Part shown: positions 1-64,000 of the stretch, one piece after another
Layout of the letters: each line of letters begins with the position of its first letter
Position numbering within the stretch: the first letter of the stretch is position 1
From: Candidatus Woesebacteria bacterium
GTDB lineage: Bacteria; Patescibacteriota; Microgenomatia; UBA1400; UBA12028
Reading direction: 5' to 3'
Length of the DNA stretch: 64,000 bases
NCBI GenBank assembly: GCA_040006915.1
Contig: JBDTWD010000002.1
Span: 158,475-222,474 of the forward strand
The notes under the pieces: model-generated
What the model was told of the DNA's origin: nothing
The model's input: the letters and a program-made list of their open reading frames with translations, nothing else
Databases searched by the model: none
Position numbers and translations under genes: made by a program

Positions 1-2
1 TA

Positions 3-3000
3 GCTGACAGTGCAGTGACCACCGCAAAACTCAATGATGGCGCAGTCACTAATCCAAAACTCGGTGACGGCAGTGTCTCTACTGGAAAAGTAGCTGATGA
101 AGCAATCACTGAACCCAAATTACTTTCAAGTAATGATGGGACCAATGGCTATGTCCTCTCCTATAATTCCTCCACTGGGGGATTCACATGGATCCCTGGA
201 TCAACTGATTCAGGCTTTAGTGACACTGGAACGTTGATCACTCTTTCAACCACTACTGATGATGTAAATATCGGTGGACTAACCGATCTTGGGAAATTAG
301 CGGTAGTTGGAGACTCAGATGAAACCCAACTGTTAGTTCGAGGAGATTTTTCTCAGACTGTTCCAGTTTTTGATATACAAAATTCGAGCGGTACAAGCTT
401 TTTTAACGTTTCCGCAGCGGGAGTAATTACTATCCCTGGCCTTGACTGTACCACCAATGCCAATGCTGGAACCCTCACTGCTGATGCAAGTGGAGTTATT
501 TCTTGTCAGGATGACGATGGAGGTGGAGCGAGTTCCCCTTTTCAAACAACCAGCAGTGTAGCCAACCTCATCATTTCTACCAATGACACAACTTTAGGAT
601 CAGCGATTGATCTAGCCAAATTTGCAGTCGATGGAGACAGCAACGAAATTCAGTTTTTGATACAAGGAAATGGCACGCAAACTAATTTCCTAGGAGTATT
701 TGAACAAAGCAGCGGCGTGGATGTCTTCACGATTGCCAACAATGGCGATCTGGTGACTGCTGGAGATATTGCTGTGAATGGCGGAGACATTACAACCACG
801 TCCACCACCGCAAGCATTTTTAATAGCAACGCCACCACCATTAACTTTGGTCAGGCAGCGACCACCATGAACATCGGCGTCTTAGGTGGCACTACAACAA
901 TCGCCAGCAACGTGACAATTACGGGTACTTTGACGACGGCATCCAGTAACTTTGCTGCTGATGGAGCGGCCACCTTCAGTCCATCTGGAACCAATGATGT
1001 CACCATGAATTTAGATGCTGATTCGACACTGATTCTCAATGGTGTTCAGTCTGGAACGGCATCAAATGCTTTATGTTTGGATGGTTCAAACAATGTCATC
1101 ACTTGTCAGTCCGCAGTGACCATCACTCTAAAAGATGCCTATGATAATGATCCTAATGGCTCCAACGTAACTATTCCCTTAACCAGTGCAGATGACTCAA
1201 TCATTTTCCAGAATCCAGCGGCGGCGGGGACCGATAGTGGCTACGTCTTCTTGGTTGATCAGCTCAATACCGGAAATGTCGATGGGATTCAAATTGATCA
1301 AGCTGGGACTGGAGATTCTATTCAATTGACAAATGCATCCACAGGCTCATTCCTCAATCTCTCAGCGACGGGCGTTGGCACCACCGCTGACGGGATTAGT
1401 ATCGTAAATACCTCAAGCGGCGTAATCACAGATGCAATTGATGCCTCTGATGCTGAGATCGTGAATGCCCTAAATACTGGCGCCAACACGATTCTTGGAA
1501 CCACTGCAGTGATCGACTTTACGAACTTTGACGTCGATGGTTCAGGGAACATCACCGCATCTGGAAATATCGTTGCCTCAACTAATGAGACCATTAATGG
1601 CATAGATATCACTGCTGGAACAGTTTCAGATGTGGTGAACTTAACGATCAACGGTGGTGGAGACCTCACCATCGGCGCTATTGGGTTAAATGATACAGGC
1701 ACCTCCAACACTGATTCTGGTGCCTCACTAGTCGGAACTTTTGATGAATTTACCAACTCCAATGGCACCACGGTCCAAGGAGTATTAAAAGATTTGGATT
1801 CTGCCATTGGCGCTGGAGCTTCAAAGTGGACTGATGGCGGGGCTATTACCTACTTAACCTCGATCACCGATGACATCGCTGTCGGAGCAACCAATACCTT
1901 GGTGGCTCCCTTCTCTGTCGATGTCTCAGCTAATCTTGTTCGCATTGGGACTGGAGCTACAGCAAATGCACAGCTTGATATGTATGCGTCTGATGGTGAC
2001 ACCGGAAGCTTGGTTTACAACACCTCTGATCAATTTAACTTCACTGGTGGAGACGTACTGATCGGACAAGCATTGACGGTCACTGGGAACACCACGGCAA
2101 ATGGCGATCTGACTGCGAATGGAACATTCACCTTGGGAGATAACGGTGATGCTGGTGCTATTGATACCAACGATTGGGATATTTCGACTACAGGTGTGTT
2201 CACTGGAGTTAGTGGCATTACTACTAATGGTGGCTACACCCAATCAGGTGCTGGCACCAACCTCTTTACTGGAGCGACGACGATCTCTGGTGGAACTACC
2301 CTCTTACGAAACCTTACTGTAAATTCAGGAACCACTCAAAATGTAGCATCAGTCGCCTTTACCTCACCAGTCGACACAAGTGGAACGAACGTCACACAAG
2401 GGCTGAGTATAACTCCCACGATCGGCAACGCGAGTGGTGGAACCAACACTGTCAATGTCTTTAATATCGACGGTACGACCGGGGACGCTCAAGTGACGCT
2501 CAATGCGATTAATGTTGGAGCACTCTCGGGTGGAACTGGAGCATCGGAGATTGCAATCAATGTTGGTACTGGATGGGATAGTCTTCTCAGTGTAAACAGT
2601 AGTACAGTCATAAATGGGAGTGGAGTCTTACAATCAAATGGACTCTCGGGAACATATTCCAATGCCCTCACACTTTCTTCGACCTCCAACGCAATCACGG
2701 CTGGAACCTTAACGATTAATACGGATGCCTTCACTGATCTAACCGGCAATGGCTTAGCTATCTCCACAGGATCACTAGGAGTAAATCTGACGACGAGCGG
2801 TGGAAGTGGATCAACTTCTAGTAACTCAGGACTTGAAGTCAGTAGTGCAGGCCTCACCCTTCTGAAAGGCTGTGCCCAAGATGAAATCCTGTCCTGGGAT
2901 GATGCAGGATCGGTCTGGATATGTAATAGCGTCACAGGCGCAGGTGGTGGAACTGGAGACATTACTGCTGTCGGTGACGTGACGAGTGGCGCAGCGTTCA

Positions 3001-6000
3001 CCCAAACTGCAGGAGCTGATGGCACGACTTTGTATTTTGAAGGAAGTACCACAGATGGAAATGAAATTGCGTTGACGACCGCTGATCCAGGCGCAGATAT
3101 CACGGTCACTATTCCAAATATCGCTGGTACGCTTGCTTCTCTAGCTGGAACCCAATCGTTCACCGGAGCAAAAACCTTCTCGGCTGCCTCTATTTTTGAT
3201 GGAACTATAACAGCAAACACCGATACAGACTTCGCGCTCGCTGGAAGTGAAAACATCACTCTCACCAATGCGTCAGCTTCTACCGATCAATTGGCTTTGG
3301 CCGTCTCAGGTGTCACCACCACTGGTGTGAATGGTTTATCGGTTGCCTTCACTCAAGCAGATGATGTAGACGCAACCGATAGTAACGCAGCGGTGAATGT
3401 CGCCCTCACTTCCTCATCTGGAGATGCTGATACTTTATACGGATTAAAATTTGCAGACTTCACTGCTGGAGCAGCAACAGAAAATGCCATTCACTTTGGG
3501 ACCGGATTTGATAATTTGTTTGATATCGAAGGCAATACTGCAGATGGGAATGACACGCTCGTCACCTACGCTGAACCAACTGGATCGCGCTCTATTATTA
3601 TCCCTGATGACTCAGGAACAATTTGTTTAAGTTCAGGCAACTGTGCCGGTGGAGCTGGAGGCAGTAAATGGACTGATGCCGGTGCGGTCACCTATTTAAC
3701 GGCAACCAGTGATGATCTTGCTGTTGGTGGCACGACATTGGCCTCACCATTCTCTATTGATGTCTCAGCCAACTTAGTTCGAATCGGAACTGGAGCAACG
3801 GCAAATGCCCAACTGGATATGTATGCGTCTGATGGTGATACCGGAAGTTTGGTTTACACCACCTCTGATCAATTCAGCTTCACTGGAGGAGATGTCCTCG
3901 TCAATCAGGCTTTAACTGCTAACGGAACCTTTACTCTTGGCGATAACGGTGACACTGGCGCTATCGATACGAGTGACTGGGATATTTCTACTACAGGCGT
4001 GCTTACCGGAGTTAGTGGCATTACCACGAATGGTGGCTATACCCAGTCTGGAGCAACGGCCAACACTCTCACGGGTGCAACAACCATTTCGGGCGGCACA
4101 ACTCTCTCACGCACCTTAGCTGCTGATGCAACTGCCCAAAATGTTGCATCTGTGACCTTTACTACACCTGCTGACACCACAGGAACAAATCTAAACCAAG
4201 GAATCAGTATTACCCCGACTATCGGCAACGCGACCGCTGGAACAAACACCGCCAACATATTCAATATCGATGCACTGACCGGAGATGCACAAGTGACCTT
4301 AAACGCCGTCAATATTGGTGCATTAACAGGCACAGGAGCTACTGAGACTGCGATCAATATCGGCACTGGATGGGACAATGTCCTCTCGGTTGGTGGTACT
4401 CCAGTGATCAACGGCTCAGGTCAACTGGTGTCTACGCAAATTACTGGCACACTGTTCTCAACCAACTCGGATTCTGGCAGTAGCACTGTCGTTCAAGGTG
4501 ATACCCTAGCAATCAATGGTGGAACAAATGGAATTAATACCGCGCTCTCTGGAGACACGTACACTTTGAATTTTGATTCTACCGAAGTGGGGACCACTAC
4601 TTGGAATGCTGGTGGAACTGATCCTACCTGGACCTTTAATACTTCAGGAGGAACAGATCCAACCTTGGCATTTGCCAATAATCAAATCACTGTCGGAAAT
4701 GCTGCGACATTAACTGCTACAGCAGTAACTACCTTTAATTGTACGAATTGTATAAATTTTGATGACATCTCAGATACATTGGTTCTCGATGCTGCGACCA
4801 CCATCACCAGAACTTCAACAACGACCAGTGAAGATTCACTTGCCTTTTCTCTCATCAATAATGGAGGCACAGCAGGAACAGATCGAGCGTTCGTCATTTC
4901 AAACGGACTCTCAGGTAACTCAAGTGGTGACGTCACCACTGAGTCACTTCTTACTCTCGATCAAGCAGACAGTACAGCCGGAGGAAATACCGCAGTAACG
5001 GATGGACTTTTAATCACGAACTCAGGGGGCTCAACCTTTACGAATGCCATAACCATTGGAAGTGGCTCACAAGCAATTTCCACTGGTCTAAATATCGCTT
5101 CTACTGGAGTGACGACTGATATTTCGTTGCAAAATGGCGAAACGATTGATAATAACGTTGATGGCACCATTCAACTCACCGCAGCAAACACCGCACTCTC
5201 TGGAGATTTGGCAATTAGTGGTGGGAATATCACCACAGCCTTCACTGCAGATTCGACTGTTACAGTAACCGGAACCACCACTGCCAATGGTTCGTTAGTA
5301 GCGAACGGGATCTTCACATTAGGTGATAACGGTGACACTGGAGCGATCAATACATCAGATTGGGATATTAGTGCTACAGGAGATATGTCAGGGATTGGAG
5401 CAATCACCGCTGATGGCGCAATCGCCTTTACCCCAGGATCAACCAGTGACATCACCTTTACTTTGGATAGTGATTCAACCCTAATACTCGCGGGAGTCCA
5501 AACTGGAACTGCCAGTAACGGACTATGTTTGGATAGTAGTAATAACGTCATCACTTGTAGTACAGCTGGCAGCACCACTCTCCAGAGTGCATATAACAGT
5601 GATGTCGACGGCTCTGACACAATCATTGCCTTGACGACAGCTGATGACTCTCTGATCTTTCGAAACCCAGCAAGCTCTGGAACCGATAGCACATACATTT
5701 TAACCTTGGATCAACTCGCCAATAGTAGTGTTGGTGGTTTAAATATCACGCAAGCTGGAACAGGAGCTGGAATTGCGATGACATTCTCGAACGCTGGCAC
5801 CACCACTGATGGGCTCATCATCAACAATAGTGCTGGAACTGTCACTGACGCCATTGACGTCTCAGACGCTACTGGCTTTACCAATGCTATCAATGTTGGA
5901 GCCAATACCATTCTCGGTACCACTGCTGCCATAGACCTGACGAATTTTGATGTCGCAGGAACCGGAAATATCACTACCGCAACCGGAACTGGAATCGACT

Positions 6001-9000
6001 GTAACGCAGCCAGCTGCAACTTAAAAGTTGGCGTCACCAACGCTACGACGATCGATGTTGGGACTACCGCAGCAACGGCAATAAATATTGGCGCTGGTGG
6101 AGCGCTGGCACGCAATATCGCTATCGGGACTGGAACAGGCGCCGATACCATCAATATTGGTACCGGAGCTACTGGCGCTGATGCCATCACTATTGGAAAT
6201 GCTGCTTCCACAACTGCCCTAGCCTTCAACTCAGGAACCAGCGCTCAAACATTTACCTCACAAGTCCAAACAGGCACTACGACTACATCTGGATTTGTCT
6301 TCGACGCGACGGCAATCAATACCGGAACTGGTCTGTATCTGACTTCAGACAGTATCACTACCGGAAAATTAGCACAGATTGCTACGACTGGGAACACATT
6401 AACGACCGGTACACTCCTCGATGTTAATTCAACCTCAACAGCCGTGACAGGATCTTCAACGGGGCTGCTTGGATATTTGAACTGGAACCCTGGGAGTGCG
6501 ACTACTGCCACTGGTGACCTCTTTAGAATCAATATTGGGAGCAATGGGAACGTTGGAAATCTCTTTAATTTGACCGACAATGGCACCAGTCTTTTCTCAG
6601 TCTCTGAAACACAAATCACCAATGCCCTTCCTACCTCCTTTACTGCCGCTGGTGATGTATCATTTGCCAATGACATCCAATTTACGAATCAAGTCGCAAG
6701 CGCCATCAAGAGCAAAGCTCCTCTCACTATCGAAGCTGGAGAGAGTTTTGAAAGTAATGATTTAACACTCCATCCCTACAATGCAGGCAGTGTCGTCATT
6801 GATGGCTCTACCACTCCAACGACCAGTACCACAGGACTTTTGAACATCAATGCGAATGCGGGAAATGCTGCAGTGATCGCATCAAACATCAATTTGATTC
6901 AAGACAATGGAGCAACCGCCGCAGTCGATGCTATAGGCCAACAGATCAACCTCACTGCAAATGATGCTGATGGAGATGTCTTCGGTTTGAAGATTGCTGC
7001 AGCTGCAACAACAAACGCCACTACCGGATCATACGAAGCTGGTATCACTATCGATAATGCTGAAGACACCGCTGCTTCAATGACCGACGGAATTTTAATT
7101 ACTTCATCTGGAATAAACAACGGTATCACCGACGCGATTGACGTGAGTGCGGCAAACATAAATAACGCTATCAATCTTGGTGCCAATTTTGAGCTGTTCG
7201 ATGGTATCAGAATGTTTGAGGGAGCGACAGGAACCCTCACTATTGAGGATACTTCCGGAAATGACATCGCAACCTTCGTCGACGGTGGCACCACAGGAAG
7301 CTTGACGGTCACCAATACCATCTCGGCTCAAGGAAACTCTATCGGATTAAATAACGATGCCAGCGCGAACAACGTTTTGGCCTTTGGCACTGGACCAGGA
7401 GCTGCGACTGGAGATCTGTATTGGGGTGATAAGTTGCTCTGTACCGCAGCATCAGCAAACTGTGGCTGGGGTGCAGCAGGAGCCGGTATGACGAGCTTTA
7501 CAGCCGCTGGCGACTCTGGATCAAACCAAACAATTTCAGATGGCAATACCTTTGCCATCAGTGGGGGTACGAACGGAATTGATACCGTCGGTGTCAACAC
7601 AGATATCATCAGACTCGATCTCGACACCACTGAGATCAGCGGCACTACTTCTTCAGGAGCAAGTACCTTTAGTGATGGCACCCAAGCGAGTATCGCCTGG
7701 ACCTTTAATACCTCTGGGGCTACAGACCCTATCCTGACTATGGCCAACAGCTCAATCACATTAGGAAATGCAGCTACGATCGTCTCAGATCAGGCCACTC
7801 TCGCTGCCTTTAATACGACGACAACAGATTTGAGTATTGGTGGTGCGGCAACCACATTTAATCTCGCTGCTGGCGGCGCTCTCGCTCGTGCAATCAATCT
7901 CGGAACGGGGACTGGAGTGGATACGATCAATGTCGGCACAGGTGGTACTGGAGCAGATGTTATCAATATCGGAAGTACGAATGCTGGAAATGTATCCGTA
8001 AAATCAAATGCCGTCTTGAATCTGACTGGCGGAGCCAACTCTGTAATTGATTTTCCAAACTTTGATGTCGCTACCACTGGAAATGTCACCACTGCGACTG
8101 GAACAGGAATTGACTGTAATGCGGCAAGTTGTAACTTAAAAGTTGGTGCAACAAACGCAACAACAGTAGACATCGGTACGACAGCAGCGACGGCAATTAA
8201 TATTGGTGCTGGTGGAGCTTTAGCACGTAACATCGCGATTGGAACTGGTACGGGAGCAGATGTCATTAATATCGGTACCGGAGCAACAGGTGCTGATACG
8301 ATCACCATTGGAAACAGTGCTTCGACCACTTCACTAGCCTTCAACTCGGGAACTGGATCACAAACCTTTACTTCTCAAGATGCCACTGGGACGACTACGA
8401 GTTCTGCTTTTGTCTTTACTGACAACGCTCTGAGCACTGGCACAGGCATGTATTTGAATTCAAGTACCATCACGACTGGAAAGCTCGCACAATTTACGAC
8501 AACGGGAAGCACTCTTACGAGCGGATCGTTACTGGATCTATCCTCTGCTGCGACTTCGATTACCAATGGTTCAAGTATCGCAAATGGCGGAACCTTTGCC
8601 GGAAGTCTTTTAAATATCAGTGCCACGGGTGCTATCTCTAGCTTTGCTGGAAACTTAGGTACTGTCGACTGGTCTCCAGGCTCAGCCACCAATGCGACAG
8701 GAAATCTCTTTACCATTAATATCGGAACCAACGGAACAACCTCTGGAGATTTGTTCCAAGTCCAAGACTCTGGATCTGATTTGTTTGCCGTCAATGAGAG
8801 TGCTATCACTTCTTCTATCCCCCATAACTTTACTGCAGCTGGTGACCTCTCAGTCGCGTACGATCTGTCCTTTACCAACCAAACGGCCAGCACAATCAAG
8901 ACTCTCGGACCACTCACTATCGATGCTGGAGAAAGCTTTGAAAGTAACAACTTGACGCTCCACACCTACAACTCAGGGAAAATAATTGCTGACGGTGGAT

Positions 9001-10889
9001 TTTCGTTCAACGAACAGCAAGCACTTACAGATAGCACCACACCTGATGTTGGTGGGGCATCGTACTTCTTAGAAAACAACAGTACGAACAGAGTTGTCAC
9101 AAACTTCTTGAATGGAACTGCAGGACAAATTATCTATATCGAGATTGGAACCGCAGCTAACTTTGATCTTGCCTGTACAGCCTCAAAGATCAGTTGTGGA
9201 AGTACGACAATCACTGCCATGGCGACAGGTGACACGATTGCTCTTCTCTATGATGGAACCACTTGGAATCTTTTAAGTTGGATGGATCAATCTGCTAACA
9301 ATAGTGACAATACTGATGGTGTCGACTTGGCCGAATTCTTCCCAAGTTCAGACACCCTTGAAGCCGGAGATCTTATCAGTATCGATGGATCCAACCCTGT
9401 AACTATCAAAAAAGGCACTGAGACTGATGGACAAAAAGTAGTTGGTATCATCTCTACCCAACCAGGTCTCACTCTGGGACAAGAAGCACCAACATCCTAC
9501 AAAGTAGCTTTGGCCGGTCGAGTTCCAGTGAAGATTGATCCAAACTCACCAGAGATCCATATCGGTGACTTCATCGGCGCCACTGGAGTTCCAGGTAAAG
9601 CCAAGAAAGTCGCCGGTGGCTACACAGTTGGTCGAGCTTTAGAGAACTGGCAACCAGGATCAGGAAAAGACACAGTGACTGTTTTTGTTAGTTCCATTTG
9701 GATCGACCCAGATATGGCCTTGAGCACCAGTGGTGATATCTCTATTGCCCAAACTGTTGATGGACAGATGAATACCTCATATAACCTGGTCGATCCACGG
9801 GGGATCATGAACCGCATCGGGGAATTTGCAGATGCCGTGATCGCAAACTTGCGCGTCGGAAAGTTAAGTTCCACCGAGATTGCTACCAGCAACTTAAAGA
9901 TCAATGGCAAAACCGTCCAAGAGATTGTCTCTGAAGCTGTCACCCAAGCGACTGCAGGTGCGACTCTGGCCACCAACGTCGTCACCAAAGATGAAGCGGG
10001 CAACGCCACTATCTCTGGAAACTTGACTGCACATGACGCTACTATCTCTGGGACACTCTATGCAGATCGTATTAGCGGACTCGATGGAATTACTTCTCTC
10101 CTGGGTAGTCAAAATGCCTCACTCTCTGCTTTAATCTCTCAGTTTAATAACTGGAATAGCTCCGCTTCTGCAGTCCTCTCGGCTGATGCTGTCTTTGCCA
10201 ATGAATACTTAAACGTCCAAGGAACAGCAAGTATCACCGATGCCATGATAAACCACACTCTGATCGTCGGTGGCAGCTTGGCTATGGATCACAACTCAAT
10301 TAACTTACTTTCTGACACCGAAGATACTCTCTATCTGCAAGCAACCACTTCTGGGAAACTGGATCTCTTGGCTGGAACAGTGACCTTATCTGCTGACGGT
10401 GGACTGTTTGTAAACACTGACGCAGTGTTTGCCAAAGATCTCACCGTCAAAGAAGACTTGATCGCACACTCGCTCAAGAGTGATGGACAGGTTCTCGGTA
10501 TCCAACTTGCGAGTGAAAGTGGAAAACTAACCGTCAGTGACGCCAACAGTACTGAAGTCGCGAGTATCGATGCCTCTGGATCAGCAACCTTTAGTAAATT
10601 GGCTCTGACCCACACGGCAACCAGCTCAGCCAATGTCAACCTCGACGCTTCTGCAGGAAAAGGCACATTGCCATCTGGTCAAACAGAGCTCGTAATCTAT
10701 ACGAACCAAGTAACCGAAGATTCTTTGATCTATATCACGCCGAACAGTAGTACCGAAAACAAAGTTCTCTATGTCAAATCCAAGGTTGCCAAGGATGAAA
10801 ATGATCCAGAATCTGTGGGTAGCTTCACTATCGGTGTCGATAGTAGTATTAGTAACGACGTAAAACTTAACTGGTGGATCATAAACTAA
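3..10889 (+). CDS. Giant fibrous surface/adhesin-like protein, 5'-partial (more than 3624 aa in window). Thr/Gly/Ser/Asn/Ala-rich beta-helix-like repeats, internal 100-250-aa duplicated modules, and a distinct globular C-terminal module (aa ~3100-3624).
   Basis: Uninterrupted ORF from the window edge; the frame is open at nt 3-14, so the gene continues upstream. Composition is dominated by T/G/S/N/A with recurring GTGxDxIN, NxGxG and LxVxG motifs. Long modules occur twice, for example LVRIGTGATANAQLDMYASDGDTGSLVY and GIDCNAASCNLKVG. The terminal ~500 aa lose the repeats and contain motifs such as DLAEFFPSSDTLEAGDLISIDG, VALAGRVPVKIDP and GDFIGATGVPGKA, reminiscent of fibre-terminal domains. 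Confidence 0.7.
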   Translation, partial: ADSAVTTAKLNDGAVTNPKLGDGSVSTGKVADEAITEPKLLSSNDGTNGYVLSYNSSTGGFTWIPGSTDSGFSDTGTLITLSTTTDDVNIGGLTDLGKLAVVGDSDETQLLVRGDFSQTVPVFDIQNSSGTSFFNVSAAGVITIPGLDCTTNANAGTLTADASGVISCQDDDGGGASSPFQTTSSVANLIISTNDTTLGSAIDLAKFAVDGDSNEIQFLIQGNGTQTNFLGVFEQSSGVDVFTIANNGDLVTAGDIAVNGGDITTTSTTASIFNSNATTINFGQAATTMNIGVLGGTTTIASNVTITGTLTTASSNFAADGAATFSPSGTNDVTMNLDADSTLILNGVQSGTASNALCLDGSNNVITCQSAVTITLKDAYDNDPNGSNVTIPLTSADDSIIFQNPAAAGTDSGYVFLVDQLNTGNVDGIQIDQAGTGDSIQLTNASTGSFLNLSATGVGTTADGISIVNTSSGVITDAIDASDAEIVNALNTGANTILGTTAVIDFTNFDVDGSGNITASGNIVASTNETINGIDITAGTVSDVVNLTINGGGDLTIGAIGLNDTGTSNTDSGASLVGTFDEFTNSNGTTVQGVLKDLDSAIGAGASKWTDGGAITYLTSITDDIAVGATNTLVAPFSVDVSANLVRIGTGATANAQLDMYASDGDTGSLVYNTSDQFNFTGGDVLIGQALTVTGNTTANGDLTANGTFTLGDNGDAGAIDTNDWDISTTGVFTGVSGITTNGGYTQSGAGTNLFTGATTISGGTTLLRNLTVNSGTTQNVASVAFTSPVDTSGTNVTQGLSITPTIGNASGGTNTVNVFNIDGTTGDAQVTLNAINVGALSGGTGASEIAINVGTGWDSLLSVNSSTVINGSGVLQSNGLSGTYSNALTLSSTSNAITAGTLTINTDAFTDLTGNGLAISTGSLGVNLTTSGGSGSTSSNSGLEVSSAGLTLLKGCAQDEILSWDDAGSVWICNSVTGAGGGTGDITAVGDVTSGAAFTQTAGADGTTLYFEGSTTDGNEIALTTADPGADITVTIPNIAGTLASLAGTQSFTGAKTFSAASIFDGTITANTDTDFALAGSENITLTNASASTDQLALAVSGVTTTGVNGLSVAFTQADDVDATDSNAAVNVALTSSSGDADTLYGLKFADFTAGAATENAIHFGTGFDNLFDIEGNTADGNDTLVTYAEPTGSRSIIIPDDSGTICLSSGNCAGGAGGSKWTDAGAVTYLTATSDDLAVGGTTLASPFSIDVSANLVRIGTGATANAQLDMYASDGDTGSLVYTTSDQFSFTGGDVLVNQALTANGTFTLGDNGDTGAIDTSDWDISTTGVLTGVSGITTNGGYTQSGATANTLTGATTISGGTTLSRTLAADATAQNVASVTFTTPADTTGTNLNQGISITPTIGNATAGTNTANIFNIDALTGDAQVTLNAVNIGALTGTGATETAINIGTGWDNVLSVGGTPVINGSGQLVSTQITGTLFSTNSDSGSSTVVQGDTLAINGGTNGINTALSGDTYTLNFDSTEVGTTTWNAGGTDPTWTFNTSGGTDPTLAFANNQITVGNAATLTATAVTTFNCTNCINFDDISDTLVLDAATTITRTSTTTSEDSLAFSLINNGGTAGTDRAFVISNGLSGNSSGDVTTESLLTLDQADSTAGGNTAVTDGLLITNSGGSTFTNAITIGSGSQAISTGLNIASTGVTTDISLQNGETIDNNVDGTIQLTAANTALSGDLAISGGNITTAFTADSTVTVTGTTTANGSLVANGIFTLGDNGDTGAINTSDWDISATGDMSGIGAITADGAIAFTPGSTSDITFTLDSDSTLILAGVQTGTASNGLCLDSSNNVITCSTAGSTTLQSAYNSDVDGSDTIIALTTADDSLIFRNPASSGTDSTYILTLDQLANSSVGGLNITQAGTGAGIAMTFSNAGTTTDGLIINNSAGTVTDAIDVSDATGFTNAINVGANTILGTTAAIDLTNFDVAGTGNITTATGTGIDCNAASCNLKVGVTNATTIDVGTTAATAINIGAGGALARNIAIGTGTGADTINIGTGATGADAITIGNAASTTALAFNSGTSAQTFTSQVQTGTTTTSGFVFDATAINTGTGLYLTSDSITTGKLAQIATTGNTLTTGTLLDVNSTSTAVTGSSTGLLGYLNWNPGSATTATGDLFRINIGSNGNVGNLFNLTDNGTSLFSVSETQITNALPTSFTAAGDVSFANDIQFTNQVASAIKSKAPLTIEAGESFESNDLTLHPYNAGSVVIDGSTTPTTSTTGLLNINANAGNAAVIASNINLIQDNGATAAVDAIGQQINLTANDADGDVFGLKIAAAATTNATTGSYEAGITIDNAEDTAASMTDGILITSSGINNGITDAIDVSAANINNAINLGANFELFDGIRMFEGATGTLTIEDTSGNDIATFVDGGTTGSLTVTNTISAQGNSIGLNNDASANNVLAFGTGPGAATGDLYWGDKLLCTAASANCGWGAAGAGMTSFTAAGDSGSNQTISDGNTFAISGGTNGIDTVGVNTDIIRLDLDTTEISGTTSSGASTFSDGTQASIAWTFNTSGATDPILTMANSSITLGNAATIVSDQATLAAFNTTTTDLSIGGAATTFNLAAGGALARAINLGTGTGVDTINVGTGGTGADVINIGSTNAGNVSVKSNAVLNLTGGANSVIDFPNFDVATTGNVTTATGTGIDCNAASCNLKVGATNATTVDIGTTAATAINIGAGGALARNIAIGTGTGADVINIGTGATGADTITIGNSASTTSLAFNSGTGSQTFTSQDATGTTTSSAFVFTDNALSTGTGMYLNSSTITTGKLAQFTTTGSTLTSGSLLDLSSAATSITNGSSIANGGTFAGSLLNISATGAISSFAGNLGTVDWSPGSATNATGNLFTINIGTNGTTSGDLFQVQDSGSDLFAVNESAITSSIPHNFTAAGDLSVAYDLSFTNQTASTIKTLGPLTIDAGESFESNNLTLHTYNSGKIIADGGFSFNEQQALTDSTTPDVGGASYFLENNSTNRVVTNFLNGTAGQIIYIEIGTAANFDLACTASKISCGSTTITAMATGDTIALLYDGTTWNLLSWMDQSANNSDNTDGVDLAEFFPSSDTLEAGDLISIDGSNPVTIKKGTETDGQKVVGIISTQPGLTLGQEAPTSYKVALAGRVPVKIDPNSPEIHIGDFIGATGVPGKAKKVAGGYTVGRALENWQPGSGKDTVTVFVSSIWIDPDMALSTSGDISIAQTVDGQMNTSYNLVDPRGIMNRIGEFADAVIANLRVGKLSSTEIATSNLKINGKTVQEIVSEAVTQATAGATLATNVVTKDEAGNATISGNLTAHDATISGTLYADRISGLDGITSLLGSQNASLSALISQFNNWNSSASAVLSADAVFANEYLNVQGTASITDAMINHTLIVGGSLAMDHNSINLLSDTEDTLYLQATTSGKLDLLAGTVTLSADGGLFVNTDAVFAKDLTVKEDLIAHSLKSDGQVLGIQLASESGKLTVSDANSTEVASIDASGSATFSKLALTHTATSSANVNLDASAGKGTLPSGQTELVIYTNQVTEDSLIYITPNSSTENKVLYVKSKVAKDENDPESVGSFTIGVDSSISNDVKLNWWIIN
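1022..8375 (+). repeat. Intragenic long-range duplications in the giant gene. Module pairs: ~1022-1565 vs ~5476-5990, ~1822-2595 vs ~3667-4395, ~5941-6265 vs ~8059-8375. Roughly 75-85% nucleotide identity, with protein motifs conserved.
   Basis: The translated segments align almost residue for residue, e.g. SKWTDGGAITYL...GTGWDSLLSV vs SKWTDAGAVTYL...GTGWDNVLSV, and NFDVAGTGNITTATGTGIDCNAASCNLKVG...FTSQ twice. Nucleotide differences are mostly synonymous. Confidence 0.8.
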
Positions 10890-13800
10890 TGAGAATGAGA
10901 AAACATCGACTTACCATCAAGAAAAATCAACGTACTCTAATAATAGTGGGTGGCATCGTCGCGTTGCTTCTCACCGTGGGCCTGATAGGGATTTTCATTC
11001 ATTCCAGAAAAAAAACTGAACCAAAAGCTGCTCCTGCGATACAAACCAAAACTCCATCGGTCGATGAAAAACCAGAGCTGTATTATCTGTCCATCAAAGA
11101 AGTCACTGAAATGTTTGGAGCGAAAATAGCTAAAGATGCCAAAGGCCAAACGCGCACTATGAAGACGATGGCTGGAAAAATGGAAGAATTTGTTCCTTAT
11201 GTCGTCGTTCCTGATGGAAATACCACGAATGTCTATTATCGTACGGATAAAGGAATCGAACGCTATAGCTTTTCCCCGTCGACTATCGATGTGGCTTTAT
11301 CTGAAAAATCTCAAGACAGCAAGGATTTTGAAATACAGTCTACGTCTACTCCAATGTTTCAATATAAAGATGGTGAAGCCTGGTTGGATTATGAAGAAAA
11401 ATCTGCAGTCAGCATTCGAGTTGATAAAGGCCCTGATGTCGCAACTATTACTCAAAAAACTAAAGCCGGAGCTAACGACGCCAAAGTTACCTGGAAATTT
11501 GGCATCCAAGATCAACGTCTCATTTTAAAAAACACCTTTGAGTTAAGTGATACAAAGCATACGAACCGCCTACTCTGGACTATCTCTTTTCCCAAGGATA
11601 AAAAAATTATCAGTAGCGATGATGAAGCCACCATGCACCAGACAGAAAACATGGCGAAGAAGCGCATTAAATTGGGGAATGTGAATATCGGTTGGGATGA
11701 TTTTAACGAACCCACTAAAGCAGCGTTGTCTGCAGCGAATCAAACTCTCATCGTGCTCTTCTATGAAGATGGGATCGAAGGTAACTTGACCATTGACCCG
11801 ACTTTGACGACTACTGTGAATGCTGCCGCTTCTGAGATTGATATCGAAGTGACTGACGGAACACGCTGGTGGTGTTTCGGGAAAAACCCCCAGGAGACTG
11901 CTGCCACCAGATCTCTCTTTCAACCGACGCGCATGTTCCATTCGAGCATTTCAGCTCCCACTAATTGTACGACTGGTGGAGATGATTTTTTGCCAAATAA
12001 CGCGGGATCTTTACATGACTCTCCACTCTTTTCGGGAACCAACGGCTTTACCAGCACTTCAGCGATTACGGTAAACCTCCTAGAAACCACCGCTACCAGG
12101 GCGCGTGTACAAACCTATAAAGACAATACTCTTGATAGCCGAGGATTATTTACTGTGTATCCCAACGGCTATGGATATTTTAACTATGCTCTAGGAACTG
12201 CAAACAGCCTCGACCAAAGCTACACCTTCTCTGAGCATTTCAAATCAGCTAATGCCCAGACTGAACTCTTTGATAGTACCAACCGAACCTATGTGATCGC
12301 AGATACTTCAAATACTAACTATGCTGGAGTCTTGGGCATAGGGTATCAGATTCTTGGTATCCCTCTCATGCCAGATCTTGCAAATGACAGCCCCAATGAC
12401 CTAGTACAGTACTGGAATTCGAACACCACCACGACGAGCCCAGCTCAAGGAACAAAAACGAGTTCCGCTTGGACAGGTTTGCTTGACCTTTCTGAATATC
12501 GAGCGTCAAATTTCACTAAAGATGTGAAGCTTGGAGATTACCGTCTTCCTGATGATGTTTCCGACGGTTTAACAAATTCTGTTCTTTGGGATGATGCTGG
12601 CGAACAAGCCAAGTACTTTACTGGTTTTGAGGGGGCAGATACCGACTTATGTGGTGGTGGGGATGGATTCACCACAGGCTCTTGCAACGGCGATGACACG
12701 GCAGTGGGTAATGATAAATCTAATGCCTACAGTGGTACCTATGCTGCACACTTTGATGGAGGCGCGACGACCACTGATGTCGCCTATGCACAGCTCACGA
12801 TGGATGCAAATCCTCGGCAAACGGTTCGCTTTATGTTAAAGGTAAACACCGAGACACTGGGAACGAACCAGGAAATGACTATTGTTCGTTTCATTGATGG
12901 GTCGAACAATACGAACGGAAGTCTCGCCTTTAGACAAAATGCTTCGAATCAATTAGTGCTCTGTGTCACCCCACAGCGAGGTGGAACAGGCGGTACACAA
13001 GTGTGTGGTACTACTGTCCTCTCGACCGGAACTTGGTACGCAGTAGAATTTACGAATACCTCCGGTATTACCAGCGGTACTTCCTATGGAAATCATGTAC
13101 AAGTATTTTTAAATGGCGTGGTTCAAGCGACAAGCGTACAAAACGTGGCAGCGGCTGTTACCACGACAGCTATGCGTATGGGATTAGTCGTCACCTCAAC
13201 TGCTAATAACGATATTTATATCGACAATGTAGCAATCGACTATACAGAAACCGGTATCCCTGGTTTTAACGCAGCAGAAGGTGCCTATACGCTCCAACAT
13301 GCGAAATGGGGATCAGATCTCTCTGTCGATCTAGATAGAGGAGGAAAAATTGCTAGCGGCTCTGCTTTCAAAATTCGTGGCTGGCAGTCACAAAATGATC
13401 CTACAAGCGTAAAGCTTGAGAATACACAACTCATCAATGGCACAGACTTTAATGCCGATGTTCTCCCTTTCTCAGAATCTTGGGTTAACGATTCTGATGG
13501 CACGTGTGGGACTGGTGGATGGCAAAAGCTTGCTAACGGTGGTGATCTGACCAACTCGAGTGAGTACCTGATGCGAACCGATAATGATTATAACTTCAAT
13601 AATGGTGGCAGCGGCAATAACTGTACTTTTGGTGACTCTACCACTGATGCGCTGTACTTTGGACGCACGGATCAATTTTCGGGATTAAACGTACTGCTAT
13701 CCACGGTTGGAACTGATAATTCTCTTCTTCATGTCACCTGGGAGTACTGTTCAGTCAATACTGACGTTGCCACGGCTTGCGATACGTGGAGCACACTGTC

Positions 13801-16800
13801 AGTCACATCATCACCTACAGGAGTTTCAGATTTTGTCGATAACGGATCTATCAGCTTTACTCCACCCTCCCAGTGGATTAGATCACGCGAGAACTCTGGT
13901 CGTGAAGCCTTATATTTTGTGAGGGCTCGGGTAACATCAGCTGGATATGGTACCTATCCAGTCGAACAAAAGATCACCACCGATATTCTGGCCATGCAGT
14001 ATCAAGGGACACTAACTCAAGATGATCAAACATTTACATTTTCGACCACTTCCCCAGTCGGAGTCTGGAAAATTGATGAAGGGAATGGGACGACAATTGG
14101 AGATAGTACTGGCCTTGGGAACAGTCTCACTATCAATGGCGCCGTATGGAGAGGAGATGGACAAAGAAATAACTCCAGTACCAAACGCGCCACCTATCTT
14201 CATTTTGATGGCAGCAATGACTTTGCCTCAAGGGCTAATGATACTGATTTTAATCCGGGGGGTGAAGCGTTCACTCTGACTGGCTGGTTCCGTCATCCCT
14301 TAGCAGTCTCAGGGACGGATACAATCCTCGCCCACTATGGGACGGCAGGATATAAAGTCTATATGAACTCTTCTGGCAATATTTGTTTTGGAATCGATGA
14401 TGATAGTTCATGGGGCCCCGATGATAGTGCCTGTACCACTACCACCTATACAGATAGCACCTGGCATCATTTTGCTGCTGTGAGAAATGGCGTGTTAGGA
14501 CAAATCGGAAGTCAAAGTAACCTTATGCTCTATATCGATGGAAAATTTCAAGCATCAGATGGAACGATCAGTGCGAAAGGGTCGCTAGATACGAGTAGTA
14601 CTCTTTACTTTGGAATTGATTCTGATGGCAGTAGTAATCCTTGGGATGGTGAAATTGATGAAGTGAATTTCTATCGTTATGCGCTGACTGCAGCCCAAGT
14701 TTTAGCAGATATTCCTGATCCTTCTTCTGCTTTGGTGGGTAACAATCCTACCGATCCCCTGACAAATGGACTCGTGGGATGGTGGAAAATGGATGAGAGC
14801 ATAGGGAATCTCTGTAGTGGAGGAACCAATGACACTTGTGATTCTTCTGGGAATGGATACGATGCTGCCTGGGGTGGGAATGCGACGAGTAGCGCAGTGG
14901 CAAAATTTGGATACTCAACGATATACGATGGCTCCTCAACGAATGCTGCTGGGGATGTACTGGACTTTGAGCGCACACAACCATTCTCGCTGGGTACTTG
15001 GATCAAAACAACCACAGATGGGGCTCAATCGCTCATCACCAAGCAAGACGACAGTTCCCCTTTCTCTGGCTACAATCTCCAGTTTGGATCGAGTGGCATA
15101 CTCTATTTTCAACTTGTTAATACCTTCACGACGAACAATATCCAAGTTCAATCGACAAATGATCTCAGTTACAGTGATGGAAATTGGCATTACGTGGCTG
15201 CTACCTATGATGGCTCTTCAAAAGGCGTTGGAGTACGTTTGTATTTTGATGGGACAGAAATCCCAGTTACGGTATCGATGGATAATCTCTCCGCTACCAC
15301 AGTCAATGCTATTCCCCTTAATTTTGGTTCCCGAAATAGTAGTACCCAAAAATTTACAGGGAATCTAGATGAAGCGCGCATCTACAATCGGATCATCTCT
15401 CCTGCTGAGGTACGAGCTCTCTACTCCTATGCTCCTGGACCAATGGGATATTGGAAATTTGATGAAGCTAGCGGTACAAGCGCCGCAGATTCCAGTGGAA
15501 ACAACTATAGTGCCACGATTACAGATGCCGGAACAGTTGGTGGGTTTGAACCTGGTATCTATGGGAATACCTACAACATGAAAGGGTTTAACGGAAGTGG
15601 CGCAGACTGGATGCCAATTTCAGGTACAATAAATCTTGGGAGTGTGAATACGATCTCATTTTGGATTAACGGAAATCAATTGAGTTCCACCGGACATACA
15701 ATAGGAAGTAGCCGAACCGTTACAGGAGGCGCCGGAGCTGATCCCCAAGGCTATATGGCCTTTATCGATGATGTGAATCTGTATTCACGTCAAAGTATTA
15801 ATCCAGGGGCAGTCAGCGTGGCTCACGGAATGGTCGCCGGTACTTGGTATCACATAGAAGTAGTTCGCGATGGCACCTCCGTCAAGTTTTATAAAAATGG
15901 TGTTCAGTTAGGAACGACTCAAACCTACGGTGCTAGTAAACCATATCTTTTGTACAACCTGACAAATTATGATAGCAGTTTAAGTACAGCAGACTTTCCT
16001 GTTGACGGAAAACTCGATGACGTACGCGTTTATAACTACGCACGAACCCCGCAGCAAGTTGTAGAAGACATGAATGCTGGACATCCTTCTGGCGGTTCTC
16101 CAATAGCAACCCAACTGCTTTTTTGGAGAATGGATGAGATGTCAGGAACGACTATTAATAACTCTGGATATGGAGGTAGTACATATAATGGTACGGCAAC
16201 AGGGACAGTCTGGAACTCAGCAGCAGCGTGCGTAGGACCAAGCCCTTGTTTGTATCTAGATACAGATGCCGATACAGTGAGCGCCGGTGCCGTGACGGTC
16301 ATCAATGGTGCAAGTGCATTTACTTTCAGTACTTGGTTAAAGCCTGCCCTCGTTTCAACAAATTCCATGATTTTTTCTAAGGCTGACGTCAGTACAGATC
16401 GTTCCTTCCAAATTAAAACGGACAATACAACAGCTTCAGAGATCAAAGTTATGGTTCCTGTTATTTCATCCGATACTTCTACGTATTTTGTCACAAGCGG
16501 TTTTGGATTATCAACGACAGGAGCACAACTGACAGTGGTATACGATGGAACCCAATCAAATGCGAATAGAGTGAAGGTGTATAAGAATGGAAAAATCGTT
16601 GCTGGATCTATAAGCGGGACACTCCCCTCTACCATTACAACCAGTAGTGAGAATCTTAAACTTGGGAAAGGTGATGATACTGGATCAAACGCTTTGCACG
16701 CACTCTATGATAACGTTAAATTTTATACAGGAGCCCTCACCCCCGATCAAGTCATTATGGATTACAACGCAGGAGCGGCAGCAAATTTCGGGACAGGTCC

Positions 16801-18241
16801 TACTGAGGCAACTCAATCTGTTGATGGAATTGGCTCAGATCCAGTTGGCTATTGGGCTTTGGATGAAAACACAGGAACCACTGCCAAAGATAAGAGTGGC
16901 AATAACTCTGATGGAACCTTAACCAACGGTCCCGTTTGGGTACAGGGAAAAATTGGACAAGCGGTGCAATTTGCTAATACAACAAATAAAATCACCATCC
17001 CTGATAATTCCAATCTCGATATTGCTGACGGTGAGGATGTCACAATCACTGGATGGTTTTATCGTGCTGATGCCACCGACAGTAATATGATCACCGCCAA
17101 ACGTACAGGATCTGCGGCAGCGAATACAGGATGGCTTTTGTATCTGGACGGAACCATTGATACGCTGTTGTTTGAGATCGCAGACGGCGCCCAGGAGTAT
17201 AGCGTCCAATCTGCTCGGACCTTTGTTACGCCAGGTTGGCATCATTTTGCAGTTGTTTGGGACGAGTCTTCAGCAGCGGGAACAAAAGTATTTATTGATG
17301 GCATCGACAATACGGGAACAAAAACTGGAACAATAGGCTCAATTGGGAATGCGTCAAATGCAACTGCTATGGATATTGGAAACTGGGAAGGCACTTCTAG
17401 TCCCATGGAGGGAATAATTGATGATCTAAAGTTCTATAAATATACTCGCACGGCCAGTCAAATTGCGTATGACTATGACCGTGGCAAAGCCATGCATTGG
17501 TGGAAAGCCGACGAATGTACTGGTACTACGCTCAATGACTCTGGAAATGCCAATACCCTGAGTAATGGTACGATCACAGTCGGAGTAACCGGCACAAATA
17601 CTACCGCAGGATCTTGTACGGGAAGTACTTCTGAATTATGGAAAAACAGCGCCACCGGAAAGTTTAATAGTGGTCTCTATACTGATGGGACGGATGACTA
17701 TGCAGATTTGGGGGATCTTCCGAATACAGAGACACAATCCCAACTCTCGTGGTCATTCTGGGTGAACCCTACCTCCCTCGCGACTGCAAAATGTATTTTT
17801 TGTAAAGCCAATTCTGCTGCCACGCAACAAGGTTGGTTCTTCCGTACCGATGCCAGCACCAGTACGACGCTGCGGGTAGGCATCCCCACAGGGACTACCG
17901 ACCAAAGTACCTACGGAAGCGTCACTACGGCACTCAGTAATGGGGCATGGAAACATGTAGTGGCAGTGTTTGATGGCACTGCGACTGGCAACAGTAATAG
18001 ACTGAAGATTTATATCAATGGAAAACTGCAAACCACTACCTATACTGGGACGATACCCGCTGCTACAACTGCGACGACGAGTAATGCCAGGCTGGGTGCT
18101 GCCTCGGATACGACTGATTACTTTAATGGGCGCACTGATGATGTCAGAATCTTTAGCTACCCCCTTTCTTTGCAACAAGTTCAAAAGTTGTATAGTGATG
18201 ATGCGAGCGTCCGTTTTGGTCCAGTCACTGGATCACCATAA
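10889..18241 (+). CDS. Membrane-anchored (N-terminal signal-anchor) multi-domain LamG / concanavalin-A-like lectin array protein of about 2450 aa, paralog of the next gene.
   Basis: ATG at 10889 overlaps the upstream stop by 1 nt (TAATG); an alternative GTG lies at 10874. The N-terminus MRMRKHRLTIKKNQRTLIIVGGIVALLLTVGLIGIFI has basic residues followed by a single TM. At least 10 repeats carry the LamG_3 signature (WKFDE..GT...DSSGNG......W..G.FG.AL.FDG.DD, then W.H.A..YDG....LY.NG, then DDVRIYN.AL...E...LY), joined by APGP linkers. The C-terminal tail is ...YPLSLQQVQKLYSDDASVRFGPVTGSP. Confidence 0.75.
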   Translation: MRMRKHRLTIKKNQRTLIIVGGIVALLLTVGLIGIFIHSRKKTEPKAAPAIQTKTPSVDEKPELYYLSIKEVTEMFGAKIAKDAKGQTRTMKTMAGKMEEFVPYVVVPDGNTTNVYYRTDKGIERYSFSPSTIDVALSEKSQDSKDFEIQSTSTPMFQYKDGEAWLDYEEKSAVSIRVDKGPDVATITQKTKAGANDAKVTWKFGIQDQRLILKNTFELSDTKHTNRLLWTISFPKDKKIISSDDEATMHQTENMAKKRIKLGNVNIGWDDFNEPTKAALSAANQTLIVLFYEDGIEGNLTIDPTLTTTVNAAASEIDIEVTDGTRWWCFGKNPQETAATRSLFQPTRMFHSSISAPTNCTTGGDDFLPNNAGSLHDSPLFSGTNGFTSTSAITVNLLETTATRARVQTYKDNTLDSRGLFTVYPNGYGYFNYALGTANSLDQSYTFSEHFKSANAQTELFDSTNRTYVIADTSNTNYAGVLGIGYQILGIPLMPDLANDSPNDLVQYWNSNTTTTSPAQGTKTSSAWTGLLDLSEYRASNFTKDVKLGDYRLPDDVSDGLTNSVLWDDAGEQAKYFTGFEGADTDLCGGGDGFTTGSCNGDDTAVGNDKSNAYSGTYAAHFDGGATTTDVAYAQLTMDANPRQTVRFMLKVNTETLGTNQEMTIVRFIDGSNNTNGSLAFRQNASNQLVLCVTPQRGGTGGTQVCGTTVLSTGTWYAVEFTNTSGITSGTSYGNHVQVFLNGVVQATSVQNVAAAVTTTAMRMGLVVTSTANNDIYIDNVAIDYTETGIPGFNAAEGAYTLQHAKWGSDLSVDLDRGGKIASGSAFKIRGWQSQNDPTSVKLENTQLINGTDFNADVLPFSESWVNDSDGTCGTGGWQKLANGGDLTNSSEYLMRTDNDYNFNNGGSGNNCTFGDSTTDALYFGRTDQFSGLNVLLSTVGTDNSLLHVTWEYCSVNTDVATACDTWSTLSVTSSPTGVSDFVDNGSISFTPPSQWIRSRENSGREALYFVRARVTSAGYGTYPVEQKITTDILAMQYQGTLTQDDQTFTFSTTSPVGVWKIDEGNGTTIGDSTGLGNSLTINGAVWRGDGQRNNSSTKRATYLHFDGSNDFASRANDTDFNPGGEAFTLTGWFRHPLAVSGTDTILAHYGTAGYKVYMNSSGNICFGIDDDSSWGPDDSACTTTTYTDSTWHHFAAVRNGVLGQIGSQSNLMLYIDGKFQASDGTISAKGSLDTSSTLYFGIDSDGSSNPWDGEIDEVNFYRYALTAAQVLADIPDPSSALVGNNPTDPLTNGLVGWWKMDESIGNLCSGGTNDTCDSSGNGYDAAWGGNATSSAVAKFGYSTIYDGSSTNAAGDVLDFERTQPFSLGTWIKTTTDGAQSLITKQDDSSPFSGYNLQFGSSGILYFQLVNTFTTNNIQVQSTNDLSYSDGNWHYVAATYDGSSKGVGVRLYFDGTEIPVTVSMDNLSATTVNAIPLNFGSRNSSTQKFTGNLDEARIYNRIISPAEVRALYSYAPGPMGYWKFDEASGTSAADSSGNNYSATITDAGTVGGFEPGIYGNTYNMKGFNGSGADWMPISGTINLGSVNTISFWINGNQLSSTGHTIGSSRTVTGGAGADPQGYMAFIDDVNLYSRQSINPGAVSVAHGMVAGTWYHIEVVRDGTSVKFYKNGVQLGTTQTYGASKPYLLYNLTNYDSSLSTADFPVDGKLDDVRVYNYARTPQQVVEDMNAGHPSGGSPIATQLLFWRMDEMSGTTINNSGYGGSTYNGTATGTVWNSAAACVGPSPCLYLDTDADTVSAGAVTVINGASAFTFSTWLKPALVSTNSMIFSKADVSTDRSFQIKTDNTTASEIKVMVPVISSDTSTYFVTSGFGLSTTGAQLTVVYDGTQSNANRVKVYKNGKIVAGSISGTLPSTITTSSENLKLGKGDDTGSNALHALYDNVKFYTGALTPDQVIMDYNAGAAANFGTGPTEATQSVDGIGSDPVGYWALDENTGTTAKDKSGNNSDGTLTNGPVWVQGKIGQAVQFANTTNKITIPDNSNLDIADGEDVTITGWFYRADATDSNMITAKRTGSAAANTGWLLYLDGTIDTLLFEIADGAQEYSVQSARTFVTPGWHHFAVVWDESSAAGTKVFIDGIDNTGTKTGTIGSIGNASNATAMDIGNWEGTSSPMEGIIDDLKFYKYTRTASQIAYDYDRGKAMHWWKADECTGTTLNDSGNANTLSNGTITVGVTGTNTTAGSCTGSTSELWKNSATGKFNSGLYTDGTDDYADLGDLPNTETQSQLSWSFWVNPTSLATAKCIFCKANSAATQQGWFFRTDASTSTTLRVGIPTGTTDQSTYGSVTTALSNGAWKHVVAVFDGTATGNSNRLKIYINGKLQTTTYTGTIPAATTATTSNARLGAASDTTDYFNGRTDDVRIFSYPLSLQQVQKLYSDDASVRFGPVTGSP

Positions 18242-18243
18242 TC

Positions 18244-21200
18244 ATGTTCTTTCGTCATCGATCCCACCAAAATCAGAAGAAATCACTGCGGCGAATCTAC
18301 GTACTCGCCGCTACTATTCCTTTATTAGTTGTACTCATCCCTCTGGTGTACCTGAGTTTAAAGTTTGCCGCACAAAGTGAAGCCGCTTGGTTTGATGATA
18401 CCTACCGCTATCGATCACCTATTTCCTTTACACATAACGCTGCACTTTCCAATCGCCGTGTCAGTATCACAGTCGCTACTGATGCCTTAGTTACTGCTGG
18501 CAAGCTGCAGTCAGATTGTGATGATACTCGATTTACCGATATCAACGGAAAAGTTCTGCGCTATCAATTGGTCTCTGGATGTAACACGTCGACGACCCAA
18601 TATGATGTGGTTTTTCCTACGATCATCAATGGCGCGAATGTTTCATACATGTATTACGGAAATTCTACGGTCGCTTCTGGCAGTCAAGATGTCTCTGGAG
18701 TGACGAGCTTGTCTCCTTCAGGTGGAAGCCCATCTGCAGGCACAGAGGAAAAAGGCACCAGTCCGGTATTGTACTTAGGACTTGATGAAGGCTATGGGAC
18801 AACTACCCAAGATGGAACTTCTGGAAATAATGATGGGACGCTCTCTAATACTCCGACTTGGAAATCCCCAGATTTTTGTATTTCAGGAAACTGTATTCTG
18901 TTTGATGGCTCCGATGACATTGTCACAGTTACAAATGCAAATCCCATCGATCTTGACGCATCTGGCGGATTGTCTGCTGGATTTACGATGGAAGCTTGGG
19001 TACGACCCAATGGTGCCGGTGAAGGCACTGGAGGACAAATCATTTTTAAAGGAACCAATACCTGGCTTAAAGTCGCCTCACTCTCCAGTGGGAAACTTGA
19101 TTTGATGGCTAGTCTCGATCTAGCCACCACAGATGCAACTCTGACTGCAAGTGGAAAAGTTCTTGATGGTCAATGGAACCATGTGGCAATTTCCTATACC
19201 GATGATGCAGATGATGAACTGACACTCTGGGTGAACGGAGTGTCGGTTGGATCTTCAACGAACGGGGTTGGTTCTCTCGCTGCTGATGTCAACAACCTAG
19301 TTATCGGCGGAACCACGACCAATAACTTTAAGGGAACTATCGATCAATTTAAAATCTACAATACTGAACGAACCAGTAGCCAAATGGCCAGTGATGCGCT
19401 GAAAAGCGGTGGCAACGACACCGTTGCTACTCAACTTGGAGGAACTGCAAATACGAGCATAAGTAACGGCCTCGTTGGTTTCTGGCCCATGGATGAATCT
19501 GCAGCCAACACCTGTAGCGGTGGAACCAATGACTCGTGTGATAAATCAGGGAATGGTTTTGATGGAGCTTGGGCAAACAATACAGCTGCCATCACTGGAA
19601 AATATGGATACGGAACCGATTATGATGGAACAGATGATAGCACTGCTGTCTCTGACAATGATGCTTTTTCCGTTAATACCACGAACTCATTTACAGTCTC
19701 AGCTTGGGTAAATCCCGATACAAACTCTGGTACGGTAAATATAATTTCTAAAGGAAATACCAGTAATTTCGAATGGAGTTTAGGTGCAAGTACCACACAA
19801 GCCCAGGCAATTCTCTGGGATTCAGGTGGATCTGTTATCGCCCAAGCAAATATTAGCACCCTGTTTTCCACTGGCTCATGGCAACTCTATACTTTTACGG
19901 CAGATCTAAATTCCAATACCCTCACGATTTATCGTAACGGTGTGTTAGGAGGCACGGCGACAATCGCGGGAACCTATACTAATGGGACCGCCAACTTGCG
20001 TTTTGGAGAACGTGCCGATGGCTCCAATGATTATGATGGGAAAATCGATGATGTCCGGATTTATAACCGTGCCCTTTCTTCAGGTGAAGTGATGCGCTTG
20101 TATACCACGGCCCCGGGACCTTCTGGATACTGGAAATTTGATGAAAAAACCGGCACGACTAGCACCTTTGATTCCTCTGGCAGTGGCTTTACTGGCACTA
20201 TGAATAGTATAACGCAAAGTAGTTGGACAAATGGAAAATTTGGGAGCGCCTTGAACTTCGTTAAAGCCTCTACTCAAGACGTCAACTTGGGGGTGACTAC
20301 GACGCTCTTCCCCAATAGCAATTCCTGGTCATACGGATTTTGGTTTAAATACACTCCCGTAGTCGCTCCAACAGCAGATGGGTTTTTAGTTTCACTTCGA
20401 ACTTCAACCAATCGCGCCAATGCATTTTTTATCCGCGACTCAGGTGATTCACTTTCATTTACCTATCGGTCAGGCGGCTCGAACACTTTCATCACCCTTG
20501 CGACCACCGCGTCTATTGGAAATAACTGGCATCATGTCATGGCAACATATGATGGCACTACCTACCTTATTTATGTCGATGGAGTGTTGACAGCTACATC
20601 AACTGCCGCTCAAGATGTTTTCGGCACTGGGACAGTCCGAGTCGGGAGTGATTCTGGTTCCAACAACTCCGATGCAGTAATCGATGACCTACGAGACTAT
20701 AATTATCCCCGAAGCGCCTCCCAAGTAATCGAAGATATGAATGGAAGTCGTCCGATTAATGGCGGTTCTTCCTCCTCGTCGTCAATCTACTGGGAACTGG
20801 ATGAACAAAATGGGAATACGATTAATAACTCTGGTTCAAATGGGAGTACATATAACGGTACCAATAGTGGTGCCGCTTGGCTCACCAATGCGAGCTGCAA
20901 GATCAACGGCTGTTTAAATTTTGATACCACGACCGACACGGTGAGTGCTGGTGATCCGGTTTTTATCGATGGCCTGACTGGATTCTCCACCAGCTTCTGG
21001 CTCAATCCCCAAACCTTAGCCACCAATAAAATGATTCTCTCCAAAGCCAATAACGTGACACAACGGGTATTTCAAATTAAAACAGATGACGCCACAAGTA
21101 CAGAGCTGAAGGTGATGATCGCTTCCTCTGCCTCAGACACCAGTAATTACTGTATAACCTCCGGATTAGGGCTGACAGCTTTAACCTGGCAACAGATTCA

Positions 21201-29840: not shown

Positions 29841-30866
29841 ATGAAAAAAAATACACGCTCACTTCTCTTTGCCGGCATTGCAGTCCTCCTGATTGCAATC
29901 GTCAGTATCGTTGGAGCTAGATATCTTTCTCAGTCTTCGACTGAAGATCGGTCGAAAGCCACTAACTCAAATACCGCAACCTTCACGACCGATCAGAGCG
30001 AAACAGCTGATGAAGTGACAGTAAATGTGTATGCCGATCTGGGTCAATTGCAGGATACGCAAGTGCGTCAATTTGCAGTATCAGTAGAAGTTGCAACCCA
30101 GAGTAGCGTGTTAGGAGTAAGTACGAGCGCAAATAGACACATTAGTCATAGTACCGAGACAGATCAACGACAGGATGAGGTGTTGAGGACGAAAAGGAAT
30201 CCGTGGGCCGCATTCGCCTCTCCTTCCCCAGGTACAAAGGTTTGTTTTACAGATGTAGTAGCCAATGGAGAAAGTGCTTCGTGGACAAGCACATGTAAAG
30301 GAGACAGTACAAAAGTAAATTGTGTAAAGAGATCCATTCCTCTAACAAATGAAGAGCAACTCATGTACCAAGCTTGGGTTGATCTAGGAAAAAGCCAAAA
30401 AACTCAATGTCTCTTTGTCAAAGGAATAGCAGTTGCCACTGTTACTCGTACAAGACCTGCAAACCTGAGTGCGTCACCAGCTGCAGTCGCACAAAATCTA
30501 CCAGCTGCCACTGCTACTACCGTCCCTACTCCAACTCCTGCTCCAATATTACTCACGCAAACAGCAACACTCAGTGTGTTTAAACCAGGTGAGAATCTGT
30601 TTACCTATACTCCTCCTCAAGTTTCATCTACTACCCAAGGAACAACGATTGTTTTAAGTGGAAAAGTAGAGAACAGTCAGCAACAATCAAAATTAACTGG
30701 GAAAGTTCTGATCGCCCAGATCAAAATAAAAAAGTCTTCTCCAGCTCAGCATCCTGTCATCACCCTGATCAACCAAAGTTTGAAAGGGGTGCGATCAATT
30801 GCTCCAGGAGTTGAAGTTGAACTGCTTGAAAAACCAACTCCTTCAGAGATCCCTGTACAACGGTAA
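29841..30866 (+). CDS. N-terminally anchored hypothetical protein (341 aa), co-transcribed with the FN3 protein.
   Basis: ATG lies 2 nt after the upstream stop. N-terminal TM (LLFAGIAVLLIAIVSIVGA). Cys-containing ectodomain with no recognisable family. Confidence 0.5.
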   Translation: MKKNTRSLLFAGIAVLLIAIVSIVGARYLSQSSTEDRSKATNSNTATFTTDQSETADEVTVNVYADLGQLQDTQVRQFAVSVEVATQSSVLGVSTSANRHISHSTETDQRQDEVLRTKRNPWAAFASPSPGTKVCFTDVVANGESASWTSTCKGDSTKVNCVKRSIPLTNEEQLMYQAWVDLGKSQKTQCLFVKGIAVATVTRTRPANLSASPAAVAQNLPAATATTVPTPTPAPILLTQTATLSVFKPGENLFTYTPPQVSSTTQGTTIVLSGKVENSQQQSKLTGKVLIAQIKIKKSSPAQHPVITLINQSLKGVRSIAPGVEVELLEKPTPSEIPVQR

Positions 30867-30894
30867 GAAGCGAGTCCATATAATTGTAAGAGAC

Positions 30895-30935
30895 CAAGCT
30901 CATTTCCATTTGTAGTCCTTGGCTTTTTTTGTGGT
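30895..30935 (+). terminator. Possible rho-independent terminator after the 29841-30866 gene (short hairpin ccaag...cttgg followed by a T7 run).
   Basis: The sequence ccaagctcatttccatttgtagtccttggcttttttt sits in the convergent gap 30867-31196. The stem is only 5-6 bp with a long loop, so this is weak. Confidence 0.3.
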
Positions 30936-31196
30936 CTGTCTTCTCCTCCATTTTTTATCACAGTATCAAAGTCCATAGTCTCACTCAAGTTCTAACCGTT
31001 AGTGAAAGTGCGGATCTTGCTAATAGTATTTCTATCACTGATAGAATAAATGAAAGCCTCCTCTCCTCCGTTTTCATAGGCTAAAAACAGCTACAGCGTT
31101 TGGAACAGTTCATGTTAATGAACTAACGAGTATCCAATCATCTCGTATGTTTTTTTGCCAAAGATTGGCATAGAAAGCTAAACGCTGCTGCTCTTC

Positions 31197-31985
31197 CTAC
31201 CCACTAGCTCCGGTATATCGAACCAGACTATGTCTCCACCACCAGAGAGAAAAAGACAAGAAAACGACTGCAGTCCCCACAAACAGAAAGACATCCTGGG
31301 TACTTGCCTTCTCGATGAGAACCTTGGTTGGGATATTGACTGCCGCCATTACGGGCAAAAATAATAGCACCGCAATTGTCGGTGCGTAGCGCAGCGAATC
31401 TATCGGATATCTTGAAGCCGATACCATAAGAGCTCCAAAATCCATAATATTTGAAAGATTGCTGTGGTACAAGAGAATAGTAGTGAAAACGATGTGGATG
31501 GAAACCAAGATGGCAAGGCCTACAAAAGATAACAAGAAAAAGGCTATCACTGAGAAGACAGTGACCGGTAAGTGATAATGCACGATTACAAACCAAATGA
31601 ATCCAATTGATAGGATTGGTCTCACAGTCGCAGCAAAGTTAATTTCGCTTCCAATCAATAAGAGTAAACTACTGATCGGTTTGATAAGAAGTCTATCGAG
31701 TTCGCCGTAGTGAATCACATTGGCAGCCGTCGGGAAATTGCGCGAAAAGAATATGTGAAACCACCCGACGATGATGGAGTACGTTAAAGCCAACAGAAGA
31801 ATTTCTCCTTGACTCCAACCGGCTACCTGTACGGAATGCTGGGTGATGGCGAAGATTGCGACAATACTAAATCCACTCCATAACAGACTTGAGAACACTG
31901 AATGTAAAAAGTCCATTCGATTTGCAAGTGTCCTGCCAACGTTGGCTATGCAGAGTTGCTGGTAAAAGCGAAAAAATCGTTTCAT
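31197..31985 (-). CDS. ABC-2 family transporter permease, second of two.
   Basis: Six hydrophobic helices. Likely start MKRFFRFY at 31985, overlapping the upstream stop by 4 nt (ATGA); the ORF-track start at 32081 would overlap 100 nt. Operon with the ATPase and the first permease. Confidence 0.6.
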   Translation of the reverse strand: MKRFFRFYQQLCIANVGRTLANRMDFLHSVFSSLLWSGFSIVAIFAITQHSVQVAGWSQGEILLLALTYSIIVGWFHIFFSRNFPTAANVIHYGELDRLLIKPISSLLLLIGSEINFAATVRPILSIGFIWFVIVHYHLPVTVFSVIAFFLLSFVGLAILVSIHIVFTTILLYHSNLSNIMDFGALMVSASRYPIDSLRYAPTIAVLLFLPVMAAVNIPTKVLIEKASTQDVFLFVGTAVVFLSFSLWWWRHSLVRYTGASG

Positions 31986-32791
31986 TGCCCTGCTCCTGTA
32001 AATACTTTCACTCCCCGTTTCCAAAGCATCCGATAAAGAAGATAAAAAATCAAAAGCCAAATTGCTTGGATTCCCATCCACTGCACTGATTCACCCACAC
32101 TCAGTTTTCCAGAAACAATCGTCACTGGAATATAGACCATTGAAGCAAAAGGAAGATATTCTGCAATCAATCGAAAGTTGGGACTAAATTGTGACAGTGG
32201 CATTAAGTATCCGGCAAACAATAACAGCGACATTTCGTAGAGTTCAAATAGCCCCTTTGTACTCGTGAGCCAAATGGCCGACAATCCCAAAATGACTGTA
32301 CCGATATATGAAAGGGCCAAACCGATCACACTGCTTACAAATGTAAGGAACAGAATCTGTGGTGATGTACTTATGTGTAACCGAACTCCGAACAAGAAAA
32401 GGCCGGCAATAATCAGAATCGACCAGAACCCCTCCATCAGTCTCCACACAATTTCGCCATAGAATTTGAGCACAATATACGGAATTGGTTTTAATAAGTA
32501 TTTCGAGAGCTCTCCTTTGTAAATATCTATTTGTGCAATATCCCCTTCACTATGAGATATTAGAACATTTCCGAAGACGAGCATCAGGAGGAAGTAAGAT
32601 AAAATCTCGTCAAAACTGACCGTATACGCGGTCGGATTTGATGCCAAGTTGGCATTCCAAAAGATCAGAAGAGTGCTTACACTCAGGAATCCAACCAACA
32701 TCCACACGAACGAACGCAAGCGATACTGCAAAATATACTGTGTGTGTAACAGAAAAATTCGATAGTGTTTATTAAATATATCAAAATGCAT
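31982..32791 (-). CDS. ABC-2 family transporter permease, first of two.
   Basis: Polytopic (about 6 TM), paralogous in layout to the downstream permease. Lies immediately downstream of the ABC ATPase. Confidence 0.6.
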   Translation of the reverse strand: MHFDIFNKHYRIFLLHTQYILQYRLRSFVWMLVGFLSVSTLLIFWNANLASNPTAYTVSFDEILSYFLLMLVFGNVLISHSEGDIAQIDIYKGELSKYLLKPIPYIVLKFYGEIVWRLMEGFWSILIIAGLFLFGVRLHISTSPQILFLTFVSSVIGLALSYIGTVILGLSAIWLTSTKGLFELYEMSLLLFAGYLMPLSQFSPNFRLIAEYLPFASMVYIPVTIVSGKLSVGESVQWMGIQAIWLLIFYLLYRMLWKRGVKVFTGAGQ

Positions 32792-32880
32792 AGAGACTAT
32801 TCAAAATGGATCAGATTTATTGTTCAACTTGAGTAAATCGCTTAAAGATATCAAACTATAAAACAATATATAAAAATATA

Positions 32881-33858
32881 TCAAGCTTGTGCAAAAACTT
32901 CTCGTATCACTTCCTCGATTTTTGGTTCTGAAACATCGATATCTTCGACTGGTAACTTAGAAAGCAACTCTGCGGCGATGTCTTTGGTATGAGCTCTATC
33001 GACTACGATCGTGAGGAGCGGATAATCGTATGATTCTATCCGACCATACTTTTCTACTATTTTTTGGTCGATCTCTTTCTCAAGTCGAAGCGTTATACGC
33101 TTGGATTTGGTGTGTTTTTTGATAAGGTCGATTAGTTCTCCGTCAAAAAGTAATTTTCCGTGGTCAATCACGATCACTCGTTTGCAGAGTTCCTTCACAT
33201 CTTCCATATAGTGAGAGGTCAAAATAATAGTCGCGCCGTACCGCTCGTTGTAGTCTTTGATGAAGAGTCTCATCTGTTCTTGTGCTATGACATCCAAGCC
33301 AATTGTAGGTTCATCCAAAAACAAAACTTTAGGTTGATGCAAAAGTGCTGCGATTAATTCCATTTTCATTCGTTGCCCTAAGCTTAACTTTCGCACTGGA
33401 GTTTTCAAGACCGGTTCAACATCCAGCATCGAAACAAGTTCTGTGACAATTCGTTTGTAATCCATATCCGAGACTTCATAAATTTCTTTATTTAATAAAA
33501 AGGTATCGACTGCTGGAAGATCCCACCACAGTTGATTTTTTTGTCCCATCACTAAAGAAATTTGTTTTAAGAAATTACGGTTACGATCAAAGGGAGTAAA
33601 TCCTAAAACCGAGATATCACCGCTACTGGGATATAAAAGACCGGATAACATCTTCAACGTAGTGGTTTTACCCGCTCCATTTGGTCCGATAAATCCAATT
33701 AATTCGCCACTATTGATATCAAAAGATATTCCATCAACTGCAGTAGCAGTTGTATACTTTCTTGCCACAAACGAACGTAAAGCTCCTACGAATCCGGGAT
33801 CCTTCTGGGCAATCTGGAAAGTTCTGGTTAATGAGGAGACGTGAATAATAGGATTCAT
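32881..33858 (-). CDS. ABC transporter ATP-binding protein (ABC-2 / YbhF-like exporter ATPase).
   Basis: Walker A GPNGAGKTT, ABC signature LSLGQRMKMELIAALL, Walker B VLFLDEPTIGLD, H-loop TSHYM. Likely start MNPIIHVSSLTRTF at 33858; the ORF-track start at 33933 would overlap the upstream gene by 59 nt. Confidence 0.85.
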   Translation of the reverse strand: MNPIIHVSSLTRTFQIAQKDPGFVGALRSFVARKYTTATAVDGISFDINSGELIGFIGPNGAGKTTTLKMLSGLLYPSSGDISVLGFTPFDRNRNFLKQISLVMGQKNQLWWDLPAVDTFLLNKEIYEVSDMDYKRIVTELVSMLDVEPVLKTPVRKLSLGQRMKMELIAALLHQPKVLFLDEPTIGLDVIAQEQMRLFIKDYNERYGATIILTSHYMEDVKELCKRVIVIDHGKLLFDGELIDLIKKHTKSKRITLRLEKEIDQKIVEKYGRIESYDYPLLTIVVDRAHTKDIAAELLSKLPVEDIDVSEPKIEEVIREVFAQA

Positions 33859-33874
33859 ACCTATGAAGTATATC

Positions 33875-35986
33875 CTATTCTGATTTTCTAAAGAGGGAGA
33901 TGAAGAAGGCAAGAATCCTTTGCCAGAATCCAAGCTTGGTTGCCTGCTGAACCGGAGCTGAAGTCTGCTCAGGAGTGAAGGTGGGTATACTTGTTATTTG
34001 GGGTGTCGGAGTTACGGTAGGAGAAGGAGTTGCGATCGGTACTGGAGCTGGAGCTGAAAGCGGAACGCTTTGTGAAGGTGCCAAGGCAGAGCTTCGAACA
34101 AACGATGTCAGTGATGCTGATAGAGCTGATCGGGTTTTTACTCCTAGACTCCCCGACCAGTTCCCAGGGGCGCACCCATTCCCTGCTCGAATCCGAAAAT
34201 AATAGGTAGTGGATGGAGCTAACCCTCCGATCACAAAAGTTCTGGTCTGATCTGAAGCCGCAAAATCGACTCCAAAATGCCAATCTCCATCTGCATAGCC
34301 GTACGATATGTTGTATCGATCAAACGGCTTATCCGCCTCGGTAAAGTACAGTTTAATCCAATCTGCCCCTGTTTCACTGGCATAGATCACGGGAACTTTT
34401 GTTCCCGGAATTTGAGAAGAACAGACGGGTGGAGTTGCGTGCGCTGCTCCCTGTCCATCAGAGTTTGAAGAAGAGCTCGATGTTGAACTCGATTCTGGTG
34501 TTGCAGTTGGAGTTGGAGTTGGAGTAGGCGTTGGGGTCGGAGTAGGTGTGGGTGTTGGGGTTGGCAACGTAATGTATCCCCAATCAATCGTATGTTTATC
34601 ACCTCCAGTAGGTGGAAGAGAACCATTGATACGGAATGCAAATAATAATCGACCATTTTGACGGTTTTCAAACAAGATAGGAATGTCAGCTCCTCCATCT
34701 GCTCCTCCAGATCCACCTGGAGAAGTGTAAAACCGAGTCGAGCCACTTAAGGTTGTGCCATCATAGGTTTTATAATCGATCGAGCCGTTATCTCCATTGG
34801 TGGTGGACTCGATATAGGCTGCATAGATCTTATCCATTGTGGCATCGTAGGCAATATCAAGAGTGGGAGCGTAGGAATGTGTGCCATTGGCACTATAAAT
34901 ATCGACCACACTCGACGGTACATCGCTGGTATTTAAATATGCTAAGGAAACTGTGTCTCCAAAGGTATTATCTTTCCATCTAGCCCAACCAACATAAAGT
35001 CGATCATTGGTCGTGTCCAGCACAGGCTTCGTAAGCAACTGTGTTTTGAGATTATATCCACCATCCTCATTGTCCACCTGTCCGACTGTCACTGGTGATT
35101 GCCATCCCCCACTCCAATTGCCTGAGCCACTACTCCAGGCGGCTCGATACGATAACAGCCGCTTATTAGTCCCTACTGTTTCGGCTACAAAGACATACAT
35201 ATCGTCTTTCTTCGCACTAACTCCTCCACGGGTAGAAAGTGACGCAAAAACTGATCCCGTGGTGGTACTGCCGTAAATTTTATCGGCATCCACTAATGGA
35301 GGATCTGTCGAAAACGTATCTGTTGTGCCATCCAATGCCTTCCAGTTTGCCGCGACTCCATCAGCTGCTGAAAGTGATAGTTTGCGCATGGATCCACGAA
35401 TCTCAGCCAAGTTCGTTCCATTTTTAGACCACACAGCCACAAGTGAGCCATTGGTCGAACCATCATTGACCCAAAACGCCGCCGCTTGTTCCACGGTTCG
35501 CGATGAAGAGGTATCTAATTGTAGATTGATATTCCCTGAATCCTCTCGGGTAATAGCTGTAATATTATGAGATCCATCTCGAGTGATTCCGTAACGGCGG
35601 TAAATAATACCATCATTTGAATCGGTTGCTGTCCAAATGACATGCAATTTGTCATTAATCGAGTCGTAAGCGACAGAAGAACGTGTTAAAAATGTGTAGC
35701 TTTCAGCCCCTTGAGTCCAATTGGCACCACTATCGTTACTCCATGCCCAATGGGTCGTCGGCCCCGTCCGCTCCTGAGTTGTCCAGATATACTTTCCATA
35801 CTGGTCAACAGTCCACACTCGTCCCTGAGAGAAATTGATGGCATCATTACTTCCATCCGCCGCATCTGTGGTTCCGATATTCGCATAGGTGCCATCAGCT
35901 AAAGCGATCGCCGGATTGATGAGTTGACCAAATACCCCGAAAAAACAGAATAAAAGAGAATAAAAAAACGGGAGGCTTTTCCTCAT
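33875..35986 (-). CDS. Secreted protein of 703 aa with an Asp-box (BNR-like), a (PT)n linker, an FN3-like domain and a C-terminal hydrophobic tail.
   Basis: Signal peptide MRKSLPFFYSLLFCFFGVFG. SNDSGANW matches the SxDxGxxW Asp-box. The linker is [21 protein letters not shown]. The FN3-like segment has YYFRIRAGNG. The C-terminus LGFWQRILAFFISLFRKSE is a hydrophobic anchor-like segment. Confidence 0.55.
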   Translation of the reverse strand: MRKSLPFFYSLLFCFFGVFGQLINPAIALADGTYANIGTTDAADGSNDAINFSQGRVWTVDQYGKYIWTTQERTGPTTHWAWSNDSGANWTQGAESYTFLTRSSVAYDSINDKLHVIWTATDSNDGIIYRRYGITRDGSHNITAITREDSGNINLQLDTSSSRTVEQAAAFWVNDGSTNGSLVAVWSKNGTNLAEIRGSMRKLSLSAADGVAANWKALDGTTDTFSTDPPLVDADKIYGSTTTGSVFASLSTRGGVSAKKDDMYVFVAETVGTNKRLLSYRAAWSSGSGNWSGGWQSPVTVGQVDNEDGGYNLKTQLLTKPVLDTTNDRLYVGWARWKDNTFGDTVSLAYLNTSDVPSSVVDIYSANGTHSYAPTLDIAYDATMDKIYAAYIESTTNGDNGSIDYKTYDGTTLSGSTRFYTSPGGSGGADGGADIPILFENRQNGRLLFAFRINGSLPPTGGDKHTIDWGYITLPTPTPTPTPTPTPTPTPTPTATPESSSTSSSSSNSDGQGAAHATPPVCSSQIPGTKVPVIYASETGADWIKLYFTEADKPFDRYNISYGYADGDWHFGVDFAASDQTRTFVIGGLAPSTTYYFRIRAGNGCAPGNWSGSLGVKTRSALSASLTSFVRSSALAPSQSVPLSAPAPVPIATPSPTVTPTPQITSIPTFTPEQTSAPVQQATKLGFWQRILAFFISLFRKSE

Positions 35987-36027
35987 CCTTTTATAATAAT
36001 TGAAAAGAAAGAGGTATACTAGTCTCT

Positions 36028-36174
36028 ATGGAACTTAATCGACAAGAATTTAAACGAATTGGAATGAACGCAGGTCGAGGAGTGCTCGAACGAACTATCG
36101 TTTATACAGCTCAAGGCTTGAAATTTGTCATCCTGTTCGTGATCGATGCCCTAAAGTCAGTCTTGGGAAGATAG
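36028..36174 (+). CDS. Candidate small ORF (48 aa) with a strong SD (AAGAGG 9-10 nt upstream); unannotated in the ORF track.
   Basis: Sequence aaagaaagaggtatactagtctctATG encodes MELNRQEFKRIGMNAGRGVLERTIVYTAQGLKFVILFVIDALKSVLGR, which has a hydrophobic C-terminal half. Confidence 0.25.
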   Translation: MELNRQEFKRIGMNAGRGVLERTIVYTAQGLKFVILFVIDALKSVLGR

Positions 36175-36341
36175 ATTATCGTCGTTTCCTTTTTTCTAAA
36201 GAAGAGACGCGTTCTTTCTGACGTGTTCTCTTTCCTTCTTCTTGTCTGTCGTAAACAGAAACCGCCGAGAACAAATGAGCGTTCTCTATAATCCAATCAA
36301 TAATTTTTTTCATTCCGTTGTTTTTCTCTTTACTCATAATG

Positions 36342-36412
36342 TGGACTGTGGGGGAATCGAACCCCCGTTCTATCAATGCGAATGATATGTACTACCACTG
36401 TACGAACAGCCC
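36342..36412 (-). tRNA. tRNA-Ala (anticodon CGC), 71 nt, no encoded CCA.
   Basis: The reverse complement folds as a cloverleaf: acceptor GGGCTGT/ACAGTCC with a G3:U70 pair (the Ala identity element), D-stem GTAC/GTAC, anticodon stem TATCA/TGATA with loop TTCGCAT, T-arm GGGGG-TTCGATT-CCCCC. Confidence 0.75.
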
Positions 36413-36448
36413 TAGTAGATGAAGCTTCGAGTATTGTATCATTGAGTC

Positions 36449-36814
36449 ATGAAGAAATTCCTCAAAGGTTTCGTCTATGCCTTCCGTGGTTTGCGGATTA
36501 TGACCCATGAACGCAACATGCGTTTTCATCTGGTAGTGGGATGGATTGTTATCTTGGCCTCAATCTATTTTCGTATTACCCGCACAGAATGGATGACTAT
36601 TCTCCTCTGTATTGCAGCTGTTCTCTCGGCTGAAACCTTCAATACAGCAATCGAAGCAGTTTGTAATGTAGCAAGAGATCACTGTGGAGCAAAATATGAA
36701 CACACTGGTGCAGCTCGAGATATGTCAGCAGGAGCAGTACTGATTATTGCTATTATCGCGGGAATTATAGGAATGATTATCTTCACTCCATATCTTATCT
36801 CTCTTTTCTGGTAG
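36449..36814 (+). CDS. dgkA: Diacylglycerol kinase / undecaprenol kinase (DgkA family), 121 aa.
   Basis: Three TM helices and the conserved motifs FNTAIEAVCN and ARDMSAGAVLIIAII, closely parallel to E. coli DgkA (LNSAIEAVVD, AKDMGSAAVLIAII). Size matches the family. Confidence 0.85.
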   Translation: MKKFLKGFVYAFRGLRIMTHERNMRFHLVVGWIVILASIYFRITRTEWMTILLCIAAVLSAETFNTAIEAVCNVARDHCGAKYEHTGAARDMSAGAVLIIAIIAGIIGMIIFTPYLISLFW

Positions 36815-36818
36815 AGTG

Positions 36819-36891
36819 TGGACCCGAGGGGAATCGAACCCCTTTCTCTTCAATGCCATTGAAGAATAATAAGCCGGTATACTACGGGCCC
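36819..36891 (-). tRNA. tRNA-Ala (anticodon GGC), 73 nt, no encoded CCA.
   Basis: Reverse complement: acceptor GGGCCCG/CGGGTCC with G3:U70, anticodon stem CTTCA/TGAAG with loop ATGGCAT, T-arm AGGGG-TTCGATT-CCCCT. The D-stem is weak (3 bp). Confidence 0.65.
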
Positions 36892-37616
36892 TACATCAAC
36901 AAGACCTGATTATATGTCAGGTCTGCCAAAGATTCCAGACTTAATTGCACTTTCGTATCTAGATAATACGTTCTAAGCACACCTTTATATCCCTTCTTCA
37001 TTGTTGGTTTCCCAAAAGTCCGAGGATCAACAAGAGCCTTATAAAAATTAGCTTTGGGAATTCCTGTTGTTTTTTGCCAGTATGCTTCTAATGCCGATAT
37101 ATCCTGATCTGCTCTGCATTGTACGCTACAATGCACCTTATCAAGTTGGAAATCAGAAAAACAATACCTTAAAAGCCTTAAAAAAAGCAGAACTATTCGT
37201 GGATCAGTGTTTCCTAAAGAAAATCCACCACTCTTGCTCTTATACTTTGATGCTTCCCCAAGACAGAGCATTGCCAGTGCTATTTTTGCCGTATCCTTAT
37301 CAATGACTTTCCTTGCTGTCGGAGTATTTATTCGGACCAGTTCACTAAAGAATTTCTCCCTCCTTATCTTATTCATGACTACAGCCGTTGCTCGCGCCTT
37401 ACCGAGATTATTTATATTTAGTTTATCTATTAATGACTGGTAATTTACTGGAAGATCAACATGTTTACACCACTCTGAGAGAGTGCTTTTGGGAATTTGA
37501 AGTTTTATGTCTGCTTTAATCTCACTATATGTTTTCCCTATAGCTCTTAATTGTCGAACTCTTTCGATCAAGCTAGCGGCATACCTAAGCATACAACAAT
37601 CGTACCCCATAACCAC
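36891..37616 (-). CDS. Hypothetical protein (241 aa) abutting the tRNA-Ala(GGC) 5' end. Possible degenerate DNA-binding or homing-endonuclease-like protein; very tentative.
   Basis: The stop codon overlaps the first tRNA nucleotide. Basic and Lys-rich. The segment IALAMLCLGEASKYKSKSGGFSLGNTD is faintly LAGLIDADG-like. No confident motif. Confidence 0.35.
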   Translation of the reverse strand: MVMGYDCCMLRYAASLIERVRQLRAIGKTYSEIKADIKLQIPKSTLSEWCKHVDLPVNYQSLIDKLNINNLGKARATAVVMNKIRREKFFSELVRINTPTARKVIDKDTAKIALAMLCLGEASKYKSKSGGFSLGNTDPRIVLLFLRLLRYCFSDFQLDKVHCSVQCRADQDISALEAYWQKTTGIPKANFYKALVDPRTFGKPTMKKGYKGVLRTYYLDTKVQLSLESLADLTYNQVLLM

Positions 37617-37636
37617 ACCATGTGCAAGAAACTGTT

Positions 37637-38914
37637 CTAGATAAGGCTGAGCAGTTCTTTTCGCAGTTGCTCTAAACCCTGCCCTGTAGCAGCTGAGATC
37701 CAGAAGATATCTTTGATGTCTTTCTGAACTTTTCTTAAGATCTGCTCTTGCTTCTCGTCTGGGACCAGATCAGCTTTAGAAAGCACAATAATTTTCTTTT
37801 TCTTTGAAAATGGGATCGAAGAGTTTGAAGCTTCTTTCTCATAAGTCACTAGTTCATTTTCAAGAGTCTTGTATGCCTCTTGGTACTGCTCCACGATTGA
37901 CTCTAGATCCATAGGGTCTTGGAGCAAAATTCCATCATCAATGGAGAGCAAGAAAACGAGTACTTTACAACGACTCACATGACGCAAGAACTCATGACCC
38001 AAGCCTTTACCTTCACTCGCACCCTCAATTAATCCGGGAAGATCAGCAATTACTAATGTATGACGCTCATCTTCACCAGCGTTTTCGATACGCATCACCC
38101 CTAAGTTTGGTTCAAGCGTCGTAAATGGATAGTTGGCAATTTTGGGAGTGGCTTTGGTGAGTACAGAAAGTAATGTACTCTTTCCCGCATTTGGGAATCC
38201 AACCAAACCGACATCGGCCAAAAGTTGGAGTTCAAAAAAGAATTCACCCGATTCCGCACCTTCTCCTGTTTGCGCTTCCATGGGAGTGGTCAGTCGGCTA
38301 CTTTTATAGGTTTCATTTCCTTTCCCCCCTCGCCCACCACGAGCGATCAAAACTTCTTGTCCTTCTTTGGTTAAATCGCCCACCAATTGTGACTCGTATG
38401 CCATCCCACCATAGGTAAAGGACACAATATCTCCCAACTTTGCTTGAGGGAGTTTTTGTTGCATCGCTTCTATTTCTTTTCGATCATCTTCAATCAACTC
38501 AAAGACTCCACCCTCTTCTTTAATGGTGCTACTAGCTCTGCGTTCGATCGGTCGTTCCACTCGTCCGAGATCTCGATCAACCCTATACATGCGTTTGGGT
38601 TCGTTGGGTTGATGAGTCGCGACCACACGCCAAATGCGAGTACCAATGGGAAGCTTAATGAGCGTATCTTCCTGGTCTTTTCCGTGCATTTTTTCTGCAC
38701 CACCATTTTGTCCATTTATGGCTTCTATCTTTGATAGACCGGAGAAATCTCGTAGGGTGTTTTCATGAACAGTGGTAACAGCAATGACACTGCCACCGTT
38801 CCCTCCATCGCCACCATCAGGACCCCCTTTCATCGTTCTGCGGTTACGCAAAAACGAGATGCGGCCATCTCCACCTTTTCCAGCTGTAATGAATATTTTG
38901 ACTAAATCTACCAT
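37637..38914 (-). CDS. obg: GTPase Obg/CgtA.
   Basis: The Gly-rich Obg fold ITAGKGGDGRISFLRNRRTMKGGPDGGDGGNGGSV, G1 GFPNAGKST, and G3 DLPGLIEGA. Likely start MVDLVKIF at 38914; the longer ORF-track start at 39154 overlaps the neighbouring gene. Confidence 0.9.
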   Translation of the reverse strand: MVDLVKIFITAGKGGDGRISFLRNRRTMKGGPDGGDGGNGGSVIAVTTVHENTLRDFSGLSKIEAINGQNGGAEKMHGKDQEDTLIKLPIGTRIWRVVATHQPNEPKRMYRVDRDLGRVERPIERRASSTIKEEGGVFELIEDDRKEIEAMQQKLPQAKLGDIVSFTYGGMAYESQLVGDLTKEGQEVLIARGGRGGKGNETYKSSRLTTPMEAQTGEGAESGEFFFELQLLADVGLVGFPNAGKSTLLSVLTKATPKIANYPFTTLEPNLGVMRIENAGEDERHTLVIADLPGLIEGASEGKGLGHEFLRHVSRCKVLVFLLSIDDGILLQDPMDLESIVEQYQEAYKTLENELVTYEKEASNSSIPFSKKKKIIVLSKADLVPDEKQEQILRKVQKDIKDIFWISAATGQGLEQLRKELLSLI

Positions 38915-38958
38915 CCTACTATTGTACCAGAGAAAAGACGGTTTCTTCGGTGAACTCT

Positions 38959-40311
38959 TTAGTAGTAAAAGATCAAACGTCGATTCAAGGCCCCCAGATA
39001 GTTCTCTTTCATCTGTGCTTCTGTATATTTTTGCAAGGTCCCTTCTGCTACACAAACAAACAGTGGATCCTTTGCAGGATCGTTTAAGACGATCCCATTT
39101 TGGACCTGGATTTGACTGCCAAAGCCTCCATGAAACTCCTCCACAAAAAAGCATCCAGCTTTGAAATCATCAAGCGTGTCATTTCTTCCTGTCGACCAGA
39201 TCTTTTTACTGATAATCCCGGCTTCATTCCAAATTTGTAATTGCCTTCCCTGAACCAAATTACCATGTGGAATTCCTACGGCACTGTCAGGAAGAGTTGA
39301 TTCCATGGCAACTCTGATTGCTTCTAAAGATGCATCTTTGGACAAGGGTAGTCCCGCTTCATGAAGTAACCAAGCAACCAAGTTACTTGGATCTATTTGT
39401 GCCTCAGGGATACTGTTCAGACGCAACATCGTATCGCGTAAGAAGACATCAGAATCCAGAAGACTTGAAAGCCGTCTTCCCAAAGACGCGAATCGAGATG
39501 AAATGTTTTTGATAGGAATTTTGTATTCTGGAAGAAGGGCCACGTATTTTGTATCAAATTGCTCTTCCGTAAACCGACAAATTGCGCTGATATTATTTTC
39601 TTCACCTTCAGTTGGAATATGGGCTTTCTTGAAAAGTTCATATGCCACTTCAATTACCCAACGCATATTTACCTCAAAATTATCGTATTTCCATTCCTGA
39701 CTGCGAAGGTTTTTAAAGGTTGCTTGGGTTGCGGTGTTACATACCATCACTCGCAGTGACCCTTTCCATTGCTCTTCAATAGCATTCCAGATAGACAAGG
39801 ATCCAACTTTCCCAAAATCCTCCACTGACTTCATGGCAACAAATCCATCTAAACCTTCTTGTTCAAGAAAGGCTGAGGTCGTACTCAAATAAAGTATTGG
39901 GTCAGAGTTCGTTTCCAGCAAGATTCCATTCTGGAAGCGATCCATTCGCTCTCGCATTTGAAGCAAAAAGAGTTCTCTTGCGGATGGTGCCCGCTTTATT
40001 CTGTCTAAACGAAGTTGATCCGTAATGACAATAAATTGACTGATAGCGATCGATGACTGCGCAAACCGAGTTGCGGCTCCTTCCAACACCGCAGGACTTT
40101 GACGATCATGATCATCAAAGTGGTCCCAATCTTGATTCAGTCTAAGGAGTTCATAGTTACTTTGATCAGGCGAATATAAATCCACATTCTGTCGCAAAAT
40201 TTGGATTGACTTGCGAGAATCACCCAACTCCACTCTCAGCAATGGCAAAAAGGCGATCAGAGATAAAAATTCTCGACGCGATAGAGTGTTTCTTTCTCGC
40301 TCATGTACCAT
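38959..40311 (-). CDS. Hypothetical exported protein (450 aa) with a twin-arginine-like signal.
   Basis: N-terminus has SRREFLSLIAFLPLL, i.e. S-R-R-x-F-L followed by a hydrophobic stretch. No recognisable catalytic motif. Confidence 0.5.
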   Translation of the reverse strand: MVHERERNTLSRREFLSLIAFLPLLRVELGDSRKSIQILRQNVDLYSPDQSNYELLRLNQDWDHFDDHDRQSPAVLEGAATRFAQSSIAISQFIVITDQLRLDRIKRAPSARELFLLQMRERMDRFQNGILLETNSDPILYLSTTSAFLEQEGLDGFVAMKSVEDFGKVGSLSIWNAIEEQWKGSLRVMVCNTATQATFKNLRSQEWKYDNFEVNMRWVIEVAYELFKKAHIPTEGEENNISAICRFTEEQFDTKYVALLPEYKIPIKNISSRFASLGRRLSSLLDSDVFLRDTMLRLNSIPEAQIDPSNLVAWLLHEAGLPLSKDASLEAIRVAMESTLPDSAVGIPHGNLVQGRQLQIWNEAGIISKKIWSTGRNDTLDDFKAGCFFVEEFHGGFGSQIQVQNGIVLNDPAKDPLFVCVAEGTLQKYTEAQMKENYLGALNRRLIFYY

Positions 40312-40374
40312 AGAAATCCCTTTTCCTTCTGTATACTTCTATCATAGACGCGCTATACTAAATCTGTACAGACT

Positions 40375-40845
40375 ATGGAGAACACAACTCCCCCACCGAC
40401 ACATGTCGCCCCAACTCCCCCACCGACACATGTCGCCCCAACTCCCGGAAAAAGAATCCTTATCATCGATGATGATCGGTATAATCGCGATTTCTATCAA
40501 GAACTCCTTCAAGATGCTGGATATAGCGTGGATACGGTTGAAAACGGTCAACAAGGGATAGAAAAAATGGAAAGTACCGATCACTATGATCTCGTACTCC
40601 TTGATATCGTCATGCCTGTCAAAGATGGCATGGAAACCCTCACCTTTTTGGACGGACGTAAAGATATAAAAGCCAAACATGGACCGATCTATATGCTCTC
40701 TGCTTTAGGTCAGGAATCGGTATTAGAAAATGCCAAAAAATTAGGGAGTACTGGATACATCGTCAAAACCGACGTTACCCCAGAGGCATTCCAACGCAAG
40801 GTCGAAGAAATTCTGAAGACCCCATTCACTCCCCCCTCTGTTTGA
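40375..40845 (+). CDS. Stand-alone response-regulator receiver domain (CheY-like) with a Pro/Thr-rich N-terminal extension.
   Basis: KRILIIDDD...DLVLLDIVMPVKDGMETL...YMLSALG...GSTGYIVK is a canonical REC fold with phospho-acceptor Asp. No output domain. Confidence 0.8.
   Translation: MENTTPPPTHVAPTPPPTHVAPTPGKRILIIDDDRYNRDFYQELLQDAGYSVDTVENGQQGIEKMESTDHYDLVLLDIVMPVKDGMETLTFLDGRKDIKAKHGPIYMLSALGQESVLENAKKLGSTGYIVKTDVTPEAFQRKVEEILKTPFTPPSV
40388..40441 (+). repeat. Perfect 27-bp tandem direct duplication (cccccaccgacacatgtcgccccaact x2), in frame within the receiver-domain gene. It encodes PPPTHVAPT twice.
   Basis: Read directly from the sequence at 40381-40450; the two copies are identical. 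Confidence 0.9.
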
Positions 40846-40872
40846 TCTAGAATGAATTGAAAGTAGTACTCT

Positions 40873-41277
40873 ATGCAATTTGTCCATAATATTCCGACTC
40901 TTATTGCCCGTCGGATGCGTATGTATCACGCTTGGGGAAAATCTATCGCTATCGACCTCTATGATTGCCCACCAGAAATGGTGAATGATCCTAAATTGCT
41001 TAAAAGTTTTATCAAAGATCTGCTAGTCCAAATCAAAATGAAACCACACGGACCTACATATATTGATCGCTTCGGAGATCCAGAGCTTCATCTAGAAGGA
41101 TATTCGGCCATGCAGTTTATCGAAACCTCTACAGTCACCGTGCATTTGGATGAAGTTGATAATCGTGCATTTATAGACATCTTCTCCTGTCAGGATTTTG
41201 ATACTGATTCCACCTCTCAGTTTTGCAAAAACTACTTCAGAGCTAATGAGATGAAAATTGTCCCTCTTCAACGGTAA
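40873..41277 (+). CDS. Pyruvoyl-dependent S-adenosylmethionine decarboxylase-like proenzyme (SpeH / AdoMetDC small type).
   Basis: Matches the spacing of bacterial SpeH: GKSIAIDLYDC (G.HL..E.Y.C), LEGYSAMQFIETSTVTVHLDEV (cf. [20 protein letters not shown]), FIDIFSCQDFD (cf. IDLFTCG). Size 134 aa. Confidence 0.55.
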   Translation: MQFVHNIPTLIARRMRMYHAWGKSIAIDLYDCPPEMVNDPKLLKSFIKDLLVQIKMKPHGPTYIDRFGDPELHLEGYSAMQFIETSTVTVHLDEVDNRAFIDIFSCQDFDTDSTSQFCKNYFRANEMKIVPLQR

Positions 41278-42161
41278 AGAAAATAAAGCCCTATTGCCAT
41301 AGACACAAATGCTAGGCCCTTTTGTATTAATGTCTTCATGGAAAGATCTTCATGAAAAAATTTGGGAGCAATGAAACTCAAAACTCCACTATAGAGCAGA
41401 ACAAATACTGGTTGGATTCCTGAAAGTACACTCACAATCGATACTGATCCTAACGAGAGAGCGATCAAGAGTAAGAAACGATAAATAACATAGAAAATCT
41501 CAGATGTGGCAAGCGCTCCCCAGCCAGCGACTGGCATCTTTTTGGCAAATTGTACTGAAGTTTTAGCGTACCCAGGGAGGAAGAAAAGCAGCAGTGTTCC
41601 AACTCCGATTCCTAGACTTTCAACAGCAATTGTTTGCATCACATTATTTTCATCCACTGCTCCTTTAAACAAAATGGTTGAAGCCGCAAACAGTACAGAT
41701 GATAGCATCATCAACCAAAAAGTTTTTCGTAGTGCAAAGGTTCCCTTCTTTGTGACACTAATAAAAATGCCTCCAAATAAAATGAAGAAAAATCCAACGA
41801 TCTGTCCGACCCCTAGTGTTTCATGCAAAAAGATCCATGACAGAATCAGCGAGAAAATCGGAATGACTTGAAATAACGGAATAACCCGAGAAGGCTCATC
41901 TTTTTCTAGAGCCTGAAAATATGGAATCAAATAGAACTGTAATAGCATTCCTGCAGCAATCACCCGAATAAGTTGAAATAATGAATAGTGTGGAATTCCC
42001 ACAAAAGGGATCATTAGCAATCCAACGATGGCCGCCACTGATCCTGTAAACAGCACAATGACCGATGAGTCCTTAATGTATCTATCAACCAGAAGTTTGT
42101 CCGTGATATTCGCAACAGCTACAGTTGCATACGAGAGTAGTGCATAAAAAATCCAAGTCAT
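41268..42161 (-). CDS. EamA/DMT-superfamily transporter (10 TM).
   Basis: Two tandem halves of five TM helices in a ~297-aa polytopic protein, typical of EamA. Confidence 0.55.
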   Translation of the reverse strand: MTWIFYALLSYATVAVANITDKLLVDRYIKDSSVIVLFTGSVAAIVGLLMIPFVGIPHYSLFQLIRVIAAGMLLQFYLIPYFQALEKDEPSRVIPLFQVIPIFSLILSWIFLHETLGVGQIVGFFFILFGGIFISVTKKGTFALRKTFWLMMLSSVLFAASTILFKGAVDENNVMQTIAVESLGIGVGTLLLFFLPGYAKTSVQFAKKMPVAGWGALATSEIFYVIYRFLLLIALSLGSVSIVSVLSGIQPVFVLLYSGVLSFIAPKFFHEDLSMKTLIQKGLAFVSMAIGLYFLYR

Positions 42162-42170
42162 ATTCCATCT

Positions 42171-43070
42171 TTATCCTTTCAGTGAAATTGTGTATTTTTT
42201 AAGAAATGTTGGATCGTATGCACTTTTAGCTTGTCGTAAACCAAGCATTCCGGCATCCTGCTCGATATTCATATATTTTATTCCCTTACCTAAAAGATAT
42301 TTTGCTGCCTCTTGATTCATATACTCATAGACGCCAGCACAAGCTCGATCACCACGTTGGAATGAGCAAATCGAATATTCGGAATTGATAATCTCAAACA
42401 CCAAATAACCAATTATTTTCTCTTTTTCTGTGACTGTTAACAATTCGAGATTAAAACGATCAAGGTTTAGTTCCATCCGCTCTTCGGCTCGGGTTTCAAG
42501 CGTATTCAAAACAGATTTTTGCCCTGACCATAAACTTAGCAAATCCCGTAGTTCTTGCAGTTGTTCTTTCTTTTTCAAAGCTATGACGGAGACACGGGCA
42601 ACATGTTCGCTTAAAAAGCGATTAAGTGTTTTCCTCTTCGTGTAGAGTGAAGAATCTTCAAAAGTACACAATTTCTCTACTGAGAGAACATAGTCAAAGC
42701 TGTCTCGATCTTCTTTGACATCAAAACGTTCTTGAACATTTCCAAGGATTTTTTCGATACATTCAGCAGGAATAAGTCGTAACGAATTCGTATTTGCATG
42801 CTTATGTGTGAAATCTAGAAGGTTTTGAATAGTTTTTTCGACATTATTTTCCCCAATAAAAGATAAGAACGGTTCATTTGTTTCATAATCATGAAAAAGA
42901 ACTACAAGATTACCTTCGAGCACGCTAATACGCGTACAACTATCTATATTCCATGTCCATAAACTAAAAAAATAATAGTCGGAATACGGAGAGAAAACAG
43001 AAGTGAGTCGTTCAATTTCTTGCTTATCCGAAAGTTCAAGTAATTTAGTGTTTGGAAATAATGGAAGCAT
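42171..43070 (-). CDS. Hypothetical protein, possibly a GNAT-fold DUF2156 / MprF C-terminal-like acyltransferase.
   Basis: The length of 299 aa and the N-terminal pattern (L..L...D...I..L......Y.D..F.SLWTWN) resemble DUF2156 proteins. Weak. Confidence 0.3.
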   Translation of the reverse strand: MLPLFPNTKLLELSDKQEIERLTSVFSPYSDYYFFSLWTWNIDSCTRISVLEGNLVVLFHDYETNEPFLSFIGENNVEKTIQNLLDFTHKHANTNSLRLIPAECIEKILGNVQERFDVKEDRDSFDYVLSVEKLCTFEDSSLYTKRKTLNRFLSEHVARVSVIALKKKEQLQELRDLLSLWSGQKSVLNTLETRAEERMELNLDRFNLELLTVTEKEKIIGYLVFEIINSEYSICSFQRGDRACAGVYEYMNQEAAKYLLGKGIKYMNIEQDAGMLGLRQAKSAYDPTFLKKYTISLKG

Positions 43071-43129
43071 GGAATGTCGATGAAGGCCTTGACTTTATTC
43101 TCGATATACTACTATTGTAGTGTATACAG

Positions 43130-43948
43130 ATGCAAAATAAAAAAATTGGTTTATTTGATACCGCCTTCATTGTCTCTACTATACTGTTTTTAGGTCTTAC
43201 AGGCTATTGGTTATTTATTTTCCTAACGGGCTCAACAAGTGGAGCCCTAAACGACAACTTTGGATTCCTCTATGGAGGGTTATCTGTGTGGGCAGGAATT
43301 TGGGGTTTGGTGACTGCTTATCAATGGGGAGGATTAAAAAGCTTAATGGGAAAAGCATTAATCTTTCTTTCAGTTGGATTACTCTTTCAAGGATTTGGAC
43401 AATATTCTTTCTGGTTTTTCAACGTTTTCTTGCATGTCGAAATTCCGTATCCTGGAGTGCCTGATATCGGATATTTCGGAAGCATCCCTTTCTATATAAT
43501 TGCTGCTTATCAGCTATTTCGGGTTTCTGGAACAAAGTTTACTTTACGTGCTAACTCTGGAAAGATAAGAGCCATTCTAGTACCACTTTTGATGCTTGGT
43601 CTTGGATATACACTTTTCTTGCGAGGATATACGTTCGATTGGTCTGATCCTCTAAAAATTTTCTTAGATTTTGGATACCCGTTAGGCCAAGCTGTCTATA
43701 TTTCTTTTGCCATAATTACTTATACACTCTCTAGAAAGCTTCTCGGTGGAAAGATGAGAATGCCTTTCCTTATTTTGATAGCAGCGTTCATAGCGCAGTT
43801 TGTCGCAGACTATAGCTTTCTCTACTTTCAGGAAACCTTCTTCGCGGGAAGTTTTATTGACTATATATATTTATTGTCCTATGCACTTATGACCCTAGGA
43901 ATTCTGTATTTCCGTTACGTTGCTAAACAGATTAAACACTCATCATGA
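43130..43948 (+). CDS. Polytopic membrane protein (about 8 TM), unknown function.
   Basis: Hydrophobic helices throughout, Trp/Tyr/Phe-rich. Divergently oriented from the upstream gene. Confidence 0.5.
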   Translation: MQNKKIGLFDTAFIVSTILFLGLTGYWLFIFLTGSTSGALNDNFGFLYGGLSVWAGIWGLVTAYQWGGLKSLMGKALIFLSVGLLFQGFGQYSFWFFNVFLHVEIPYPGVPDIGYFGSIPFYIIAAYQLFRVSGTKFTLRANSGKIRAILVPLLMLGLGYTLFLRGYTFDWSDPLKIFLDFGYPLGQAVYISFAIITYTLSRKLLGGKMRMPFLILIAAFIAQFVADYSFLYFQETFFAGSFIDYIYLLSYALMTLGILYFRYVAKQIKHSS

Positions 43949-43964
43949 GAAATAGAACTTAATT

Positions 43965-44255
43965 ATGTTAAGTGTACAGATCGCCAGCAAAGTGGCTCAA
44001 GCGATCGTCAATCATCAACGAGATATCATCGGGCCTTTGGCTTTTGAACAAGCAGGTAAGGTTCCAGGAATTGTTGTTTCCCAAAGCACTGTCTCTCTTC
44101 AAGAGTCACTTCCTGATCCCGCTAATACTCTTGTTGGTCTTGTCCATAAATATGAAGAGCTGTTTGGTCAAACTTCTGTAGAAGTATGCAAAGATGCTGT
44201 CAAAGAACTAGGCTCCGCAATTTCTTCCAAAGACCTCCCCGCCATCTTGCAGTAG
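43965..44255 (+). CDS. Small hypothetical protein (96 aa) immediately upstream of the histidine kinase.
   Basis: ORF with a 32-nt gap to the HK start; no motif. Confidence 0.4.
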   Translation: MLSVQIASKVAQAIVNHQRDIIGPLAFEQAGKVPGIVVSQSTVSLQESLPDPANTLVGLVHKYEELFGQTSVEVCKDAVKELGSAISSKDLPAILQ

Positions 44256-44287
44256 TTTTCTCTTGAGAGTTTCGTTAGTATAGATCC

Positions 44288-45634
44288 ATGTCCGATACGC
44301 CTTTACCGACCGTTAGCGAAGCATCTGATATCGCCAAACAGCTCTACGAACAGAATTTTCAGCTTGCTGTTCATAACAAAACCTTAGGAATCCTTTCCAA
44401 ACTCTACGAAATCACAATGAGTTCTTTGGATGTACACGAGGTTTGTCAAAAGATTGTCGATACTTTAGTAACAGAACTGGCGTTTCAAGCCGCTATCCTT
44501 AACGTGGTTGATTCTGAGAAAAACCAGTTTTGTCCCTTTGCCATTACCCGCACCCAACCAGTTATTGATTCGTTGCAGTTACTCGGTAAATCATTGGAAG
44601 AGATTTGTCTGCCATTAGGGTCTGATGAGAACATCGTTTCCATTGCTATGCGGGATAATGAACGCAAGATTACCGGAAATATGTTAGATATTCTTTTTCC
44701 GTTAGCCGATCAAACAACTGCGGATCAAATTGAAAACCTGACCGGAGTGAAAACCTTGATTGTCTACCCTGTTACGTTAGGAACAAAAATGATCGGCAGT
44801 CTTGTAGTGGGTCTTGGGAAAAAAGCTGAAGATCTTTCCAAAGCAGAAAAGGAAACGTTAGAGGAAGTGATTGATTTGATTGCGATCGCGATTGAACGAG
44901 CGCAACTCCATGAAAGTGTTGAGAAAGCCAATGAAGAACTCAAAGCGCTAGACAAACTCAAAGACGAATTTCTTTCCATGGCAAGCCATGAACTCAAAAG
45001 TCCAATGAATGCCGTCAAAAACTATCTCTGGATGGCTTTAAACAAGGGTTTGGATGACAGAGAAAAACAAAAAGGATATTTGACTGTGGCATACGATTCA
45101 ACGCAGAGATTAATTGGTCTCGTTAATGATCTGTTGGATGTGTCTAGAATTGAAAGTGGACGAGTGAAACTTGAGATGGTGTCGCTGGATTTACAAAAAC
45201 TGATTAATGAAACCTTGGAGATCTATGCCCCACAGGCAAAAGCCAAGAATCTAGCCCTTTCCACTACACTACAAGAGCCGATCCAAATTACTGCAGATGA
45301 TATGAAACTGCGCGAGGTGTTAAACAATTTGGTTTCCAATGCGATCAAATATACTTTAACGGGAACAGTGATTGTTTCCGTGAAAGTTGAAGACAAGACC
45401 ATACGAGTAAGTGTTACCGACTCAGGTGCCGGAATCTCTGCAGATGACCAACAAAAACTCTTTCAAAAATTTTCTCGCGTGAATGCCTCGTACAAAGGGC
45501 TTGCTACTGTCGAAGGTACTGGCCTTGGACTCTACATTAGCAAACAGTTCATGGAGATGATGGGCGGAAATATCGGCCTTGATTCGGAAGTCGACAAAGG
45601 TACTACTTTTTGGGTTGAGTTACCAAAGAGTTAG
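44288..45634 (+). CDS. Cytoplasmic sensor histidine kinase (GAF-like N-terminal domain, HisKA, HATPase_c).
   Basis: H-box LSMASHELKSPMNAV, N-box NLVSNAIKYT, G1 VTDSGAGIS, G2 GTGLGLYISKQFMEMMGG. No TM segments. Confidence 0.85.
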   Translation: MSDTPLPTVSEASDIAKQLYEQNFQLAVHNKTLGILSKLYEITMSSLDVHEVCQKIVDTLVTELAFQAAILNVVDSEKNQFCPFAITRTQPVIDSLQLLGKSLEEICLPLGSDENIVSIAMRDNERKITGNMLDILFPLADQTTADQIENLTGVKTLIVYPVTLGTKMIGSLVVGLGKKAEDLSKAEKETLEEVIDLIAIAIERAQLHESVEKANEELKALDKLKDEFLSMASHELKSPMNAVKNYLWMALNKGLDDREKQKGYLTVAYDSTQRLIGLVNDLLDVSRIESGRVKLEMVSLDLQKLINETLEIYAPQAKAKNLALSTTLQEPIQITADDMKLREVLNNLVSNAIKYTLTGTVIVSVKVEDKTIRVSVTDSGAGISADDQQKLFQKFSRVNASYKGLATVEGTGLGLYISKQFMEMMGGNIGLDSEVDKGTTFWVELPKS

Positions 45635-45987
45635 AATAAAACGCCTTCTTTCTCTTCAATACTCACAAATCCATGTGTGACTAAGAGCACTGGTAGTTGA
45701 GGCATTGATTCGATAGTCAGTCCAGTTTCCTCTTCAAGGATTCCCCATAATCCGACAATCTCATGTTTATCGTCGCCATAGATCAGTCTGCGCATCTCAT
45801 TTTCTTCAGTATCTAGGAAAAAACTCAAAGTGCAGAGAGTGCATACTCCTAGATCAAACATGGCATAAATAATTGCCCGCTGCTCTTCTGAAAAAAAATC
45901 TGGCTCGTTTATCTTGATTCTATGTGTCGCTGTGTCTGTAAACCTAAATATATCTGGAACTCTTTCTTCTTTTGTTTTTCCGGCCAT
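45631..45987 (-). CDS. Hypothetical protein (118 aa).
   Basis: ORF convergent with and overlapping the HK stop by 4 nt; no motif. Confidence 0.4.
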   Translation of the reverse strand: MAGKTKEERVPDIFRFTDTATHRIKINEPDFFSEEQRAIIYAMFDLGVCTLCTLSFFLDTEENEMRRLIYGDDKHEIVGLWGILEEETGLTIESMPQLPVLLVTHGFVSIEEKEGVLF

Positions 45988-46049
45988 AAGATCCTCCTTT
46001 TATAGGAGCTTATAACATTCCCAAATGAAGAAAACAAGAGAAAGGAAAA

Positions 46050-47192
46050 TTATTTCAAATAGTTGCCTGGGTTTTGGGCAACACCACCTAAACGTACTTC
46101 GAAGTGACAGTGGGTTCCGGTGGAACGGCCAGTACTACCCATCTGCCCGATCACATCGCCACGTTTGACAGTTTGTCCAACTTGCACAGCAATGACGCTC
46201 ATATGTGCATACAACGTCACATATCCGTTTCCGTGGTCAATCATCACTCGGTTTCCATAGCCTGAGTTATCGACCCAGCCCGCGACAATCACTTTTCCAC
46301 TGTCAGCCGCCAGAATTGAGCCTCCAGCTCGATTAGCGATATCGAAAGCCCGATGGAAAGAGCTAAAGCCTTGGGTAATGATTCCTGAAGCAGGCCAAAT
46401 AAATTGGCCTGTAGCACTGACTGCTCCAGCGTTGGGAGTAAGTCTACGAGCGACTGCTGTGGTTCCCGCATTGTCTGGTTGGGGTAATACTCCGTCAGGG
46501 ACGACCAGGTACTGACCAACCTGCAATCCAAATTCATCATTGGTAAAGGTGTTAAAAGGATAGTCGACGATTGGCTGGGCTCCCGAGCCACAGTCATCAC
46601 CTTTATCAATTAATCCATAGGTACGAGCCACACTACAAATGGTGTCACCTTTTTTCACTTTATGTAAAACTCCATCAATTGGAAGAATTTTTAGTTTTTG
46701 CCCTGGTTTGATAGCATCCTTTTCCGAGATGTTATTAAGCCACGCAATGGTACTCGTCTTCTTTAAGCCATATTTATCAGCAATACTCTTTAAGGTTTCT
46801 CCGCTCTCGACTGTATGCTCGTATACTTCTCCCCCACGGTAGCGAGACACGTCATCTCCTTGAATGGTTTGAAAACCACCAGTGTCCACTTCTTGACCAG
46901 AGGCAGTCAACAACACTCCAGATGGTAACGTATCGGCGACTGTTCCTTCCGCAGCTTGGCTACGGACGATTGACGGACCAACAGTGATACCAAAAAATAG
47001 GGTCACAAACAAAAACAAATGGAGAACTGGTCTGGCATACTTGCCACGCTTACGATACAGCAGATCGACAATCCAGTCTTTAACGGTTTCAAATCGCGAA
47101 AAGAGTGCATAGGAACGCATCTTTAAATACAGACGCAGGAAGTCGTTAAAGGCGCGCAATGCAGACGCTAGTGACTGGGTATCAGAAGTCAT
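46050..47192 (-). CDS. Membrane-anchored LysM-domain M23 (LytM-type) peptidoglycan endopeptidase.
   Basis: N-terminal TM. LysM-like YEHTVESGETLKSIADKYGL and KVKKGDTICSVARTYGL. M23 motifs HGNGYVTLYAHMS and GSTGRSTGTHCHFEV. Confidence 0.8.
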   Translation of the reverse strand: MTSDTQSLASALRAFNDFLRLYLKMRSYALFSRFETVKDWIVDLLYRKRGKYARPVLHLFLFVTLFFGITVGPSIVRSQAAEGTVADTLPSGVLLTASGQEVDTGGFQTIQGDDVSRYRGGEVYEHTVESGETLKSIADKYGLKKTSTIAWLNNISEKDAIKPGQKLKILPIDGVLHKVKKGDTICSVARTYGLIDKGDDCGSGAQPIVDYPFNTFTNDEFGLQVGQYLVVPDGVLPQPDNAGTTAVARRLTPNAGAVSATGQFIWPASGIITQGFSSFHRAFDIANRAGGSILAADSGKVIVAGWVDNSGYGNRVMIDHGNGYVTLYAHMSVIAVQVGQTVKRGDVIGQMGSTGRSTGTHCHFEVRLGGVAQNPGNYLK

Positions 47193-47220
47193 TGAATGTC
47201 CTATTGTACCCTACCCAAAA

Positions 47221-48741
47221 TTATCCTTCCTTGAGGGAAGCCAAGAACTCTTTATTACTTTTTGTCTTTTTTAACTTGTCCAAGAGGATCATGGTGCGCT
47301 CATCTTTACCTAACAGGTCAATCATGCGGCGCATGGTAATCACACTCTGGTAGTCAGTTTGGGAAAACAGTAGATCTTCATTTCTGGTTCCAGACTTTTG
47401 GATATCGATCGCTGGATAGACTCGACGCTCAGTCAAGCTTCGATCCAAGATTAGTTCCATGTTTCCAGTTCCCTTGAATTCTTCGTAGACGAGATCATCC
47501 ATACGAGATCCCGTATCAACAAGAGCGGTTCCAAGAATCGTCAAACTTCCATTTTTCTTGCCTTGTGGAGTATCAAATTCCTCAAAACTACGAGCAGCAC
47601 CAAAGAACTTCTTTGGTGGATGCAAAGCTGCAGGATCAAATCCTCCGGAGAGGGTTCGACCTGAAGTAGGGATAGCTAAGTTATATGCACGAGCAAGTCT
47701 AGTAATCGAGTCAAGCAAAATAACCACATCATGTCCTAGCTCAACCAAGCGTTTCGCACGTTCGATGGCAATTTCACTGACGCTGACCTGCACTTCTGGT
47801 AATTCATCAAAGTTACTGGCAGCTACTTCTCCTTTGCCTCCAGTAATTTTTTCAATATGACGACGAATATCCGTGACTTCTTCTGGACGCTCACCGATCA
47901 AGACGGCCATCAAATGAATTTCTGGGTAATTGGTGGCAACTCCAGTAGCAATTTCCTTCATGATGGTCGTTTTTCCAGCCTTCGGCGGAGAAACGATCAT
48001 TCCACGTTGTCCTTTTCCGATTGGAGCAACCAAATCAATTAATCGAGTTGAGAGTGGCTCCATGCCACTTTCGAGTCTTAAGTGTTCCTTTGGATAGACC
48101 GGAGTTAAGTTGTGGAACTTCACTCGAGGTCCAACTTCAGTCGCGATCATGCCGTTTACTTTTTCGACCTTCAAAAGTCCCCAGTAGCGTTCGTTTTCCT
48201 TGGGAGCGCGAGCTGGACCTTCGATCATGTCACCAGGACGCAATCCAAAGCGACGAATCTGTGAGGTAGAAATGTAGGCATCTCGATCTGAGGGAGAAAA
48301 ATTACTGCGAAGTACGCCGTGACCATCAGTACTGGTGTCCAAGACTCCACTGATCATTTCACTTTGCACTCCGGCATCGGGAAGCATTCGCCCATCAACT
48401 TCTCCACCAAACTCAATTGCTCGAGTTGGATCAATGTATCGGTTGGGATTGTATTCTCCACCCAAGTTCTCTCCGACTTCGTCACTGTATTCTTGTGAAC
48501 GACCACGACTATTATCTCGACTGTTATATCGGGCTCCTCCTCTGCTATTTCCATTGGAAGCTCCTCGGTAGTTTCCTCGAGCTGGCATTTGTTGATCGTC
48601 ACTGTATGGACGGGCAACAGCTCGCCTGACTGGGGCTCGTCTTGCGGGAGCATCAGCTTTTAGAGGTTCTGGGGCCGGAACTGCTTTCGGGGTGCCGATG
48701 ATTTCATCGAGATTTGGGGTACTTTGTGTGTCGTCGCTCAT
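47221..48741 (-). CDS. rho: Transcription termination factor Rho with an Arg/Asn/Ser/Gly-rich N-terminal insertion.
   Basis: Walker A GKGQRGMIVSPPKAGKTT, the Q and R loops, and the C-terminal RNA-binding/ATPase organisation. A ~150-aa low-complexity N-terminal extension precedes the cold-shock-like domain. Confidence 0.9.
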   Translation of the reverse strand: MSDDTQSTPNLDEIIGTPKAVPAPEPLKADAPARRAPVRRAVARPYSDDQQMPARGNYRGASNGNSRGGARYNSRDNSRGRSQEYSDEVGENLGGEYNPNRYIDPTRAIEFGGEVDGRMLPDAGVQSEMISGVLDTSTDGHGVLRSNFSPSDRDAYISTSQIRRFGLRPGDMIEGPARAPKENERYWGLLKVEKVNGMIATEVGPRVKFHNLTPVYPKEHLRLESGMEPLSTRLIDLVAPIGKGQRGMIVSPPKAGKTTIMKEIATGVATNYPEIHLMAVLIGERPEEVTDIRRHIEKITGGKGEVAASNFDELPEVQVSVSEIAIERAKRLVELGHDVVILLDSITRLARAYNLAIPTSGRTLSGGFDPAALHPPKKFFGAARSFEEFDTPQGKKNGSLTILGTALVDTGSRMDDLVYEEFKGTGNMELILDRSLTERRVYPAIDIQKSGTRNEDLLFSQTDYQSVITMRRMIDLLGKDERTMILLDKLKKTKSNKEFLASLKEG

Positions 48742-48921
48742 ATTGGCGAACTCCTTTTATGTATTTTCTTGAGGAAAATCCTCAGAAGTATGATATGTAA
48801 CCTGCACTGATCTTTGGGTAATTCTTTTTTCTTGCCCCACTCGGGACAAGAACCAAACGAAGATTAGGGTTATTATGGCGTACAGGACAGGTTTTGTCAA
48901 ATACTGTAGCGCCTTAAGATG

Positions 48922-51411
48922 TTATCGCTTTGCGGCTTCTTCCTTAATGGCAGCCTGACGTGCCACAGACTTACGCTGCTTGGTTTCTGCATTCTTTTCT
49001 TTCGCTCTCACAATCCGTTTTGGCATTTCGTCTGATCGAAGAAACGCTTCGATATCAAGGAGAGATCGCTCATAGATGAGCTGAAAGTTAGTAAGAGATG
49101 AATCTGACTGTGAGGGTGCCAGGATTGCTTCGAGATTCGCAGCTTGTTTTTTATCGACACGGAACCTCGTTTCATTCTTTCCTTCTTTATTCTTAAAGGT
49201 CGAAACTGCCAAATGATTTTTATAGTAACGAAGCATTGCGGTCGTAAAACTTTCTATATCTTCATCTCCCGTCACTTTTGATATCAGCCCTTTTTTCTCA
49301 GCAATTAACAAAGCCGCTCTCCCCTTATCTGTCAACCAGTCTGAAATCGTACTTAACGGACCTTCGAGCCCAGCTTGATCTGTCACCCATCCAAGCAAAA
49401 CCAAGAGTTGAATTGGTCGGGTTTTATCTAGCGTATACAAACCTCCCAGATTGAGAAGTCTTTCTCCTCTCTCAGCGCTCTCTTTCCAATCAATATCACC
49501 ATAGGCTCTGGCTTCTTGTGGTGTGATTGCACCCATGAGTGTCGGAGCAAAAGTGCCATCTTGGGCTGTGATGAGCCAATCAAACCCATTTCCATAGAGT
49601 CCGACCGTGGATTCTGCGTGAGCCAGCACAATACTTTTAAAATTATCGAAATTAAATACAAACTTGATAGGTCCTTTCTTTGAAATTCTCACATCAAAAA
49701 CTTCTCGCATATAGTCTTCGATTTTCTTATTTACTTCTTCCAGTCTGTCATCAATTTCTGCTTTCCATTCGGAGGGAGCGATAAAACTCTTTCGGATATC
49801 AGGCATGTGTTCCTGAAGTGTTCTTCGTCTTTCTGCCAGTATCTTCGGTCCCATTGCCTGTTCTCTTCTGCGTACATCCCATTGCTGCCCAGGAACATTT
49901 TTTTCTCGTCGAAGCATTTGAACAATTGTGGAGGTATTCACTACATTTGATAGATTTGGGAGAATTTTTTCAATCGGCCCATTTTTTCCAAAAAGTGAGA
50001 CTGCGAGCGCCCCATCTGTTTGAGGATGGTGGAGATGTAAAGACACATTCTCTACGGCGCCATTTTCTCTATTCAAATCGAGTGTGTACACACATGAAGT
50101 AGCGCTGCGAGGGTCGGATGGATTTCGATTTCCCAGTTGGCCTGGGAGAATCATATCGTCCATACTCTCTTCACCAGAGTTTATGACGATCGCCACATCA
50201 GGAGACTGTAGAGGACTTGATTCAGATGATCGTTCTCGGCGCAGAGACGTAATCTTGCGTAGTACTTTTCCAAACCCAAAAAGACTACGTGCTTCAGCTT
50301 TTGGAGCAAAGGCCTGCTCTATATCCTGAGCTTTGATCTCGGTTACAGGAGTATTTCGTAGGGTTTGACTCACTTGGTCATATATATTCGCAAAGGCAGC
50401 TCGAAATCCATACTCTCCTTGTGCATAAAAATCTTCCATCTGACTTTCGTGAGGCATTTTAATTGTGAATGTCTGCTCCAATGAATACTGGTCCCGTACA
50501 GAAATAGTCATGGTCTCAGCCGGAATGTGCACTGGACTTGATTGTTTAAAGATCGAAAATTTTTCTCGATTTTCCGTTGACTGTAATACCCCAAGAGGCT
50601 TTAGCTTCTCCAAGGTTTGTGAGTTAATAAATGGATCACTTTCCCGATCAATCTCCGCTGTACAGAGTGTAGAGAGCGCTCTGCCCACGGCTTTTTCTCT
50701 TCTCGCGAGTAAATCCGTGAGAATAACTCCTGTGACCATACCCGCATAATCATTCGCAAACGAAGAGAGGAATTTTTTTAGCTCTTGAGATTGAAGACGC
50801 AAATCATAATATCCTGACTCCACAGCTACCATGTCATCAGAAGTTGCATATGGCTCAAGATGATCAAAGGTATTAAAAATAATACCTCCTTGTCGTTTGA
50901 AAGCATCTTGTACTTTCGGTTGCGAGAAAATATTTTTTTCTTCAAATGAAGAGAGTAGTATGTCGAGTCTTTGATCCCATCCTCTCAATCGTTCAAGTTG
51001 GGAAGTGATAGGAAACGCTTCGTCTTCAACACGAAGCCTGGCATAGCGACGCTCACTAAACTCTGACTGAGATAACCTCGCATCCTTCCTTGCGTAATTA
51101 GTCAAATATCGTTCAAGTATTTTTAAGCAGATATCGGTGATATTTTTGTTCAAAGATTTTTGTCCCTCTCTCCCTTTGACCACATCTTCGACTCGCAACA
51201 CGTGATCTAACGCTTGTACTACTGCAGACGCACGTTCTTGTAAACTTTTCAGCGCTTCACCTCTCAGATTGGGAACAGTTTCTACTACGAGCCTGTTTAT
51301 TGCTGAAGGCTCTATTTGAAGAAGTTTAGTAAATTCAGCCGAAGATATTTGATCCAAATCGTTTTCAGGAGTTTGTTTCACTTCTGGAGACACAGATACT
51401 TCTTGGGCCAT
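48922..51411 (-). CDS. Large hypothetical cytoplasmic protein (829 aa), no recognisable domain.
   Basis: Long ORF, mixed-charge and helix-rich, with no TM, signal or NTPase motifs. Confidence 0.5.
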   Translation of the reverse strand: MAQEVSVSPEVKQTPENDLDQISSAEFTKLLQIEPSAINRLVVETVPNLRGEALKSLQERASAVVQALDHVLRVEDVVKGREGQKSLNKNITDICLKILERYLTNYARKDARLSQSEFSERRYARLRVEDEAFPITSQLERLRGWDQRLDILLSSFEEKNIFSQPKVQDAFKRQGGIIFNTFDHLEPYATSDDMVAVESGYYDLRLQSQELKKFLSSFANDYAGMVTGVILTDLLARREKAVGRALSTLCTAEIDRESDPFINSQTLEKLKPLGVLQSTENREKFSIFKQSSPVHIPAETMTISVRDQYSLEQTFTIKMPHESQMEDFYAQGEYGFRAAFANIYDQVSQTLRNTPVTEIKAQDIEQAFAPKAEARSLFGFGKVLRKITSLRRERSSESSPLQSPDVAIVINSGEESMDDMILPGQLGNRNPSDPRSATSCVYTLDLNRENGAVENVSLHLHHPQTDGALAVSLFGKNGPIEKILPNLSNVVNTSTIVQMLRREKNVPGQQWDVRRREQAMGPKILAERRRTLQEHMPDIRKSFIAPSEWKAEIDDRLEEVNKKIEDYMREVFDVRISKKGPIKFVFNFDNFKSIVLAHAESTVGLYGNGFDWLITAQDGTFAPTLMGAITPQEARAYGDIDWKESAERGERLLNLGGLYTLDKTRPIQLLVLLGWVTDQAGLEGPLSTISDWLTDKGRAALLIAEKKGLISKVTGDEDIESFTTAMLRYYKNHLAVSTFKNKEGKNETRFRVDKKQAANLEAILAPSQSDSSLTNFQLIYERSLLDIEAFLRSDEMPKRIVRAKEKNAETKQRKSVARQAAIKEEAAKR

Positions 51412-51450
51412 ATATGATCACATCATAACGCAGAGAGCAGAGAATGAGAA

Positions 51451-52833
51451 CTAGTTTTCATCTGGATGAGCAATAACCAGGAATCGCTTCCAACTTGTCC
51501 CTGGTGGCCAGCACGTTTGGAGGATCAATTGATCGGTGGTTGTTTGGGGAATTAAAAAGCTGACATCGTTAGCTTCCACGATCTTGGTTTCTGAAACCGT
51601 GTAGTGAAATTCCTTGCCCCAAAACCACACAGACATTGAATCTCCAACACTCATGTCTTTTAGACTATAGAACAGCGCATTGTAGCGAGCGATATTCCAA
51701 GTTCCATTGGTAGAATGACCAAAGATAAAGATGGTTTTGTTTTCTTTGTTCTCTTCTCCGGGAAGTCCAGTTCCGGCGGCATGAGCCACACCTTTTTTTA
51801 AAGCTGCATCATAATCAGTTTCGTTGGAAGCATCTACATTGGCAATCACTTTGGAATTCACGCCAATTTTGGGAATACTGATTTGAAATTGCTTGTCTGG
51901 ATCTGGATTGGGTGTCGGAGCTGGAGTGGCAGTGGCCTCCGGAGCAAGTGTCTCCTGACTGTCATCAGCTTTGCTGGACATCGTGTGCAATGAATAGGAG
52001 ATCTGCTCTTTCCAACTTTGCATTTGCAAAGCTACCATCGGTCCAACTGTTAAAAGCATCAGTACGAGTGATGCAGCAATCATCGTTCGCGAGGCAATCG
52101 CATAGAAATTAAAGCTTGAGATCTTTTGCCCAACTTTTGATATTCCGCCAATCACTACTCTGCCAATTTTCTCAAAGGGAGAAATAGATGGTCGTAGTAC
52201 CGGCAAAGAAATCGATACTTTCTCTTTGACACTCGCAACCATCATCGATTGCGTAACTCTTTTTTCTTGAATAATTCTTTTCCCTGTAGAAATGTGTTTC
52301 TTCATCAAGGCATACATTCCATCGACACCGAGTTCCCAAACCAACATCAGTTTCGGAAATTCATGCGAAATATAGTTGAGCTTTGGCAGTGCCCACTTCC
52401 AGATTGTTTCAGCTTTACCCACTTTTGGTTCAAAAAACACTGGATCTGGAATCAGGACTTCAGGCAACGCTTCAATGACTGGCACTGGGGATGGGGCTAT
52501 AACCACCGGTAATTCTGGTATGGAAATGATTGGGGTTGTCGCCACACTTCGATCCAAGGTAGGCTCTTCATAGAGCACAACCTGTTCTGTCTTTTCTTCT
52601 CCCTGTGCAAACCCGCCGGTCTGCCCTCCAGACGAGTCTGCACGTGAAGAAGAAAGAATTTGTGCCAAAATTGCTTGTGTTTTAATCGATAACCCATCAG
52701 AAACGATAGAATCGATGGGAGTGTTCACTTTCTGTTTTAGCGCTTGCGAAAAGATCGGCACATCAGAGGCGGCCGGATTGTTGCGGTCAAAAATCACCAC
52801 GGGAGTTAGTTTTTTAGGTATTGAGTCTGACAT
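51451..52833 (-). CDS. Sortase-family transpeptidase (C-terminal ~160-aa domain) with a ~300-aa N-terminal extension and an internal TM anchor.
   Basis: ISIPKIGVNSKVIAN (beta-strand plus substrate loop), TIFIFGHS (catalytic His), LILQTCWPPGTSWKRFLVIAHP (TLxTC Cys and Arg). TM segment RTMIAASLVLMLLTVGPMVAL upstream of the domain. The N-terminal extension has a Pro/Val-rich region. Confidence 0.7.
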   Translation of the reverse strand: MSDSIPKKLTPVVIFDRNNPAASDVPIFSQALKQKVNTPIDSIVSDGLSIKTQAILAQILSSSRADSSGGQTGGFAQGEEKTEQVVLYEEPTLDRSVATTPIISIPELPVVIAPSPVPVIEALPEVLIPDPVFFEPKVGKAETIWKWALPKLNYISHEFPKLMLVWELGVDGMYALMKKHISTGKRIIQEKRVTQSMMVASVKEKVSISLPVLRPSISPFEKIGRVVIGGISKVGQKISSFNFYAIASRTMIAASLVLMLLTVGPMVALQMQSWKEQISYSLHTMSSKADDSQETLAPEATATPAPTPNPDPDKQFQISIPKIGVNSKVIANVDASNETDYDAALKKGVAHAAGTGLPGEENKENKTIFIFGHSTNGTWNIARYNALFYSLKDMSVGDSMSVWFWGKEFHYTVSETKIVEANDVSFLIPQTTTDQLILQTCWPPGTSWKRFLVIAHPDEN

Positions 52834-52868
52834 AGGGCAGTATGTCTATTAACGCTAGTTAGTAGCGT

Positions 52869-54956
52869 TTACATTCCTTTTCGTTTCATCCACATTCCAA
52901 TCGCATAGAGAGCGACTGATCCGATGGGTCCAACGAGGGCTACAGGACCAGTTTTAGGCAAATGTGTAATGGTTGAGGTCCCAAGAACTTGTGGCTTTCC
53001 TCTCCAATTTCCAAATACCATAAGTTGGGTGTCTCCAGCTTTTATATGAATCACTGGTTCAGTTGGAGTGGTTGCGTTCCATCCATCAACCGCTTTCTCA
53101 CGAATGCGGACTTGGGCTTCATCGGGCAAATACACTACTCCACCTTCACCTAATTGATTCTCAAACGTTTCATAGTCATGCCAGTTGTTGTCACCATTAG
53201 CATCCCATTGGAATTTCCAGGACAACCCATGCTCTCCGTTATCTTGATAACCATTGCCATTTTCATCAAAGTATTTACGAATACGGAATCCTCCAGATTT
53301 TCTAGAATCACAAGATGTGTTGCTGATGTTGTCTGGGTGACGACAATACTTTTTGTCCCCATCTTGAGTACATACCAGGCCACTCTGACAATCGCTATTA
53401 CTTTGACACACACTGTTACATGCCAAAGGAGTCGGAGTTGGACTGACACTTGGTGTTGGGGTCGGACTCGTCTTCTTGCGATTTCCAAACATGAACACGA
53501 CGTCGTTTCCAGAATGAACTACGGCAGTTTGTTCTTTATCCGTCGTGACATCCCATCCATCTTTTAGTGTTTCGGCTACTTTAACGGTGGTACTGTCGGA
53601 CACATCTACCCAAGCACCACACCCTTTATCACTCTTCCAGAATTCATACCAATGACCACCGTCAGTTTGATAGGCACTAGTAGTATCACCGTTAAGCGTG
53701 TAGACAAAATCCCAAGCTAATCCATGTTCTCCGGAATCTTTTTGTCCATTTCCATTCAAGTCTTCGAATTTACAGACTCTAAATTTCCCTTTTGGAGTCG
53801 GTGTTGGCGATGGTGAAGCAGTTGGCGTTGGACTGACACTTGGACTTGGAGTTGGTGATGCTGTAGGCGTAGGTGTTGGACTCACTGTTGGTGTCGGACT
53901 TGGTGAGGCAGTGGGAGTTGGGGTTGGTGTCACTGTCGGGGTCGGACTGGGAAGCACATTGGAGACAATTACTTTAAATGTCACTTGATATTGTTCCCCG
54001 ACTGCAACATCACCAATACTTACTCCAGTGGTATAGATCGAATCCGGAAGCGCACAGCCACTTACACATCCTGGACCATACTTTAATGCATGCCCAGGCA
54101 GGTATACGAGTCTTTGTCCTTGAGTTCCTGAAACATTAACCGCTGCGGTGTCACTGACAGTGTCAGCGGTTGAAGAAGAAACAAAAGATTTTGCAATGAT
54201 TTGCGTTGCATAGGTGATCGGTAATTCTGCACGGACAATTACATTTTTGGCTACTGATTGACCATCATTGATAACTTTAGTTTGAAATTCTACGATCTCT
54301 CCCGGATCAGCGGCCACTGGATCTTCCCAGTCAGTCAAACGATCGGTTCGATTTCCTGCATCAAAAATTGGACCACTGCGGAAATATGTGCGTGTTTCTC
54401 CGGTACTCGGAGCACCCTCAATATCAAATTGAATGGTGACTTGGTAACTTTGAGCTTCTCCAGGATTGACAGTTCCCAAAGAGATTCCATTGGAAATGAC
54501 CTCATCACCAACGACACATCCGTTCAAACAATCTGGGGGTCCATATTTCTTTCCACTTCCAGAGACAAAGTGCAGTACTGATCCGGAAGGAGTCAAGGTA
54601 AGAGTGTCTGTTACTTTTGCAACTCCATCTGCCCATACTGAAGCACTCGGATTTCGGGGGTTTGAAAGGTCAAAAGAAACTTTGGTGTTGCTTGCTGCTT
54701 CTGATCCCTTGTTCACTACTTTAATTCTCATGCGAACGGAGTGACCATCGGATTCTGCATCCAAAGCAGTCACAGGGTCATGGTATGTCGTCTCACTGGT
54801 GGACAAATTCTTCCCATCAACAAAATCACCTGTTCCAAACGAAGCCCCTGCTGCTCGCACTAACAGAAATATTGGTTGGAAAAGAAATCCAACCGCTAGA
54901 ATCAACGCAGCTGCGAGGACAAAATGTGAGAATTTATATGATGAGATCATTTTCAT
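52869..54956 (-). CDS. LPXTG cell-wall-anchored surface protein with two SdrD-B-like (DLNGNG...GE.GL) domains and (PT/PS)n linkers.
   Basis: Signal peptide. C-terminal [30 protein letters not shown] (LPKTG, hydrophobic segment, KRKG tail). [26 protein letters not shown] and [26 protein letters not shown] match the SdrD B-repeat signature. Long [10 protein letters not shown] linkers. Confidence 0.8.
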
Positions 54957-54970
54957 AGTTTTCCTTAAAG

Positions 54971-56800
54971 TTATGGAACGTCAGTAGCTGTCGGTTCGAC
55001 TGGTGGCTCACCTGGAGTTCCAGTTGGAATGATGTGTTCATTTGTCGGAGCAACCGCAGGAGTTTCTGTAGGCTGGGGTGGCGGAGTCGGAGTGATTACT
55101 GGGTTTTCTGGTGTTTTAGTTGGAGGGACAGGCGTGTCTCCCGCATGTGGGGTTTCTGTTGCAATTACCTGAGTGACTTCACTTGTCGGACCGACGATAA
55201 GAAATTGCGCTGGCACGGTTGTGGCAGCATATATTGTGTTTCCTTCTTGAGTAACACCACATGGTATCCACCGACCAAAGTATCCTGCTCCCTCTTTTCC
55301 TGTTTCATCATCTTTCGGTTGTTTACGATCTAGGTTGTATTTATCTTTAATGTTCGCAACCCGTTCAACATCTAAAACAACTTTGCCTTCATCGGTTGGA
55401 GAGAAAGCGCCACCCTTCCATGCCAATGCATTGCGATCTACTGTAAGAGTCAAAACAATTGGTTCATCGAGATCTGCATCTTTGAGTGTCTGATCATTGT
55501 CTATAGAGGTTTTTTCAAGATTTTCGTCATACTCAACAGTGACAACTGTTTCTACCTGATTTGAACGTTCTGCTCCTCGATCGGTACCAACAGCCCCATC
55601 GTTTGTCGTCATCTTGGTTATACAAACTCTTCCATCAGTCAGTCTGTAGTTTTTAAAGACTTCGGTTTGATCGTAGGCATCTAATACATCCGGAGTTTGA
55701 GCAATTTCTTGATCATCACTCGGAATCTCTGCGTATCCACTTTTTTGATATAAATATGCCGCTAAAGATACAATTTCTTCTCCATTGGCAGCAAGGAACT
55801 CACGACGTTTAGCTTCACTTCCAATGTCAGTACTATCTGCACGATCAAGATATGTACCAATCGCCAACCATAAAATTGTTTTTTTCAAATCTCGTGCAGT
55901 TGTTACTATACTTGCTCCACCTAACTCTTTTTCATTCCAGAAGCGTAAATCAAATGGCTTTTGAATGAATGTATCAAGATCACGGTAGGTTTTACTTTCA
56001 ACCTGACTCGCATTCCAGCCTCTTCCCTCTTGGGCCACACTGAACCAGTTTGGAGCAGTTGAAACATTTAAATCCTCACTCGCAGGCGTTCGCCCTTCCC
56101 ACAGTGCAGAAAAGTCGAGTACGCCATCTGGTTTCCCATCGACAGTATCAAATTGATCAACAAATGCAGCGCGTCCGGTTACAAAACGATCAAATATAAG
56201 TTGATCAATTCCATTCTCATTTTCTACAAAGAAGACATTAGGATCAGACAACCCTTCTGACACAGGCAACGCATTTCTGGTTGGATCGAGTGTTGGGTTT
56301 GTCTCTGGAGTAGGAGTCGGTGTCAAACTTGGAGTTACTGCCATCTCTGTGGCCAAGGCAGTTCCGGTTGCTTCTATATTAAAAGCACTGGTAGGCTCGG
56401 TAGTGTTTGTTCCAGTAGCACTAGGAGTGGGAGTGAATGTTGGTTTTTCGGTCTCTATGGCTGTTGGACTTGGGGTAGCAGTCAAACTCGGAGTTACGGA
56501 AGCTTTTCGATCTTCTGCTTGTCTCGTTTGCACAATCGCCGTGGATACTTCACTTTGAATGTGAGCTACATCTGTCTCCGTAGCAGCAATCGATATAGGG
56601 GCTAGTGTCTTAGCAATTGAAGTTTCAGTCACTGCTATCTGTCTTTCTGAGACGGTGGCAGTTGTACTTGGGGTTGGTGTGTTGGTAGAGATTGCCCGTT
56701 GCAACACTTGCTGATCATCTTTTTCTGTTGAGCATCCCGCGACAGCAACTACTACAGCAACTCCAGCGATGAATATTTTTCGGCCGAGTTTCTCTGACAT
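54971..56800 (-). CDS. Lipoprotein, Pro/Thr-rich with an unknown globular domain (~610 aa).
   Basis: Lipobox VAVAGC preceded by a hydrophobic signal ([23 protein letters not shown]). The ORF-track start at 56830 is 10 codons upstream. PT-rich linkers at both ends. Confidence 0.65.
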
Positions 56801-57143
56801 AGCTACCCTTTCGCTTGACATTCCTATCAAAAATTGATAGGTTGATACGCGAGAAGCCCGTCCTTAGGAAATAACATGTAAGGTCAGGATTCTTAAACAT
56901 AAAGCATTGCTACACGTGTCTTTCCAAGGTCAGCGGTAGTAATGCTTTTTTTGTGCGTTCTGAGCCTAGTATAACACCACCTCTTTTCATGTCAACCTAT
57001 AGTAATTTATCTTCGTTTTTTAGAACGTCCTGTAGTATAATATTTAAACAAAATACCCTTGAAAACACAGAGTTATCCACATGAAAATAGAGATATTCAT
57101 TCTATGGTGAAAACGTGTGTTCAGGGTGGAAAACGAAGATACT

Positions 57144-58532
57144 CTATCTCCCTTTACGAGTGAAGTTACTCGTGACCTCTGTGACTGTCTTGACTGTACC
57201 GGCAGCCACTACCGAGGAGAAGCCAAGACGTTTAGCTTCCTTGATGCGCTTTTCTAGGAGTTTTACCTTTCGGACCTCTCCTAATAGACCCACCTCCCCT
57301 ACATAGACGGTGTCCTTGGCAGAAGCAACGTTGGTATATGAGGAAGCCAGGGCAACAGCGATCCCTAGATCTGCTGCAGGCTCATTGATCGTCATTCCAC
57401 CAGCTACATTCACAAACACATCGCAGGTTCCCAGAGGCAACCTACAGTATTTCTCCAAAACTGCGACGATCACTTGGAGCTTGGATACAGGAATTCCTCG
57501 GGCAACTCTCCGAGGTACTGGAAGCTCGCTTCGGACTACCAGAGCCTGGACTTCAATCAAGATTGGACGGGTTCCTTCAATCACCGATACCAGAGCTGAA
57601 CCAGGGCTTCCCACCACTCGTTCTTCCAAGAAGGTCGCTGAGGGATTTGTGACTTCCTCCAGACCAAAATCGGTGTGGACGAAAATTCCCACCTCGTCAG
57701 TGGCACCGAAACGGTTTTTAATTGCCCGAAGGATACGATATTGCCCGGTTCGCTCCCCAGAAAGCTCTAATACGCTATCAACCATATGCTCTAAAACCTT
57801 CGGTCCCGCAATACTCCCCTCTTTGGTCACGTGGCCAACCAAGAAAATCGGAACATGGAGAGCCTTTGCTGTACGCGTCAATCGATCGGTACACTCTTTG
57901 AGTTGTCCAATGGAACCAGTGGCTCCAGTAAGATCTTGCGTTGATAATGTTTGAATACTATCGACGATAACCAGAGTAGGTTTCTCCTGAGCAATGGTTG
58001 CAGTGATCTCATCAACGTCTGTAGAAGTCAAAAAAAACAAATTGTCTTTGGAAAAAGTGGCTTTTTTTTCATTGCTCATCCGTTGAATGCGCAGCGCAAT
58101 TTGTTCCGGACTTTCCTCGCCTGCCACATACAGTACTCGATTTTTGACAGAATTGCTGTCATCTTTATTAGATCTATTGGTCAATATATTTATAGTTAAA
58201 TGAGTAAGTAGTGTGGACTTACCTATGCCTGGTTCACCTCCGATGAGAACTACCGAACCAAACACGATACCACCACCCAAAACTCTATCAAATTCTTCCA
58301 TTTTGGTGCTCAGGCGCGGCAGCTCTTTATCGAAATCTTTCACATCAGAGAATCGGATAATTTGAGCAGAATTTCCACCAGTTACACCACCTCCTTGCTT
58401 CCCTCTTCGTGCTTCCAACTTTTGTTCTTCAACAAAGCTGTTCCATGTTCCGCATTCAGGGCATTGCCCCATCCATTTCGGAGATTCGTATCCACAATTT
58501 TGACAAGTATATACAGAGGATGCTTTGGCCAT
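57144..58532 (-). CDS. radA: DNA repair protein RadA/Sms.
   Basis: N-terminal C4 zinc finger CQNCGYESPKWMGQCPECGTWNSF, RecA-like Walker A GGEPGIGKSTLL, KNRFG motif, and a Lon-protease-like C-terminal domain. Confidence 0.9.
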   Translation of the reverse strand: MAKASSVYTCQNCGYESPKWMGQCPECGTWNSFVEEQKLEARRGKQGGGVTGGNSAQIIRFSDVKDFDKELPRLSTKMEEFDRVLGGGIVFGSVVLIGGEPGIGKSTLLTHLTINILTNRSNKDDSNSVKNRVLYVAGEESPEQIALRIQRMSNEKKATFSKDNLFFLTSTDVDEITATIAQEKPTLVIVDSIQTLSTQDLTGATGSIGQLKECTDRLTRTAKALHVPIFLVGHVTKEGSIAGPKVLEHMVDSVLELSGERTGQYRILRAIKNRFGATDEVGIFVHTDFGLEEVTNPSATFLEERVVGSPGSALVSVIEGTRPILIEVQALVVRSELPVPRRVARGIPVSKLQVIVAVLEKYCRLPLGTCDVFVNVAGGMTINEPAADLGIAVALASSYTNVASAKDTVYVGEVGLLGEVRKVKLLEKRIKEAKRLGFSSVVAAGTVKTVTEVTSNFTRKGR

Positions 58533-58537
58533 AATCG

Positions 58538-58577
58538 CAGTCTATCTGACGATTTTGGAGATTAAAAGAGGAAGAAT
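58538..58577 (-). promoter_or_regulatory. Copy 1 of an identical 40-nt element in the 5' leader of radA. The second copy at 62028-62067 precedes the 1138-aa gene.
   Basis: cagtctatctgacgattttggagattaaaagaggaagaat on the plus strand occurs identically at both sites. Each copy sits 5-25 nt upstream of the ATG of a minus-strand gene. Confidence 0.6.
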
Positions 58578-58586
58578 ATATTCCTA

Positions 58587-61500
58587 TCACGATACGACGT
58601 AGCACTGTTGAAATGAATACGAATATGGATAATAAGAAAAAGCAGCCACTTCTTCCAGATCAACTACAGGATAATTCTTCGAAGTAATAATTTGTTGGAT
58701 TTGGGATCGATTTGAATGAATAACCGCATCGGTTGGAATAAGCACTCCTTTTAAATCCAGCTGAGATCTTATTTGCTCAGCGTATCCCATTAAGTTCTCA
58801 AAGAGAGCTTGATTGTCTACACTCGATAGAAAATCTAAAGAAGGGTTTATTCCAGGCAAACAAACATATCCTTCGCGTATGAGAATATGCATTCCACCGG
58901 CTGCGATATGATCAGAGTCATCAAAAAAGATGACATTGTAAAAAGACGGATCATTCCATAGTTGTTCATCTGGTGTTACACAAACCCCCATATTATATCC
59001 AGCTACCCCATGCTCTCTCCTCTTTGAGATTGCATATCGAATTATTCGTGTTGCTGCCATTCCTTCTTCTTCGTCAAAAGAAAATTTATCGATTTCTTTG
59101 CGCATCTGCACATTCAAAGGTCCAATAATTCCAGATGAAATCAGTCGAATGGTAAAGTTGTCATCTTGGCTTATGTCATCTGGTAATACTAAGAGATCTC
59201 TGACTTGAGCTTTTGTTTTATTTTCTAAATCCGCATATGAAATCCCAAACTCTCCCAAAAGAGTATCTAGTTGTTCAATCTGCTTTTGCTTCTGGCCTTC
59301 ATCACCTTCAGCTCGAACTCCCTGAAGTCTTGTGAGTATTTGTCCAATCGACATGTTTATATATCCACTGAGAACTTTCTTTTGGAGATCAGCAAATTTT
59401 TCTGGGAATTCACTTTTCCAAGCCGCCAAACAATCTCGAATGAGGTCATTCTTTACATGTTCCCCAAGAAATTCTTTATATTTCATCAGTTCTGGTATAG
59501 AAAGTCCGTATTTGCTTTCCAAAGGACTCCCTCCTTTAATAAGATGAAATCGATACATTGAGTCAAACAAAAAAGCTCTCCCTCCCGGACTATTCGAGCT
59601 TTTGTACTGATACAGCTGAAGCAACTTCTCTGCGGTATCAATCTCATCAACACCCAGGACGTTTCCCGACTCACTCATTTCAACATTCACAGAATCAACA
59701 GCTTTTCCAATTTCAGTCCATAGTTGTAAATTAAGCTCTTCTCCTGCAGAGAGAACAAATTTCCCAACAGGGATAGACGCTTCTTGGTTTTGAAGAGTTG
59801 ATAAAGCGCCAGGAATATCATTTTGTCGATCAGGCCGATCTTTATTCAGTTGATCATATTGCCCTTGAGTCAAGCCCACAGCGGGGGGGAAAACGGCATA
59901 CGCAATCGCTGGGTAGAGTGTGTCTTTAAAATCCTCATCATCCATTTCTCCTTGAGTTATTTTTTGTTGAAGGGAACTAACTCTTCTTTTCACTGTGTCA
60001 ATCCCAACAGTATCCCCACCGGAATAAAATGCTTTGTACTGTTCATACACATCAAAATGTATGACACCTATTTCTGTAATAAAATGTTCGATAATCTCTC
60101 TCTCTTCCGAGATATCATCCACACAAGAAAGCAGGTTTTCTACAATATTGCGCGCTAAGGTTCCATAGCGTTTTGCGACGTATGTAAGATATTCTTTATC
60201 TTCAGGAAGGAGTACTCTTTCATGGGCAAGAGTCCCTATAGCTTCAAAATATAAAAAGGCCGCCTCTCCTTGAGCTTTACGTATGGGAAGGATATGGTCT
60301 GAATATGAGAAAGTATCCATCCCTTGCAGAGCTATAATCATTTGCTCTCCAATCTGTGGCATTTCCAAGATCTCAACTATATTTTCTATTGTCATTCCTT
60401 TCGGATAATCTTGCAGAATTCCTTCTAACTCAAAAACAGGGATTTCAAAATCTTTGATCACCTGAAGAGCTAGTGGAAGATCAGTAATACCTTTCCCCCA
60501 TCTCACTACTTGTTTAAGTATCAGCTCTTCAGTTAGCTCGCTCAAGTTGACAACCATATCCGTTTCTGGGGCATCTAACAGAGAATGGAGGGCCTTGACT
60601 CTTTCATCATCTGGTTCAAGGGGCTTCCCTCTTTCTCCTATATAGGTTTTGAAAAAAAGAGAACTGATACTATCTTTTAATTTTTCAAGCGATTTTCTTC
60701 GAATATCTTCGTTCGGATGAAAAGTCGCAATCTGAACTAGTGCTTGGGCTGATTCAAGAAAATGAGGACTGACAACACTGCTTGTTTCATCAGTAAGAGA
60801 AAGATGTCGCAATAAACGCGTGGCTTTAGCTCCATCAGTTTCTGCAAAAATATATTCAACTATTTCGGGAAGCTTTAATGGTTCTGCAGAGCTATATTGA
60901 AGAACTCTTTGAAGAGTAGATGGAGCCAGCAACAAATATATTTTTTTTCGATCTATTCCATCTCCATAGAGATCTAAGTTCTTAAAAATTCTCTTCTCTC
61001 TCTCTGAAATTAGTCCCAAACTCGAATTTAAAAGACAATCCCATAAGTACTTATTTATGATCGGCGAAGTCGAGGAAATATTTTCAAGCAATGCAAAAAC
61101 ATACTCTTGAGACCTCTTCTTCTCAATCACTCTCTCATCTTTGATCATCTTCTCGATAAATAATATTTGGTCTGATGTCATGAAAGACTTAACTATCTCC
61201 TTTACTTTTTCTGCATTGTACTGTAACGCAAGCAAAGCCTCGATCAAAATAGGAGAGAGAGCTATCATATCTTTCTGGGCGGAAGAAGAGATGAAATCGA
61301 GTATTTTGCTGGTTAGAATTCCATCTGCAATTACTTCTTTTAAAGTCTCTCCTTGTAATAAAGAAAGAACCTCTGGAATACGATAAGAGTCATCTCTTTG
61401 TGCCAAATCGAAAAAATGTCTAAAAAAATCTCTGGTGCTAGATGGAGCTTGATAAGAACTATTTCTTTCTCTCCCTAGATATTGGGACACCCATTTTAAT

Positions 61501-64000: not shown

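Follow-up and report, generated by a model that had tools for sequence, protein, structure and literature searches.

The intramolecular chaperone of gp12, an 854-aa virion protein of phage phi29 (MEROPS G2; PF11962; 3GQH, 3SUC), is missing from virions (PMC9863714), and the C-terminus of mature gp12* is residue 691 (PMC6542822). The S74 chaperones (PF13884) of endosialidases, T5 pb1 and eukaryotic MyRF work along similar lines in that a C-terminal domain enforces the trimer and then cuts itself off. However, the S74 fold is unrelated, being helical and elongated as opposed to the beta-stranded body of the phi29-type chaperone (PMC4690869), and its catalytic motif is a Ser-Lys dyad. A cellular precedent for self-cleaving trimeric fibres is the set of MAT (mosaic adhesive trimer) fibres of Bdellovibrio bacteriovorus, which have an autoproteolytic intramolecular chaperone at their end, the self-cleavage of which was shown experimentally, and which serve in the recognition of other bacteria (PMC10769870).

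We analysed a 64,000-nucleotide stretch of DNA (the window) from a probable Patescibacteria (CPR) bacterium, at the start of which lies a giant open reading frame (positions 3..10889 on the + strand, as are all features given below) that codes for a putative extracellular fibre. This fibre resembles the MATs, which are cellular bacterial fibres of phage tail-fibre ancestry that combine mosaic bodies with varied beta-sandwich tips (PMC10769870). There are also several differences. The MATs are ~1,000 aa long and start with a signal peptide, after which comes a conserved N-terminal beta-rich domain of ~130 aa (PMC10769870), whereas the giant protein is four times that length and probably starts with a MerR-type helix-turn-helix (HTH) and a transmembrane (TM) helix. 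Furthermore, the MATs carry an S74 chaperone (S-D-x-x-x-K) or none, whereas in the giant protein the chaperone domain is G2-like and an S74 motif is missing.

Extent and body of the giant reading frame

Frame 3 is open between window position 3 and the stop codon at 10887-10889, which gives 3,628 codons, and it continues upstream beyond the window edge, as expected from the initial annotation, which had called the gene giant and 5'-truncated. A run of this length without a stop in DNA of ~47% GC cannot be chance. Independent assemblies are colinear with the protein, namely P0177 over aa 24-519 (52%), P0183 over aa 1613-1993 (81.5%), L066 over aa 2867-3628 (42%) and L019 over aa 2797-3628 (36.5%). 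The whole protein gave no match to Pfam, PHROGs or NCBIfam, and it took short segments or profiles as queries for the Pfam domain matches described below to emerge. For the C-terminal 628 aa, the best database match showed only 33% identity along most of its length.

The protein is rich in Thr, Gly and Asn as annotated (T 16.1, G 12.5, A 11.4, S 10.1 and N 8.2%), and all of the motifs that had been quoted from it are present. The body (aa 1-3000) abounds in Thr, Gly, Ala, Ser and Asn, whereas Lys, Arg and Glu each make up ~1.2% or less of it. All 20 cysteines of the protein fall into 10 pairs with a spacing of 3-19 residues, and every one lies before aa 3066; aa 3108-3628 contain no Cys, so that the pairs occur only upstream of the cut predicted below.

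Comparison of the body with itself by chunked blastp revealed four pairs of large duplicated modules with 48-76% protein identity and no more than 80% DNA identity. Specifically, module A occurs at aa 319-518 (957..1556) and, 58% identical, at aa 1803-1991 (5409-5975). Both copies contain an LCLDxSNNVITC Cys loop. The quoted motif LCLDGSNNVITC is at aa 357, and its paralogous copy LCLDSSNNVITC at aa 1841. Module B occurs at aa 594-906 (1782..2720) and aa 1208-1505 (3624-4517) with 62-76% identity, and module C at aa 1483-1581 (4449..4745) and aa 2497-2606 (7491-7820) with 48% identity. Module D occurs at aa 1945-2268 (5835..6806) and aa 2648-2998 (7944-8996) with 53-73% identity; each copy has a GIDCNAASCN loop (aa 1997 and aa 2702), the second copy immediately precedes the C-terminal cassette, and both L066 and L019 have kept the tail of the module. 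The body is an acidic mosaic of family-specific, diverged duplicated modules, which ten short disulfide loops would stiffen. The annotated term 'repetitive' holds in the sense of these diverged pairs, but not in the sense of DNA tandem repeats, none of which were found in the gene. The C-terminal module was correctly described as non-repetitive, as it has no internal paralogue and the last ~600 aa differ from the body in composition.

A modular protein with internal duplications, and a C-terminal cassette with phage relatives, could also be expected if the reading frame were an assembly chimera or if it were a prophage tail fibre gene, and we regard this pair of explanations as highly improbable. 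A chimera formed by repeat collapse, which the initial annotation had named as a finding that would overturn it, is contradicted by the lack of near-identical repeats, as the internal repeats are too diverged at the DNA level for collapse to be likely, and by the junctions, which are colinear with the independent assemblies.

The C-terminal cassette

The cassette consists, in order, of a Phage_depo_C-like beta-sandwich, a 19-residue linker, an autochaperone and a ~390-residue extension that combines a fibre core with a terminal beta-sandwich. On sequence and on predicted structure, it is related to the tail-appendage maturation cassette of phage phi29. The similarity to gp12 includes the D-x-x-E at the start of the domain, which aligns with the cleavage site, and the placement of the domain C-terminal to the fibre body, right after a small beta-rich domain. 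In contrast to the phage virion protein, the giant protein is cellular, >3,600 aa long and presumably membrane-anchored, and a conserved 390-aa extension comes after its chaperone domain, which often occurs in the family as 2-3 tandem copies.

The first element, a small beta-sandwich with one Cys pair, spans aa 3019-3088 (9057..9266). Phage_depo_C (PF25692) matches aa 2995-3107 taken alone (113 aa) with 25.0 bits and an E value of 2.7e-5, which is just at the cutoff of 25, whereas in longer queries the scores of 19.4 and 20.7 bits are under it. The same family matches five of seven homologues (best 1.1e-6), and a Phage_depo_C-like domain stands directly before the D-x-A-E motif in P0036, P0108, P0007, P0170, P0067, L066 and L019. 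In phage depolymerases, Phage_depo_C comes after a catalytic beta-helix according to its Pfam description, and gp12 itself digests wall teichoic acid (PMC9863714). This raises the alternative that the giant protein works as a tailspike-like enzyme, with a stretch of the body forming a glycan- or cell-wall-degrading beta-helix, of the kind known from gp12 and phage depolymerases, that attacks or remodels the host envelope. Such a role would also be in line with the strong conservation in L066, L019 and P0183 of the segment before the beta-sandwich (...AGESFESNNLTL.TYNSG...). However, no catalytic beta-helix is recognisable upstream: aa 1-3000 searched in ten 333-aa pieces gave no Pfam match even at E 0.1, the body matched no PDB sequence, and no catalytic motif was found. 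We therefore consider an enzymatic body unlikely.

The second element, aa 3108-3240 (9324..9722), is an intramolecular chaperone of the phi29 gp12 type (MEROPS G2-like), as shown by homology to the gp12 autochaperone in both sequence and fold. Such a chaperone was among the folds that the initial annotation had proposed to look for. A profile built from 21 domains and run against PDB matches gp12 across its cleavage site (6qz9_A, E 5.5e-4, aa 689-743) and also matches 3gqh_A (E 6.7e-4). The AlphaFold2 model of the domain (pLDDT 87) has the fold of the gp12 C-terminal fragment, and gp12 is the best match by sequence profile as well as by fold. The same fold is found in phage cement or decoration proteins (HFTV1, Sf11, XM1, TW1 and Pam3; PF09956, PF22758, PF23982), but these bind capsids, do not cleave and have no D-x-A-E start, and their identity to aa 3108-3240 is 10-18% as compared to 29% for the gp12 domain. 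Peptidase_G2 (PF11962) reaches 15.4 bits (E 0.012), below its gathering cutoff of 25; it also matches nine of 21 homologous domains, all under threshold (best 1.2e-4). The Lys/Gly segment that had been pointed out, GDFIGATGVPGKAKKVAGGYTVGRALENW, is present at aa 3188, but it lies inside this gp12-like domain and is neither a linker nor a tip.

The start of the domain aligns with the gp12 cleavage site, D3108-L-A-E3111 corresponding to D692-F-A-E695. The cleaved fragment 3GQH begins at the Asp that aligns with D3108, and the 'pre-mature' entry 3SUC has Gln at the position that aligns with E3111. By analogy with gp12, autocatalytic cleavage is predicted between V3107 and D3108 (codons at 9321..9326), with E3111 (9333-9335), which aligns with gp12 E695, as the candidate catalytic Glu. 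The D, A and E of the motif are invariant in all 21 aligned domains, and D-x-A-E is found in 305 of 322 domain copies. No PF13884 (S74) match was obtained with the giant protein, and the S-D-x-x-x-K motif was found only in the homologues P0010 and P0022.

The autochaperone is not the C-terminal end of the precursor, as 388 residues follow it (aa 3241-3628), whereas the domain is the C-terminal end in P0023, P0024 and the L121 reading frame. The post-chaperone extension, aa 3241-3543 (9723..10631), is predicted to be fibrous and is common to P0001-3, P0006, P0008-12 and P0022, with a conserved core shared by homologues at aa 3398-3494 (10194-10484). Its AlphaFold2 monomer model is of low confidence, with pLDDT <50 at aa 3350-3530, the stretch that the initial annotation had read as having the pattern of triple-beta-helix fibre tips. 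A profile of the extension matched no PDB sequence, and a tblastn search of GenBank phages with the last 544 aa returned no match.

The protein then ends in a terminal beta-sandwich, aa 3544-3628 (10632..10886, ending ...DVKLNWWIIN), and the last ~85 residues are modelled by AlphaFold2 as a monomer with pLDDT of about 90. A domain HMM matches aa 3548-3628 and is found in 54 of 207 collected family proteins. Foldseek similarity to phage fibre and depolymerase C-termini is weak and not significant (6ct8, E 0.044; 7w1c, E 0.1, prob 0.99). Three of 12 homologues match Pfam K1-lyase_C (PF24146; best 4.5e-6), whereas the giant protein itself has no match. Among depolymerase C-termini (PF25692; PF24146; 7W1C), aa 3019-3088 lie at the Phage_depo_C threshold and aa 3544-3628 bear a weak likeness to K1 lyase and to tail-fibre C-termini, the K1-lyase_C similarity being confined to homologues. 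A trimeric autotransporter adhesin was considered and rejected, as Pfam showed no YadA-type anchor and only a Hia Trp-ring match with E 0.52; in the AlphaFold2 model the C-terminus is a soluble beta-sandwich and not a YadA-type beta-barrel.

The extension is conserved and occurs in P0011 without any chaperone domain, which suggests, from sequence comparison, that the post-chaperone region has a function of its own. These observations, together with a terminal beta-sandwich weakly like fibre and depolymerase C-termini and with the common occurrence of tandem D-x-A-E domains, are what would be expected if the D-x-A-E domain were a permanent in-line trimerisation clamp that does not cleave, with the 390-residue extension as the receptor-binding tip. 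This is essentially the view of the initial annotation, and we hold it to be possible although doubtful. Several observations argue against it. The nearest relative by sequence and by structure is the cleaving gp12 and not the cement proteins, and the near-invariant D-x-A-E sits exactly at the N-terminal boundary of the domain, where it marks the cut in gp12. Moreover, in P0010 and P0022 this same extension is preceded by an S74 chaperone whose S-x4-K motif is intact, indicating that two unrelated self-cleaving domains can occupy one position.

N-terminus, gene neighbourhood and family

Neither scans of genome contigs nor an exact 41-mer scan of metagenome contigs found the window DNA or the sequence upstream of the giant reading frame. 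The best N-terminal homologue (P0177, 52% identical) has an N-terminal MerR HTH followed by a TM helix, which suggests that ~390 residues comprising a MerR-type HTH and a membrane anchor are missing upstream. The full protein is then most likely a membrane-anchored extracellular fibre of ~4,000 residues. Full-length P0049 and P0174 likewise combine MerR HTHs with C-terminal D-x-A-E domains, and homologues have an N-terminal signal peptide or TM anchor. At present, the relatives are annotated either as 'MerR family transcriptional regulator' or as 'beta strand repeat-containing protein'.

Immediately downstream is a gene (10889..18241) for a 2,450-aa protein with an N-terminal TM anchor and six Laminin_G_3 domains, the ATG of which overlaps the stop of the giant gene (TAATG). 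This is followed by a third gene of the cluster (18244..22908), coding for 1,554 aa with a TM anchor, six Laminin_G_3 domains and a weak DUF2341 match below the Pfam cutoff. In L066, too, the gene next to the closest relative, on its downstream side, codes for a LamG protein with a TM anchor. Overall, the proteins of the downstream operon have a TM anchor or a signal peptide, together with LamG, PKD or Ig domains. The Cys-pair loops, the anchors and signal peptides of homologues and these operon partners together indicate that the giant protein is probably extracellular. Of the two arguments that had been advanced for this location, paired Cys and NxS/T sequons, the first turned out to be stronger than claimed, since all of the Cys are paired, whereas the second did not hold. 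The 78 sequons observed compare with 76.8 +/- 7.4 in 500 composition-preserving shuffles, and being at compositional expectation they are uninformative on location. Glycosylation was rejected for the same lack of enrichment.

The neighbourhood also bears on the prophage explanation introduced above, which we rejected on the basis of the cellular gene context. The neighbours that were scanned code for LamG, TPR and PKD proteins, Obg, an ABC transporter, a histidine kinase and tRNAs, with no head, tail or integrase genes seen among them, and N-terminal homologues have a MerR HTH and TM anchor rather than a virion attachment domain. In addition, a strict motif for the gp12-like domain was found in no IMG/VR contigs as compared to at least 120 metagenome contigs.

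The gp12-like domain family, which comprises at least 31,000 protein clusters at 50% identity, is mainly cellular and lies outside the current Pfam threshold. The domain alone gave just three matches in a word-index search, and literature searches found no description of it in CPR giant proteins. Only one confirmed phage tail fibre with the domain was found, in L122, a contig whose match to a major head PHROG (E 1e-43) marks it as genuinely phage. The fibre carries the D-x-A-E domain (profile E 5e-36) with 34% identity to aa 3108-3217 in an alignment that begins at the Asp, and the domain is followed by the extension core (E 1.3e-12). At the sequence level this shows that the same cassette, as domain plus extension core, is present in a phage tail fibre. 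Along with the Phage_depo_C-like domain and the gp12-type chaperone, it supports the annotated likeness of the C-terminus to phage tail fibres.

Proposed assembly and its meaning

We lean, if only slightly, towards the reading that the giant protein is a homotrimeric surface adhesin that folds from its C-terminal cassette and cuts itself at V3107|D3108. The assembly that we infer, in its trimerisation, cleavage, cassette fate and adhesin role, would proceed as follows. Following export, three chains would come together through their C-terminal cassettes, which would set the register and nucleate folding of the long fibre, starting at its C-terminal end and moving to the N-terminus. With the trimer in place, the V3107-D3108 bond would be cut autocatalytically with E3111 as catalytic residue, in the same manner as gp12 S691-D692. 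The ~520-residue cassette might then be shed or kept non-covalently, and the small beta-sandwich would become the C-terminus of the mature fibre. Given that the autochaperone is cut off and absent from the virion in phi29, aa 3019-3088 may be the true distal tip.

Some features fit this scheme less well. Most of the top-scoring family members carry 2-3 tandem D-x-A-E domains, a poor fit to a simple 'cut once and discard' process, and the region after the chaperone is 390 aa long here as compared to 163 aa for the whole gp12 fragment. The Peptidase_G2 score below threshold, a fold in common with the non-cleaving cement proteins and a body of no recognisable fold or family also speak against the scheme. 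Release of the gp12 chaperone reportedly requires ATP. The domain of the giant protein would act outside the cell, where ATP is unavailable and ATP-dependent release cannot operate, and this counts against a gp12-like release here.

A more far-reaching idea, which we rate as improbable, is that the fibre forms the outer arm, ~3,600 aa long, of a MerR-type DNA-binding protein that is tethered in the membrane, in the order HTH, TM helix and extracellular fibre, and would act as a contact sensor that passes host-surface binding or tension on to transcription. If true, the distal 520 residues would, owing to the self-cleaving gp12-like joint, be a detachable, non-covalently held tip.

There are few clues as to how CPR/Patescibacteria, with their very small genomes, attach to other cells, and giant surface proteins are one of them. 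A gp12-type chaperone for which the cut can be predicted precisely (V3107|D3108, E3111) offers a testable assembly mechanism for such giant proteins, and the gp12-like domain constitutes a large unrecognised family that the current Pfam threshold misses.

Extent and make-up of the giant protein

The giant open reading frame lies on the + strand (frame 3) and occupies positions 3-10889 of the window, closing with a TAA stop at 10887-10889. On its 5' side the frame of 3,628 codons continues past the window, so that the initial annotation of a 5'-truncated Thr/Gly/Asn-rich gene holds. The whole protein contains 16.1% T, 12.5% G, 11.4% A, 10.1% S and 8.2% N, while its body (aa 1-3000, counted from the first codon in the window) has 7.5% D with K, R and E each at about 1.2% or less. 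The description of this body as repetitive needs amending, as no tandem DNA repeats were found in the reading frame and the repetition consists of four large, diverged module pairs (aa 319-518 with 1803-1991, aa 594-906 with 1208-1505, aa 1483-1581 with 2497-2606, and aa 1945-2268 with 2648-2998) that are 48-76% identical as protein. Because these pairs are at most 80% identical as DNA, repeat collapse during assembly is unlikely. The junction between the body and the C-terminal module is also colinear with the independent assemblies L066 (42% identity over 834 aa) and L019, with L066 having a TM-anchored LamG gene next downstream, as in the window.

The motifs singled out in the initial annotation are located at aa 3188, 357, 1997 and 2702, with the loop at aa 357 having a paralogue at aa 1841. 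Its observation of paired cysteines is borne out, as all 20 Cys fall into 10 pairs with a spacing of 3-19 residues, all upstream of aa 3066. Its sequon argument for an extracellular location fails, since the 78 NxS/T sequons equal the number expected from shuffled sequences (76.8 +/- 7.4) and are therefore uninformative. The body has no match among PDB sequences or in Pfam, and a depolymerase-like, enzymatic body is a possible reading that has no support. For most of aa 316-2995, other family members contain local counterparts (32-61% identical) in shuffled positions, and the body is a mosaic.

A phi29 gp12-like chaperone domain and its flanks

Among homologues of the C-terminal 628 aa, the stretch DLAE...GD.V...VGIIST.PG...ALAGRVPVK...GD.LTSS..PG.AMKA...G.ALE is strongly conserved. 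In an alignment of 21 copies of this D-x-A-E domain (aa 3108-3240), residues D3108, A3110, E3111, G3148, S3151, A3169, G3172, G3188, D3189, G3198 and A3212 are invariant. Among PDB sequences, the profile of this alignment matches the phi29 pre-neck appendage gp12 (6qz9_A, E 5.5e-4) across the gp12 maturation site. It also matches the cleaved gp12 C-terminal fragment 3gqh_A, which starts exactly at the aligned Asp (DFAEYFES...), and the 'pre-mature' gp12 3suc, where Gln takes the place of the aligned Glu. In work by Xiang et al. from 2009, gp12 reportedly trimerises first and is then cleaved, with ATP required for release. AlphaFold2 models aa 3085-3245 confidently (pLDDT 87, pTM 0.78). The match to Pfam Peptidase_G2 stays under its threshold (15.4 bits vs 25), and 9 of the 21 aligned copies give such a sub-threshold match. 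Mature phi29 gp12* ends at residue 691 (PMC6542822), virions are without the gp12 chaperone (PMC9863714), and the body of this chaperone is beta-stranded, in contrast to S74 chaperones (PMC4690869). The phage ancestry proposed for the C-terminal module thus stands, but the segment highlighted at aa 3188 belongs to a predicted self-cleaving chaperone.

Immediately upstream of this domain, aa 3019-3088 scanned alone match Pfam Phage_depo_C at threshold (25.0 bits, E 2.7e-5), as do 5 of 7 homologues. A Phage_depo_C-like domain lies ~10-20 residues ahead of D-x-A-E in P0036, P0108, P0007, P0170 and P0067, which are the five homologues in the alignment of this beta-sandwich that carry the D-x-A-E domain, and in L066 and L019. 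In P0005 (ENA, on a contig of 3 kb), the N-terminal part of a leucyl-tRNA synthetase is fused in frame to a Phage_depo_C-like domain 72% identical to that of the giant protein; this fusion is probably a chimera that arose from assembly or gene calling in its data set.

Downstream, a 390-aa extension (aa 3241-3628) is common to about ten Patescibacteria-type proteins. Only its last ~85 residues are modelled confidently by AlphaFold2, as a beta-sandwich. The fold matches of this sandwich (R2 pyocin fibre, K1 lyase, AP22 gp53 and K64-1 depolymerase) are weak, all at E 0.04 or above, and are consistently C-terminal domains of phage fibres and depolymerases; Pfam K1-lyase_C is matched in 3 of 12 homologues. 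At aa 3350-3530, for which a triple beta-helix had been proposed, pLDDT is < 50, and the extension region that includes this stretch has no match among PDB sequences. P0010 and P0022 have an S74 chaperone in place of the G2-like one, followed by the extension, and P0011 has the extension without any chaperone.

Family size, tandem copies and a phage relative

With a cutoff of E <= 1e-3, the D-x-A-E profile matches 31,120 representative proteins (50% clusters), and with E <= 1e-10 it still matches 25,935. Many of these matches are giant proteins, reaching 6,814 aa, in which the domain lies close to the C-terminus. Among 174 collected proteins, ranked by summed score and thus favouring multi-copy proteins, 145 have two copies and five have three, with the D-x-A-E motif present in 305 of 322 copies. 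Many family members, among them P0004, P0029, P0132 and P0043, carry two or three tandem domains ~40-170 residues apart with intact motifs, and a simple scheme in which the protein is cut once and the piece discarded does not account for the product of several serial predicted self-cleavage sites. The main alternative is that the D-x-A-E domain is a clamp that is not cleaved and the extension is a permanent tip, a reading that stays alive because the extension occurs independently of the domain and the domain occurs in tandem.

A strict DNA pattern (ALAGRVPVK-x10-GD) was found in at least 120 metagenome contigs and in no IMG/VR viral contig, while a looser pattern gave nine viral contigs, two of which truly encode the domain. 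Judged by these patterns, the cassette is far commoner in non-viral than in viral contigs. One of the two encoding contigs, the uncultivated virus L122 (IMGVR_UViG_3300025839_000054), is a genuine phage, since a major head protein gene (PHROG, E 1e-43) is on the same contig as the fibre. Its 884-aa tail fibre (L122:10856-13510, with PHROG tail-fibre matches) carries a D-x-A-E domain 34% identical to aa 3108-3217, aligned from the Asp onward, followed by the extension core (E 1.3e-12). The cassette therefore occurs both in tail fibres of phages and in giant fibres of cells.

Genomic setting and membrane anchor

At TAATG (10887-10891), the stop of the giant gene and the ATG that opens the following gene overlap, which suggests an operon with translational coupling; ORF calling instead places that start at an upstream GTG at 10874. 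The next two genes code for proteins of 2,450 and 1,554 aa, both of which have six Laminin_G_3 domains and are TM-anchored at the N-terminus. Their C-terminal tails (18142-18241 and 22809-22908) are near-identical, ...Q(V/I)QKLY(S/N)(D/Q)(D/N)ASVRFGP(V/S)TGSP-stop. Within the same surface-protein cluster is a 694-aa protein (22965-25049), a candidate membrane enzyme acting on neighbouring surface proteins, whose multi-TM N-terminal ~520 aa have no Pfam family match and precede C-terminal TPR repeats. It is followed by a protein that has a signal peptide as well as Ig and PKD domains and ends in ...ISVIASP-stop (29815-29839), and the tails of these LamG and PKD/Ig proteins may be a shared C-terminal sorting or processing signal of the cluster.

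Farther downstream the window encodes Obg, a histidine kinase and an ABC transporter, and it carries two minus-strand tRNA-Ala genes (anticodons CGC and GGC; 36341-36412 and 36818-36891, ~400 nt between). Four large minus-strand ORFs at 48922-62003 (829, 695, 619 and 1,138 aa) may be further uncharacterised envelope proteins; those of 829, 695 and 1,138 aa had no Pfam match at 1e-5. No phage genes were seen among the window ORFs scanned, and the region around the giant gene is cellular. Named homologues belong to Patescibacteria (Uhrbacteria, Amesbacteria, Gottesmanbacteria, 'Patescibacteria group'), except the partial homologues P0178 and P0181 (38-44% identical), which are labelled Acidobacteriota; on these homologues, an assignment of the window to Patescibacteria is probable.

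The best homologue of aa 1-1000, P0177 (52% identical), aligns its aa 415-938 with aa 24-519 and has a MerR-type HTH at its N-terminus, with a hydrophobic helix at ~aa 175-197; from this offset and N-terminus, ~390 residues are probably absent from the window ORF. P0177, P0180, P0184, P0186, P0049 and P0174 carry one MerR-type HTH domain or two at the N-terminus, ahead of a TM helix, an arrangement that joins a cytoplasmic DNA-binding domain to an extracellular fibre several thousand residues long; such giants are named 'MerR family DNA-binding transcriptional regulator' at NCBI. In P0049 and P0174, a single chain has MerR HTHs at its N-terminal end and D-x-A-E domains at its C-terminal end. 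Other family giants start with a signal peptide or TM helix, then an 'ISYQGRL' domain.

The best-supported reading is that the giant protein would be a membrane-anchored, probably homotrimeric surface fibre whose C-terminal cassette serves as an intramolecular chaperone and, after chaperoning, would be cut at V3107|D3108. Fibres matured by an intramolecular chaperone are an already known kind, the closest cellular analogue being the Bdellovibrio MAT fibre family, where self-cleavage via S74 and a role in prey recognition have been reported, the former demonstrated (PMC10769870). What is new here is a G2-like domain in a cellular giant together with an unusual post-chaperone extension, and probably also, as judged from the homologues, a MerR-HTH membrane anchor.

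Follow-up and report, generated by a model that had tools for sequence, protein, structure and literature searches.

PglL, the general O-oligosaccharyltransferase (O-OTase) of Neisseria, has a Wzy_C-superfamily transmembrane (TM) domain and an outside-facing active loop, and its gene often lies close to target genes. A combination of Wzy_C with a C-terminal TPR extension has been reported for both PglL and WsfB (PMC2943079). WsfB of Paenibacillus alvei and WsaB of Geobacillus stearothermophilus are Wzy_C-type S-layer O-OTases from Gram-positive hosts, with a large surface protein as their proposed target; a TPR domain is part of WsfB itself, and for WsaB a TPR protein is encoded beside it (PMC2943079). 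TfpO/PilO and TfpM are Wzy_C enzymes encoded directly 3' of the substrate gene, and the extreme C-terminus of the substrate matters (PMC9829042). O-OTase genes beside their targets are a known pattern (PMC3643930; PMC9829042), and a His is required in WaaL, PglL and TfpM (PMC9829042). The O-antigen ligase WaaL (7tpj/7tpg) ligates O-antigen to lipid A-core and has no TPR domain.

We analyzed a 64,000-nucleotide stretch of DNA (the window) from a Patescibacteria (CPR) lineage and found a same-strand block of three genes for giant proteins, A0, A1 and A2, followed by a Wzy_C-TPR gene, W (Table 1). A0 extends past the 5' end of the window, ends in ...VKLNWWIIN and could not be assigned to any Pfam family. 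The mechanical ORF of A1 (10874-18241) begins at a GTG, but the likely start is the ATG that overlaps the stop of the upstream ORF. A1 and A2 had been described in a sequence-only reading as translationally coupled tandem LamG-array proteins with N-terminal signal-anchors. The ORFs and a gap of 2 nt between the A1 stop and the A2 ATG agree with this description, and the signal-anchors and a sortase in the host were confirmed. The 7-10 LamG domains proposed for each protein were too many, as a terminal-LamG profile gave the lower counts in Table 1; the DUF2341 domain of A2 is N-terminal. Among the relatives with a long contig, the closest one also has A3 3' of W, and its counterpart of B has 337 aa.

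Table 1 Features of the A0–A1–A2–W block and its 3' flank (window positions).
Feature	Position	Strand	Description
A0	15..10889	+	Giant fibre-like surface protein, at least 3624 aa; first gene of the same-strand block
A1	10889..18241	+	Signal-anchored LamG-array protein, 2450 aa from the ATG at 10889, 7 LamG units
A1 C-terminal tag SDDASVRFGPVTGSP	18194..18238	+	Follows the last LamG_3 domain
A2	18244..22908	+	Signal-anchored, 1554 aa, DUF2341 domain and 6 LamG units
A2 C-terminal tag NQNASVRFGPSTGSP	22861..22905	+	Unstructured in the AF2 model (pLDDT 67, falling to 48)
W	22965..25049	+	694-aa membrane protein with WaaL/PglL fold (Wzy_C superfamily) and C-terminal TPR domain
W large extracytoplasmic loop, residues 220-300	23622..23864	+	Conserved core SW..A.D..K...G.GP..Y..F..[KR]P...N....W..[RK]F...HN
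W TPR domain, residues 430-636	24252..24872	+	Predicted extracytoplasmic; highly conserved Asn-rich surface
W C-terminal extension, residues 637-694	24873..25046	+	Disordered, Pro/Ser/Thr/Ala-rich
A3	25169..29839	+	1556-aa secreted protein with Ig_Rha78A_N, PKD and fn3 repeats; context gene
B	29841..30866	+	341-aa signal-anchored protein of no known family, coupled to A3

The assignment of W to the Wzy_C superfamily with a TPR domain, also proposed earlier, was borne out by its fold and its relatives. By sequence, W itself scored 17.9 bits against Pfam Wzy_C, under the threshold of 31.7, and 8 of 16 W relatives matched the family with E-values down to 2.5e-15. The AF2 model of W (pLDDT 81, pTM 0.79) has WaaL as its closest solved fold, a lipid-acceptor ligase whose lipid A-core substrate is not expected in CPR. 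A profile of the N-terminal domain had a single, marginal match in the PDB (E 0.0024), 9rmk_A, annotated "Oligosaccharyltransferase", which we take to be PglL from the position of H349. The catalytic-type H285 of W aligns with this residue. W is predicted to have 11 TM helices with the N-terminus inside and the large loop and TPR domain outside; the short loops carry 6 K+R on the N-side and 1 on the opposite side. Across 72 non-redundant relatives, K42, K96, K245, K/R267, R/K280 and the Asn-rich TPR surface (including N500, N506, N542, N578, N582, R546 and K573) were conserved, and the TM domain and extracytoplasmic basic residues were as conserved as the TPR domain, which is similar to TPRs that bind peptides and to PilF and PilW, TPR proteins of pilus biogenesis.

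We tentatively regard W as a CPR-specific variant of the PglL/WsfB-type Wzy_C–TPR enzymes, with the giant surface proteins encoded beside it as substrates. In the most likely mechanism, a glycan built on a polyprenyl-pyrophosphate carrier would be moved by W en bloc onto hydroxyl residues in the giant proteins encoded just upstream; recognition of these proteins may fall to the TPR domain, as has been suggested for PglL and WsfB. Several observations weaken the glycan-transfer reading. In 65 of the 72 relatives R, S, N, G, T or A stands in place of the required His; Arg is the most frequent substitute and occurs even in some syntenic orthologues of W, whereas PglL keeps the His. The W clade of the window also lacks the family-typical D75 and E294. 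Finally, glycosyltransferase, flippase and initiating phosphoglycosyl transferase genes were not found among window ORFs of at least 120 aa. W thus differs from PglL, as pgl-type glycan genes are absent near W, and from WsfB and WsaB, which lie within slg glycan clusters containing glycosyltransferases and are likened to W by description, not by sequence. The PglL host is a diderm, whereas CPR presumably have no outer membrane, and the putative targets of W are repeat adhesins of 1500-3600 aa, unlike those of PglL.

The absence of the OTase-essential His from ~90% of family members and the WaaL-like fold are also consistent with a different role, in which W, like Wzy or TacL (the lipoteichoic acid ligase of a Gram-positive, from the Wzy_C family), would polymerise a surface glycopolymer (lipoglycan or wall polymer) or attach it. 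If the LamG arrays bind or work with such a polymer, this would explain the linkage of LamG genes to W. LamG domains are members of a carbohydrate-binding superfamily (PMC11821415), and W stays in the same syntenic slot where LamG genes are absent (L083-85). However, the TPR domain and the position directly 3' of genes for very large secreted proteins in ~70% of loci favour protein recognition, the sole PDB sequence match is a protein OTase, and polymer-synthesis genes were not found in the window. We consider this role rather unlikely.

To characterize the linkage, we selected W-like genes by W alone, obtaining 71 metagenomic loci from public Patescibacteria (CPR) DNA, or 65 after redundancy removal. 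A LamG protein with a tail-type C-terminus was encoded upstream on the same strand, within 2.6 kb, in 36 of the 65 non-redundant loci (55%; 36 of 71 before redundancy removal), a co-occurrence far above expectation. A further 11 of 65 (17%) W-like genes come after non-LamG giants ending in ...FNWWIVN (motif [FL]NWW[IV][IV]), the class to which A0 belongs. The remaining 18 of 65 lacked both types of giant as neighbours, and for many tail-bearing LamG genes there was no W-like gene within 2-10 kb; both findings weaken the reading that the giants receive the glycan. Pilin-like genes adjoin W-like genes in four other loci, and none are neighbours in the window. The order LamG→W was kept in orthologues at 41-79% identity, and W-like genes were found within 1.7 kb 3' of tail-bearing LamG genes in Woesebacteria, Daviesbacteria, Paceibacterota and Gribaldobacteria loci. 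Gene adjacency alone is not proof of a direct enzyme–substrate relation.

A1 and A2 both terminate in ...ASVRFGPxTGSP. The sequence-only reading had described a shared 27-aa tail, and the two ends are indeed nearly identical (21/27, vs 38% identity over the last 235 aa). However, the first ~12 residues (YPLSLxQ[VI]QKLY) still belong to the LamG_3 domain, of which they form the final strand and helix, since the Pfam profile extends to residue 2437 of A1 (numbered on the 2455-aa GTG-start translation); this leaves an extra tail of ~15 aa. The motif was rightly noted as unique in the window: among ORFs of at least 80 aa no other ends with it, and only A3 also ends in SP. The tail is retained in orthologues and widespread across CPR. 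It is not a chance feature, as public Patescibacteria DNA and proteins yielded 108 distinct 16-mers of the motif. In these full tails P-6 and P-1 (the last residue) were fixed by the search pattern, but F-8 and G-3 were near-invariant although the pattern permitted alternatives and the domains of these lineages are only ~35% identical. The tail is better conserved than the preceding domain, and AF2 leaves it outside the domain fold, predicted to be exposed.

The tail resembles the internal LamG repeat junctions YWKFDEkTGTT, the first strand and turn of a repeat. The best explanation is that it is a remnant of this strand and turn, retained as an exposed linear motif. It could instead be a mere structural leftover of a truncated repeat, with the adjacency of LamG and W being inherited synteny in which the two do not interact directly. 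This would fit the match to internal repeat starts, the ~45 of 113 terminal LamG fragments that stop directly after the strand (...AVSFN, ...AVNFQ, ...AVRF), the tail genes lacking an adjacent W, and the moderate tracking of W clade by neighbour type (nearest-neighbour concordance 38/65 vs 26.2±4.4 in shuffles). We consider it unlikely, given the near-invariant F-8 and G-3, a tail that AF2 does not pack into the fold, and an adjacency that persists in several CPR classes even where W identity is down to 28-30%. The tail (...aVRFGPxTGSP-COOH) is most plausibly a docking or recognition tag, not the conserved acceptor, which the TPR domain or another partner would bind.

Such binding could also be the main function of W. 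As a scaffold with little or no catalysis, it would tether or assemble the giants, whose free C-terminal peptide would be bound by its outside TPR domain, analogous to the TPRs of Hop or PEX5 with C-terminal peptides. The strongly conserved TPR surface, its similarity to peptide-binding TPRs, PilF and PilW, the loss of the catalytic His in most of the family and the conserved extreme C-terminus of each upstream protein class are in line with this. Yet the equal conservation of the TM domain and basic residues argues for retained lipid-PP binding or catalysis, and short-tail and extended (...TGTPAP) variants break the fixed C-terminus. A mainly scaffolding role is quite improbable.

It had been proposed that W is TfpO/TfpM-like and glycosylates the C-terminal Ser, or the Thr/Ser of TGSP, with the tail as sequon. 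TfpO and TfpM do modify the C-terminal Ser/Thr of the protein encoded directly upstream (PMC9829042), the window W retains its catalytic-type His, and the tail is predicted to be exposed. In the 108 full tails, position -4 was T/S in 87% and -2 was S/T in 68% (S 58, T 15, A 13, Q 10, L 6, N 3, P 1, H 1). However, the TfpO and TfpM acceptor is the very last Ser/Thr of a type IV pilin, and the tails here end in Pro and the neighbours in the window are non-pilin; these enzymes are 420-470 aa long and, unlike W, are not described as having a TPR domain. Position -2 is not a hydroxyl residue in about a third of tails and -4 is E, Q, I or M in 13%, syntenic orthologues end in ...GQP, and LamG proteins encoded directly 5' of W-like genes end in ...VVKFGN, ...VVNFGY, ...ALRFGN, ...VQFGQ or ...VRYGPNN, with no terminal hydroxyl residue. 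The T-G-S pattern can be traced to the homologous start of the internal repeats (FDExTGTT), and NWWIVN-type proteins also precede W-like genes. The terminal Ser/Thr is thus not supported as the acceptor, and we consider terminal glycosylation very doubtful. The accompanying claim of a substrate class not described for O-OTases was overstated, as Wzy_C–TPR O-OTases such as WsfB, which act on large surface-layer proteins in Gram-positives, have been published (PMC2943079).

The eukaryotic TPR O-mannosyltransferases TMTC1-4 and TMEM260, which act on cadherin/IPT β-sandwich domains, provide a working analogy to W, with no homology claimed. The TMTC proteins share the arrangement of TMEM260, a lipid-linked-sugar transferase with TPRs and adhesion β-sandwich targets. 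They differ from W in belonging to another fold family (PMT-like GT-C) and in transferring a single mannose from Dol-P-Man. TMEM260 is likened to W as a polytopic lipid-linked-sugar transferase with luminal/extracellular TPRs and arrays of β-sandwich adhesion domains as targets (PMC10214176). Together with glycan transfer by W to the giant proteins, the best explanation of the A0–A1–A2–W block, in which we have limited confidence, is that it may be a surface-appendage module typical of Patescibacteria (CPR).

We found a tight block of genes on the + strand, A0-A1-A2-W-A3-B, spanning window positions 15 to 30866. A0 and A1 overlapped at TAATG, where the A0 stop runs into the probable start codon of A1, and 2 nt separated the A1 stop from the ATG of A2. 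The N-termini of A1 and A2 consisted of a basic stretch followed by a single hydrophobic helix, which is a plain signal-anchor. Both proteins matched Pfam PF13385 (Laminin_G_3) with E values of 1e-108 and 1e-124, and both carried multiple domains, as LamG/Laminin_G_3 repeat proteins do. The sequence-only reading of two coupled LamG-array proteins with signal-anchors was therefore borne out. Its count of 7-10 LamG domains per protein was too high: a terminal-domain profile gave 7 units in A1 and 6 in A2. The A3-B pair was retained 3' of W in the closest long-contig relative, as proteins of 1449 and 337 aa.

Coordinates of the gene block, of other window ORFs and of ORFs in related loci (L-numbers, fetched from public DNA); one position range may hold more than one ORF
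Feature	Source	Position	Strand	Description
A0	window	15-10889	+	at least 3624 aa; 5' end beyond window
A1	window	10874/10889-18241	+	Laminin_G_3 array; 2455 aa if translated from GTG
A2	window	18244-22908	+	Laminin_G_3 array with N-terminal DUF2341
W	window	22965-25049	+	Wzy_C-superfamily with TPR
A3	window	25169-29839	+	1556 aa; Ig_Rha78A_N, PKD, fn3 repeats; ends ...VIASP
B	window	29841-30866	+	341 aa, no family; coupled to A3
Obg ORF	window	37637-39154	-	505 aa; 414-435 aa in relatives
ORF without family	window	38959-40311	-	450 aa; overlaps Obg ORF
ORFs of the sortase region	window	51451-52833 / 52869-56830	-	sortase-domain ORF confirmed
A0/NWW-type relative	L083	2293-5943
A0/NWW-type relative	L085	1-5964
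A0/NWW-type relatives	L093, L097, L137, L153, L166, L168, L169
Prepilin-motif ORF	L005	11111-11572	-
Prepilin-motif ORF	L009	10799-11608	+
Prepilin-motif ORF	L083	6045-7118	-
Prepilin-motif ORF	L085	6124-7792	-
Y1_Tnp-like ORF	L009	10208-10768
Y1_Tnp-like ORF	L025	10172-10918
Y1_Tnp-like ORF	L036	5718-6419
Y1_Tnp-like ORFs	L039, L041

W, the 694-aa protein encoded after A2, scored 17.9 bits against Pfam PF04932 (Wzy_C), below the gathering score of 31.7. A Parcubacteria relative reached 28.9 bits, and 8 of 16 aligned relatives matched the family (best E 2.5e-15). Since TPR matches dominated the search of PDB sequences with a full-length profile, we trimmed the profile to the N-terminal 440 residues, and the sole match was then 9rmk_A, annotated as 'Oligosaccharyltransferase' (E 0.0024). 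In this alignment ...RFSGAHNLPL... of W faced ...LFTHSHNIVL..., pairing H285 of W with H349, which we take to be the His that Neisseria PglL cannot do without. The polytopic membrane domain was of the WaaL fold type, with 11 predicted TM helices, a large loop at residues 220-286 and a TPR domain at residues 430-636. The short loops contained 6 K+R on the N-terminal side and 1 on the opposite side. This charge distribution favours an N-in topology. The large loop and the TPR domain would then both face outward, as in WaaL and PglL. W is a Wzy_C-superfamily protein of the WaaL/PglL fold with a predicted outside-facing TPR domain, much as the sequence-only reading had assigned it.

A1 and A2 both ended in ...ASVRFGP(V/S)TGSP, with the native peptide ASVRFGPSTGSP-COOH, and 21 of their last 27 residues were identical, as against 38% over the last 235. 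No other ORF in the window had this C-end, as had been claimed. The earlier length of 27 aa could not be kept for the shared tail, because its first half is the last LamG strand plus helix. In the 2455-aa translation of A1 from GTG, the Pfam profile reached residue 2437, which leaves a real extension of ~15 residues. The order of LamG gene followed by W was kept in orthologous loci with W 41-52% identical, where the tails were SSVFFGPATGSP, SSINFGPAIGSP, GGVNFGPSTGQP, SGVRFGPQTGSP, SAIQFAPSSGQP and GAVRFGPSTGSP. A scan with the tail alignment, using one genome per species, returned 77 loci, and every informatively named one was from Patescibacteria (CPR), including Woesebacteria, Daviesbacteria, Levybacteria, Roizmanbacteria, Amesbacteria, Shapirobacteria, Saccharibacteria, Paceibacterota, Gribaldobacteria and WWE3. 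The expected presence of the tail in relatives was thus confirmed across many lineages. ORFs ending [FYW][GAS]Pxx[GAS]xP were present in 47 of 82 loci. Searching a protein collection with one terminal LamG domain gave 6 proteins, and a 49-sequence profile gave 420. Among 123 LamG-search proteins, 60 had the full tail while ~45 stopped straight after the strand (e.g. ...GAVSFN, ...GAVNFQ, ...AVRFGP or ...AVRF).

All loci related to the window were from Patescibacteria, and the nearest correctly named ones were Woesebacteria. Many records (L009, L012, L013, L016, L021 and others, from binchicken/SRP MAGs) are titled 'uncultured Gammaproteobacteria' or 'Pseudomonadales' and have Patescibacteria gene content. 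These titles look mislabelled, because one complete chromosome is only 0.81 Mb and the synteny is shared with Woesebacteria.

The sequon proposed earlier, with W glycosylating the terminal Ser (or Thr/Ser of TGSP) of the LamG giants, could be examined on 108 distinct full tails, in which the Pro at -6 and -1 was imposed by the search pattern. Position -8 was always F or Y (F in 86%), and -3 was G in all tails though the pattern admitted A and S. Position -4 was T or S in 87% and otherwise E, Q, I or M, while -2 was S in 58, T in 15, A in 13, Q in 10, L in 6, N in 3, P in 1 and H in 1. Ser is thus the commonest residue at -2; the variability at -2 and -4 nevertheless leaves no universal hydroxyl residue. 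With W-adjacent tails that lack a terminal Ser or Thr, and a last residue that is Pro (fixed by the pattern), the terminal-acceptor proposal is not supported, and we consider it improbable.

The tail also resembled the internal repeat junctions of A1 and A2 (...RLYTTAPGPSGYWKFDEKTGTT..., ...DYNRGGPVGWWQFDECSGST... and ...DQNNGSLNFGTGSNEAT...). The end ...KLYNQNASVRFGPSTGSP aligned with these as a helix, a short linker and h-[RK]-F-x-x-x-[TS]-G-[ST]. By this alignment, the tail corresponds to the opening strand and turn of a 'next' LamG repeat that goes no further. Such homology to a repeat start accounts for the T-G-S pattern without a sequon. We modelled the last two repeats with AF2 using a 115-sequence alignment (pLDDT 82). 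The internal WWQFDE strand was confident (pLDDT 86-96), while the terminal tail had no secondary structure and its pLDDT dropped from 67 to 48. The model therefore gave no support to a tail that caps the last LamG domain as one of its own strands. The tail has the look of a linear motif, exposed and strongly selected, rather than of a fold element. We conclude that this C-terminal motif is conserved across CPR and probably exposed. Sorting signals of the LPXTG, PEP-CTERM or GlyGly-CTERM type were rejected, as the protein stops at the motif Pro and no TM helix follows. An NCBIfam match to 'TafC fimbrial protein' was discarded, since it reflects only the LamG domain that a subunit of archaeal Tat fimbriae carries (PMC11821415).

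We analyzed the linkage between tails and W-like genes (relatives of W in public CPR DNA) from both sides. Starting from the tails, a TM-domain HMM applied to 20-kb loci detected a W-like gene within 1.7 kb downstream of the tail gene on the same strand in L008, L009, L011, L014, L021, L025, L029, L036, L039, L041, L055 and L078, and none elsewhere in those twelve loci. Many tail genes had no W-like gene within 2-10 kb. The short-tail LamG loci L088 and L089, with no W nearby, are frameshift-fragmented assemblies and uninformative. Starting from W, we retrieved 80 metagenomic loci with a 4-sequence loop alignment built from a clade whose identity to the window W is just 28-30%. In 36 of the 71 metagenomic loci having upstream sequence, a protein with a LamG C-end was encoded on the same strand no more than 2.5 kb upstream. 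In the pooled non-redundant set of 65 W-like genes that could be evaluated, 36 (55%) followed a LamG-type C-end, 11 (17%) followed a large protein ending ...[FL]NWW[IV][IV]x0-9, and 18 had neither class upstream. The co-occurrence that the sequence-only reading proposed to test is real, with a LamG-type C-end upstream of over half of the W-like genes, and it is not obligate. Neighbour type tracked the W clade moderately (nearest-neighbour concordance 38/65 vs 26.2±4.4 in shuffles).

The LamG ends adjoining W were diverse (...VVKFGN, ...VVNFGY, ...ALRFGN, ...VQFGQ, ...VRYGPNN and ...TGTPAP), so that the linkage is to giant surface proteins generally and not to a terminal Ser. Even between deeply diverged loci, the preferred place of a W-like gene is directly 3' of a gene for a giant surface protein. 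A different and less likely explanation is that the tail is a structural remnant of a repeat, kept near W by passive synteny. The alignment with repeat junctions and the unlinked tail genes are compatible with this, while the selection on the motif and the depth of the linkage point away from it.

With the NWW C-end, the W family is linked to a further class of conserved C-terminal motif. A0 ended in ...VKLNWWIIN (native peptide DVKLNWWIIN-COOH). In L083-85, which have three pilin genes in place of the LamG genes, W was preceded by A0-type proteins ending ...FNWWIVN. A0 itself was T/G/A/S-rich and matched no Pfam family; one relative had a weak Peptidase_S74 match. All 9 prepilin-motif ORFs in the 1.49 Mb of fetched DNA lay within 4 kb of a W-like gene, at four independent loci, which again points to a surface-appendage role; no prepilin motif was found in the window. 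Upstream of W-like genes there was also a third type of C-end, ...T[ST]P[ST][YF]xxI[ST][AG]P, in proteins of 1900-2100 aa (L118, L150 and L165) and in a 250-aa contig-edge fragment (L154). Several Parcubacteria-type loci shared the position of an ORF of 190-250 aa with IS200-like Y1_Tnp similarity, which lay between the LamG and W-like genes. FtsZ directly followed the W-like gene in L025, and FtsW/RodA followed the tail gene in L019.

We then compared catalytic residues. The loop His is required for the activity of Wzy_C enzymes (PMC9829042) and is regarded as essential in WaaL, PglL (H349) and TfpM (H286). The window W has H285, whereas this column in 72 non-redundant relatives was R in 27, S in 13, N in 10, H in only 7, G in 5, T in 5 and A in 2, with Arg replacing His even in the same-slot syntenic orthologues P0006 and P0010. 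Relative to the family consensus, the window W clade had D75 changed to Thr, R/S285 to His and E294 to Thr, with the next His at 295; these departures may reflect a re-wired active site. Basic residues K42, K96, K245, K/R267 and R/K280 were conserved at 89-99% in the 72 relatives, the loop core (G253, G255, N272, W277 and F281) was near-invariant, and the TPR domain had a conserved Asn-rich surface (N500, N506, N542, N578 and N582, plus R546, K573 and D575). This pattern suggests that lipid-pyrophosphate binding is kept and that a conserved protein or peptide ligand exists; it is not proof of canonical OTase chemistry. The loss of His would suit a non-catalytic TPR scaffold, a reading we consider improbable, while the conserved basic residues would suit an enzyme.

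The other window genes encoded ABC-2 transporter proteins, Obg, a response regulator, AdoMetDC, EamA, LPG_synthase_C, a histidine kinase, an M23/LysM peptidase, Rho, a sortase and RadA. A pattern search of window ORFs found no LPXTG-plus-TM sorting signal, including in the two large sortase-adjacent ORFs, one of which has DUF11-type repeats. Obg has a long N-terminal extension that may have arisen only from calling ORFs mechanically.

The architecture and logic of the W module are already known, so the system is not new in kind. Wzy_C plus TPR has been reported for PglL and for WsfB, a Gram-positive S-layer O-OTase (PMC2943079). W likewise has a Wzy_C domain and then a C-terminal TPR domain on the same predicted membrane side as the catalytic loop. 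O-OTase genes tend to neighbour their target genes (PMC3643930, PMC9829042). Unlike at PglL/WsfB-type loci, the window ORFs of 120 aa or more included no recognised glycosyltransferase, flippase or initiating transferase gene, while GT genes lay near W in some relatives (L002 and L085). TfpO and TfpM differ further. They have 420-470 aa and are described without TPR (PMC9829042). Their acceptor is the last Ser/Thr of the upstream-encoded protein, whereas full tails end in Pro. They act on type IV pilins or pilin-like proteins, whereas A1 and A2 have plain signal-anchors and no prepilin motif.

Our working model is glycan transfer: W would transfer a lipid-linked glycan onto giant surface proteins encoded upstream, its TPR domain would act as the recognition module, and the tail would be a docking tag, not the acceptor. 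Low-complexity Ala/Pro/Ser/Thr-rich segments, namely the A1 juxtamembrane linker and the W C-terminal extension, could be PglL-style acceptors. The model is weakened by the absence of glycan-assembly genes from the window, by the loss of His in most relatives and by a linkage that is not obligate. Less probably, W could instead be a glycopolymer ligase or polymerase, as its WaaL-type fold would allow; its position after giant-protein genes and its TPR domain fit protein recognition better. A separate and bolder reading, which we consider improbable, takes ...VRFGPxTGSP-COOH on the LamG arrays and ...FNWWIVN-COOH on the fibre-like giants as sorting or recognition tags. The outside-facing TPR domain of a dedicated WaaL-fold enzyme would read them, and the enzyme would then couple the giants to a lipid-linked glycan or envelope polymer. 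If true, it would describe a CPR-specific 'tag plus cognate polytopic enzyme' display, with sortase/exosortase logic on an O-antigen-ligase scaffold.

We found no description of a CPR W-like family or of the tail in the literature searched, an absence that is not proof of novelty. The CPR-wide W family, its frequent loss of His, its pairing with two giant classes and both C-terminal motifs appear undescribed there. The W family would widen the known range of Wzy_C-TPR enzymes, and its His-lacking majority, if active, would bear on the mechanism of the whole superfamily, with relevance also to enzymes for glycoconjugate vaccine production. Patescibacteria live attached to other microbes, and giant surface proteins are prime candidates for host recognition. 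A module that recurs across the phylum and pairs giant adhesin-like proteins, with their conserved C-terminal tag, with a PglL/WaaL-fold TPR enzyme offers a concrete starting point for testing ideas on surface glycosylation or display in CPR.
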